A stretch of 50,254 bases of DNA from Girardia tigrina (lineage: Eukaryota). Position 1 is the first letter of the stretch. Every line of letters begins with the position of its first letter. The stretch covers positions 1-50,254 of the forward strand of contig MQRK01250496.1 of the NCBI GenBank assembly GCA_001938485.1. Reading direction: 5' to 3'. Below the pieces are notes generated by a model that worked only from the letters and a program-made list of their open reading frames with translations, did no database searches and was not told the DNA's origin. The position numbers were made by a program, and so were the translations under genes. Positions 1 through 50,254 of the stretch are shown here, piece by piece.

Positions 1-395
1 CACAAATTAATTCATAAATAATCACAAATTAATTCATAAATAATCACAAATAAATTCATAAATAATCACAAATTAATTAATAAATAATCACAAATTAATT
101 CATAAATAATCACAAATTATTTCATAAATAATCACAAATTAATTAATAAATATTCACAAATTAATTAACAAATAATCATAAAATAATTAATAAATAATCG
201 CAAATTAATTAATAAATAATCACAAATTAATTAATAAGTAATCATAAATTAAATAATAAATAATCACAAAATAATTAATCAATAATCATAAATTAATTAA
301 CAAATAATCACCAAATAATTAATAAATATTCACAAATTAATTAACAAATAATCATAAATTAATCAATAACAAATAGTCATAAATGAATTAACAAG
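1..395. repeat. AT-rich minisatellite, ~21-22 bp unit (AATTAATTCATAAATAATCACA-like)
   Basis: Many degenerate tandem copies are visible directly. The same unit recurs at 40630-40860. Confidence 0.9.
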
Positions 396-699
396 CAAAC
401 TTACATTGTTAAGCTTGAAATCCAAAATGACATGAGAAGCATTAAATCATATGGATGAGATCATTTGTAAAGGCCTACATGCCATTTCTAATCGGGAAGG
501 GGTGTACAAGATTAATGATTTTATCTGATTATCTGAAATAATTTAGAAAATGAAAAATCTTAGAGCGTATAAAGACATTTTATTTATTGAAAAAATTTAA
601 TAAAATCTATCAAATTATTAAAAATTTTACAATGAAATTAAATTAAAATAAATTTAAATGAAATAAGTTTCAGAGAATAAGAAAAGAATATTAATCAGT

Positions 700-758
700 C
701 ATCTGGCTTAGAGAGACACAATCCCAAATCAACACTAAACATTCAAACGTTCCTCACA
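700..758 (-). mobile_element. Fragment of the TGTGAGGAA short-LTR family (5' end only)
   Basis: CATCTGG...ACACAATCCCAAATCAACA...TTCCTCACA is the reverse complement of the start of the 45867 copy. No TSD found. Confidence 0.55.
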
Positions 759-1140
759 ATAATAAAAGTTGAATTGAAAATTATTTTTTGAATAATTAAA
801 TTAAATAGCATTTACTATTTTTAATGACTTCAAATAGAATATTGTTTAACTAAAGAAGCTTAAATTTAAAATAAAGAGACAAAGTCTTCTAATTTAAGTT
901 TAATACTTAATATTAACGCCACAGCAGCAAAAATTCTGCTAAGGTGTCAATCTACATCTCAACTTTTGGCGAAAAATCATAGAATAGAAAACTATTTAAA
1001 ATCAAAACACCTTTAAAATTCGAAACATTTTATTTATATAAACTAGTCAATCGGATTTCAGTTGAAAATTGGACGATATCGAATTTACCATAGATTCAAC
1101 ACAGTCTTCATTTTCTTTCACTTGATGCTGTCTGTAAATA

Positions 1141-1148
<8 letters not shown>

Positions 1149-1185
<37 letters not shown>
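1149..1185. repeat. (TA)n microsatellite
   Basis: Perfect TA run. Confidence 0.95.
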
Positions 1186-1187
<2 letters not shown>

Positions 1188-1241
1188 GGCATTTTAATAA
1201 TAATGCAAACAAAGACCATTTTTGAATATTAAATTTATTGA

Positions 1242-1284
1242 CAATACATACACGTTTCACCGTTTCGGTATCTTCAGTGTAATG
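1242..1284 (-). ncRNA. Minimal type-I hammerhead ribozyme (Penelope-associated type)
   Basis: Minus strand reads CATTACA-CTGAAGA-T-ACCG-AAA-CGGT-GAAAC-GT-GTA-TGTATTG. It has core CUGAAGA and GAAA, a 4-bp stem II, a very short stem III, a GUA cleavage triplet and a stem I with 6 of 7 pairs. AATAAA follows. Confidence 0.75.
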
Positions 1285-1313
1285 AAATAAAGTGATTAAT
1301 TACTATTTATATA

Positions 1314-2580
1314 CAGTGAAACCTCCCCATAAGGTACACCCTATTTGTCAAGAAAATTTTTCGAAAATGTACCTTATGAGGTGGTGTACCTTATATAGAA
1401 TGTAAAATAAAGTTTACGGTGCAATTTTTTCTAGAAATAAAAAGCAATGTTAAATAAAATTGAAGAACAAAAATATTATATTTACTAATTATTAAATTTT
1501 ACAAGAAAGTCACTTGATATTTTTTTGGAATATAAATAGATTTCACCAAATTATAGTAATATAATTTTTTTTAAAACGTTTAGAGAAAAGATGTAAAATT
1601 TTAAAATAAAATGGAACAATTAAAGCATCAATCAACATTTATTTTTTTATAAAAAAATCTGTAATTGATTTTTGTTTCAAATTCTTCTTTTGTTGAGAAA
1701 TAACATCCTGTTTCATTTTTAACAAATTTAATTCCCCTTCATACATATGGTTTTCTTTTGCATAAGTTATTAATTTCGTCAACCAATTTATTAGAATTCC
1801 GTTGATATTATTATTTATTTCCACATTCTCGGGTTCGATCACATCATCTTCTTCAATAGGATTGTGAGGAATATTTTAAATTTTGTATATTGAGTTTAGT
1901 ATTTGGAAATGTGTTTCTCCCACCCAGATGGAGAATTGATATTTTGGATGTACACGATAAATAATTATTCGAGTATAATTTGCATTTTAAAGTACAGCAT
2001 AAGATATTTAAAAAACTTTAAAAATATTAAATCATTTCAAATTTTCATATTAAAAATTTAAATAAAGTAAATAGCTTTTAACTACGTTTTAAATTAAATA
2101 AATGTACTTTCTTTACATAAAATCATTTTCTAAATATAATTAATATGTAGATAAAATTATTACTAAAATTACAAAATTTGAACTTTAAAAATAAAATCTG
2201 AAAATAATGAAAAAAATTTTCGAATAATTGTTTATTAAAAAACATTAACTAAAATTTATCAATTTAGAACGATGTCGAATTACGAAAGCTTTGCTGAGAG
2301 TTGTCCAAAAGACAATTCTAATTCTATTGAAAATAAAAGTTCGAAAACCCATGTTGGTGTTCTTAATAAGGATAATCATCATAAACCTCTTCAATTATAG
2401 CGTCGCGTAAATCTTCAACCGTCGGTATTTCAAATTTTGGTATAATTTCTTTGAATATCAAATTTTTACCCTGTATCCCAATATTTTCTCCTATCTCGGC
2501 AAGTTCATTCACTTGATTTTCTATTTCATTTTTATTCAATTTTATAGCCGATCTATCATTAACTTTTTTCGGAAACAAAA
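1314..2580 (-). mobile_element. pogo/Tigger transposon 3' remnant, interrupted by a solo LTR
   Basis: TA|CAGTGAAACCTC terminus at 1314. ORFs 2363-2578 and 1639-1842 join (…DDYP|IEEDDVIEPEN…) once the LTR is removed, and end in KQKSITDFF, a typical Tigger C-terminus. Confidence 0.75.
1863..2368 (+). mobile_element. Solo LTR, TG...TA ends, 5-bp TSD AGGAT
   Basis: AGGAT|TGTGAGGAA ... TTCTTAATA|AGGAT. A close homolog lies at 15943-16386. Confidence 0.8.
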
Positions 2581-2999
2581 GGTTCGCTTAAAGGAATGTG
2601 TTTCGTCAATTTATGTCTATTCAACAGGAACAATAACTTTTTTTATATCTACGCGGACTATAACATGTTTCGCCTATATTTTCTTATTTCGAGAAAGTAT
2701 TCTATGTTCTACAATCACATAGAAAAATCGATTTGCTTCGGACCAATTTCTAAAGAAACACTTTGATGATATTTATAGTGACTTTATTTCAAGGATTTAT
2801 TTATGTATGTTAAACTATGGGTAGCAATAAACATCACAAGTCTTTCTAATACTTATGTCTCCAATAACAATTCCAACAATGATGTTTAAAGTGGTTAAAC
2901 ATATATCAACCAATCTATGAATGATTACAGACCATCGAAGAAAACTTGTTTTATTTATATATCAAACTAATATATCAAACCTATATATGTTATATAGTG

Positions 3000-3950
3000 T
3001 GTATTGTGGGTAACATTTTGATAACCCTTCCCATAATAAGCGCTATTTACACTGTCGCTGTATGAATTCTGATAAATAAGATTTCATATGATGTCTTTTG
3101 TTCCTCCACTTGATTATGTCCCACATTCTCTCAACTGTTTTTGAATTAACTCCTGTATTAGGATGAATAAAATTGTATTTATGATTAACATAAGGATGTA
3201 TCAATCCTTCTATTACTATTATATTTTTTTGGTAACCTTTTCAACTGTCAGAATAAATTGTGTAGCCATCTGCAAGGTTTTGAATAATTTTATCAAGAAG
3301 GGTATAGTCAGTTCTATTGGAACAGTGACAACAAACGAATATTTTGTTTCATTACATATATCATCAAAGACCCATTATTCGGGTAATACTCGACCACGAT
3401 TATTTTTACGTTTAGTAAACAAACTTTTACAATTTCAGCAATGCAACCTTGTTTTATACGATGAGTTATCGACACATACAGTCTTCTAAATCTTTCTACA
3501 ATGGAATTTCTACCTTTTTGGTTTTGGGCTTGTGGATTTTATCCAACATGTATCTAATATTAGATTATATTTTCCTATTGGGATACATTTTATTATTGGA
3601 ACGTTTTACGAGACTCACAAGTCTTCATTCAATCTTATAATAGGAAAATTCAATATAATAGGTAGAGTATTAATCACCTATCATCAAAGTAGATCGAAAA
3701 ACATTCTGTTATCATTTTTTTAAAAGTTGCTTTCTAACTTATTTATTCAAATTATTTATAAATGAATAACAATATAAATAAATAAATATCAAAATGAATT
3801 AAAAATATAAACTCTCCATAACTGATTTGTAATTTTTTATACTAATTAAAATTTCTAATTGTTTATATAATCTATTCCGCGGGCAATATGGAATGATATT
3901 TAATAAAAGTTGGTTTTATATTGGTGTTTGCATTTAGTGATGCTCCTACC
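3000..3950 (-). mobile_element. Merlin (IS1595/ISXO2-like) transposase pseudogene with one probable TIR
   Basis: Minus-strand translation across stops and frameshifts gives SLFTKRKNNRGRVLPE*WVF…LLDKIIQNLADGYTIYSDS*KGY…VNHKYNFIHPNTGVNSKTVERMW, the Merlin DDE motifs. Candidate TIR GGTAGGAGCATCACT ends at 3950. Confidence 0.8.
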
Positions 3951-4659
3951 GTTTGATTACAATAATCCGAATAACTATAAGGTGCATAAATTCTTGGTCC
4001 AATCGACGACCGTGGCGGATTTAGGAAAACTCGGGAATCTTGATCAACTGGTATTTGTTTATTACTTACTAGTAAATTCTTTCTTTCCCATAAAACAAAT
4101 AGTTATATTAAATTATTATTTATTTTAGAAATAAATTACATGTAAACTAATTTCATTTTAAAATGTATGAATATGTTACATTTAAAAAGTACAAACACTT
4201 AATTTAACCTAGAACCCTTACCCATAAGGAACACTCATTAACATTTGCCTTGGGTTGTTTACCACCTCAGGGCTTCAGTATCTTAATACAGGACTTTTCT
4301 AACTTTATAAATTAGAATAATAAATAAAAGTAGGTGAGAGTTGAACATTATAAACTGAGTCGTGTTACGCTCCGCTAAGGTCAAAATCTTAAAGTAAAGC
4401 TAAAAAAACGGTTGAGTTTATTAAAATTTTCTTTGAATTAAATTAAACAACAAATGGATTGAAAACATTTAAAATATACTTTTTATCAACTGAAGTCTTG
4501 ACTTCGGTAACCAAAAGTCAATAAAGTAATTTTTTATTTCTGATAAAATTGAAAATTTAGGTACTAAACATGCTTTTTTAAAATAGGGAGAAACTTTTGT
4601 TAGGTCTATTAGGTGATTTTTTCAGGTCTAAAAAGTAAATTTTATTTGAGAAAGTAAAG

Positions 4660-4862
4660 CAGTGATCCCAGACCGTGCGGGAAATCCCGCATTGAGGAAA
4701 ATTTTGTAAAACAGCGGGAAATGCGGGAAAAATTGAATTGAAGCGGGATTTTTTCCATCGTTTAAATGATAAATGATTGCTCATGTTTTTTCTTAATGAA
4801 ATGGAAAAAGTAAAGACTTTCATACTTTTAATGCTCACTTATACTATTTATAACCCCCGCAT
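4660..4862 (+). mobile_element. hAT-like terminus with GCGGGA subterminal repeats
   Basis: CAGTGATCCCAGACC followed by several GCGGGA/TCCCGC motifs. No partner end found. Confidence 0.4.
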
Positions 4863-6664
4863 TGTTTTTCCTTTTTGGAAATTCTTACAGAAACTCATCA
4901 GTTAACAATCTTTTTAGAAATGAATATGATTTGTTATTTACGTGTTTCTTCTTGATAAATAAATAATTTCTGGTATACTGACTATGTGTATTGTGCTTTC
5001 TGTTAATTTATGTTATACATTGACTTCTAGAGTAAACGAATCTCAGTATTGCTAAACATGTTTTTGCGTTTTATTTTGGTTTTATGCATTTTTTGTGATA
5101 ACCTTTTTCCATTTTTTGAAGGAATTATTTAGAGATAAATACCATAGATCAAGGTATTTTGATTCAGTCGAATTCCTCTGCCACTTATCCATACGACTTA
5201 ATGTAACAAATCTTTGTTCTTGTACAACAGATAAGTTTAACGGCGTCTAAATTTTTCATTTGTCCTAACGTCATAATTCGTATATATCAAATGAGTACGT
5301 ATTTGGTCTCAGTAATTTCGAATTATTATTCTCTATACTCACTTTATAGTTTAATCGATAATAGGGTCGATTCATCTTTTTGACATCTAGTACACCTTTT
5401 ACAGTAATTGAAAATTATGTATACGAAAAATTTAAAAGAAATATTTTGGATTACACTGGAATGCAGATATCTCATATCTTTATCGCAGTTTTATTGCAGT
5501 GCAATTGATGTTTTATATCTTTCTCGATACTTCGATGTTGGTTCATCTCTCATTTATAAACTTGAAATCCTCCTAAAAATATCACTTGGAGTTATTTAAC
5601 TTAACATTGATGTTTTTTATGAGAGCTACACGAATCATCAGATCGACCGGTTTACATTGCCCTAAATTTCTCTTTGTTTCTAGTGCCTTTTTAGCGTTGC
5701 TTATCTTAATACAATGTAATACATAGCGTCTTCATGCCAAATGTATGTTTTCTCAATTTCTCTGAATTGGAGCACTGATCTATGTAACATACTAATAGGA
5801 TAATCCACGATTAAATGAAAAAAGAAAAAGTCGAATACAGTATGTAATGATATTAGGTTTTGAAGGTTTTTTTACAATGCATTTCATATTAATCTGAACA
5901 CTTTGATTTTTAAAAATACTTATTCTTGATACTTATTCTTAATACTTAATCTTGATTAAAAAAGTATTATGAAAAGAAAATTTATAAATTCTATAACCTA
6001 ATTTATTTTTATTTGAGAATACAATTTTCATATTACGATTTAAAACATTTCAACAACTTTCTTTAAAAAATTAAATCATTAAGTTTTTTTTGGACAAAAA
6101 TATTTTGTCCTTTAAAAATTAAAAACCGAATTAAAACTTTTAACGACAATTAAATTCAATAAACATTATGATTTTAAATAGTGATACAAAATATATCAAA
6201 ATCTTCTTTACAATATTCTTTAACTTCAAAGCTGTTATTTTAATTGTCAATTTTTAAAACAATTTTTTTATAAAAAATCGTCCCAGTTTAATTAAAATAG
6301 TATCTATAAACTTAAAAAATCTTTCGTTTTAATTAGTCGAACATTATTTTTTTTTAAAAATATAAAATATGATTTTTAATTTCAAAAATATCAAAAATTA
6401 AAGTTCACCAAAAGGAACCCCAACATGTTTAATAAACGGTAATGTTTGCTAATTATTTAGTTTTTTGTGTATTTTATGGTCTATTTTTAATTTAAAGTTA
6501 TTTTTGTTTTATGGGTCAATTTTTTAGGTAAATTTAGAATTTATTTATCATTTTTAAGGACAAAACCTTGTTTATATGTCAATTTTTAGGTCTACATCAT
6601 TTCAACATGTATTTCAAAGAATAACAATTGAATTTCCAATTCATGAATTGTATTTTAAATAATA

Positions 6665-7836
6665 ACGATTTTTGATTCATAAGTTTTTAGCCTATTTTTA
6701 TTACTTTTATCAAAGAATTTCTAAAGGAACTATAAAATATTAATCGGTGAAGTATTCGCCTATACAATCAATTATTTTTTGCCATCTTTCCGCTAATTTT
6801 CTAATTCCATCTCTGAAAATTTTTTTCTGGTTTTGATGCCATGAATTCAGCGATGCAATTTCGCACATCACTTTCTTGTTTGAATCGCTTACCAGCCAGA
6901 GTATGTTGTAGAGAGCGAAACAAATGAAAATCGGATGGAGCAATGTTCGGAGAATAAACCGGATGCGGTAAAACATCCCATCCCAGTTCCAAAATTTTAT
7001 TTTTCGTCGCTTTCGCAACATGAGGTGTAGCGTTATCGTGGAGTAGGATGATTTTTTTCATCGAATGTCCATTTTGCGGCCGCAATTCTTTGATTTTTTC
7101 GCTCAGTTTCAACAAATGTCCACTGAGCCGTGATTGTTTCTCCGGGTTTAAGTAATTCATAATAGAGGACTCCCTTCATGTCCCACCATATGCAGAGCAA
7201 CAATTTCTTGCTATAAAGATTAGGTTTTGGCGTTGAAGTTGATGGTTGTAGATTTTCGTAATACACCCATTTTTCGTCCCCGGTGACAATTCTCCACAAA
7301 AATGATTTACGGCGGTGACGTGAAAGAAGTGAAACGCACAAATTTAGTCTTTGTGCAATATTTGCATGCGGAATACTGGTGCGGAACTCAATGTCCAACT
7401 TTCAAAACTTTTCCCATTGCCGTAAGTCTTCGTTGCACCGTTGATTGATTGATTTCGAGGATCTTAGTCATACCTCTTATCACCATGGTTGAATCCTCTT
7501 TAAGTAATGCATCCAATTCCGAATCTTCAGTTTCTTTAGGTCTTCTGCATCTCTGCTTGTCCTCTAGGTCGTACTCACCATTTCTGAACTTCTTGAACCA
7601 GTTCTTGACCGTGGCATATGAAACAGTATCAGCTCCATAGGCTTTCGTAATTTGATCCAATGTTTCGGTGGTGTTTTTTCCTAAATTAAACATGAAAAGC
7701 ATGCAATGTCGAAGATGAATTTTGTTCATTTTTGAACGTCTTAGAAAACACGAGCATTTATTTTTTAATCGATTAAATCATTTAGTTATATTTCTTTTAT
7801 AATAAATGAAGGGCTAAAACTTATGTATCAACCTAA
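6665..7836 (-). mobile_element. mariner (DD34D) transposon, frameshifted transposase
   Basis: ORFs 7388-7729, 7033-7398, 6801-7160 and 6740-7021 give the HTH, GDEKW, HDNA, YSPNIAPSDFHLF and GIRKLAERWQK. TIR TTAGGTTGATACATAAG at 7836; degenerate partner at ~6670. Confidence 0.95.
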
Positions 7837-8281
7837 TATTTGAAATTCATAAATTGTATTTCAAACATTTTATTTTATAAAGCCACACACATGTCACTCA
7901 TACTAAGAGCATCTTCAAAAAATGATAAGTGCTGTGCTAATAATAATATGAAACAGCACAGCACTTATCATTTTTTGAAGCTGCTCTTAGTATGAGTGAC
8001 ATGTGTGTGGCTTTATAAAATAAAATGTTTGAAATACAATTTATGAATTTCAAATATTAGGTTGATACAAGTTTTAGCCCTTCATTTATTATAAAAGAAA
8101 TATAACTAAATGATTTATTTCGATTAAAAAATAAATGCTCGTATTTTCTAAGACGTTCAAAAATGAACAAAATTCATCTTCGACATTGCATGCTTTTCAT
8201 GTTTAATTTAGGAAAAAACACCACCGAAACATTGGATCAAATTACGAAAGCCTATGGAGCTGATACTGTTTCATATGCCAC
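7611..8281. repeat. Long inverted repeat (arms 7611-7938 and 7955-8281, 16-bp spacer) duplicating the mariner 5' end
   Basis: Arms are near-perfect reverse complements. ORF 8163 repeats the first ~41 aa of ORF 7729. Confidence 0.95.
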
Positions 8282-9055
8282 TGCTCTTGAGCAGTCACCT
8301 GATGTAACCGTTTCTGTTGCTGCTTTGACTAAAGCTTCCAAATACAATAATCGCTGAAATATTTTTGTTATTCTTTGAAATACAATTTTTATTTTTTGAA
8401 ATACAATATTTATTCTTTGAAATACAAATTGAAATGATGTAGTTTATAGGTCCATTTTTTGGTTGCCCTACGTATGACTATTGTAATCAATAGAGTAAAG
8501 ATTAATCGCAAGTATAAATTAAATGATTATTTTCCCCTTATTTTCTTTTATCTTTTCATGTCTATTTAGAATTAAGAGAAAGATTATCGGTGTGAGTATT
8601 GATTCCACTGATAAATTACAACAGATAAGTTGTGATTATGTCTAATATATACAGATTTTCAAAACAACTTAATCGTGTATTCATTTTTTCACCGCATCGA
8701 ATGCTTGGAAATTCGACGAAAATCTAAATATGCTAATATAAATGATGAAACGTGTGCTACGAAAAATATTTTAATAATTTTAAAACAAATGAAAAATTAC
8801 AAAGTTTGACGTGAATGAAAAATTGAAAATTTTTCATAAGGGCTTTGAAAATCTTTACAAACTTAATGTAGTTAAACACGTTAAATGCCGTTGAGGTCAA
8901 TGGTGATAGTCTTTCGAACAATCAAGAACGACCAATGAAAGAGCTATATAATGTAAAATTGTTATGTTTTATGGGTTCCCTTTTAAAATTAAATAACTGT
9001 TTTTCAGAAAATTAATAATTTCAGAAATCACATGACTAACCGTAATTGATATTTA

Positions 9056-9826
9056 GCGTGTCTGAAAAGTAATGAGACTCGCCTTACCCACTAACAAGAC
9101 AGACAGCTTCCAGTAATGCAATTTATTTTCATACAACATAGTCCCCCTTGACTCGAATGACATCTTTACAATTGGTATACCATCGCTACAGCTCATTCTG
9201 GAAGCGTTCACGCTCAATGCGTCGAAACAGCTGCAACTACTCTTTCTGAACCTCTTCTTTGGAGTGGAAGTCCTTCTTTCTGAGGTCTTTTTTCAGGTGC
9301 TTGAACAGCCAGCAATTATATTGAGTCAAGTCTGGACTGTAAGCTGACCGATGGATTAACTTGACCTGCTTTTGTTCAAAGAATTTCTTGATAAGGACGC
9401 GCATTGTTATGTTGCCAACAGAACTGGTTAAGCCGTGTTGGAAAAGAACCCAGGGTCCTCCATTTTTCACCAGTATCATGATTGCTTTGGATTCTCATCT
9501 ATATGTTGCTTAAAATTGTAGAACAGTCATCTGTGTTTCTTGTATCTGGTAATATACTTCTGTATCTGTACGTCCACATTGTTTTTCAAAAAAGGTATAT
9601 GCACGAAAGTGCTCTTTTTTCAGCTTCATTTGTGTAGTCGTTGCACTAAAACAAAGTATGCTACGAATTATGCCTTATATAGGGTCACACACGTATGTGA
9701 CTGAGTCACCACCTGATTAGTCAGATAGTATAAAGTCTTGTCATCTATTTAACGCAGTACCAATACATAGCTAGCAGTTTTACGTGTATGACATACAAAA
9801 TCTCATTACTTTTCAGACCAACCAAA
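9056..9826 (-). mobile_element. Internally deleted mariner
   Basis: TIRs TCTGAAAAGTAATGAGA and TCTCATTACTTTTCAGA. ORF 9237-9479 contains AYSPDL…WLFKHLKKDL. Confidence 0.85.
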
Positions 9827-10590
9827 TATTATTTTACGTTTACATATTTAATATTTTTTTCTATCAGGAAATACTGTAAAATTGCTGACAACCCAAATGC
9901 AATTACCATAGACAAATTTTATTGCAAGTTTAATTTCATTTATCTATAATTAAATTTCAATTAATCTACCTTATATTGAGGGTGTCTAAATTTTTTTATT
10001 TCTAAGGTTTTAATGAATTATTGTAACTCTTGCTTCATTGAATCCCTGATTCTGATTTACGACTTTTTGATTTGCGCCAAGTTGATTACGCATCATTTGA
10101 TGTATTGCTATTAAAAGTATGAAATTTTAAAAGATATGTATTAAAAATAAATTTTTAACAACTACAATATTTCAAATTTATTACCATTAACGTTAGATTG
10201 TATTTAGTTTTGTAATATAAAGTTCAATAATTCATAATATAATCGGAGCCAGAAAATTAATTTGCAGCTTTGTTTATTGAGTAAAATGATTTTGCAATTT
10301 CCATTTTGGGGGGGGTCATTATGAAGAATTTCTGATTATCATATTGATTAATTAATGCTTTTAGTGGCAAACACTGGACAAGAACCAGATCAATGAGACA
10401 AAATTAAGATGCATTTTCGATGACAAGGTGTTTTATGATTATTTTATTAATTTCTTTTGTAATTGAATATTATATGAATAATTCAACAAAATATGTATAA
10501 TATTGTTTTTTACGAATTTGGGAAACTATCATATTGACAGTACAATTAATAATATATTATTATTTACTTTAATTAAACTTAAATTATGTA

Positions 10591-11024
10591 CAGTGGGGCG
10601 GTTTTAATTACATAATCCTGAAAGTTCATATATTATAACATTTTGCTGGTCAATGTGTTGTAAAAATGATTAAGGTGATGTGTCTACTTACAGTATACAT
10701 TAATCAAAGAATTCAATTGTAAAGGGTGCCAAAATGACGTCATAATTCTATTTTTAGTTTTTTTCTAAGAATTCCAAGAATCGCCAATATGATGATATAC
10801 AGCGTGCGCAGATAGTGACTGGCTATCCACAAAGCCCAAACACAAGTGGAAATTGTTACAAATGAGGGCTACTCCCAATCTGCAGTGTCCCATCTGCTAA
10901 ATCAATATCAACAGTCTGGCAGCATTGCAAATCAGACAATGATGGAAGCAGGTCGCCGCAGGAGATAATTTATTCGAAGAATTTATTCTTTTTTCTCACT
11001 ATGCAATTAAAACCGCCACCATTG
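10591..11024 (+). mobile_element. Tc1-type deletion derivative (MITE-like)
   Basis: TA|CAGTGGGGCGGTTTTAATT ... AATTAAAACCGCCACCATTG|TA, with an internal HTH remnant (EGYSQSAVSHLLNQYQQSGS). Confidence 0.75.
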
Positions 11025-11822
11025 TAGTTTGGGGATAAAAAATCCATTTTATTTCTATGTTTATCTAGATACATGTTTACAATAGATAACAAAGAATAAT
11101 GAATTACGTCTCTTAGTTGAATTGTTAAAATAATTAAAACAATATTTATTCTATAGATTAACAAGTTAATTTATTTTAAATTTAATTAAATTTTTAAATA
11201 TATTTGTATTAATTTCAAAACTGTCACTTGTTACATAAATAAATAAGACTTGCAAAAAAATCAAAATATATTTGATAATATTTGTATATTGAACTTGGTG
11301 ACCCGACAAAAGCGCCCACTAAAAAATGCGCCCCGACTAAAGCGCCATCATTATTTCTACTATTATTATATTGTTTAAATCCCAAATATTGAAGGACTTT
11401 TTGAATTTATATAAAAAAATGTAAAACTTATATTATTTGTGATTTAAACAATATAATGATAGTATAAATAATAGCGCCCAACGACTTGTAAAATTGAAAC
11501 AATAACAAAAGCAACAAAATGTTAAAAATAAAAGTAATAAAATGAAAAGAAAAAAGTAAAAAAATAACTCATTATATTATATTTCCAGATTATATGACAA
11601 TCGTTTTATATAATTTATTATATCATTTTGATTATAATTTTCTGTTTATGTTTTTATCCGTTTCTTTAGGCTTATTTGTTTGTTTTTTCTAAGCTTCTGG
11701 TCATCGAAATCAGGCTTGAAAACTTTCATATTCTATTTCCATTTGATTCTGTTCTTTTTTTAAAATGTTTCACTATTTTAAAAATTGAGGGATGGTTGCA
11801 CTCCACAGTTTGTTGAAAGGCA

Positions 11823-13243
11823 CTTTGTTTAATGCATCCATTGAAAAGTTAATTTTTCAATGCATGCAGAGATATAACAAATATTACTTTTCACTGTATG
11901 GACTACTTTGCATGGCATGGACTAACTTTTTGATGCTTTGACTTAAAATAAAGGGAAAACAATGAAAATTAAATGTATTTTACTATAAACACTATTATTT
12001 AATATAAAGAAACAATTTTGCAAGGAACAATTTAACTATATAATTATATAAATGTGCAATTTAACAATTATGACCATCAAATTCAGGCCCTAAATTAAAA
12101 ACGCAATTGTTGCAATTTTGAATGTTGAAGTGAAAATGTTTAATATTGCTTTTTTTTGTAGGAATGCATTTATTATTACCCTGAATTAAATCCGCAACTT
12201 TCAATTTCTGAGTCTCAGACGACTCTATATATTTCATTGCAGTAGCCTCAGATTTCCAATTGAAATGGGTACGCATTAAAGTTGTAGTCGCACCGGATTC
12301 TGCCATTGCACTTGCAGTCGACCTTCGAAAAGCATGTCCTGTATAACACTCTTTATTAGATAATCCCAAAAATTTTGCAATCTCCATTGGAATCTTGCTC
12401 AAAACATGTATTCCCATTGGTTGAGAAGTATAATAAGATGAACCATCTCTTTTAGTACGATAAGTTTTCCACAATCTAGTTTCAAAAATTTTCNNNNNNN
12501 NNNNNNNNNNNNNNNNNNNNNNNNNNNNNNNNNNNNNNNNNNNNNNNNNNNNAAATTTATTAGTCACAGCTGTAGCTTGTTTGCTGACAGTATACTTAAT
12601 CCAATAACCTGTAATTCCATCAAATTCTAGGTCATTGCAAAGAATTGAAACCAAATCGGCACACCTCAAGCCTCCGGAAAATGATATTACAGCAACTGCT
12701 TTCATTTGAAGAAAGTAATTCTCATTAGGAGCAGTCTCGAGAAATTTATTTATATCCAACAAACTAAAAATTTTGGGGTTTTTCTTTTATACCCAGCTTC
12801 ATACGATTTCAATTGCATAGTCAAACGAGGTAAAGTTTGAAGCTTCTTGCCATACATCATTTGGACCTTATAATTTAACATTGAATATTCTGACCATAAA
12901 GTACTAGAAGCAAACTGCTTCTCTTTACGTAAATAGTCAAAATATTGTATAAAGACATCCTCAATTAACGTTAACGGAACACTTCCAGTGTATTCGATAA
13001 ATTTATTCCAACAGCCTTCGTATCTCTTTGAGCTTTTAATAGGAACTAAATTGTCTAAAATATCCTTAGCAGATCTTTTCATTTTAATCAATTAATCAAT
13101 ATAATTTTAATACATATAGTACTATATAATTTTAGTACATCAAAAGTACTTTATTTACAAAATTACTATATTTACAAATGCATTAAACAAAATTACATTC
13201 ACTCATTTAAAAAGTACTTTTCAAATTTCGTGAAAATAATCAT
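11823..13243 (-). mobile_element. Crypton (CryptonI-like) tyrosine-recombinase transposon nested in the MULE
   Basis: Splits the MULE motif VEGW|AFQQ. No true TIR or TSD. Encodes a tyrosine recombinase. Confidence 0.8.
12061..13091 (-). pseudogene. Tyrosine recombinase (Crypton YR), one frameshift near 12765 and an N-gap
   Basis: N-terminal LVPIKSSKRYE…SSTLWSEYSML. Catalytic residues GLRCADL (R), GHAFRR (HxxR), HFNW and MKYIE (Y). Confidence 0.85.
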
Positions 13244-14687
13244 TGCCAACCTTCAACTGAATTATTTGTACGCAGCAAATCACTATTAACTCTACCAAAC
13301 ATATTCGAATCGTTTAAGGGAAACATTGGTACTACTCTACGGTTGCGTCTCATTCTTCCAATATAATTATTATCAAAATAATTAGGGAAATAGTCACAAT
13401 ATTCAAGAACTTCTATTAAAGTGGATGGAAAAGTTCTTGATGGAGAACAAATTGTCCATTTTTTGTACCATGTTGTAGCTTCGATTTGTAATTTTTTTAT
13501 ATTGTATTGTGCACCACATTTTTTTAAGTGTTCACATAATGTCGTTTTATCTAATTTTATAATGTTTCTAATTAAAATATTTTTCTTGTTAAAAAATTTT
13601 TTTGACTCTCAAAATTAATTCATTTAAAAATTAGTTCAGTTAAGAATTTATACAATAATTTAAAAGTGGCGGATTTTGTCACGGCGCTTTTGTCGGATGT
13701 CCTTTCTGTCGTGGGGGAGCTTTTGTCGGGGCGTACCATTGAACTTACATGATCTTAACTTAGTCCACATAAAGTAAATAAAAATCAATTTCAACTCGTT
13801 ATAAACTGTTTTCGTTATAATTTTGTTATTCTTAATTGTGTCGGTAATAACTTTTATTAAAAATGTCATTTTTTCAATACAGAATAAATCAATTTTTAAA
13901 ACAGGACTTATAACAAATCAGAGTTTATTGTTGAAATTTTGTTTCACAAACAACAGATTCTAAATTTACAAAATTGAATGTACTGTTCAATAAATTTTAA
14001 GAACTTTTTACTAAGTGCTTTAAACATCTGTTGAACATTCTGTGTCTGTGGATAAATCATTAATTTTACAAATCTAATCATTTTTTAACTATAATCATTT
14101 TTGAACTTTTTATCATAAAAAATACAAATTAGTTTAAAATATGGTCTGTGTGCCAACTATGAGACAATTATTAGTTATATTTAGACTACTTTTTGAGATT
14201 CATTGATTTAATCCAAGGATTAAATGAAAAGCAGAACTATGGTGTCACTCTAAGCGTTTATTTAAAATGTACCACCGTTAAATTTTCAATTCGTTCGATG
14301 CGAAATAAAAATAGTATCAAAATTTGAGCTCTTTATCTCAAACTATTGTCGAAATATTTAAAAAGTCTATTTCTTCGATTTAATTGCTAAATTGAAATCT
14401 AATAATCGTTGATATTTTCCAATATTTATGAGTAAAACGTATGAAAAAATTGTTATAATTCTCAGAACGAAAGCAGATTTTTAAAAAAAAATCAATGAAA
14501 CATTATTTTTGATTATATTCCATCACCAAATTTCGCCAGTCATAATTAATTACGCCTATTGAGAATTGTGGTGACCACTTTTAATTAAATAAAAAAATCT
14601 AATAAGAAAAAATCATTATTAACATAAAAATACTAATATTATTATTTATATGAAAATCACATATTTTACCTATCTATAAAGAAAAGG

Positions 14688-14819
14688 AAATTAACTATTC
14701 TTATGTAAATAGTTAATAAAACAACACTGAAATAACAATTGTTTAATTAATCAAATTAACTATTCTTATGTAAATAGTTAATAAAACAACACTGAAATAA
14801 CAATTGTTTAATTAATCAA
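14688..14819. repeat. Two perfect tandem copies of a 65-bp unit
   Basis: AAATTAACTATTCTTATGTAAATAGTTAATAAAACAACACTG… at 14688 and 14753. Confidence 0.9.
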
Positions 14820-15340
14820 GAAATTTTTGCGTTATTTTCAAATAAACAATTTTTTCTCTCTTGTGTTCGTTATTTAATATTTTAACGAGAAAAAAATTAC
14901 TTGCGATGCCATCAAGCGCCATCGTCATTATTTAACTAGTCGCCGCCAACCGTTGTCGATTTCTGCCACTCGATTGATCTATATCAAATCGTGGCACCCG
15001 CACCGTTCCGATTGGCCGAATATGGATGCCGCACTTATGCACTCGACGGCCGCGCTGGATTAATCAATCACTTGATTAAATCCCAACAATCGGCGCCCAA
15101 ATCGACCGTCGATTTGCTAAGATCGGTGAATCGTCGAGCGTCACCCTCTCCGATTGATAGAGACAGTGACCACATCTTTAATGACCAAGCCCACGGTGGC
15201 ATGACTGTTAAAGGTCCAGTTTTTTATTACCCATATCTCCTTTTCTCTGTTATTTAGAGATGCGGGTACACTTCAAGAATAAATATTCAACTGGTCTTAA
15301 TATGCAACCGAGAGCGTTTCCTAACTGAACAAAATGGATC
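14820..15340 (-). mobile_element. Probable LTR-retrotransposon 3' end (PPT plus GC-rich LTR)
   Basis: Minus-strand purine tract ACAGAGAAAAGGAGATA is directly followed by TG at ~15232, then an unusually GC-rich non-coding segment. Confidence 0.4.
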
Positions 15341-15718
15341 ATAATGTATTTCAATTATTATGAATAAAATAAAATTCCCCTGCAAAGTAACGAACACAAG
15401 TTGATTTCAAAATGTTTATAATTTAAAACAACACTTATTTTTGTTTACTAATTTAAAAAACTAAATTCTTTTAAAATAAATATCCTTTGACTCCAACTCT
15501 CTCTCTGAAATTTATATCCAACAATTATTTATATAAAAAAACTAAAGTTTACAAATAGATGATTATTCGAGCTTAAAATTTTGTATCACACAACAATACC
15601 ATTCTAAAAAGTGAAATATATTTTATAAATATATTTTGGTGGATTTCCGACCATTTTCAGTTTTCCTTAGAACAATTTTCTGTCAAACCGATAAATAAAT
15701 AATCATATTACATAATAA

Positions 15719-17221
15719 ATATATATATATAATATTTATCTAGAAAATGTGTTTGTTTATCGGTCACGCTTTTCAAAGTTAAATTGCGGACGAACCAGAG
15801 TGAATCCATTTAAGGCCGTGGTCAATCTGGATAGCCCGCATCTATACAATTTTGTCGGTGCAGCGCCTTCGCCAAAAGACGCCCGGAAGCCGATGAAATC
15901 GATCGAAAACTGTACAAGTTGTTAAAAGGGTAAATTAACACCTATTAAGAACACCAACATGGGTTTTCAAACATTTATTTTCATTACAATCAGAATTGTC
16001 TTTTGGACAACTCTCAGCAAAACTCTCGTCATTCGACATCGTTCTAAATTGATAATTTTTTTATTAATGTTTGTTAATAAACNNNNNNNNNNNNNNNNNN
16101 NNNNNNNNNNNNNNNNNNNNNNNNNNNNNNNNNNNNNNNNNNNNNNNNNNNNNNNNNNNNNNNNNNNNNNNNNNNNNNNNNNNNNNNNNNNNNNNNNNNN
16201 NNNNNNNNNNNNNNNNNNNNNNNNNNNNNNNNNNNNNNNNNNNNNNNNNNNNNNNNNNNNNNNNNNNNNNCATCTAAAATATCAATTTTCCATCTGGGTG
16301 GGAGAAACACATTTCAAAATACTAAACTCAACATACAAAATTCAACAAACCAATTTCAACATACCAAATTTAAAATATTCCTCACAACACCAATTTCGAA
16401 TAATGCCGATTTTGATGATTTCTACAACGAATTTCGTGAAACTTTTCATGAAAATACTAATAAAATAGTAATTTGTTTGATAAATGACAATTTTTATCAC
16501 TTATTTTCTTATTATATTGCTGAAAATCAATTTTGTAGAAAATACAAATTGTCGTTATTAAAAAATAATATCAACAAATAAAATGCATAATTGCGGAGGA
16601 ACTGGTGTTAATCCACTTAATTAAGGATTTAATCTGGATAGCCCGCATCAATACAATTCGGTCAGCGCCATGCCTTTGCCGAAAGACGCCCGGAAGCCGA
16701 TGAAATCGATCGAAAACCGTAAAAGTCGTTAAAAGGGTAAATTAACACCGATTTCGAATTATGACGATCCCTACACGGAATTTCGTTAAAAATTTTATGA
16801 AAGTACTAATAAAATACTAATTTATTCGACGAATGGCGATTTCTATCACTTATTTACTAATTATATTGCTGAAAATCAATTTAGGTTAAATTTGCAAAAT
16901 TTCGTTATCATCTGATTCACGGTTTGTCGGCCAAGTTCAAATTTGAATATCATCTGATACAGTGTGACATAGTGAAGGAACAGTGAGTGAATTCACGTAA
17001 AGTTGAGATAGCTCTGCATAGTCCGCATCGAGACGGTTCTGTCTGTACAGCGCCTTTACCGAAAGGCTCCGGGAGTCGATTTATCTGACTGACTGTTAAA
17101 TCAACACAGAATTCAAAATAATTAATAATACATCATAATAATTACGATTTAAAAATTAAAACAGAAACTTTCAAAATCGAAAATTCAGCTTTCTCGTCAT
17201 ATATGACGGGTCTTTTTCTAG
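15719..17221 (+). mobile_element. Non-autonomous Helitron with internal direct repeats
   Basis: 3' hairpin CTCGTCAT-AT-ATGACGGG (17193-17210), then CTAG|T at 17218-17222. TA-rich 5' end. Repeats at 15820-15942 and 16630-16750, with a degenerate third copy at ~17010-17100. Confidence 0.7.
15943..16386 (-). mobile_element. Solo LTR (same family as 1863-2368), 5-bp TSD ACACC
   Basis: ACACC|TATTAAGAA ... TTCCTCACA|ACACC. The empty site is preserved in the Helitron repeat at 16741 (ATTAACACCGATTTCG). Confidence 0.85.
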
Positions 17222-19579
17222 TAATTAAATGTTTTCAAGTAGAAGAGGCTAATTTGCATAATAATTGATTAATAAAGTGATTTCATCAACTCTAACTATT
17301 TACCAATATTTTTTAAAAGTACAACACAATATTTTAAAATTGGTTCTTTTCACATCCGATCTACCAATTCCTATATCTTCAGCAATATTACTACCATTAC
17401 TTAATCGTCTATGCTTTTTAATCTGTTTACAGAAATAATGTAAAGTCTCTACAATGTTACACCTCACCCATTACAACAAAATTGATAAAAAAGATTGGAA
17501 CAGAAACTCAAATGAGTTGGTGATTAACTGCTGCAAATACTTTGAATTTTTATGATTTAGAAATGATTTTCAATTCAAAATTTTATTATCAATTGATTTT
17601 AAAATAAAAGATTTAATTTTTAATAACCTTCTGAATAACGGAAAATTAGCATCTATCAAATATTAGAATCACTATTGGATACTTTATCGGATTTTAAATC
17701 GTTTTCATCATCAAACTTTTAATTAATTTAACACCATTAAACAAATTGATTTTTTTCAATGTGAGAAAGTAAAGTGGAGGCGAGTATTAATATCAATAGA
17801 AAGCCTGTACCATCTACCATACATTGGAACTCAGAGGAACCAAAAGTTTAATTTTGAATCAAAAAATTTTGCAATACGGTATTAAGAGGTTTGAATCATC
17901 GATAAAACCGGTCTCATTGAAAAACCATAGTTATGAGCCTTAGTAAGTTTTGCAGATTGGGAATCGGTTCGAGAAAAAATTTAAAGTTTTAATCCTCAAT
18001 ATTTGACAGTAAAATTATTGTTAATAAAGCCTGAAAATAGTGGAAAATCTACCGAGATAGATCGCTTAGATAAAAAAATAATAAGTACAAAGGAATAAGA
18101 AATCTAAAATAATCTGAAATTTTAAATCCATTTAAAGAAGTAAAATTTGATTTTTTTGATGTGGTGGAACAATGTTAAAAAAATTAAAAACTGTTTTAGC
18201 TAATACTACTGGATCATCGAACGTTGTTCTAAATAGTCTAGACAAACTGTTTTATAACAAAATTTTTTAAAAAAAATAAAGGTGTCAACTTAATTTTTTT
18301 AATTGGATTTTGGTCACATTCTTTACGTGTCCTTAGGATATGTCTCAGCGATCAGATGGATATATCCTGGGATGACAGATTTATGGTATTTAATTTAGTA
18401 CCGATCTTGACGCAATGGGAGAGAATATAAAATTTCAAATATTTTATTTTTTTGCAGTATAGAATGCAGAAACGACTAATGGAATCATCCCGAGTAGGTT
18501 ATTCTATTATCACACCGCTATCACTGTGACGCATCTTTGTCGAGTTATATAGGGAAGGGACTGTTGTTAAGGAATCACTTCAGTTCACATTACTTATCTA
18601 TTGTAACAAATATTATAATTCTGTGCGGTACTGTGATAACTGACATGAAATTTCTGATCTTTTGGCATGACACTTACATCCACAATTCGTTTTTACCGGA
18701 TTCCATATCGAAAAAATAATAGGAAATATTTTTTTCGACCCAGTGGTGTACCCATTTAATTACTGGGTCATACTTCTTGAGGTATGTCAAATAGTTTGAA
18801 TAAATTGCAAATTAAAAACCTTAGTTTCTTAAAATATTTTTTATTATAAACTATTTCGTCCTTGGCAATATCGGGTAATTATATAGGGAAATATACAGGC
18901 GAAAGTAATAAATTATTTAAATAAAACCATTGTTATGAATAAACAACAACAGTGTAGACATTAGTAACCAAAACATATCATGAATATATTTGTCTTCGAA
19001 ATGTAATTTATTTTCTGTACATAAAAGAAAAAAAGTATCTATGCTTAAAATTTAAAAGTATTAATAAGGAACCACTGCATAAAAGCATAATTTTATTTAT
19101 TCGTTTTGTAAAACTTAAAGAAACTAAATTGAAATTACGACCTCACTATTATATAATATGAACAATTTAATTCCTACAAATTTGTTAATATTGAAGAGAT
19201 TTTTCTAGATCGTTTTAATGAATTTCTAATTTTGCTAATATTCTATTATTGTTTTAAAGAATTTTACTTTAATTTTACATAATTTTTTATTAATTTCGTT
19301 TGTTTTTCAAATGTTTATAAATTTTGTGTGATGATGTAGTTATGTATTGTCTAAAAATAAAAATTCAAAAACTAAATTAACACATTAAAATATCACAAAA
19401 TAGTAAAAAATTTATGATTAATTAAGTTTTTTTATTAAGGACATTCATATTTTTCTCAAAAAACTTGAATCAAATGTTAAATTTACTAATTAATATTGCA
19501 CGAAGTAAAAATTTAAAATTTGTTTAAATATATCAATTTCAATTTACGACCATTAAAATTGTATTATTTATTTTTGAAG

Positions 19580-22500
19580 ATGGCATCCATGAAAAGCGAT
19601 GTTCTAGCCAACAAAACCGTATTCAACGATCAATTGTGTAACAAAATATCAATTGCAATTAAAAAATCCAATATATTCGCACATATCAATCCATGTGATT
19701 TGATTCGAAAACGATTTTCCAAAACTCACCTAAATTCCATTGAAGAAGTCACTGCTAGTAAGAAGTCGAAAATGGACGAAATAAAATCTGACAATATTTC
19801 CATCGATAATACTAATGGCAAAGAAAATATTTCCCAAACTACTTGCAATGTATCGCTGCATGAATTCCTACCGAAACCTGATACATTATTCAGCCAAAGT
19901 ACTCCGAATTCGAAACGGATCACAATAAAAACAGAATGTGTCGTTAAAGAGAATTGTGAATTTGAGCCGACTAAAGTCATCGATCAGAATTGTGTGAGTG
20001 ACAATGTCGATAAAGTCGAAGTGAGACCGAAACCGAAAATCTTCACGATTCAAGGTGCAATCGCTAGCAAAAGCAATAAACCAGAAACGAACAGAGATAA
20101 ATCGCCAAAAATCGAGATAAATCGTGAGAAACACAACAAGGACCTGTCAAATTTGGTGACGTCTCTGTTGCCCCTACCAACACAATTGTTCGGCAAACAT
20201 TCGATTTTGACTGCTCTTGAGGGAGGAAACTACTTAGAGTACGTTCATGTATTTGTGATCAGTTTTATTTTTGATTACATTATTTTATAATAATTAATTT
20301 AAATTTATTTGAGTAATCATTTTTTGTTTCCTAACACATTAACTTTTTAATGCGGCATTGGCCAATTTTAATAATACATATACAGTTATATGTCTGAAAA
20401 AAGTAAAATGTCAATTGTTTTAACATGATTGCTTTCTATATATAAATATGTGTATCCATGGAATTTAGAAACTTATTTTGAAGGGCTCTTACTCAATCGA
20501 TTTTATCCAAACGGATGTGGTTCCGTATGTGCCCAAGTAAACATAAAAACGTGACAATTTATAAAAAATTATAAGCATTTTAAATTATAAATATTTAAAT
20601 TTTTTTTCACAGTAGCCTCACCATAAGCAAAAAATATATTGTTTACATAATCACTCATTTCATTGACTTTTTACAAAACGTTTACAGTTATTAAAGTGAG
20701 GGTGTATTTGGTTATAGATCCCCACTAGTTTAAAAGTACAGATCAATGGAAAAATTTAACTTTAAAAATGTGTTGGACTTCATTATTTTAATTTGTTAAT
20801 TTTTATTAACTTTATAATTATTTAAAATTTTTTTAAATGGAAATTTGATAACTGTTTTTCTATTTCAGTTAATATTTTAACATTTTTCGACAAATTATTT
20901 TAGTTTAAATTTAGATTTTTTTCGGATTATTTATATATAATTTTTTAAAATTATTTTTAACTAATTTTAAAATATTTATATATATATTATGCAAAACAAC
21001 TTTCTCTTCATAAATTTTATTAAATTATTAGATTTTATGAATTTATAAAACTAAATATTTAATTTCAGAGTAAAAGAATGTTTTTTTGAAATTAATTAAA
21101 ATAATTTATCAAATATTTTAAACATTATTAAAAAAAGCAAAGTAAAATTTTCAAAAAAAATATTTCGACAGTATTTTGTCTGCTACGTTATTTCAAATAT
21201 CACGATTAATTACAACAATACTCATGTTCATATTTAAATTAATAAATTAATTATTAACTTTGCTTTTTTATACTTGTGGCATAAGTAACGGTTTTATTAT
21301 TCAGCTTTGTGAAATACCTTAAAGAAGGTGTTCATATGGAAAATGAAATATCTACTAGTGATTTGAAAGAAATAATCGATCTAATGATGCAAAAGAAGGC
21401 CCTTTCTTTAATTCCACAATTTCTCAACTGCCTTATGAAAGCAAATGTCTACATCGATTGTTTAATCGATTCGTTTTTCGAATACAAAAGTATATTTGAA
21501 AAATATCAAAACGATTTTCTCAACTGTGTTTCATCAATGGTCGATTTTAAAATCGAATCAAGTATTAATTCATTTATCAAGTAATGCTTATGAATTTTCG
21601 ATGATCATCCAATTATCAATGGGATAAATTATTAATAGGATTTGTGCTCTGACGAATTGCTGGGACCGAATGTGGCAAATTCTATCGAAAAACAAACCTG
21701 ACCATATAATCCCAGAGAATTACTTCAACTCATGTATGAATATTTTCAGTAAATTGGAGAACAAAGAATTCCCATTTAAACAAGGTGAGTTGCTTAATAG
21801 ATACTTTTATGTGATATTTCCATGCGATTCTCACGTCTAGAGAATGTGGTTCAAGTATTATTTTCACTGTCATTTTTAACGATTATTGAAACTTAATCGA
21901 GAGAGAATTTCTGTTTTTTTTGTTTTCCGAGTTTCATATTCTAAATCAATCTTAATCTGTAAACTATCGATTTTTTAATTATAAATTTTATTACAATTTG
22001 ACACGGTGAAATAGTTTAAATGCCGCTGTGTCCTTATAATATGTATTGATCGTTGATATTTAATAATTTTAGTATATTATGTATAATAATTATTATTATT
22101 TATAATTGTTCGATCATTATCTTATTGATAAATGACAGAAAATTGTGTTCGTCAGTCGTAATAAATGTATTTTGATTCCGATAACGACAAAACAACTAAG
22201 CGACATTATCGAATAATTGACTGATCTTTCTTTATTCTGAAGATATTGTTTATTTTACAGTAAAATAAATAGCTTATTATATAATTTATTATTATATAAA
22301 ACATGTGCAAAAGTTCTAATATCACATTTTATCATTTTTCTTTAAAGATGATACAATCATCACATTTCTTAATTATAAAACTATTTTCAAATTATTCGAA
22401 TTATGCCCATTCTGTGGTTATAATCATAACATTGGTAATTATAACTAAATTAATAATTATTAACGATTCATAAAGTATTATTCATAATTGTTTACATGGT

Positions 22501-25500
22501 TAATAATGGTAACCACGTTATTCGCAATTCAATCGACATTTTAACTCAATAACAAATAAAATACAAATTTAAATAACGAAGTTATTAGACATTTAATCCA
22601 AATAATTCAGAAATAATTTGAAGGCAAATTTTATCAACTTTTTCTATTTTGTTTGGGTTAAAAATATTAGTATTAGTAAACATTTCAATAATGACATTTG
22701 ATCTCGTTATTTTATGAGAAATCTAACTTCTCCGGTCCCGCATTCCTCCCAGTTTTTCTCATTGATCGTTTCGTGTCTTGAGATTTTCCAGTATCTCCCT
22801 TATCAACGCATTATCTTTGTAATTTCTGTAAAAGATGTTGATATATTCCAATTTTAAATAAAATCTCAAATTATTAATTTTTATTTCATGGAATTCCAAA
22901 TACAATTCTCCTTTGTTTTTTAAGTTTTACACATGTTTATAAATGTTATGTGATGTTATAGGTTTACGTTGTCTAAAAATATAACAAAAATTTAAAAAAA
23001 ATTGATGATCAATGACATTCATATTTTTTTTCAAAAAAACATGAGACAAATGTTAAATTTACTAATTTATATCGAAGAAAGTACAAATTTAAAATTTGTT
23101 TAAATGTATCAATTTCAATTTATGACCATTAAAATTGTACTGCCTCCGTTCGGAAATATGGTTTACAGTTTAGCGATTTTCGTCAGGAAATATTGTATAC
23201 ATTTGCGAAAAAATAAAATAAATGAAAAAATGTACATGACAAGTATATTATATTAACTTTATTTGAAACATTTTAAATAAGAATGATTTTTTTAACTCGA
23301 AAATTGATTTGACATTTTTGTACGCTTTTTTGGAACATACATATTTTTCTGACAGTCCACCTTCGTGACGAAGTTTTTCTTTACTTAAATGAGGTATTTT
23401 ATAACAATTTCCTCCACCTGTTAACATAATTAACTCGATACATGCTTGCAATGTTGTAAAAACGTTATCGAGAGTATTTGCTTCTAATTGATGAAATGCA
23501 TCTTGAACACAATTTATTAATTCATCAATTGTGTTGGGCGAAGCTTCATGTTGCAGCGATTGTATGGAGTTGAAAAAACCTAAATCGAGAACATTTAAAT
23601 CGGGGCTATTTGCCGGTTGCGCCTTAAATTTAGTATTCCAGTCAGTAGAACCAAGATCGACAATATCTGCATCAATAAATGGGGATACGCATTGTCTTGT
23701 TGTACGTAAATTGTTTTCTTTTTGTACGCTGGCAGAAATTTAGATTTAATTGCGGGAATTACATTTTCCATGATCATATTTTTGCAATGTACTGCTGTAA
23801 CAGATTCCCCATTTTTTGTTATTATTGTCCCTTTAGCCCCTTTTTTTAGAATTTCTTTGAGCTGGTTCTTGGTAAACAATTGGCCATATTCCAGTTTTTC
23901 CATCAAAATAATGCTTTCGATGTGCATCATAACGTGGTCGAGCTACTGCAGCCATGAACATTACTTTCGTAATAAATCTTTTACTTTTGCAGTTTCTCTC
24001 CGGTTCTTCTAAGTTTAACAATTAGTAATAAGAGCGCTTAACTTTAGTTAGATAAAATCACTTTCTATCAATGTGAACGTAATCGTACAAATCATAAAAA
24101 AGCAAATCTCCATTAATAGTAAGACTTTAGACAAGCAAAACTCCAATCTGTCCATTTTATTTTTATCTGTTAAAGTTGGTTTAACTGTAGAAGATATTCT
24201 CTTGTTATATTTTCCCGACTTGAATATATCAAACAAAGTTGATTTTGGAATACCAATTGCGAAGGAAAGACTGCGTAGCGTTCCTCGCCAATTTAATGGT
24301 GTATTTATTTGCGCTAAATTGTTTGAATAGTCTTTAAGTTTTCTTCCGCATCTTTCTTTTTTGAAGAAACATCGGCACATATTTTACCTTCTCTGTATTG
24401 AGTTTGTGCTGCATGCCAAATTCTATTAACGGTTAGCCGGGAAACTCGAAACGCAGTAGCAACTTCATTGTTATTAGTGTTTTAGCATATTCTCCTTCAT
24501 CTGCTGTTATAATTTTTCTTGACGTTGTTCTTTGGTTAATTCTTTATATTTGGAATCCCTTCTTTCTAAGTTTAACAAATTTCCTTCAGAATTTTCCATA
24601 CTAGTCTTGCAGCGGTATTTATTTTATTTCTAAAGAAACACTGATGTTTGAGCGTAAAGTTTTTAATTAAGAATGATATTGCTTACGTCAAATATTTCAG
24701 GTTATATTGTCATGAGTATTTACTATAACAATATATTGACAGTTGCCAATTTATTTTTATAATCACGATAATGTATGATTTCTGTTGAAATGTATGCCAT
24801 ATTTCCGGACGGAGGGAGTATTATTTATTTATAAAGATGACATCTTTATTGAATTTTGTTAATCTTATTGTTTCCTGTAAACGTTTAAAATGAATCAATA
24901 AAGTAAAGGAAATAAGAGCGATATGAATCATCGGTGTTGTTATCAGAATTAGTTGACAAATGGTACCTGTTTCACAGTGTTAAAAATGGCAAGGCATGTA
25001 TAACTTGATCAATTTATTTAGAAGTGGTAGTGGCAACTGGACCACGTTATATGATATCTAATGGCTTGATTTCCTCTAATGCGTTTACTTGTGATACTCT
25101 TTCCTCCTACCAACATCGGTTGTTGACACCACAATTTTTTATAAAGCCTTTTATTGAGGCGACACTTTCAATGTACTGAAGCACTACAAAAATGATATAT
25201 TAAAAAATTTTCTTATAAAGATGGGGATCCTCAAATTTCTCCACATCTCTTAATGTATACTGATGTCTTGTTGGAAAGTTACAAAACCAAAATTTAGTTA
25301 TATTTTTACTACCAATTTAACTAGGTATGTGAATTTTGTAATTTTGTTATCCTAGTTTTTCGGAATAAACTGCTTTTCTTTTCGGTTTTTCGTATATTTA
25401 TAATTTATCATTCCATTTTGAGCTAAAAAATTGAAATTAATATAATACAGAGATTATATAAACATTACATTCACATTACCTTAAAGAAAAGTAATTAAAA

Positions 25501-28500
25501 AATATTTTTTACTGAAAACAAAGATTGGTTCTGCTATCAATAATATTCTTTAGTTTGCTTAAAAAATCCCTGCTCCATAGAATGCTCTGTCAAATGCTAT
25601 CTATTTTCTTATCCAGTTGTCAAATCTCTAAGTATTTAAAGTAAAATTAAATTCGATTGTCAATAAAATATTTTATTAATTAACAAAATATTCTTATTTT
25701 ATAAAATATTTAGAAAGATTATAAGAAAATCAAGACGATTACATATTTAACCTTTTCCAGCCCAAATTATTATTTAAGCAAAATATTGGAGCATTTAATA
25801 TCCGTTACAATGTTGATTTAAATTGCTAAGAAACAAGTGAGAATCGCGCTTTTTTGCATTCTAATATATGCAGTGTCATCTATTAGACTTTTTAGAAACT
25901 ATTACTATGTGTACAATTTAAATTTGGTAAAAGAGATCTGTAATTTAATTTTTCAAATATGTTGCAAATGGCAACAATGGAATGGAAAGAGTTAAAAAAT
26001 TATCATACAATCAGCTAAAATACCAAAATATCAAAAATTGTAAACCTAATATTTTAATCTTATAATTAGGATAAAAACATGCTCTCTTTAATTTGTTCTT
26101 TGTATATCAAGATGAGCGTTATCTATACATAAAATGATTGATTAGATTTATCTAATAGTGCCCGTTATCTTTTATATTTACAATTTTTTTAGGAAGTGAT
26201 CATTTTTGTTTGTCATATATATCATTTATCACCAGATATTACCCGATTTGGTTTTACGGTCTATATATATATATTTCAGTTCTCTAAATAATTTGTCATT
26301 TAGCTTTCTTTAGGTCATGTATATTCTTCCATAATTCACTGAATCCATAAACTGAAATTTAAATGTATATTTATTGAAAGGATATGAAAATTAAATGAAA
26401 TATTTAAAGAAGTAAAATAATTCAATAACAAAATTTACTTAACACATTGACTGCTGTTGACATCATGCACCGAACGTCTGCTACGCGTTGGAAAATATGA
26501 TCGAACATTGTTGCCTTTTTAGCATTTAACACATTGAATGCTGAGTACGAGATATCTCGTACTTAGCGTCTTAGTAATGTAAGCCAAAGTACGAGATATC
26601 TCGTACTCAGCATTCAATGTGTTAACGACAAAAAGAATTTTTTTAAAATATACTAAATGGATTATCTGTTATTTCTGAAGATTTTATCAGAATCTAATCA
26701 CCTTACTGTCGGCCAAGATTGAAATTATTGCCACTATTGAATATAACACATCAATACACTCAAACCTTTTTTGTACAATTTTATAAGGGATTTATGAAAG
26801 AGAGTTCAAGTATCTAAGAATTCAAATAACTTCTAATTAAAAAAAAAGATATCAGATTTACTATCTTTAATTCTGCTTACTTGGCTGCAAAACTTGTTTA
26901 GTTTAGTACTTATAAAAAAGTCTTAAGAATAAATTAATTATTCCTACTAACACATTTTTTCGGTATCGCTGTTACAAAATCTCTATTACTCCTTCGAACA
27001 AAAGAAAAAAATTCCAATCTTTTTCAATCCTACAGTTCAATTAATTTAACACTTGGTACGGAACTTAACCCTTAGTCTTCTTTTAATAGTGTTTAGATGT
27101 ATTCTTCGTTTTACCTTTTGAATTTGTACATCTCGATCTGTAACAATTTGAAACCATGTGTCTTTTCCACGTCATAATTTTTGCCTTCAGGCTTTCGTAC
27201 TTAAATTTTTTTTGAGTAATGTAATCTTATTTTTCTCGCAGCTTCTCTTTAAGGCGCACTATTGTGGTCTTTGACAAACCAGTAATTTCAACCAAGGGAC
27301 GCTGACTGGCATATATGTGTTTCTTGATTTAATCTAAGAGTTTAATCTTGTTAAATAGCTTCAAATACCGCCGCTTCATTAAATCGCGATCCTTAATTTT
27401 TTAAAAAATTGAATAAATTAAGTGATTTCAGGATAGAGACAAACCTCACATAGTTAAGAATTTCTCACCTTTTTGATATTTTTTAAAAAATATTTTCCAA
27501 CAAAACCTTAAAAATATTCAAACTTTTGACGTAAAATGACGTAGTTAATTTAAGAACAAAGAAAATTTTAATATTTAAATTTAAGAAGTAAGATTTTTTA
27601 TAAATTTTTTTATTTACATTTTTTTTACTATGAATTAATTTCCGTTAATGACGAAAAATTTCTTTTCATATGGCGATAATATTTTATTAAGATTATAATA
27701 ACCGCCATTAGATATCAGGCTTGCTTTTAAGGTGTTGCTGGAATAAAGGGGGCAAGTGAACCATATCGATATGGATTGGATTGACAATGACTGTGTGAAT
27801 AGAGGGGTTGTCATGTATCAGATAATATTTGGTGAGTGGAAAGAGGTGGACGAGTTCGGAGAAAAATTCTTGGTATTTATCTCTATTCAGACCACCGTAA
27901 AATGTGCCAATCCTCTTGTAGAGATGGCCCTGATGAGGGATATATTTTTCACCAAGCTGTTTGTACTGGGGTATAGATCCGAGTATTCATTTTTGATCAG
28001 CCGTTAGTGCGTAAAGTCAATTGATTGAAACCCATTTCATCAATTTAAAAGCACGATTTTGTACTCCACGCTTCATGAAGATGCCTCAGTAATTCTGCAG
28101 ATCGTAATTCTTTTACTCGGTCACTGTTTCTTTGATCAACAACATGCCTCAATTCTTTAACGGTGAATAATTTTCAGGATTAGAATCTGCTTATTAAGGG
28201 TAGGGAACATCCAATACTCGTATTTTCTTTCAGAAAGGTTTTCATTTATGATAATGGTGGCTCAAGGAAGTCCTCCAGGTAATCGAGTAACTTCACTCAA
28301 GAACTTTCAGTTATCATAATGGGCTGATTAACTCCACGTGTTCCTACACTGATCTCCTTGATTTACCGATATTTGTATATAATGTTGTTAACGGTCTCTT
28401 GGTGGATCCCTAATTGAGAACTCAGCAGATAATAATCTTGTTCATTCAGGCTTGATGTAACAAGCAGGATTTTGTTGGCTTTGGCGATCCTACCGTATTT

Positions 28501-31500
28501 TTCCGTGTATAAGATCCGCCCTTATTTTTAGGTGTGCATTTTTGGAAAAGTTTTTTTAATGAAAAATTAAAAAATATTAAATAAACTTTATTATAAAAAC
28601 CATAAAATTCTTCCTCACTATCACCTGAGTTATTAACCAATTCTAACCTTTCTGTCATAACAGCAGGATCTTTTTCATTAGAGGAGTGACTTTCATAAAT
28701 AGTATCATCCTCAGTACCATCCAATGCATTGGATATTCCACACTTTTTAAAAGATTTAATGACAACTTCTTCCTTGACACCATGAATTGATAACCCAAGT
28801 ACAAACCTCACTAATGGTAGGTTTTCGTACTTTGCCTGTGGGGTCACATTGGAGTCTACTTCATGCATCCATTTGTTCCAATATTCTCTCATCAGATTAT
28901 TGAATGGGTTATTAATAGAAACATCAAGAGGTTGAAGCTGGCTTGTTAAGCCTTCTGGAAGGACAGCCAATTGGGTTTCAGTATTTGTTGCTAACTTTTT
29001 AGTTTCTTCTGTGTGGTGAACTCTGAACTGGTCAAATACAAGCAAATTAGGCTTCTTGGAAAGAGCTCCAGTTCTTGTTTGTCAAATCGCAATCGTTGAG
29101 CATCGACACGTTTTGCGGATGGTAGTGCAGAAGATCAAGTTTCACAAGCAGGCAGTGGTAGGTCTTTCGGAGTAGGTCAAAAGCAGCTGCCCCACGAGAC
29201 ACAGACGTTGAAGGATCTGTAGCTACAAAATTTTGAACTTCTTCGAGCCGTTTAGGCGTTGTAGATGTAGATTGACGCCCTTACCGGATGAGATCTTCAA
29301 TGCTTTCAGTCTGCTGAAAACGCTCAAACAATACCTTGATCGTCGTAAACTTAAGAGGTGAGGTAGCAAAATAAAAATACCACTGTATTCGTACCTCTTC
29401 ATAATTCTGGAAATATGCGTAGAGGAGTACCATTTTAATTCTCTCCTAAAGAGGACGCCGTATTGACATTTCATTCATCTGTAAATAAATAATAATAGTC
29501 AGTGTTAAAACGTAAATATGAATTTCCGCGAAATAAAATGGCTTTCTGGAGATAGATTAAAACAAACATCCTCCAATTACTTTTGGATAACCCTATATAT
29601 ATATTTTCACTTATTCAATTTAATAATGTCCTTATAATTTGTAAACAGGTATATTAAAGTCAATAACTTTTGAACCCTTTATGACTTTTAAGGTGAAATT
29701 ACAAATGCTTATCTAAAATCTTCGTTCAACAATTTGAGCAAATATTGATTCTTTTTTTTCAATGTGGTTTAAAACAGTCTTATTCGATTTGATATCAAAG
29801 TACTTGGTTAAGAGCACAAAAATAATGTAGTTAATTTAAATTAAACATAATAATACATAATGAATTTATATAACTGAAGAGCTTTGTCTATTTATAATAA
29901 GTCAGTATATTAAAATTTTAATTGTTAGGATTTGGGTGTTTTAAAGGTCTAAACTAGGGAGTAATTTAGACCAATTTTTTTATGGACTCTCAAGCTCTAA
30001 AAAATTTATAGACAGCAAAATGGGCTTTTCTCCCCCTTTCAAGAGGATAAACTGATTGCTTGAATCAAGGGGATAGGTTGTAGAACTTGTTTTCAATCAG
30101 ACGCTGTTTTCGGGTATTCGATTGAATAATGCTGCTTTCGCTTCAAAAGAAGTATAATCATTATTTAACATTTATTATTCCAGTAGTATTTTTCGTAAAC
30201 ATAAATTATTACTGTTTCAGATGCTGCTTATTGGTAGGCTAATTAAGATATTTAACGAGTATTGTGCAATTTTATCTCCAACTACCAAAAATTTTTCTAT
30301 GTTCCCAATTTGGAACGTTGGTATGATGTTCTTAAAACATAAGTAAAGTGTCGCCACTGATACAATATCTATATAAATGTAAATGTTGTAGATGATGTGT
30401 ATTTGACCATCAAAAATATATTGTGTCATTAGTTTTTATTTTAATGCAAACAGAAACATACTACGCATGTATTATGTGTATTGTAAGTTTCAAAGCATGC
30501 ATCATGCAAACGCTTGTCACATTTACGACGACAGTTAGCTATCATATCTAACGTTATTTGGTGTAGGAGCTGTAGATCCAACAGCAGTACGTTTTGCAGA
30601 TAACTTGAATAAGGTAAGAAGAATGTCAAATCTGAACTGGATATGGGAGAGCGCTTCTCTCGAAGGATTTACAGATTCCACCACCATTTTATACCTTTTA
30701 TTTTGTCTTGCGCTTATACTGGAATCAGTATACAAATCTCGTTATCCATGTCATTATAATTGGTACTTTCATCGTCACTAGACCAACTTTCGGTATCGGT
30801 ATGTAAAACCTCAAATGTTTATGCTGCATTGAATAATAATAGTTTTTAATAATAATACACAATTGTATAAACTAATAATATTAAACTAATACGTAAATAA
30901 TTCAGTAAACTTAAAATTTTGCTTCAGTGAATGCTTAATCATTACATTATGAGCAGTTATTTATATTATATTATATTTTTATACTTATATACTTATTCGT
31001 TAGTGTTAGGTATATTGTAAGTAGGGATGGACCGATTTTATTTTTTGAAATCCTGCCGGTGCTGGAGTCAGACTCAGAATGTTTGTCCGACCGGAGTTGG
31101 AGCCGTTATCTGTTTTCAAATAATTGAAAAAACGCAAATTATATACAATAAGATATACGATATATTATTAGGGTAAAACACAAAATCGATAAGCTAAAAA
31201 GACGTTTCTTTCTAAATTATTATATTATAATAATCAATTAAGCAAATGCGAATAAAATTTTTTTAAAGGATGAGGTTTTTTGCACTTTCTATAAGTTGGG
31301 ATCGATGATCAGTGACAATGTCTCCAGTTGTACTGAAGACTTTCTGATGAATCGCTTGTAGAAGGTGTTATCGAAGTATGATAAATTATACTCCTTTTTA
31401 TTCAATGAAAGAGACGAAAAGGTTTTTCATACCGTTAATGGGTGTATTTAATTATGACGGTTTAGGGATACAGATGCGTAAAAAATGCATTATTATTAAT

Positions 31501-34500
31501 AACGGCCTAAAAATCATTTCCGTCTCTTTCATTGAATAACCGGTATCGACTAAACATCCTGTTTCATTGAATTCCTATTTTCAAAAAATTTAGAATTTCC
31601 TTCAAACAGTAAATTTGTTTTTAAAAATTTTACGGGTTAAAAAAATGCAAAATTAGAATTAAAAGCTAAATTTTTTCTTACTTTATATACTATATATATT
31701 TTCATTTACAATACTATATATATTTACATTTTTTACTTATTTCAATTTAGTTAATGTAGATTAATTTAATTGTATAAAACGAGATATTATTTTAACATTA
31801 CTTGTTTTTTAAGTGATTACATGTAAGAGTTTCTAATTTTTGTAAACATTAAGTGGAACCCGGCATCGAAACCGGTGTAATATATGTCGGATATGATACC
31901 GGTTTTCAAGAGCCTGAGCTGAAAACCGGTGCATCCTAGCAAAAAGTATTACTAATTGTTAGAGTGCAAATATTTATCATGAAAAATATTGGGTTAAAAT
32001 TGTCTGTCTTGTCTTTTTTTTCAAAATCAAAAACAAAAACATTTTTTTTAAACTTGTGACATATTTTCAAAATTACATAATTATCTATTAATACCATACA
32101 TTTAGACATCAAAATCACACATAATTTTATTTGAAACTCAGCAAATTAACAAAAATTCAGTTTGTTTTTACAATCCACTATTTAATCAATAATTAAATTG
32201 AAAATTTACATCCATCAGTGGAAGATTACCAGTAAAGTCAAGATACTAAAAATCTAATCGCATTTAATTCAATCAAAAAGATAAATCGATAATGAATCGA
32301 TTACAATTGATAAATGGTTTTTTTAAATTATAGAAAGAAAAAAATTATCTCATAATTTTAGAGGAAATCTATCAGCTTGTTTTTTGAATAATTTTCTATT
32401 ATTAATTGATTTCACCAATTATTTTTTGGTGATTTGATGATTCATACTAGAAAACAATAATCAATAAATAAACCAAAATAATATCATTCGTATCGGAACA
32501 GTTTTTGATATCGATATTTTTTAATCTAATTATTAATTTATTTTTACTATATAGTGATTTATTATTATTACTTGTATTCATTTTACTATTGCTAGTTCTG
32601 TTTTTTCTATATATTATTTATATTATTTTATGATAAATTTATAATCAAATAATCGATTATGTTCAAAAAATCATGTTTAAATTTGTTCCAAGTTACATAT
32701 TGTGGTGCAAAGCATTAACGAGCACATCTATTTAGCATTTATATTTTAATTTAATTTATTTTATTTTAATTTCCTGTTATTGTTATAGATAAAATGGATA
32801 ATTAAATAAATTTTATAGATTGCTCTAAGTATTATTTTATATTTACAGAGTTATCTGAATTGAATTTATGAAAATGATGTTTCTAAATTTATATTATTAC
32901 AAAAGCTTATCTTTATTTTACTTTGTTTTGCAACAATATTTTATATTAAATGTTTATTTTTTAGAAACCTTGATGAGTATAATTTTTTACATTAAAAGGA
33001 ATATGCAACCCAAAAAATCCGTTTATATGGCTGATATTTGGTTTTATTGTATGTATAATGATATTAATATTAAAGATATTAATTCCGTAATGGAATTCGA
33101 AGCTCAACAAAACATTGAGGCAATAATAGGTTTGATGTTCATGTGTACATTTAATTATATATTAATATAAAAATATAGAAAAACTTAATAATATGAATGA
33201 TCCATCTTTCATATTTGGTATGAAATTGTTGACTAAAAACTGGAATTTAATATATAACTTTGAATACTGTGAATGGTTCGCAAAGTTAATTTCTGAGAAA
33301 AGTGATATTAGAAAATGCTTGTTTTCTATAAAAGATTCCATTCATTCTTTAAATCGAAATATGAAACAAGATATTTTTGATAATTTTTATCTTTTGGCCA
33401 TTCGAGTTATGTCGTATTTAAACAAGAAGTCATTATTTACTTGCTCGAAAAATGTCTATGAAACGTTTCTTAAAAATTTTTTTCCGGATATTAAACGGAC
33501 TTTATTAAAAGTTAATGATAAATTCAAGCTTAAATGGACAATGGTTGAATGCTTAGTCTCATCAGCTGAATACGAAAAAGCGCTAAATGTAATCAAAGGT
33601 ATTTCGAAGGAACTTTTTTATGTGAAATTGATTTTTTTTCAACAGAGTTTGAAGTACTTAAAGATTTAGAAGTAACGTCTTTGGATTATAATAGAGTCAA
33701 AGAGATTTTACCGAACCTAGTTTGGCACCTTGTTAATTCTTCTGAATTGCTTCCTGTTATTATTTTATTTGAACAAGTTGTATCCATATTCATATTCAGT
33801 AAGAATATATATTTAATCTCCAACATTAATTCGAATTATATATTTAGATGAAAATAGTGATAGTGCATACACAAAAAGTTAGATTTTTAAAACATTTTTT
33901 CTAGAACCTTTCTTTTTTTCACTTTCCATTGCATTAATTCATTGTAAATTTTTCAGATTGCAACGAAATATTCAATTTGATAGTTGTTAAGGCTTACGAG
34001 TCAAATAATATTGATGTTGTTAAGAAGATAATATCACTATTAGATCTCATTTTATCAGCCAATATTGATTTCGAAATAAGCAAAGAAAGTTTACGTTATT
34101 TAGCTGTTGCAGCTGTTCGAACAAACATTCCTTTCAAAGAGCTGCTTGACTTCGTTGATTTATGCTTCAATTTCAAAATATTTGGAAAAATTGAAACTAC
34201 CGAGGACGGTTTTGGTAGCTTTGTAAATGCAGGTTCTCATTTAACATATGAGGAAATTGTTTTATTGGTCACCTGGATGTGTCGCCATGTAAAAATTAAT
34301 TTGGTTAAAACTGCTCAAAATCAAGGGTCTTCTATTAGAGAAAATATAATGAAAGTCTGTTCGATTCAATTTGTTTTACATTCATCTAGAATCCAAGATT
34401 TGTTTTCCAAAGAATTGCGGGTGGATTTATCTTTAAAAGAGTTTTTAGCTAGGTTTACAGAAGCTTTGAATAATCCAAAATATTTGAAACATCCAATTAA

Positions 34501-34594
34501 ATTTTCTACGTCTGATGAATCAAATAATTATGGACTGAAAATTTTATGTGACAATAGAATTGTATATAATACAATCTATTATAGTGACATATAA
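19580..34594 (+). CDS. Multi-exon host gene, ~828 aa, TOPAZ1-like (helical-repeat region plus conserved C-terminal domain)
   Basis: Exons 19580-20238, 21305-21580, 21639-21784, 32965-33129, 33179-33598, 33646-33798, 33848-33877 and 33957-34594 all have GT..AG boundaries, consistent phases and an open frame (2487 nt). AATAAA at ~34659. Gene existence is well supported; the TOPAZ1 similarity is from memory (~0.45). The ATG follows an acceptor AG, so upstream exons may exist. Confidence 0.8.
22930..24845 (+). repeat. Diverged duplicate of 19315-19590 (intron end and acceptor), split by the DD39D mariner
   Basis: GACCATTAAAATTGTA|…|TTATTTATTTATAAAGATGACATC matches GACCATTAAAATTGTATTATTTATTTTTGAAGATGGCATC. 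Confidence 0.75.
23140..24818 (-). mobile_element. DD39D (plant-type/Stowaway-related) mariner, full length, decayed
   Basis: TA|CTGCCTCCGT…ACGGAGGGAG|TA TIRs. Motifs KSKRFITKVMFMAAVARPR, GKTGIWP, QQDNA, QPANSPDLNVLDLGFF and GGGNCYKIPH. Confidence 0.92.
25751..25991. mobile_element. piggyBac-type MITE
   Basis: TTAA|CCTTTTCCAGCCCA ... TGGAATGGAAAGAG|TTAA, imperfect TIRs. Confidence 0.55.
26530..26621. mobile_element. 92-bp piggyBac-type micro-MITE
   Basis: TTAA TSD and perfect 35-bp TIRs CACATTGAATGCTGAGTACGAGATATCTCGTACTT. A related end lies at ~26443. Confidence 0.85.
27710..28490 (-). mobile_element. IS630/Tc1-like transposase remnant
   Basis: Minus-strand IDEMGFNQLTLRTNG*S, GGLNRDKYQEFFSEL, YLIHDNPSIH and HLPP. 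Confidence 0.6.
28493..29082 (-). mobile_element. pogo (POGK-like) transposon 3' half
   Basis: TA|CCGTATTTTTCCGTGTATAAG terminus. ORF has VFDQFRVH…LTSQLQPLDVSIN…SFKKCGISNALDGTEDD. Confidence 0.9.
29085..29595 (-). mobile_element. rosa/DD41D-like Tc1-mariner 5' fragment
   Basis: ERIKMVLLY…TIKVLFERFQQTESIEDL..GR…VATDPSTSVSR. Terminus TA|TAGGGTTATCCAAAAG. Confidence 0.6.
30440..30830 (-). mobile_element. piggyBac transposase remnant
   Basis: KIKGIKWWWNL, SHIQFR, VRYD and the C-terminal Cys/His motif KCDKRLHDACFETY. Confidence 0.7.
31022..31938. mobile_element. hAT-type non-autonomous element (TAGGGATG…CATCCTA)
   Basis: Ac-like termini and ACCGG subterminal repeats. No TSD recovered. Confidence 0.5.
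31399..31538. mobile_element. Small TA-flanked MITE nested in the hAT
   Basis: TATTCAATGAAAGAGACG … CGTCTCTTTCATTGAATA. Confidence 0.65.
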
Positions 34595-35663
34595 AATAAC
34601 TGTATTATGATGTACATAAATGTCAATTATGTTAAAATTTGTACAAGGATATTATTGTAATAAATTTTATTTATAAATATCGTTTTTAATTACTAAAAAT
34701 TATTACCTATTCATTGATTTTGTTATTTTTCGACATAAATAACAATAATGATTTTACTTATCATATCTTTAAGATTATTTTTTATTAATCACTTATTCTT
34801 CCAATCATACTTTTTCAAATACTAATAGATTGTTTTAAAAATAATTGGAATAAGATTACTATTTGATGGTGATTTCACTCCTATTTCATAATAATGACGC
34901 AAAAATAATAATGTTGTGGAATTTTTAATATCCACAAACTATTTAAGTAATCTGATTTAGTTTTCTGAAATTATGAAATCATTTCTCAGGATTTTCAAAA
35001 CTTCTGAAAAAATTATGATAATTGTTTTTGCACACACATGTATGTTGTGCAATTTAAAATGTAATTCACCAATGTAATTAAGTGAATCATGTTTACTTAA
35101 GTTCAAATTGTTATCGTTATTTCAACAAGAAATAGTCAAAATTATAGAAAATTATCATACATTGTATATGGATATCTTAATTTCAACATTTAATGACTTT
35201 ACAAGGACATTGTTATAAACATTTCTGACATTAAAACCTTTGTACTAAAAGTGTAATTTTTTAGTGCATATTACTTGTTTTTGGAAATAATTTATTGAGG
35301 TAAAATAATTCCTTAAAATGTATATTTTGTTAACACCTACAACTACTCTACTGGAGTCGCCTGTTATTATATTCCATGAATTGTAACAATAACATTACTG
35401 ACAAATAATTTACTTATATATTCATTAAGATTTCTAAATTATGCTTTAAAGAAATAAAATATTTCAACTAAATTAGGTATGCAATTTAAACCAATTAATG
35501 AGGAAATCAAATATTTTCTCAGTGTTTAGAATTTAATTTGACAATCAAACATTTTATTTTCTGAAAACAAGAGCTTATGTATTTTACACGTATATATTAA
35601 TATATTAATATATATTACTATATTATTTTTTGCATTTTTATTTTTTTTAATTTAAAAAAATAA

Positions 35664-35815
35664 CTAGGTAGTAAATAACCCGTCATGTATGACGGGTATA
35701 ATTATAGAGTTAAAATTTCAAATCAATGTTTTAAGGACGTTTTTTTCTTAAAATTCATTTATTTTCCACACGAATTATTAATTTAATTATATCAATTTAA
35801 TTTAATTAGATCAAG

Positions 35816-35850
<35 letters not shown>
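35664..35850 (-). mobile_element. Short Helitron remnant plus (TA)n
   Basis: Hairpin CCCGTCATGTATGACGGG (35679-35696), like the one at 17193, with CTAG at 35664. TA run at 35820-35850. Confidence 0.5.
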
Positions 35851-35854
<4 letters not shown>

Positions 35855-36299
35855 AAATGTAAATAAAATATAAAATTAAATAAATCACTTAATATTTTAG
35901 TCATTACAAGCAAAAATAACTAAATAAAACCATGTTAACTCAATTTATTATTATATAATAGCATATAAACATTGATGGGATATTCATAAAATAATTCTTT
36001 ATGTTTTATAAATTTTCTTTTGACAAAATTTCATATCTTAATCTATATTTAAAAAAATGTTTTTTACTAATTTTATTCATAAGTAAAAACTCAAACCTGA
36101 AAGTTATACGCAAATTGTATAAATTATGAAAAAAATTTGATCACCATCTTGGACAAAAATATGATATGATTTAAATTATTACCACCTGACACACCTATGA
36201 TAATATTAAAATGTTAAATGTGTCGAACATTTGAATCAATAGTTAGTGTTGAAACTTAAAGGTATAAAGTTTTTTTATGATATAAAAAGTTTTTGCTTT

Positions 36300-37330
36300 G
36301 AAAATATGTTTGAATGAATACGTTATTTTAGATGTAAATTGGCGGAATCGTAAATTTTCTTGTAAATGAAAATACATTTTTTCAATGAGATGTATATGAA
36401 ATTATTTATTTAATGCCAACAACAATGGCATCTTTGATATATGCTCGATGCCATTGTGCTAAGATATTTAGAGGATCTTATTTTTATGATTGGATTTTAT
36501 AGTAAAATCCAGTAATAGTAAATCCAGATCCGGTTGATTCTTGTTCACTTATTTTATTATTTAAATTTGTTGCCAGTTGAGAGATATTATCATTTAATTG
36601 ATCTTTACTCAAAATTTTCATACTAATTGAATCAACAACATTTACTATGGTTTCATCTTTGATATATTTAACTTTTAATCATATATACATAAATGGAAAT
36701 TTTAATTTATCTTCAAAATCATTATAGAAAGACATTAAATTTCTAAGATCTTCATTGATTTGTGTTTTTACTTCTATAAAGTCATTCAATATTGAATATT
36801 TTATCTTTTTTATTATATAAAAATTCAATATTTCCAGTCTTTGGTTCTTGATTGTTTTCTTTTCTCACATGAGCTTTACTTTTTCTATGCGGAATTATTG
36901 CTGTTTTATTTTGAAATAATTTTTTACAAAAATTACAATAATGAGGATTGTAATTATCTTGTTTTTGTTGATAATGATGATAATTATCATCATTATCTAT
37001 TGAAGGAATAGACGAATTTTCATATTCAACCTCCTGAGTCTATTACTAATATTTAAACTAGTTGGGTTTGATATAGTAAAATTTTTTTCAGTCATTTTTA
37101 TATTAATTTTTTTGCATTTTTATTTTTTTTAATTAAAAAAAAATTTATTAATTGGAAATCTGAAGAGAAAATAATTTTTTTGTTCTAAAAGAAATTTCTC
37201 TATTGGGGAAAAAAAAGAAAAAATTATTGATTTTGGGCTATTTTTCTCTATTTTTTCTTAGATTTATAGAAAAATAAATCATTTTCTTGGGTTTGACTTA
37301 AAATTTTTGGGTCTTGACTTAAGTGTCATA
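36300..37330 (-). mobile_element. Possible Polinton/Maverick relic (N-terminal region of protein-primed PolB)
   Basis: Decayed frame containing LNNKISEQESTGSGFTITGF, resembling the GSGW motif. GACTTAA repeats upstream at ~37295-37325. Confidence 0.35.
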
Positions 37331-37427
37331 ATTATATAAAAGATTCAATTGTTTAAAATTAAAATCAAGTATGCCATTTGGAGTTTAAAAAAAATTTATA
37401 AAGACTTTTAAATTATTAATTATTATA

Positions 37428-38241
37428 TTAAAGTATTTGAAGTGCCGAAAGCTTATTTCCAAGTGTTTCAAAATATAAGTGAACTTGATCTTGCAAATCC
37501 GATAATAATTCTTCAATTCTTCTTGAAATTGTATTGTCCGACAGTGGTACTGTTTTTATTTTTTCAGCTCCTTCAGGTTCTTGCATCGTTTTGACAATAA
37601 TAGCAAGTATTGGTGCGATAATTACTTCAGCTTCTGTATGTGCTTTTGTGCGTTTCGCAATCAAATGAGCAATATTGTAACTTGCAATTTAAGCTTTCTG
37701 AGGTATCTTCAAAAAGTTTGTCAAATTTTTCGATTGTTGATTAATTTCTGTTGCTAAGTTCTCAAAATATTCCCTAGATTTGGTTTTATGTATTGGATGA
37801 TTTGTCTCCAAATATCGCCTCTGTTTATTTGGAACCAACGATTCATTTAACAACATTATATTGCAAATAAAGCAATAAGGAACTTAAGCATCTTCAGATA
37901 AAGATACAATGAATCCATATTTTATATATTTTTCGCTGAATTTTCGCTTACTTGCTTTTCTTTGACTTGGTCCATTTTCTTGAAAACTTATCCATGTCTA
38001 AAGGGTATACTAAAAAAATATTAAAAATGTGTATTTTAATTTTCCTTACTTCAATAAAATTTTTTTTGATTCTTCGAAATATAGAACTTGAAATTTAAAC
38101 AAATTTAATTAAGTAAAATATATGATATTTTAAAATTTAATATTTGAAGTTAATATTTTAAATTTAAATAATATTTTTAATATTACTCGAAATCTCGCGA
38201 CACATTTGCACATTTTTCGCGACACAGTTTGGGAACCACTG
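37428..38241 (-). mobile_element. hAT Buster (ZBED5/SCAND3-like) 5' half
   Basis: TIR CAGTGGTTCCCAAACTG ends at 38241. Motifs KYIKYGF, CFICNIMLLNESLVP, IAKRTKAHTEAE and VPLSDNTISRRI. Confidence 0.85.
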
Positions 38242-39868
38242 ATGTAGACTATACTATTTGTATTAGTCGTCTACACCAGTGGTACGCAAACTATTTTGTT
38301 GTACCACCCCTTATTCTGTATAAAATTTTGTCGCGAACCCTTGGTAAATAATGGACATTTTTTCAATCAACAGTGTAGTTACAGTGAAAAAAAGAAAAAA
38401 AAATTTAAGAACGGTTTTATTTAGGTATATAGTGATATTAATAGAACTAAGTATTGTTTTATATTTAAACATGTATTTAATGAACAAATTTTCATAACTA
38501 TCAATTAATGAAAAGTGTGGGCTTGCCAAGTTCTAATAATTAGCGTCTATATTACGGTTTATATTTGAAATTGCAAGCCGTAGGTCGTCCTACATATTAT
38601 AACACGTCATTAAAGACACATTAAATTTGAAAAATACAATATAATAAAAATTAATTAAATAAAACAAAAGTTTTATATTTTTAATTTTATTTTTATTTTT
38701 GAATGTAAAAAGAGTGTCTTAGTAATGTTTATTGGCTTGTTAGAGTATGGTATTGTCGAGAGTAAATGCGATGCTGTGTATTTTTTTTTATTATTGGAAG
38801 ATATGTTTATTTGATTTGTTTTATATTGCTTATTTTTATTTATTATCTTTTTGGTTTGAGTGTGTCTTTTATTTTTTATTTTTATATTTTTTTATTCACC
38901 TCCACCGAATGTCAGAAAAGCTAATCTGCATTTTTACGTTAAAGGTTTTAGACCCGCAGATATAGCTTCAACAAGAAAATTAATTCGTCATATAAAAATT
39001 ATAGCTCAGAAACAAGAGAAAGAGAAACGTCAAAAGAGAATTCTTTTTATAAAAAAATCCGTCTTACCGAAGGTAAATTAAATCACATAAAATAATAATT
39101 CCGGCTTCCCATAGAAATATGAGATAATGGAAAATTAAAAAAAAATTAATCATGAAATATTTACAAATGAATTATTACATATAGAAGTTATAAAGCTTAC
39201 GACAATTTGGACACAAATTAATCAATGAATATTGTCTATTGCCGTTTTCCAGCAATCCAAATTAATCAGAGAACTATCCTATTATTTTTTTGACTTACGT
39301 TATTTTTACGACATCGTGAGTGATTGTTTTGTTTTGTGAATATCAAAAAAAACTTAACCGTTGTAAACTAGTTAATTGCATTACAGTATTTGTTAAAGTT
39401 ATTTTATTTTGGATTTTTCTTACATAATATAGAGAAGAATAAAATATTCATAACCAATTAGATTAACTAACGAGTATTTTATTTTTTTACCACGTTTTTC
39501 TTAGCTTGATTTCTTGTCTGTCTGGAACAAATCTTGCGATTGATTTTTAGACCACTTTCGGTCATCCAATTGAGCTGATTTTTTTTATACAGGCTTGGTT
39601 CCGATGACAATACAATATTTTAAAACATTTACGGCATTTATCTTTATTAAACCGCATATGCTATAATTAAATAGCTTATGTCTTATATGGGAAAATAATC
39701 TGTGTTAATGATGTACGGAAAAAATTAATAAATTGAACAAATATTGTGAAAATCAAGTGATAATTAAGTGTAGAATAGATGTTTTAAAATTAGGTTTAAA
39801 AAATAGTTAAATAATATTATTAATAAAAAAAATTTTTATAAAAACAACCACGTTTTTCAAGCATTACC

Positions 39869-40175
39869 AATGCAGTAAAAAGAGGAAAATAATTTTTTTT
39901 CTAGACATGAGCGAAATTTTATACCTAACCAAAAACGTGGGGCATAGAAATGATCGATTGTTACTAAAAAGCAGTAACTTTAAAATAATTTGTTTTCTTT
40001 CACTTCCTGATAGGCGAAATTCTTCTAAAATTTAAAAATTTTATTCTAGTTTCTAAAAGCAAAATATTATGTTTTTAACATACTATTGATTCAGAAAACC
40101 GCCCCACGTTTTTGGTTAGGTATAAAATTTCGCACATGTCTAGAAAAAAAATTATTTTCTTCTTTTTAGTGCATT
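39869..40175. mobile_element. Foldback/MITE with ~74-bp inverted arms
   Basis: 39869-39942 is a near-perfect reverse complement of 40102-40175. Confidence 0.75.
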
Positions 40176-40629
40176 AATTTTATAATTAATCGTCAATTTC
40201 GAGATTACATAGTTTCACAGGTTACGTAGACAAGTTAAGGAAGCATATTTACCTGCTTAGCTTGTTTCCGTAACACTAATGTATTCGAAAAGCGGGGGAA
40301 AATACAAATCTACGTAAAATATTTACTAATATCACAAGTAGAATTGTGATTACAACAGTTACTCAAACCACTTTCACTATTCGACATTTCTTCTTGATTA
40401 ATAACTTTCTGTGTTATCTTATTATTTTGAAAAAAAATTGAAAAATAATTATAATATAAATTAATTATCAAAACTCTCATTAGTTAAAATCAGATCTAAA
40501 CATTTTATAAATCAAATTAAAATTTTAAATTAAAAAAATTTCAAACGTAATATTATTTTTTTTAATATAAAATTTTAATTTTAATTATTTTCCAAATTTT
40601 TCAAAGAACTAAGATGACACAGAAAAAAT

Positions 40630-40860
40630 AAAAAATTATTCATAAATAATCACAAATACATTCATAATTAATCAAAAATTAAATATTAAATAATTCAAAA
40701 ATGGTTAATAAATAATAAACATTCATTCAAAAATAATCACCAATTAATTAACAAATAATCACAAATTAATAAATAAATAATCATAAATTAATTAATAAAT
40801 ATTCACAAATTACATAATAAACAATCAAAAATTAATTAACAAATAATTATAAATTACTGA
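40630..40860. repeat. Minisatellite of the same family as 1-395
   Basis: ATAAATAATCACAAATTAAT units. Confidence 0.8.
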
Positions 40861-40880
40861 TTATATATAAATTTACTTAC

Positions 40881-41175
40881 TTATCCTTTTATATTTGTTC
40901 TTGTGATACTCCTCGATGGTCGGAGTATCCATGCCATCCTCCACAACAAACGTCCCGTTTGCCCAGCACAAATTTGTGACGAAGCCGTCAAAATTTGTGC
41001 AGCTGGGACCCGTTGGGATGTAGCATTCCATTTGCGATTTATAATACGTCTTGCACGATATAATAGCCGACACAACGAGCAGCAATTGCACGGTTGTCGT
41101 GCTGCTCATTTTATCGGCTATATCCTCAAGTGGATTTTGAAATATAAGATTTGATTTTAAAAATTCTCCTATCAT
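40881..41175 (-). CDS. inx: Innexin (invertebrate gap-junction protein), first coding exon
   Basis: LEDIADK, TM1, MECYIP…FVTNLCWANGT (the two conserved extracellular Cys). Acceptor TTTTAG|ATG and a phase-1 donor GTAAGT just before where YYQW is expected. No later exon found in the window. Confidence 0.85.
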
Positions 41176-41357
41176 CTAAAAAAAATTTAAAAAAGGTCAT
41201 TTAAGACACGTCATTAATTTTAAAAAATAAAATATAATAAAAATTAATTATTTAAAACAAAACTTATATTTTTAATATTATTTTTATTTCAATAATTTTT
41301 ATTTTTGAATGAAAATATTTTCAATATTGAAAATTTCCGAATATGACTTAATATTTT

Positions 41358-41609
41358 TATTAATACAAGTTTGATTATCCCCAGGACAATTTTTGTCAAA
41401 ACATTCGTACTATTGATTCCGACTAATTAATTAATGACCTTATTCTTATTATCTGAGCAAATGGAGAGTTAAATAAATTGGTTAAAAATTAAAATAATTA
41501 TTTATTATTTTAAAAATATTAATTCTCTTTATTTATTTAAAAATTGTAAATAAAAAAATAAACTTATTTAAAATTTTATAATTATTTAAAATTCGAAATA
41601 TTCCTCACA
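41358..41609 (-). mobile_element. Probable short solo LTR of the TGTGAGGAA group
   Basis: Ends with TTCCTCACA. Candidate TSD ATTTT on both sides, but it is low complexity. Confidence 0.4.
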
Positions 41610-43330
41610 ATTTTTATAAAACACTTTCATTACTTTATTTACAGTGAAAAAAACAAAAAAAAATTAAGAACGGTTTTATTTAGGTATATAGTGATATCAA
41701 TAGAACTAAATATGGTTTTATATTTAAACATGTATTTAATGAACAAATTTTCATAACAATATCAATTAATGTAAAGTGTGGGCTTGCCAAGTTCTTAAAA
41801 ATGTTTGAGTTACATAATTAATCTTTATGCTTAGTTTCCAAATTTCTTTTTAATTTGGCAGGTTTCATGCTTTCATGTGCCAGTTTTTCATTACAATTAA
41901 CACACAGTCGGTCTCATTGATAATCCAAAATGTAAATCCGTATTTAATAAATTCTTCTTGATATTTTCCGTCTTATTACAAGTAGAAGCTGAGCCAGCGG
42001 ATTCATTTTTATTTACATTTTCATTAGTAGTTTTTCTAAGTTTATTAGCCTTATGTATATCATTCCAATTTTCATTGTCATTCTCTTGTAAGCGTTTGAT
42101 ACCTGTTTTTAAAAATTTATCCATCGCGATAAAACTGACAACTAAAATAAAATTTATTAATTTATTTTTAATTTAATTAATTTATTTTATTAATCAAATT
42201 TATTATTTATTACCTCGAGAGCACGTTTCTAAACTTAAAAAAAATTTGAACATGCGTGTTGCAACATAAAGATATGAAATTGGTAACCGATACATCTAAT
42301 TTTATCTTTATATATTGCTAACGCTAAAATATTTTTGAAATAAAATACCATTTTCAGTGTTAATAGTTGGTTGATTGTATCTTTGTATTGAAATAAATTT
42401 CTTCGAATTTAGCGAACACCCAAAATCTGTTCGCAACAACTCCGGGGATAGCTACGCATAGTGAGGGCACCACCGGTCTACACGATAAGTTATAGTAATT
42501 TCACTTCATATATTGTTAGATTATTAAATCTCTTAACAATAATTTTTTTTCTAAAATTTCCTATCTGGATTGTAAAAAGAAATTATATTCAAAAAATATT
42601 TATTCAAAATTAGATTATTTTGAATTTCAGATTTTTCAGATATCATGAATTACCGTTGTTTGGAATTCAAATTTGTATTATTAATATACATGTTATAATT
42701 ATTATTTATATTGAATTTGGATTCAATCACTAATCCTCAAAATCAATATCAAATACATCTGAATAATTATCGAATAACAATCACTGTTATTTATCGCTTG
42801 CACTATATATATTTTTGTGTATATAATTAAGTTAAGAAAATTTAAATAAAGCATTAAATAATTAAATATTAAAGTAAAAAAAATTAAATAAAGAAAAAGA
42901 ATTCAAAATAAATTTAGATGTTGTTCATATTGGCAATATTGATATTTGCTGATTGTTGATCCAGTCATGTGACTCTTGTTGTTCGAGTTTTCGAACTTGT
43001 TTTCTACCACCGTTTTTTATTCGGCCAGTTTGTGTGCGGGTATCTTGGGTATTCGAGCAGATAGAATCAGTGAAATAGCTCGCTCTTATTGGCCGTTGAT
43101 CGTCAAATCATAGCTAGCTGTGGCAAAGAGAAATTTTAAAGTGAATAAATCACTTTTTTACTGATTCAAAAACTGTTGTTTCGATTGTTTCTCAAAAATT
43201 AAAAATTTTTAATTTTATGAACATGAACTTTCGATTGGCAATTGTTCTCGATTTTAATAATGAAATTCAACGATTTTTTACTCGATGCAATACTTCGACA
43301 TGTTATCGCCTTTAAATTGCTTGTACTATA

Positions 43331-45005
43331 CGTGGTGCGCTCAATAAGTAGAACATTGTTGAAAGGATTATTGTATAAACCCGTGTCAGTACTCTTTCGA
43401 AATACTTCAGTTTCATAGTCCTTCGATTTTCTTTCAATTAATACATCCAAAAATGAAATCTTGTCCCCTGATTCGATTTCACTGGTAAATNNNNNNNNNN
43501 NNNNNNNNNNNNNNNNNNNNNNNNNNNNNNNNNNNNNNTGGTTTTTATTTTCAAAAATCAAGAAGATATCATCAACATATCTAGTATAAAATAAAGGCAT
43601 GTTTCCTTCAAAAAAATTGAATTTTTTCTCCAAACTTTGAAGAAATATTGACGCCATTAAAGGTGCTAATGGAGACCCCATTGCCACTCCATCAACCTGC
43701 ATGTACCATTCAACTAATGTACCATTCAACTAACATAGTGAGCCTAACATAAGAGTAATAATCCGATTCCAATGAAATTTATTTTTCATAACAAGCAAGT
43801 TTTAAAGGTATCATTTCTCAAAGAAATCTCCATTCACACCAAAACATTTTTTCCAGCGCACAACAAGTTCCAGAAAGACTTTTTCGAAGAATTTCGGTGG
43901 CTGTGGAGCCAAGAAATTTGAGACTTCATCTTTCAAATCTTCTTTCGTAGCAAAATGTTGACCCCTGAGAGCTCTCTTGAGGTGGTTGAAGAGATGATAA
44001 TCGGATGGCGCCAGATCCGAACTGTATGGACGATGTGAGAGTAGGGTGAGGCCACAACCCACAATTGATGACATTGACAGCCCACTTGTGTGGATGGGTG
44101 CATTGTAGTACAAATAATATAACTCATAAACTCTGCTCTTCCTTCTCAGCTTTCTGGCCTGTAGCACGAGCCGGGAGTAGTATTCACTGTTGGTACGAAC
44201 ACCAGCTTCCGCAAATTCGGCAAGGATCATTCCATTTGCATCCCAAAAAGTGGTGAGCATGAGAGCTTTTTTTTGAGAGGTTGATGTTCGCATCTTTTTC
44301 GAACACCCTTCACCTGGCAGCTTCCACTCTTGAGACTCACGTCTTGATTCTGGAACATAAAGGGCAAGTGGTGTTTCATCCATTGTCCTAATATTCTGTA
44401 AAAAGCGGTTTCCAATACGTTCAGAGGTTTAAGTTTTCCTGGCAGCACATCAATCGCTGATCCTTCATGTGTGCTGTTAAAAACCGTTGCACGAGGCGTG
44501 AACACAATTTTCTAATTCCAGTTTCCGCAAGCAGGGATTGTATGGTACCTGTGCTGACATTTAATCGCATTCTTTGCTGGTGATTCGTCGCTCACACCGC
44601 ACGATTTTCTTGAGTCTTTTCGCTATTTCTTCACCAATTTCACGTGGTCTACCTGACTTTTCTTCATCAAAAACAGACATTCGACCATCTCGAAAATGGT
44701 TGAACCTTCGTTTGACAGTAGATATGGATGGACTCTCTTCGCCATAAACAGAACTTAGCTGCACGAATATTTCTTCCTGGATTTTCCCTTTCATTAACAA
44801 GAAACGAATAACGCTTCAATATTGGACGTTTTCCAATGGCATTTTCGAATTTATGCGCTCTCTAACCTAAACACAAATAATGTATTAAAACGAATATCAC
44901 AAATATTACCTTTGCTTTAAATATAAATATTGCTTTTATGAAAAAAATCATTGGAATCAGAATATTAGTTCTATGTTAGGCTCACTACTTATTGAGCGCA
45001 CCACG
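43331..45005 (-). mobile_element. mariner (DD34D), near full length, frameshifted
   Basis: TA|CGTGGTGCGCTCAATAAGTAG…TGAGCCTAACATA, with the matching TIR ending at 45005|TA. ORFs 44561-44800 (HTH) and 43811-44383 (MDET, FWD, YSSDLAPSDYHLF). Confidence 0.93.
43352..43735 (-). mobile_element. Penelope-like reverse-transcriptase fragment inserted in the mariner TIR
   Basis: QVDGVAMGSPLAPLMASIF, RYVDDIF, FLDVLI and VFRKSTDTG. Confidence 0.9.
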
Positions 45006-45332
45006 TATCTATTTTTTATGTGTATAAAATGTTATTGCTATTAATATTTGTTTTGAAATTCTAATCTCATGTTTTCAAAGAAAGATGCAATGTTAATTTT
45101 GAATTTCGTTTGCGAGAGTGAATATTATAATTGACTATATTTATTTGCATTCACAATCATTATCAGTATCATATCTTTTAGTGATTGAATATCACGAATT
45201 GTTGTTTTCTGTTTAATTTAAATTATGGTTCCTGTCTCAAAAAGTTTGTTGATAAAGGAAATTTAAAGATTTAATTAAAGCAATTGTTAGATTAATGAAA
45301 TATACTATTTTTAGCGATTTTCTTATCAATTT

Positions 45333-45403
45333 AACGGCCCAGCACGATGAAACCGAACTCTAATCTTTTGATATCCTGCGCCCCTCTGCTACCACTGACC
45401 GGT
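45333..45403 (-). other. Degenerate tRNA-like/SINE head
   Basis: Box A-like TCAGTGGTAG and box B-like GAGTTCGGTTT. No intact cloverleaf. Confidence 0.3.
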
Positions 45404-45866
45404 CTTTAGGACAGCCTAGGGGTTGCCCGGAACAACCTTTATCATTCGTTTGAGAAAAATCATGCAATTCGCACTCTTTCTTTTTATCTAAATTATTCCA
45501 AATTAACGTGAATCATTTCATATTAATAACTCCAAAATTCTTTGATTTTATGAACATCGAAGCCTCTTTATTTTAGAGTAAATAAATATTTTTTTATAAC
45601 TGAATATATTTTTATTACAATATGATTTTATTTTAATCATATTAAATCAAACTACGTCAAATACTTAATTATGAGAATGACTTAATTTTAAAAATTATCA
45701 GCAAAATTTTATTAAAACCAGTTTTTACAACTGGTTACTTTATTTTATAATTTACTAATAATTTTATTGAAAATTAAATCACAGTAAATTCATATCTCGT
45801 CACAAATTATATGTATGACTTTTTATTACAGAATGTGTATAATTTCAAGAATCAGTTAATCACAGC

Positions 45867-46309
45867 TGTGAGGAATATTTGGTGTGTGGATGTTTTTGTG
45901 TAGTTTTTGTATGTTCAAATGTTTTATGTTGATTTGGGATTGTGCCTCTCCTAACCAGATGGATTATCAATATTTAATTTTTATNNNNNNNNNNNNNNNN
46001 NNNNNNNNNNNNNNNNNNNNNNNNNNNNNNNNNNNNNNNNNNNNNNNNNNNNNNNNNNNNNNNNNNNNNNNNNNNNNNNNNNNNNNNNNNNNNNNNNNNA
46101 TGACTATAAAAATATTTTATTTCAGCCAATAAAATTTAAAGTAAATATTTTTAAATAAAATAATTTTCTCAAGTTAGTTCAGATTATAATGGGAGATATT
46201 GAAAATTGATTGATGGATTCTAGTGAAAGCCATAATATTGATCATCATAAAGATGATAAAAATTGTGAATATAATAAATGTTCTGTCAAATGTGTGAGTT
46301 CTCTTAACA
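45867..46309 (+). mobile_element. Solo LTR, TG...CA ends, 5-bp TSD ACAGC
   Basis: ACAGC|TGTGAGGAATATT … CTCTTAACA|ACAGC. Confidence 0.8.
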
Positions 46310-46999
46310 ACAGCTAAATATGTGTATCTCTTCTCAATTTGACTTTTGGTTTGCTGACATATTTTTACATATATTTTGAAGGGTTGTCTTAAGACATTTA
46401 TCGATTTAGATATTAATTCTTTTTCCATTAATATCTTAACTATATTTCAACTCTTTCTAATACTAGTTTTCTAATTCATTTGATGTGACCCGTAGTTATT
46501 GAGATGGATTAAATATACAATAAAAAAGTGACTCAAAACTATTCACGTCGATTGATGTTGCGGTAGTGACACTGACATCAATTATCTATTGCCATCAAAA
46601 AGTGCGACCGTGTGTGAACTTTTTGATGATGGAACTTCCTGGGATGCTAATGAACAAATCCCATCACACACTGAAACTCTTCAAATGCTACATAAAGTCT
46701 GCCCCTATCTGTTTAAACATTCCTTTGCTGATGAATTCAGAAATTTAGACACTTTTCTGTCAACTCCGCGGCATTCAACAGTAAAACGCATGAGTTCTCT
46801 AAATTTTACAAATAAAATGTACGGTACGCTACTTAGTGTTTTGTTTTGATTGAGTGAGGCGATCATTGTAATGGGGAGAGGTAGTCGTGTAGCACGTTGA
46901 TTCACAAATTGATTCTAAGGTAATATGGAGATGTGTGGAATATACCAAAGGAAAATGTTCAGCACGGTGTCACTCTATCGGTGATGAAGTTGTTGCTGT

Positions 47000-47505
47000 T
47001 ATTTAAAATCATAATCATACTCCCGATTCTACAAGAGAATTTGTCAAAGAAAAATTATTTTTAATAAAGATCAAGCAATAAATACCCGGAACACAACTCA
47101 ACAAATAATATCGAAGATTTCTCTTATATTGTGATTGCCGTACAAATACCATCCACAAAACTGATGAGTAGGATGATAAAAATAAAAATGTATCGAACAA
47201 AGCAATATCTTACAAACCCATTTTTTGAGCGATTTGAGAATCGATGCTCTGTACAATGTAACATTTATTAATGAATCCCTTTTATTGCATGACAACATTG
47301 ATTCAAATAACCGTATGCTAGTTTTTTCAACATCAAAAAATTGAATCTCTTATTTGAATATGAACATTGGTATATTGACGGTGCATTTAAAGCAGTGCCC
47401 CATTTATTTAATCAATTGTATACAATTCACGGAATTAAGTATAATGTACTACCATCCGTTTTTCTTTTACTCACCAACAAAAGGGAAGAAACGTATATAC
47501 ATTTA
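47000..47505 (+). mobile_element. MULE transposase remnant
   Basis: WYIDGAFKAVPHLFNQLYTIHG…LPSVFLLLTNKREETY. Confidence 0.8.
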
Positions 47506-48719
47506 CGAGTTGTGTTTAGTTATTTGTGTTTATTATGTTGTGTCTAGTGATAAGAAATTTCACCAGTTGGATGTAAATGTGTTTATGATTGAATGTGAAT
47601 TGTGTGTGTTAAATTTGATTAGATGTTTGTGTGTGAATGTTCTTTTTGGTAAAAATTTTTCACAATTAATAAGTTAAAAAAAATGTATTCAATAACAATT
47701 TCAAGGTGCAATGTCAAAATAAGTGTGTAAACAGTTTTTAATGTAATGTTGGAGAAAAGTTTAATAAAAACGATTTCTATTTCAAAAAAAGTTGTGCGAT
47801 TAAAAAAATTTATACGAGATTTTAATTTTTATTTCGATAAATACAATGAGATATGAAAAATTACTTTCAACAAAATTAACAAATTGGTTTTCATCAATCG
47901 ACAGTTTTATAAATCCTTATGATAAAGCGTTATGATTATATCCAACAAAAGTTTCAAATATCGTTGGTGAATTTAAAAACGACAATTAGATTTTACCGAC
48001 GATAAATAACATTTTTCTAGATGTCATCTACTGTCATTATAATCAGGATGCTAAAAATTTCTCTGGGATAATTCAATCGATTTGTAATTATTTAATTAAA
48101 CTCTTTGTGTTTTCTGATCGAAAAGTGGCATTAATTCCAATAGAAATTAGGTCTTCGTTTTTATTTGCGTACCTTTCCATTTGCTCGACAATCGGACGAT
48201 GCTGGAGGCACGGTTTCCGTTCCAGGCAGCAATCACCTTTGTTCTGAAAACCATGTCATTATGGCATTTGAAACAATATGTGGATCGGAATGTTACGTCT
48301 CAAATATTCTCGTTCAATGCAAGTGATACAGAGAGCTAGAACTGAAAAAAAACGTTATGGGTTATTATTTATCAATTATTACATTTTTTAAGTTGTCTAA
48401 CAATAATGGATAAGCGTGTCAATGGAATCGTCATGCTAAAATCAAATACTTTAAAAACTCTGATTACTGAAAATTGTAATTACTAAAATTTCAGACTTCT
48501 AAATTTTACGAAGCCAGTGTAACCATTCCAAAAGTGTAGGTTTGAAATCATGCGAATTATCTATATTTTTAAATAGCTCTTTGTTGTAAAAATAATTCAA
48601 GCTGTCGATGCATTTGTGGTGTTGTGTACTGAGGTAGGAAAATTAAGTTAATACTGCCGGTATTCCTGAAATTTTTATGTGAAAGGGGAGATTGTTCACT
48701 TGCATTAGTTTTTTGTAGC

Positions 48720-48950
48720 TTTGCGATTTGGCGATGAAATTTTAGAAGAAGAATTAAAAATTATCCAATCTTTATGATTACTGCTGAATTCTAAGAGTAC
48801 TCTAATTTTGAAAAGCTTTTCGATGAGCCGTTTTATTAATAATAAAAATTGGAAACTTCTCCAACCATGCTTTCCACCATTGATATACATAATTTTGAAT
48901 GCTTTCTGTTTATGTATATGTTGATCCACTTAATTGAACAGATCTAACTT
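48720..48950 (-). mobile_element. Possible hAT dimerisation-domain relic
   Basis: YQWWK…EKFP and SSKSFSKL, in different frames. Confidence 0.3.
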
Positions 48951-50140
48951 GAATTATTACTGATTATGTTGAGTTCAATATTTAAAATAAATTATACGAT
49001 AAAAACACAATTTATTAAAACAACAATAAAACTGATCCATGCACACATGGTAAAAGTTTTTAAAAAACAATGAATAATTAAACCCTGTCTAAGTGAGATA
49101 TTTGTACAAATTGATTGGATAGAATGTCATTGAGAATCGTATAATATTGTTTGATAGATTATATTTCATCTTAACGGGATCTGTTTTCTGAAATTTTACT
49201 CAGTAGATTTCTTTATAATGCGGATATGAGTAATAATTATGACAAAAATAAGAAATATGAGATGACTTGTTTAAAAAAAGTTGAAAGATAATATCCAAAG
49301 CAGTATGTGACTTCTGAATTTATTTTATAATGACAAAAGTATGGATATGGATAAAGGTAAGAGAAAAATTGTTTTCTTAATTACTTTTACTTAAATTTGT
49401 TTTTATAATTTCTTCCTATCATTAAATCAGTACTGACCCTCTTCCGTAAAATGTTGGGCTGCATTGAAAAATTTTTTATTCCACTGGCCCCTACCACAAA
49501 AGGAGTTTTAATTTAGTATGAAGGTGAAAATTTTAAATAATCATTTCAAACGATCGAATTTTATTTTATTTCCATTATTTAAAATTAAAAAAAATCATTG
49601 TCAATAGATTTTGGTAGACACACTATTTATCAGCAATTCTTTTACTATAGACCTATTATTTTGTTCAAGTATAAGTATTACGATCATGTAACAAACTCAA
49701 CAGGTACACAAAATGTAAATGCATAAAATAATGATATTAGCATGAAAAAAATAAAACCAAGTAAATGAACAAATTTAATGCTTTTTGAATAGAGAAACAA
49801 ATATTATTTAAGTAGAATTTCACAAGGGTGTATTTATATCTCTTTACTAAAACAAAAGTAAAAAAGTATATTATTCATAAACTTTTTTGTTTTATTTCTT
49901 GAGATTTTGAATCTGATATAATTTAGAATATCACGGTTTTAATATGGCTCATTTATAATATATGTACTTTTACAATAAATTTTATTATATAATTCACTTT
50001 TTGCCATCACCATAAATCATTTTTAACTATTTATGCGTGGATGAATTTCTAAGAGTGCAGCTATATTGTCACTTGATGAATATTTAAGCATCAGTGATGA
50101 GTAGGGAGAAAATGGGCATTCTGCCTACACCCCCCCCTAG

Positions 50141-50254
50141 CCGTAACCATGGCAACGGTATAGGTTATCGTGGTTACCATGGCAACGGTATAGGTTATCG
50201 TGGTTACCATGGCAACGGTCGCGATTACCATAGCAACGGTCGCGGTTACCATGG
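50141..50254. repeat. Tandem repeat (30-bp then 21-bp units) with core GTTACCATGGCAAC, running off the window
   Basis: Cores at 50143, 50173, 50203, 50224 and 50245. Confidence 0.9.

What the first reader, a model, noticed from the sequence alone, without database searches (positions are those of the whole stretch)
11823..13243. Near-intact CryptonI-like tyrosine-recombinase transposon with mappable ends inside a MULE transposase
Seen: a ~1.4-kb intronless insert encoding a tyrosine recombinase with all catalytic motifs (R, HxxR, H/W, Y) and only one visible frameshift. It separates the MULE residues LRTNNSVEGW and AFQQTV, so both junctions can be placed within a few bp. Known: Cryptons transpose with a tyrosine recombinase and lack TIRs and TSDs; the LP.KS..Y / SSTLWS.YSML N-terminus matches the insect-described CryptonI group. 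Inference: this is a recently active Crypton lineage in a probable flatworm, possibly horizontally acquired. The nesting gives a rare view of its target site.
Basis: partly seen in the sequence, partly recalled or inferred. Interest (0 to 1): 0.8.

Follow-up and report, generated by a model that had tools for sequence, protein, structure and literature searches.

The report
Small tyrosine-recombinase transposon nested in transposon remnant
A 1.4-kb mobile DNA element that carries only a Cre/Xer-like recombinase gene, broken by one frameshift, sits inside the remains of another transposon; it is a tidy example of a known kind of element (Crypton-type), not a new kind.

Summary
On the minus strand, about 11827-13244, lies a 1418-bp insert with one intronless gene (12061-13082) for a 340-residue tyrosine recombinase. 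It has one frameshift and no other break outside the unread part. The N run (12494-12552) lies inside the gene. Its flanks are collinear and in one frame, and its 20 codons match the spacing in 12 of 13 relatives. R, K, H, R, W and Y all lie outside the gap and are kept in 55-57 of 57 full-length relatives.

The insert splits a MULE-type remnant exactly: uninterrupted relatives have two residues between EGW and AFQ, and the window has two once the insert is set aside. The trinucleotide CAA stands at both junctions. Three other loci with unrelated flanks share the 5' end. No other copy confirms the 3' end.

The host is not a MULE gene. It is a 2441-bp non-autonomous element with inverted ends, a 9-bp target duplication, and MULE- and hAT-derived remnants.

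By structure this is a Crypton-class element: recombinase only, no reverse transcriptase. CryptonI membership, a flatworm host and horizontal transfer could not be tested.

The parts
11288..11296 (.). Left copy of the 9-bp direct repeat ATTGAACTT (target-site duplication of the host element)
   Evidence: exact copies at 11288-11296 and 13738-13746, each abutting the outer edge of an inverted end.
11297..13737 (-). Host: non-autonomous element with inverted ends, 2441 bp including the insert and about 1.02 kb without it. It carries MULE- and hAT-derived coding remnants and no DDE domain.
   Evidence: the two ends align as imperfect inverted repeats; the motif CGACAAAAGC occurs twice at each end in inverted orientation. 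Pfam finds no MULE domain in the remnants; homology of the remnants.
11297..11352 (+). Left inverted end of the host element
13676..13737 (-). Right inverted end of the host element
13738..13746 (.). Right copy of the 9-bp direct repeat ATTGAACTT
13246..13437 (-). MULE-transposase remnant upstream of the insert, ending ...LRTNNSVEGW
   Evidence: 186 library proteins at E<=0.001 match this stretch; 10 of the 150 listed were scanned; 9 of those 10 carry PF10551 MULE above Pfam's cut-off.
13381..13467 (-). hAT-like remnant fused in frame upstream of the MULE-like stretch
   Evidence: 79% identity to P0024 over 29 residues. P0024 carries Dimer_Tnp_hAT.
11729..11824 (-). MULE-transposase remnant downstream of the insert (SAFQQTVECNHPSIFKIVKHFKK...)
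   Evidence: matches the stretch that follows EGW-x-x in uninterrupted relatives. The closest is P0017.
11825..11827 (-). CAA at the 3' junction. It is one of two copies: one belongs to the host codon (Q), the other to the element or to a duplication.
   Evidence: read directly; the two-residue spacing requires exactly one such codon in the host.
13243..13245 (-). CAA at the 5' junction (second copy)
   Evidence: the AA is shared by all four copies that reach this end; the C is not.
11827..13244 (-). The recombinase-only element, 1418 bp with the N run counted as 59. Its bounds can slide by up to 3 bp within the CAA repeat.
   Evidence: 5' end: (window, L002, L006 and L007 share it from AATGATT..., with unrelated flanks). 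3' end: (host reading frame and spacing only).
12061..13082 (-). Tyrosine-recombinase gene, intronless, 340 codons in the intact relative. Broken by one frameshift; 20 codons unread in the N run.
12494..12552 (.). Assembly gap (59 N) inside the recombinase gene. Flanks are collinear and in frame, and the length fits the relatives.
13083..13244 (-). 5' non-coding terminal region. It holds a 22-nt palindrome (13205-13226) built on GAAAAGTAC and a conserved GTTTAATGCAT site.
11827..12060 (-). 3' non-coding terminal region. It holds a 36-nt palindrome (11833-11868) and about 19-nt subterminal direct repeats (11879-11922) carrying the same GAAAAGT-type motif.
13178..13190 (+). 13-nt perfect inverted repeat partner of the 3' tip (11825-11837)
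   Evidence: this 5'-region copy is kept in L001, L006 and L007.

Best explanation
This is one copy of a compact DNA transposon of the Crypton class. It is 1418 bp long and carries a single intronless gene for a two-domain, Cre/Xer-like tyrosine recombinase. It inserted into the coding remnant of a non-autonomous MULE-type element and has since acquired one frameshift.

Shown:
- the gene and its R-K-H-R-W-Y residues;
- purifying selection on the family;
- a 5' end shared by copies at unrelated loci;
- an exact interruption of the host reading frame, with CAA at both junctions;
- a GAAAAGT-type motif repeated in both non-coding ends across subfamilies.

Inferred, by analogy with the Goodwin model quoted in PMC3212892 and PMC13465315: the recombinase binds the repeated end motifs and brings the two ends together. 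It releases the element as a circle whose junction reads ...TTAAAC/AATGATT.... It then re-enters DNA by strand exchange at a target that shares 2-3 nt (here CAA) with that junction. On this model the flanking repeat is microhomology and not a true duplication.
For: Gene and protein:
- 14 relatives, the best 88% identical over the query.
- the pieces are 98, 99 and 95% identical to the intact 340-aa P0001.
- 13 of 13 relatives match Pfam Phage_integrase and 9 of 13 match the N-terminal SAM-like domain.
- the only solved-structure hits are Cre (best E 0.01), over profile positions 93-294.
- the window's GGLRCADL motif aligns, via P0004, with the first catalytic Arg of XerD.
- catalytic columns are kept in 55-57 of 57 relatives.
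- dN/dS is 0.12 between the intact subfamilies L001 and L002.

Mobility:
- window, L002, L006 and L007 share the 5' end from the same base, and their upstream flanks differ.
- L005 (49% protein identity) keeps the terminal motif.
- the other copies' flanks are not MULE.

Insertion site:
- of 150 MULE relatives, 30 match both host pieces. 25 of those 30 have exactly two residues between W and A, including all 12 whose downstream match has E<=0.01. P0017 reads EGW-HR-AFQ.

Nothing but a recombinase:
- no other open frame of 80 codons or more in L001, L005 or L006; the few extra ones in L002 and L004 overlap the recombinase gene or are short, and were not scanned.
- 10 of the larger open frames (of about 80 listed) in four distant loci were scanned; none has a reverse-transcriptase domain.

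End motif:
- 21 GAAAAGT sites outside the reading frames against 4 inside, over 9 sequences. Shuffled sequences give about 0.3 per sequence.
Against: - The 3' end is seen in the window alone. L001, L002 and L003 stop short of it. L007 departs from the window about 15 nt before the junction.
- No second copy lies in the 50-kb window.
- No named Crypton came back from any search, so the class assignment rests on architecture, not on phylogeny.
- Single pieces of the window protein fall just below Pfam's cut-off (26.4 against 27.1 bits).
- Twenty codons are unread.
- A circle, recombinase binding to the motif, and the crossover position are all inferred.
- Kojima and Jurka report no terminal repeats in animal Cryptons, whereas here CAA flanks the insert; with one copy this may be chance.
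Confidence: 0.8

Rival explanations
1. The recombinase gene is cargo captured by the host MULE-type element (a Pack-MULE-like acquisition) and not an independent insertion.
For: It lies wholly inside an element with inverted ends and a 9-bp duplication. That element's interior is already a patchwork of hAT- and MULE-derived pieces.
Against: The same 5' end occurs at three other loci with unrelated, non-MULE flanks. Uninterrupted MULE relatives close the site with exactly two residues. The insert's non-coding ends carry their own conserved motifs.
Confidence: 0.04
2. It is a leftover recombinase gene of a DIRS/Ngaro-type retrotransposon.
For: Those elements also encode tyrosine recombinases. 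The relationship of Crypton groups to them is unresolved (PMC3212892, section 5).
Against: The unit is 1.4 kb with one gene. Close copies hold no reverse-transcriptase, RNase H or methyltransferase frame; the few extra open frames there were not scanned. In four distant loci, the 10 larger frames scanned (of about 80 listed) showed none either. The 85 relatives carry only PF00589 and PF13495 in precomputed Pfam. That search sees only proteins of 0.55-1.75 times the query length, so fusions would be missed.
Confidence: 0.06
3. It is a bacterial or phage integrase, present through contamination or recent transfer from a prokaryote.
For: The best named matches are prokaryotic families: Pfam Phage_integrase, weak XerA/XerD, PHROG integrases and Cre.
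Against: It is nested in AT-rich eukaryotic transposon remnants. NCBIfam scores are 29-47 bits against cut-offs of 220 or more. tblastn finds no match in 50,697 phage or 72,556 plasmid records. Pattern scans find no relative in prokaryotic genomes or viral contigs; these scans are pattern-limited. Distant relatives sit in an animal genome beside CCDC32.
Confidence: 0.03
4. It is a domesticated host gene and not a transposon.
For: There is strong purifying selection between subfamilies.
Against: Copies occur at different loci. Several are broken: the window, L003, L006 and L007. The non-coding ends are conserved. This copy sits inside another transposon.
Confidence: 0.03

Closest known systems
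Animal Cryptons (CryptonI / CryptonA groups of Kojima and Jurka 2011, PMC3212892)
   Same: A DNA element whose only gene is a tyrosine recombinase. There is no C-terminal extra domain and no long terminal repeats. Non-coding ends of a few hundred bp are kept between copies.
   Different: No sequence comparison with a named Crypton was possible. The DUF3504 signature tied to CryptonA-like recombinases is absent (0 of 13). CAA flanks this copy, while the paper found no terminal repeats in animal Cryptons (passage). Lengths and termini of described CryptonI elements are in that paper's Additional file 1, which I could not see.
Fungal and oomycete Cryptons (CryptonF/S) and the Goodwin integration model
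   Same: Short identical sequence at both junctions, read as microhomology between element and target (passages in PMC3212892, and PMC13465315).
   Different: There the repeats are 4-6 bp and the proteins carry extra domains (GCR1_C, a conserved C-terminus). Here the repeat is 3 bp at most and the protein is recombinase only.
Cre / XerD-type prokaryotic recombinases
   Same: Similar size (340 aa) and a two-domain layout: an N-terminal SAM-like domain plus the catalytic domain. The residues are R-K-H-R-W-Y. The spacings R to K 28, H to W 26 and W to Y 9 equal those I recall for Cre; the Cre numbering is recalled and not from a call.
   Different: Only remote similarity (E 0.01 to Cre with a family profile). 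NCBIfam scores are far below cut-offs. The setting is eukaryotic and multicopy.
DIRS / Ngaro / PAT tyrosine-recombinase retrotransposons
   Same: They use a tyrosine recombinase for integration.
   Different: They carry reverse transcriptase and characteristic split or inverted repeats. None is present here.
MULE (Mutator-like) non-autonomous elements (the host)
   Same: A 9-bp target duplication (the usual MULE size is recalled knowledge), inverted ends, and a remnant of the transposase region downstream of the MULE domain.
   Different: There is no DDE/MULE domain left. The interior also holds a hAT-derived piece.

Membership tests
Crypton class (recombinase-only DNA transposons) | Encodes a tyrosine recombinase with the catalytic R..H..R..Y set | tested here: met
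   all six catalytic positions are present in the window copy and kept in 55-57 of 57 relatives.
Crypton class (recombinase-only DNA transposons) | No reverse transcriptase or other retroelement gene in the unit | tested here: met
   The 1418-bp unit has one gene. L001, L005 and L006 have no other open frame of 80 codons or more; the few extra ones in L002 and L004 were not scanned; none among the 10 larger frames scanned (of about 80 listed) in four distant loci.
Crypton class (recombinase-only DNA transposons) | No long terminal repeats; at most short direct repeats or microhomology at the ends | tested here: met
   only CAA is repeated at the junctions. There are palindromes and a 13-nt offset inverted repeat inside the ends. 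Both junctions are seen in one copy only.
Crypton class (recombinase-only DNA transposons) | Copies at different loci share both ends | tested here: inconclusive
   The 5' end is shared by 4 of the 6 sequences aligned; L001 begins inside it and L003's contig is too short. The 3' end is confirmed by 0 of 4 relatives.
Crypton class (recombinase-only DNA transposons) | Moves through a circular intermediate | not testable with these tools
   No read data were at hand. None of the fetched contigs carries a 3'-end/5'-end junction.
CryptonI group | Recombinase clusters with the insect CryptonI sequences in a phylogeny | not testable with these tools
   No named Crypton sequence came back.
CryptonI group | No extra protein domain after the recombinase | tested here: met
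   only PF00589 and PF13495, and the PF00589 match runs to residue 290 of 340; median length of relatives is 339 aa.
CryptonA / DUF3504-related recombinases | Similarity to Pfam DUF3504 | tested here: not met
   0 of 13 relatives match at E<=1; none of the three window pieces matches.
DIRS / Ngaro retrotransposons | Reverse transcriptase / RNase H (and methyltransferase) beside the recombinase, with split or inverted long repeats | tested here: not met
Prokaryotic Xer / integron / phage integrase families | Score above the curated family cut-off, or close relatives in prokaryotic or phage DNA | tested here: not met
   29-47 bits against cut-offs of 220-330; no relatives found.
MULE (host element) | Homology to MULE transposases | tested here: met
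   This covers the C-terminal remnant only.
MULE (host element) | Intact MULE/DDE domain (autonomous element) | tested here: not met
   no Pfam MULE match in the remnants. The element is about 1 kb without the insert.
MULE (host element) | Inverted ends flanked by a 9-11 bp target duplication | tested here: met

The most novel reading that the evidence does not exclude
The window copy belongs to a widespread but so far unnamed lineage of very compact (about 1.3-1.8 kb) Cre/Xer-like recombinase-only transposons of animals. The lineage is distinct from the DUF3504-related Cryptons. Its non-coding ends carry a conserved recombinase-site-like motif: inverted GAAAAGT half-sites at both ends. Its integration junction can be read to the base. 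That would make it a natural eukaryotic counterpart of a Cre/lox-type system, with defined sites.
Probability: 0.25. Interest if true: 0.6.

Novelty: new member of a known kind. Interest (0 to 1): 0.35.

Why it matters
Cryptons are rare, their ends are hard to define, and their integration mechanism is inferred from few cases. This copy interrupts a conserved coding motif of another transposon. The site can therefore be read to within 3 bp without any empty allele, and it shows a 2-3 nt identity between element and target. The family also has intact, selected copies and conserved end motifs, which gives a clear set of sequences for descriptive work on how such elements recognise their ends.

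Tried and rejected
- Second copy in the window: none by tblastn with the pieces apart.
- Pfam on the MULE pieces: nothing. Word search with the upstream MULE piece: nothing in its length range. This is why the one large protein search went to that piece.
- Solved structures with single window pieces: no match.
- Names or accessions for relatives: none for 16 clusters.
- Host taxon: Rfam and tRNA scans were empty. Other open frames in the window are only transposon remnants.
The 5'-end pattern found nothing in viral or prokaryotic contigs.
- Literature: one search was badly set (2 of 6 terms sufficed), and none of its 25 listed papers holds 'crypton'. (Crypton+flatworm, 4 papers; Crypton+Schmidtea, 7 papers, one listed) gave no report of a flatworm Crypton. 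I read passages of PMC3212892, PMC10167997 and PMC10862779. The remaining papers I saw as listings only.
- Rejected: reading the 36-nt palindrome near the 3' end as the crossover site. The 19 nt outside the 5' palindrome travel with the element in four loci.
- Rejected: a shared MULE target for the other copies.
Full report
**1. What is in the sequence**

The window is AT-rich, with 20-41% G+C per kb. It is full of transposon remnants: mariner, Tc1-like and pogo-like.

On the minus strand a reading frame for a tyrosine recombinase starts at the ATG at 13082 and ends at the TAA at 12061-12063. It is readable as three pieces, separated by one frameshift and by the N run at 12494-12552 (one search confirms 59 N).

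Pfam finds Phage_integrase in the two downstream pieces, at profile positions 8-58 and 110-170 of 172. Both hits fall just under the curated cut-off. The first piece has no hit.

**2. The gap, tested first**

Each piece was searched on its own against the 14 relatives found, and only coordinates were printed.
- 13 relatives align to both flanks of the N run. P0014 is too short.
- The flanks project to 20 intervening residues in 12 of the 13, and to 21 in P0010.
- The N run plus one flanking base is 20 codons in one frame.

The flanks are therefore collinear and in frame, and the stated length fits. I did not read the letters of close copies opposite the gap.

**3. State of the gene**

I compared the coding DNA with L001, which encodes the intact 340-residue P0001 (counts only).
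- There is one frameshifting indel and no other indel.
- There are 23 mismatches in 963 aligned columns.
- No in-frame stop occurs in the readable pieces.
- Twenty codons are unread.

The pieces are 98, 99 and 95% identical to P0001.

**4. What the protein is**

Family and domain evidence:
- All 13 closest relatives match Pfam Phage_integrase. Nine also match the N-terminal SAM-like domain PF13495. None matches DUF3504 at E<=1.
- A family profile finds only Cre among solved structures: best E 0.01, profile positions 93-294 against Cre 124-332.
- P0004 aligns with XerD so that the GGLRCADL motif, which the window shares, falls on XerD's GLRVSEL.
- NCBIfam and PHROGs give only weak Xer and integrase hits, far under cut-offs.

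In an alignment of the 57 full-length relatives, with the window pieces added as separate rows, the window's candidate catalytic residues are kept as follows:

| Residue | Relatives with the same residue |
|---|---|
| R | 57 of 57 |
| K | 57 of 57 |
| H | 56 of 57 |
| R | 55 of 57 |
| W | 55 of 57 |
| Y | 55 of 57 |

The spacings are R to K 28, H to W 26 and W to Y 9. These equal the spacings I recall for Cre; that numbering is recalled, not from a call.

dN/dS between the intact subfamily copies L001 and L002 is 0.12, with saturated dS. The protein is under selection.

**5. Relatives**

- The word search with the family alignment gave 85 proteins among 3304 candidates. Of these, 57 have 300 residues or more. 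Median length is 339 aa and median pairwise identity is 37%.
- All come from JGI, ENA or Logan assemblies, apart from three NCBI clusters. None carries a name or accession.
- 51 of the 57 sit on contigs of at most 2 kb. This fits a repeat of that size, but the collection's contigs are short anyway.
- Pattern scans found no relative in prokaryotic genomes or viral contigs. tblastn found none in the phage or plasmid collections.
- Four distant loci (28-40% identity) lie in an animal genome, beside CCDC32 and a P-element-like gene. The 10 larger of their roughly 80 listed open frames were scanned, and none has a reverse-transcriptase domain.

**6. The ends**

The metagenome scan matched 117 stretches and confirmed 12 loci. 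It returned L001 (97% DNA identity to the window) and four 72-75% relatives from the same sample.

5' end (element sense):
- The window, L002, L006 and L007 become alignable at the same base, AATGATTATTTTCACGAAATTTGAAAAG... This is window 13244 downward. Upstream of it they are unrelated.
- L001 begins 19 nt inside and carries 26 unrelated nt.
- L003's contig starts too close to the gene.
- L005 (49% protein identity) keeps the terminal motif.
- L004 shows no such motif in its 222 upstream nt.

3' end:
- L001 stops 84 nt after the stop codon.
- L002 and L003 stop inside a set of subterminal repeats.
- L007 follows the window into the 36-nt palindrome and then differs for its last 28 nt.

No relative confirms the 3' tip.

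**7. The host and the insertion site**

The upstream flank reads ...RRVVPMFPLNDSNMFGRVNSDLLRTNNSVEGW, then Q and a stop. The downstream flank reads (K)QSAFQQTVECNHPSIFKIVKHFKK....

- It found 186 proteins at E<=0.001, all matching its last 50-65 residues.
- I scanned 10 of the 150 listed. Nine have the MULE domain above cut-off, one has it below, and five also have FLYWCH above cut-off.

I then searched the two host pieces apart against the 150.
- 30 proteins match both pieces.
- 25 of the 30 have exactly two residues between the W of EGW and the A of AFQ. This includes all 12 whose downstream match has E<=0.01.
- One has one residue and one has three. Three are non-collinear chance matches (E>=4).
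- The closest relative, P0017, reads EGW-HR-AFQKTVECNHPSIFKIVEHFKK.

In the window the host supplies TGG CAA on one side and CAA AGT GCC on the other. With one CAA counted once, the host reads W-Q-S-A, which gives the two-residue spacing. The insert is then 1418 bp, with CAA at both junctions. The AA of the 5' CAA is shared by all four copies that reach this end; the C is not.

**8. The host is not a gene**

- Outside the remnants lie imperfect inverted ends, 11297-11352 and 13676-13737, each with two copies of a CGACAAAAGC motif.
- Directly outside these ends lies the 9-bp direct repeat ATTGAACTT.
- The interior holds only the C-terminal MULE remnant and, fused upstream of it, a stretch 79% identical to P0024, which carries the hAT dimerisation domain.

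The host is therefore a roughly 1-kb non-autonomous element of MULE type. The 9-bp duplication as the usual MULE size is recalled knowledge.

**9. Sites inside the ends**

- The 5' region has a 22-nt palindrome (13205-13226).
- The 3' region has a 36-nt palindrome (11833-11868) and about 19-nt direct repeats (11879-11922).
- All of these are built on GAAAAGT. Over nine sequences this 7-mer occurs 21 times outside the reading frames and 4 times inside. About 0.3 per sequence is expected.
- A 13-nt perfect inverted repeat links the 3' tip (11825-11837) to a site 55 nt inside the 5' end (13178-13190). The 5' copy is kept in L001, L006 and L007.

PMC3212892 (passage) describes typical recombinase sites as two inverted repeats of 11-13 bp around a 6-8 bp spacer. 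The palindromes here resemble that, but binding is inferred.

**10. Comparison with what is known**

From PMC3212892 I saw passages, the outline and abstract, and section 5 in full.
- Cryptons are DNA transposons that use a tyrosine recombinase.
- The fungal ones have 4-6 bp terminal direct repeats, taken as recombination substrates.
- CryptonI was found in insects only.
- Animal Cryptons were found in six phyla, and flatworms are not among them.

PMC13465315 (passages) describes the short repeats as microhomology with the target. PMC4157794 (passages) stresses how rare Cryptons are. PMC5753468 (passages) lists the Repbase groups A, F, I, S and V.

By architecture the window element fits the class. 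Group membership needs a phylogeny with named sequences, which these tools could not supply.

**11. Verdict**

The element is a new member of a known kind. The exact nesting and the conserved end motifs are its useful features.

Noticed in passing
window 13381-13467 (minus strand): A hAT-like coding remnant is fused in frame to the MULE-like remnant inside the host element. It is 79% identical over 29 residues to P0024, which carries Dimer_Tnp_hAT. The host's interior is therefore a chimera of two transposon superfamilies.
   Followed up: partly
L001:1-26 and L002:1-28: L001 lacks the first 19 nt of the shared 5' end. It begins with 26 nt that are the reverse complement of the start of L002's flank. 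This may be an assembly chimera or a shared neighbouring repeat.
   Followed up: no
window 13178-13190 and 11825-11837: A 13-nt perfect inverted repeat links the element's 3' tip to a conserved site 55 nt inside its 5' end. The 5' copy is kept in L001, L006 and L007.
   Followed up: partly
window 14688-14817: A 65-nt unit is present as two perfect tandem copies.
   Followed up: no
window 10597-10614 and 11000-11017: An 18-nt inverted repeat pair (94%) lies just upstream of the host element. It may mark a small MITE.
   Followed up: no
window 6801-7729, 24048-24380, 28446-29045, 43811-44383: Remnants of mariner (HTH_48, Transposase_1), a Tc1-like HTH, a pogo-like DDE_1 and a second mariner. The window is a patchwork of transposons with no recognisable host gene, tRNA or Rfam RNA.
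   Followed up: partly
relatives listed: 51 of 57 full-length recombinase relatives sit on contigs of at most 2 kb, about the size of the element itself. This could reflect repeat-collapsed assembly or merely the short contigs of the collection.
   Followed up: no
L005:144-290: A relative with only 49% protein identity keeps the 5' terminal motif (ATTATTTTCACGAAATT.GAAAAGT) and the GAGTGAATGTAATTTT box, with about 65 extra nt between them.
   Followed up: partly
window 16083-16270, 43491-43538, 45985-46099: Three further N runs lie in the window, outside the finding.
   Followed up: no

Follow-up and report, generated by a model that had tools for sequence, protein, structure and literature searches.

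Analysis of a 50,254-nucleotide stretch of Girardia tigrina DNA (assembly GCA_001938485.1, contig MQRK01250496.1, positions 1 to 50,254; hereafter, the window) leads us to favor, on balance, a reading in which an aged hAT transposon acquired an orphan innexin-11-like exon 1 in place, through a template switch to a cluster of innexin paralogs and back. The unit is best read, and likely, as a single-copy, immobile Pack-TIR produced by template-switch gap filling; it is one more, incomplete example of an already known type of gene capture. It is composed of the following features (positions in the window, with strand where one was assigned):

38269–38276 (plus): left target-site duplication (TSD) GTCTACAC, of the form nnnTAnnn, runs X1 and X2 both bridging its junction with 0 differences
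38277–38591 (minus): hAT 3' end with the TIR CAGTGGTACGCAAACTA, family positions 1–315 from that end, breaking off at 38591
38592–38698 (minus): upstream DNA of a sister paralog, beginning some 8 bp ahead of the paralog's ATG position (identity 96% with C64137 over 80 bp and 98% with C226684 over 45 bp)
38709–39158: R1, a dispersed-repeat fragment, 83–90% identical to other copies
39198–39488: R2, a low-copy-repeat fragment, best match 85.6%
39476–40175: R3, a high-copy repeat with internal inverted arms, 87–95% identical to other copies
40176–40275: 100 bases for which no match was found
40276–40880 (minus): 5' part of innexin intron 1 (a dispersed repeat plus an 11-bp minisatellite)
40881–41175 (minus): innexin-11-like coding exon 1, 295 nt, phase 1, open, an orphan without exon 2
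41176–41638 (minus): DNA upstream of exon 1, with a conserved AG before the ATG and homology to paralog upstream DNA up to the hAT junction
41636–41803 (minus): B', the hAT 3' segment's second copy, covering family positions 100–268 but not the terminal 99 bp
41792–42475 (minus): deleted hAT 5' part with a transposase N-terminal remnant and the mutated TIR CGGTGGTGCCCTCACTA
42476–42483 (plus): right TSD GTCTACAC

Both outer ends are termini of one hAT family, provisionally of Buster type, whose copies have TIRs of about 17 bp in common, and the perfect 8-bp TSD reported for them in the first-pass annotation was confirmed. The TSD octamer has three matches in the window against 0.38 expected, and the chance of the two flanks agreeing is about 0.002, as estimated from 55 family flanks (24 left and 31 right). 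T stands at position 4 in 52 of these 55 flanks and A at position 5 also in 52, in agreement with the Buster-type nnnTAnnn signature proposed earlier. The left TSD junction was bridged without differences in the two DNA runs, which come from one study, and the four N gaps of the window (48–188 bp) all lie outside the element, with no N between the TSDs. The hAT 3' end lies at the left, as had been supposed, since the minus strand there codes for the C-terminus of the transposase; 38277–38591 matches 39 other places at 83–89% among the best 40 candidates scored. The right part of the element maps in pieces onto a family copy of 3,612 bp, and its TIR differs from the usual family end at 3 of 17 positions, starting with CG rather than CA (position 2). 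The two copies of the 3' segment noticed at first pass were also recovered: 38376–38534 (B) and 41636–41795 are alike at 152 of 161 positions. No inner termini or TIRs were found, the left piece running to family position 315 and its right counterpart starting at 100, and about 3.04 kb of non-hAT DNA lies between the hAT ends.

The N-terminal motif of the transposase presumably resembles that of Buster elements, and it is this resemblance together with the TSD consensus, rather than a transposase tree, that leads us to label the element a putative Buster-type hAT. Like the Buster family, it has an 8-bp nnnTAnnn TSD, short TIRs, a family copy of 3.6 kb and hAT transposase remnants, whereas the copy in the window is heavily deleted, non-autonomous and loaded with foreign cargo. 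The 3.6-kb family copy matches a 638-aa ORF with a PF05699 domain, in pieces of 44–73% identity, and remnants of this ORF are also present in the element of the window; a second related ORF of 567 aa gave no Pfam match. The TSD consensus and element sizes of Buster hATs are given in PMC3517528.

The enclosed exon matches the profile PF00876 (E = 6.7e-12), and the claim of an intact innexin exon with both splice sites holds: on the minus strand (41175–40881), TTTTTAG precedes the ATG and the open reading ends at a GTAAGT donor. Paralogous genes in the genome have two coding exons each, and the enclosed exon is coding exon 1 of such a gene. Searches by tblastn (four innexin queries) detected no exon 2, which would supply about three quarters of the protein, anywhere in the 50-kb window, and the unit cannot encode an innexin channel. 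Splicing to downstream innexin exons, named in the first-pass annotation as an outcome at odds with its reading, finds no downstream exon in the window. The only named matches to the exon 2 of a paralog at E ≤ 1e-30 were Dugesia japonica innexin11 (55%) and Schmidtea smedxin-11 (52%). The exon of the window aligns with the first 100 residues of these two innexin-11 proteins and stops at the corresponding point, and the subfamily ranks first among the fetched innexin loci when Dugesia innexin11 is the query. On these best named matches, as opposed to a tree of all planarian innexins, the paralogous genes appear closest to planarian innexin-11. In contrast to planarian innexin-11, however, G. 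tigrina has several innexin-11-like genes plus exon relics, and the copy in the window is exon 1 alone, with Cys at residue 41 where six other aligned sequences have Tyr. Its best full-length match in the assembly reaches 79%, and no full-length protein containing it was found, which is weak evidence. Exon-1 pieces stand in tandem in C64137 and C190222. A search of the Atlas returned "innexin" only.

The remainder of the filler is a mosaic. Its leftmost piece had been described as a second copy, at 38600–38705, of the DNA upstream of the exon; it is indeed innexin upstream DNA, but that of a sister paralog, because 38592–38698 is only 85–88% identical to the upstream DNA of the window's own locus (41187–41289) versus the 96% and 98% given above. 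About 0.6 kb of intron is enclosed, of which 40276–40702 is identical to the C244488 intron at 421 of 428 positions (98.4%), and the exon retains about 0.46 kb of upstream DNA. R3 is cut off at its right, where other copies continue. The three broken repeats and the 100 matchless bases went unmentioned in the first-pass annotation. The 3-kb filler as a whole matched no contiguous donor; this counts against capture in place, as do the 85.6% best match of R2, whose depth in X1 is that of a single locus, and the 79% best full-length match of the exon.

The two copies of the 3' segment allow the capture to be dated relative to the ageing of the element. B and B' depart together from the majority of 27 family copies at 13 of 155 columns, and none of the 27 has more than 3 of these 13 changes; between themselves they differ at 5–6 positions. 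Because the common private changes so outnumber the differences, the duplication took place long after the element began to age. With four type-A paralogs as proxies for the donor, the upstream homology at the right junction reaches B', with TTA in common and 8 of the 11 bases surrounding it alike. Microhomology at the left junction is 0–2 bp, and 2 bp only with a 6-nt slip, a point against in-place capture. The intron piece carries 6 substitutions over 428 bp relative to C244488 (95% interval, 0.5–3.1%), and this interval overlaps that of B against B' (5/157; 1.0–7.4%). Of the routes suggested at first pass, capture during repair after insertion is thus the best fit, given the 13 common against 5–6 differing changes and the right-junction microhomology.

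These observations suggest the following sequence of events. The hAT would have inserted and then aged. Synthesis during repair or replication would later have passed its first 315 bp, jumped to the innexin cluster just upstream of a paralog's ATG and taken up about 3 kb from it; the template was probably a decayed tandem array (upstream piece, repeats, half an intron and exon 1), or else several switches were involved. Return to the hAT would have occurred at the TTA microhomology, about 215 bp behind the exit point, and re-entry behind the exit point would leave the 3' segment duplicated. Most of the transposase would then have been lost by deletions. The unit is predicted to be immobile.

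A 31-mer private to the left end occurs once in the assembly, no match crosses either cargo junction (best 40 of 287, 254 and 117 candidates), and DNA searches of the assembly found no other copy of the whole unit among the best 40 candidates. Movement as a Pack or composite unit, the other route proposed at first pass, found no support: no second copy turned up in these searches, there are no inner ends, and the right TIR has CG instead of CA; composite transposition is not supported. In the search for an empty site, no other place in the assembly matched the initial 140 bases of the right flank. An uncaptured allele of the window's hAT was not found either, which again counts against capture in place. 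At the paralogs, none of 19 stretches from 13 contigs (several of them only 1–5 kb long) matched the hAT ends; with the long family copy as the query, 3 of 20 stretches had interior matches only, at 70–83%. The longest of these lies 17 kb from the C226684 relic, and no hAT left end was found at 20–49 kb in C226684. With exon 2 missing and those 19 stretches devoid of hAT ends, the suggestion that the unit represents a route to innexin family expansion is not supported.

Sequencing depth hints at further copies of the exon. A 399-bp X2 contig covering the exon is identical in sequence to the window and runs at about 2.5–4 times the depth of neighboring contigs, and a depth of about 2.5–4x in two DNA runs suggests identical exon copies. 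GC bias was considered and rejected as the source of this depth, the X1 junction contig (41% GC) having a depth of 78 versus 273–298 for exon contigs of 33–47% GC. Zero exon differences have a probability of 0.012 at 1.1% divergence and are very unlikely at 3.2%; since they are improbable at these divergences, later copying or gene conversion must be added to the account. Run X4 contributed 27 partial reads only. A joint between 38249 and 39483 was set aside, one of its sides being only 24 bases long and the joint lying between two repeats. No RNA runs with the sequence of the element were listed; one unspliced contig (depth 3.7), from a run whose RNA origin is a guess, speaks neither for nor against expression.

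The B/B' private changes and the identical TSD could also be explained without any capture, if the region with the aged hAT and its TSD had undergone tandem segmental duplication and then two deletions, leaving the first copy's 3' end, native innexin relics from between the copies and what remained of the second copy. The contig ends just 7.8 kb to the right, so that a larger duplicate could sit beyond it, the depth hints at extra identical exon copies, and tandem exon-1 pieces are known in C64137 and C190222. We nevertheless consider this account unlikely, because each of the two deletions it requires must end within the hAT, the filler recurs nowhere else in the window except for its high-copy minisatellite, and the summed depth of R2 in X1 (about 75) is worth one locus. 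Slightly less likely still is that the unit was built elsewhere, by template switching or from a parent and a daughter hAT around the exon, and was transposed here whole, as in the FoSTeST model. The perfect TSD and the absence of the filler's donor context nearby in the window would suit such a move, and a parent with a locally hopped daughter would presumably have common private changes too. However, inner termini are lacking, searches turned up no sibling sharing the private ends or junctions, and the right TIR is changed at 3 of 17 positions including position 2. Moreover, in five of six segments the family copies diverge from their majority by 5–8%, no young burst was seen, and the TSD is perfect in 2 of the 7 family copies with both ends and has one mismatch in 4 of the 7; since old copies also keep perfect TSDs, a perfect TSD is no sign of a recent move.

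A misassembly, or two rearranged loci joined through the intron minisatellite or a collapsed exon, appears very unlikely. The assembly is fragmented (255,254 contigs), the join runs through the 11-bp minisatellite and the likely collapsed exon, C244488 appears chimeric across the same minisatellite, and no listed run contig covers the whole stretch. Yet a chance join would not yield a matching TSD plus 13 common private changes, the TSDs have no N gap between them, two runs bridge the left junction, and 65–72% of the words sampled from 40860–42700 are present in X1/X2.

Capture in place can be compared with the Pack-TIRs surveyed by Tan et al. (2021, PMC8277862). According to this survey, those of animals are mostly single-copy and arise by transposition-independent gap filling with microhomology, hATs account for 208 of 370, the breakpoint gap is small (median, 4.6% of the TE) and the filler has a median of 224 bp. 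Like the single-copy cases described there, the unit of the window occurs once, has one TSD pair and consists of an aged hAT holding a host exon between its ends, with short microhomology and a probable capture after insertion. It differs from them in that its filler is 3.04 kb long and a mosaic with pieces from two paralogs, and in that TE sequence overlaps at the breakpoints (at least 157 bp duplicated) instead of leaving a gap; the long filler and the overlap weigh against capture in place. Its candidate parental match consists of the intron (98.4%, C244488) and the exon (79%), identical exons being indicated by depth alone. The multicopy or FoSTeST Pack-TIRs described in the same text include Pack-hAT-N8_XT, with the CAPSL 5' UTR, and Ssk-FB4. 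Both they and, as read here, our unit involve template switches linking a TIR element with a gene, and Ssk-FB4 resembles the unit also in carrying upstream DNA; in contrast, these Pack-TIRs have several copies with distinct TSDs while the window's unit has one copy and a mutated end, and Ssk-FB4 carries a nearly whole gene versus exon 1 only. The word "planarian" is absent from the main text of the survey. Among the matches listed in literature searches (by title or listing, with few subscription papers covered), there was no account of flatworm innexin duplication by a transposon, of a duplicated planarian innexin-11 or of planarian innexin expansion.

The hAT 5' end, the transposase remnant and the captured exon all have the same orientation. 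It is conceivable, though highly improbable, that a transposon promoter drives a spliced chimeric RNA for a truncated innexin-11 subunit that tunes stem-cell gap junctions, the exon copies inferred from depth being spreading descendants; if so, this RNA would encode the innexin-11 N-terminus, first membrane helix and first extracellular loop. According to PMC3552358, Smed-inx11 is needed to maintain neoblasts. The hAT is not shown to be the cause of innexin-11 multiplication. The window offers a clean, internally datable example of a dead DNA transposon capturing a gene fragment, from a lineage that goes unmentioned in the main text of the published survey, with two unusual traits, namely the 3-kb mosaic filler and the duplication of TE sequence at the breakpoints. 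A useful by-product is the finding that in G. tigrina the innexin-11-like gene has multiplied, giving several genes as well as decaying relics of exon 1, which bears on RNAi design and on the annotation of a gap-junction gene of planarian stem cells.

The flanks of the unit, a Buster-type hAT copy that encloses an innexin exon, carry a single target-site duplication (TSD):

38269-38276, left TSD GTCTACAC, direct match to the right TSD
42476-42483, right TSD GTCTACAC, direct match to the left TSD

Since this hAT family prefers nnnTAnnn (cf. the Buster TSD consensus in PMC3517528), the chance of two flanks agreeing was estimated from 55 flanks of the family and amounted to about 0.002. The left 315 bp of the element matched 39 other places among those scored at 83-89%, and none of the scored left-end matches extended beyond 38592. 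Pieces of the window aligned to positions 1-315, then 100-268, 1785-2039, 2837-2958, 2960-3006, 3165-3257 and 3549-3590 of a 3,612-bp family copy flanked by its own near-perfect TSD. A related 638-aa ORF with PF05699 aligned on the minus strand to this copy and to the window remnants, its transposase C-terminus sitting at the left end of the window's hAT. Because of the family matches, the piece map and the ORF alignment, both hAT ends are genuine, the left one is the 3' end, and family positions 100-258 are present twice (38376-38534 and 41636-41795). The 8-bp TSD, the outer termini and the two copies of the 3' segment reported in the first-pass annotation were thus confirmed. The 1.5-kb deletion following the second hAT segment has similar sequence at its two ends.

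Between the hAT pieces, from 38592 to about 41638, lies a cargo composed, in order, of 107 bp of innexin upstream DNA, three dispersed-repeat fragments, 100 bases for which no match to anything was found, 0.6 kb of intron, the exon and 0.46 kb of upstream DNA. The exon matches PF00876 in Pfam and, as first described, is intact with both splice sites (295 nt, phase 1, open frame, AG preceding ATG, donor GTAAGT). Contigs C244488, C230094 and C246484 each carry the same exon together with a large exon 2; exon 2 is identical in the last two, which may represent a single gene, and is absent from the window (four queries). The sole named matches of a paralog's exon 2 were innexin11 of Dugesia japonica (55%) and Schmidtea smedxin-11 (52%), suggesting that the gene is innexin-11-like and that the animal is probably a planarian. 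The 107-bp piece, previously read as a second copy (38600-38705) of the sequence upstream of the exon, is closer to sister paralogs (96% over 80 bp to C64137, 98% over 45 bp to C226684) than to the upstream DNA of the window's own exon (85-88%), and the cargo therefore combines DNA from two paralogs.

The innexin-11-like gene is multiplied (C244488, C227909, C243290, C57727, C246484/C230094, C123662, C31926, C246317 and C202221), some copies being intact and one broken. There are at least two exon-2 types, about 0.35 apart in dS, and several exon-1 types; type-B copies are 0.03-0.15 apart (dS), with dN/dS mostly about 0.3-0.5. In C244488 (1401-6432), exon 1 is of type A and exon 2 of type B, the two meeting across the 11-bp minisatellite of the intron; either unequal recombination made a true chimera here or the contig is misjoined. 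Exon-1 relics that are truncated or repeated in tandem, found without the unit's hAT ends, are located as follows:

C64137, 2437-3420
C226684, 8736-8878
C4944, 393-569
C190222, 9-247

Compared with intact type-A genes, the window's exon has a dN/dS of about 0.26 (dN 0.22, dS 0.85), which reflects a long period of purifying selection in its ancestry. Its nearest relatives are relics, namely C64137 (tandem fragments, dN/dS about 0.7), C226684 (stop, truncated) and C4944 (stop). A related exon copy in X1, one of two DNA sequencing runs, differs at 10 of 159 bases, nine of the changes being non-synonymous when taken singly; this count, though small, is compatible with neutral change (P 0.34 for one synonymous change or none). 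Residue 41 is Cys in the window's exon versus Tyr in six other aligned sequences, and is likewise Cys in the more distant C202221. Selection on the exon is likely relaxed.

Other elements in the window include:

37500-38241, minus, second, different Buster-like element, terminal inverted repeat (TIR) CAGTGGTTCCCAAAC, flank GTCTACAT
1-400, 11-bp minisatellite shared with the innexin intron (80-86% similarity), present at very high copy number in the sequencing runs
12061-13091, minus, tyrosine-recombinase frame and upstream frame (PF00589, E 4.9e-9), includes an N gap
33166-33669, 33938-34594 and 19517-20290, plus, open frames of 167, 218 and 257 aa, no Pfam match
6740-7777, 28446-29081, 43199-44428 and 23248-24383, mobile-element relics

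The second Buster-like element, which carries a decayed transposase N-terminal half, ends at 38241, leaving only 27 bp between it and the left TSD; no opposite end of it was found. We take 12061-13091 to be possibly a Crypton-like transposon relic, and the three open frames are possibly exons of an unknown gene. Among the relics, Pfam assigned the one at 28.4 kb to DDE_1, that at 43.8 kb to Transposase_1 and that at 43.2 kb to a fragment of a reverse transcriptase. By eye only, the frames spanning 6.7-7.8 kb and 23-24 kb resemble transposase pieces; the one at 23.2 kb had no Pfam match. Within the cargo, a high-copy repeat (39476-40175) begins in a T run and contains a (GTCT)n tract and long inverted arms; presumably it resembles Helentron/DINE-1-type elements.

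Over 155 columns, the doubled hAT segments have 13 departures in common relative to the majority among 27 family copies; no more than three of these occur in any one family copy, and the two segments differ mutually at 5-6 positions. Set against so few mutual differences, the shared private departures place the duplication within the aged lineage of this very copy and late in that history. The piece of intron agrees with C244488 at 421 of 428 positions, a divergence whose interval overlaps that of the doubled segment. Paralog upstream homology reaches the exact start base of the second hAT segment. With type-A paralogs as donor proxies, TTA is common to both sides of the right junction and 8 of 11 surrounding bases are alike; microhomology at the left junction is 0-2 bp. 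We consider it probable that template switching led out of the hAT into an innexin-11 cluster and back: a first switch would leave the hAT after position 315, a return switch would re-enter it near position 103, and deletions would follow. A segmental duplication with two deletions is an unlikely source of the same arrangement.

Assembly of the unit elsewhere and its subsequent transposition here is slightly less likely still. Among seven family copies with both ends (from 20 stretches), the TSD is perfect in two, has one mismatch in four and four mismatches in one; since two of the seven are also perfect, a perfect TSD is no proof of a recent move. Compared with the end typical of the family, the right TIR is altered at 3 of 17 bases; one of the changes, CA to CG, is of a type that would block transposition at a hAT end. 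The unit is single-copy: a 31-mer private to the left end is present a single time in the assembly, the cargo junctions were crossed by none of the scored matches (best 40 of 287, 254 and 117 candidates), no full-length exon match exceeded 79% (all 12 candidates scored), and the unit's hAT ends had no match in the 19 stretches examined, which came from 13 paralog contigs. A search for further exon copies with the same hAT ends, as the first-pass annotation had proposed, thus yielded none among the scored matches. Of its two interpretations, capture in place is favoured by the private changes common to both hAT segments, and movement as a unit is not supported. A misjoin in the assembly (1.43 Gb, 255,254 contigs, the window being one contig) is improbable. 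Both runs come from one study and may not be independent of the sample behind the assembly. Each reads across the left TSD junction without a difference (depth 77.5 and 60.7), and of the words sampled from 40860-42700 they contain 72% and 65%; among the run contigs listed for 37900-41480, none spans that whole interval. That the transposon drives a chimeric RNA encoding a truncated innexin-11 seems very doubtful.

Run contigs identical to the exon had depths of 273-298 (X1) and 256 (X2), whereas most neighbouring contigs had 61-103; an intron contig of X1, at 232, was also high. The exon depth is not accounted for by GC content. Read depth does not equal copy number, but most simply it points to further identical copies of the exon that are collapsed in the assembly. 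A low-copy repeat fragment of the cargo (39198-39488) had a summed depth of about 75 in X1, indicating no second copy. Since no differences in 399 bp (P 0.012 at 1.1% divergence) are too few for the inferred age, the exon region needs a later duplication or gene conversion, a result that cuts against a tidy capture story.

Tan et al. 2021 (PMC8277862) describe 370 Pack-TIRs across 100 animal genomes, hAT accounting for 208; nearly all are single-copy and derive from transposition-independent gap filling, with a median microhomology of 2 bp, exonic DNA in 13.4% and a median size of 224 bp. The unit works like these single-copy Pack-TIRs and passes those tests that could be applied to it, but its filler size differs, its cargo is a mosaic and its breakpoints overlap instead of leaving a gap. 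Pack-TIR-like capture of gene fragments is an already known kind of event, of which this unit is probably one more member.
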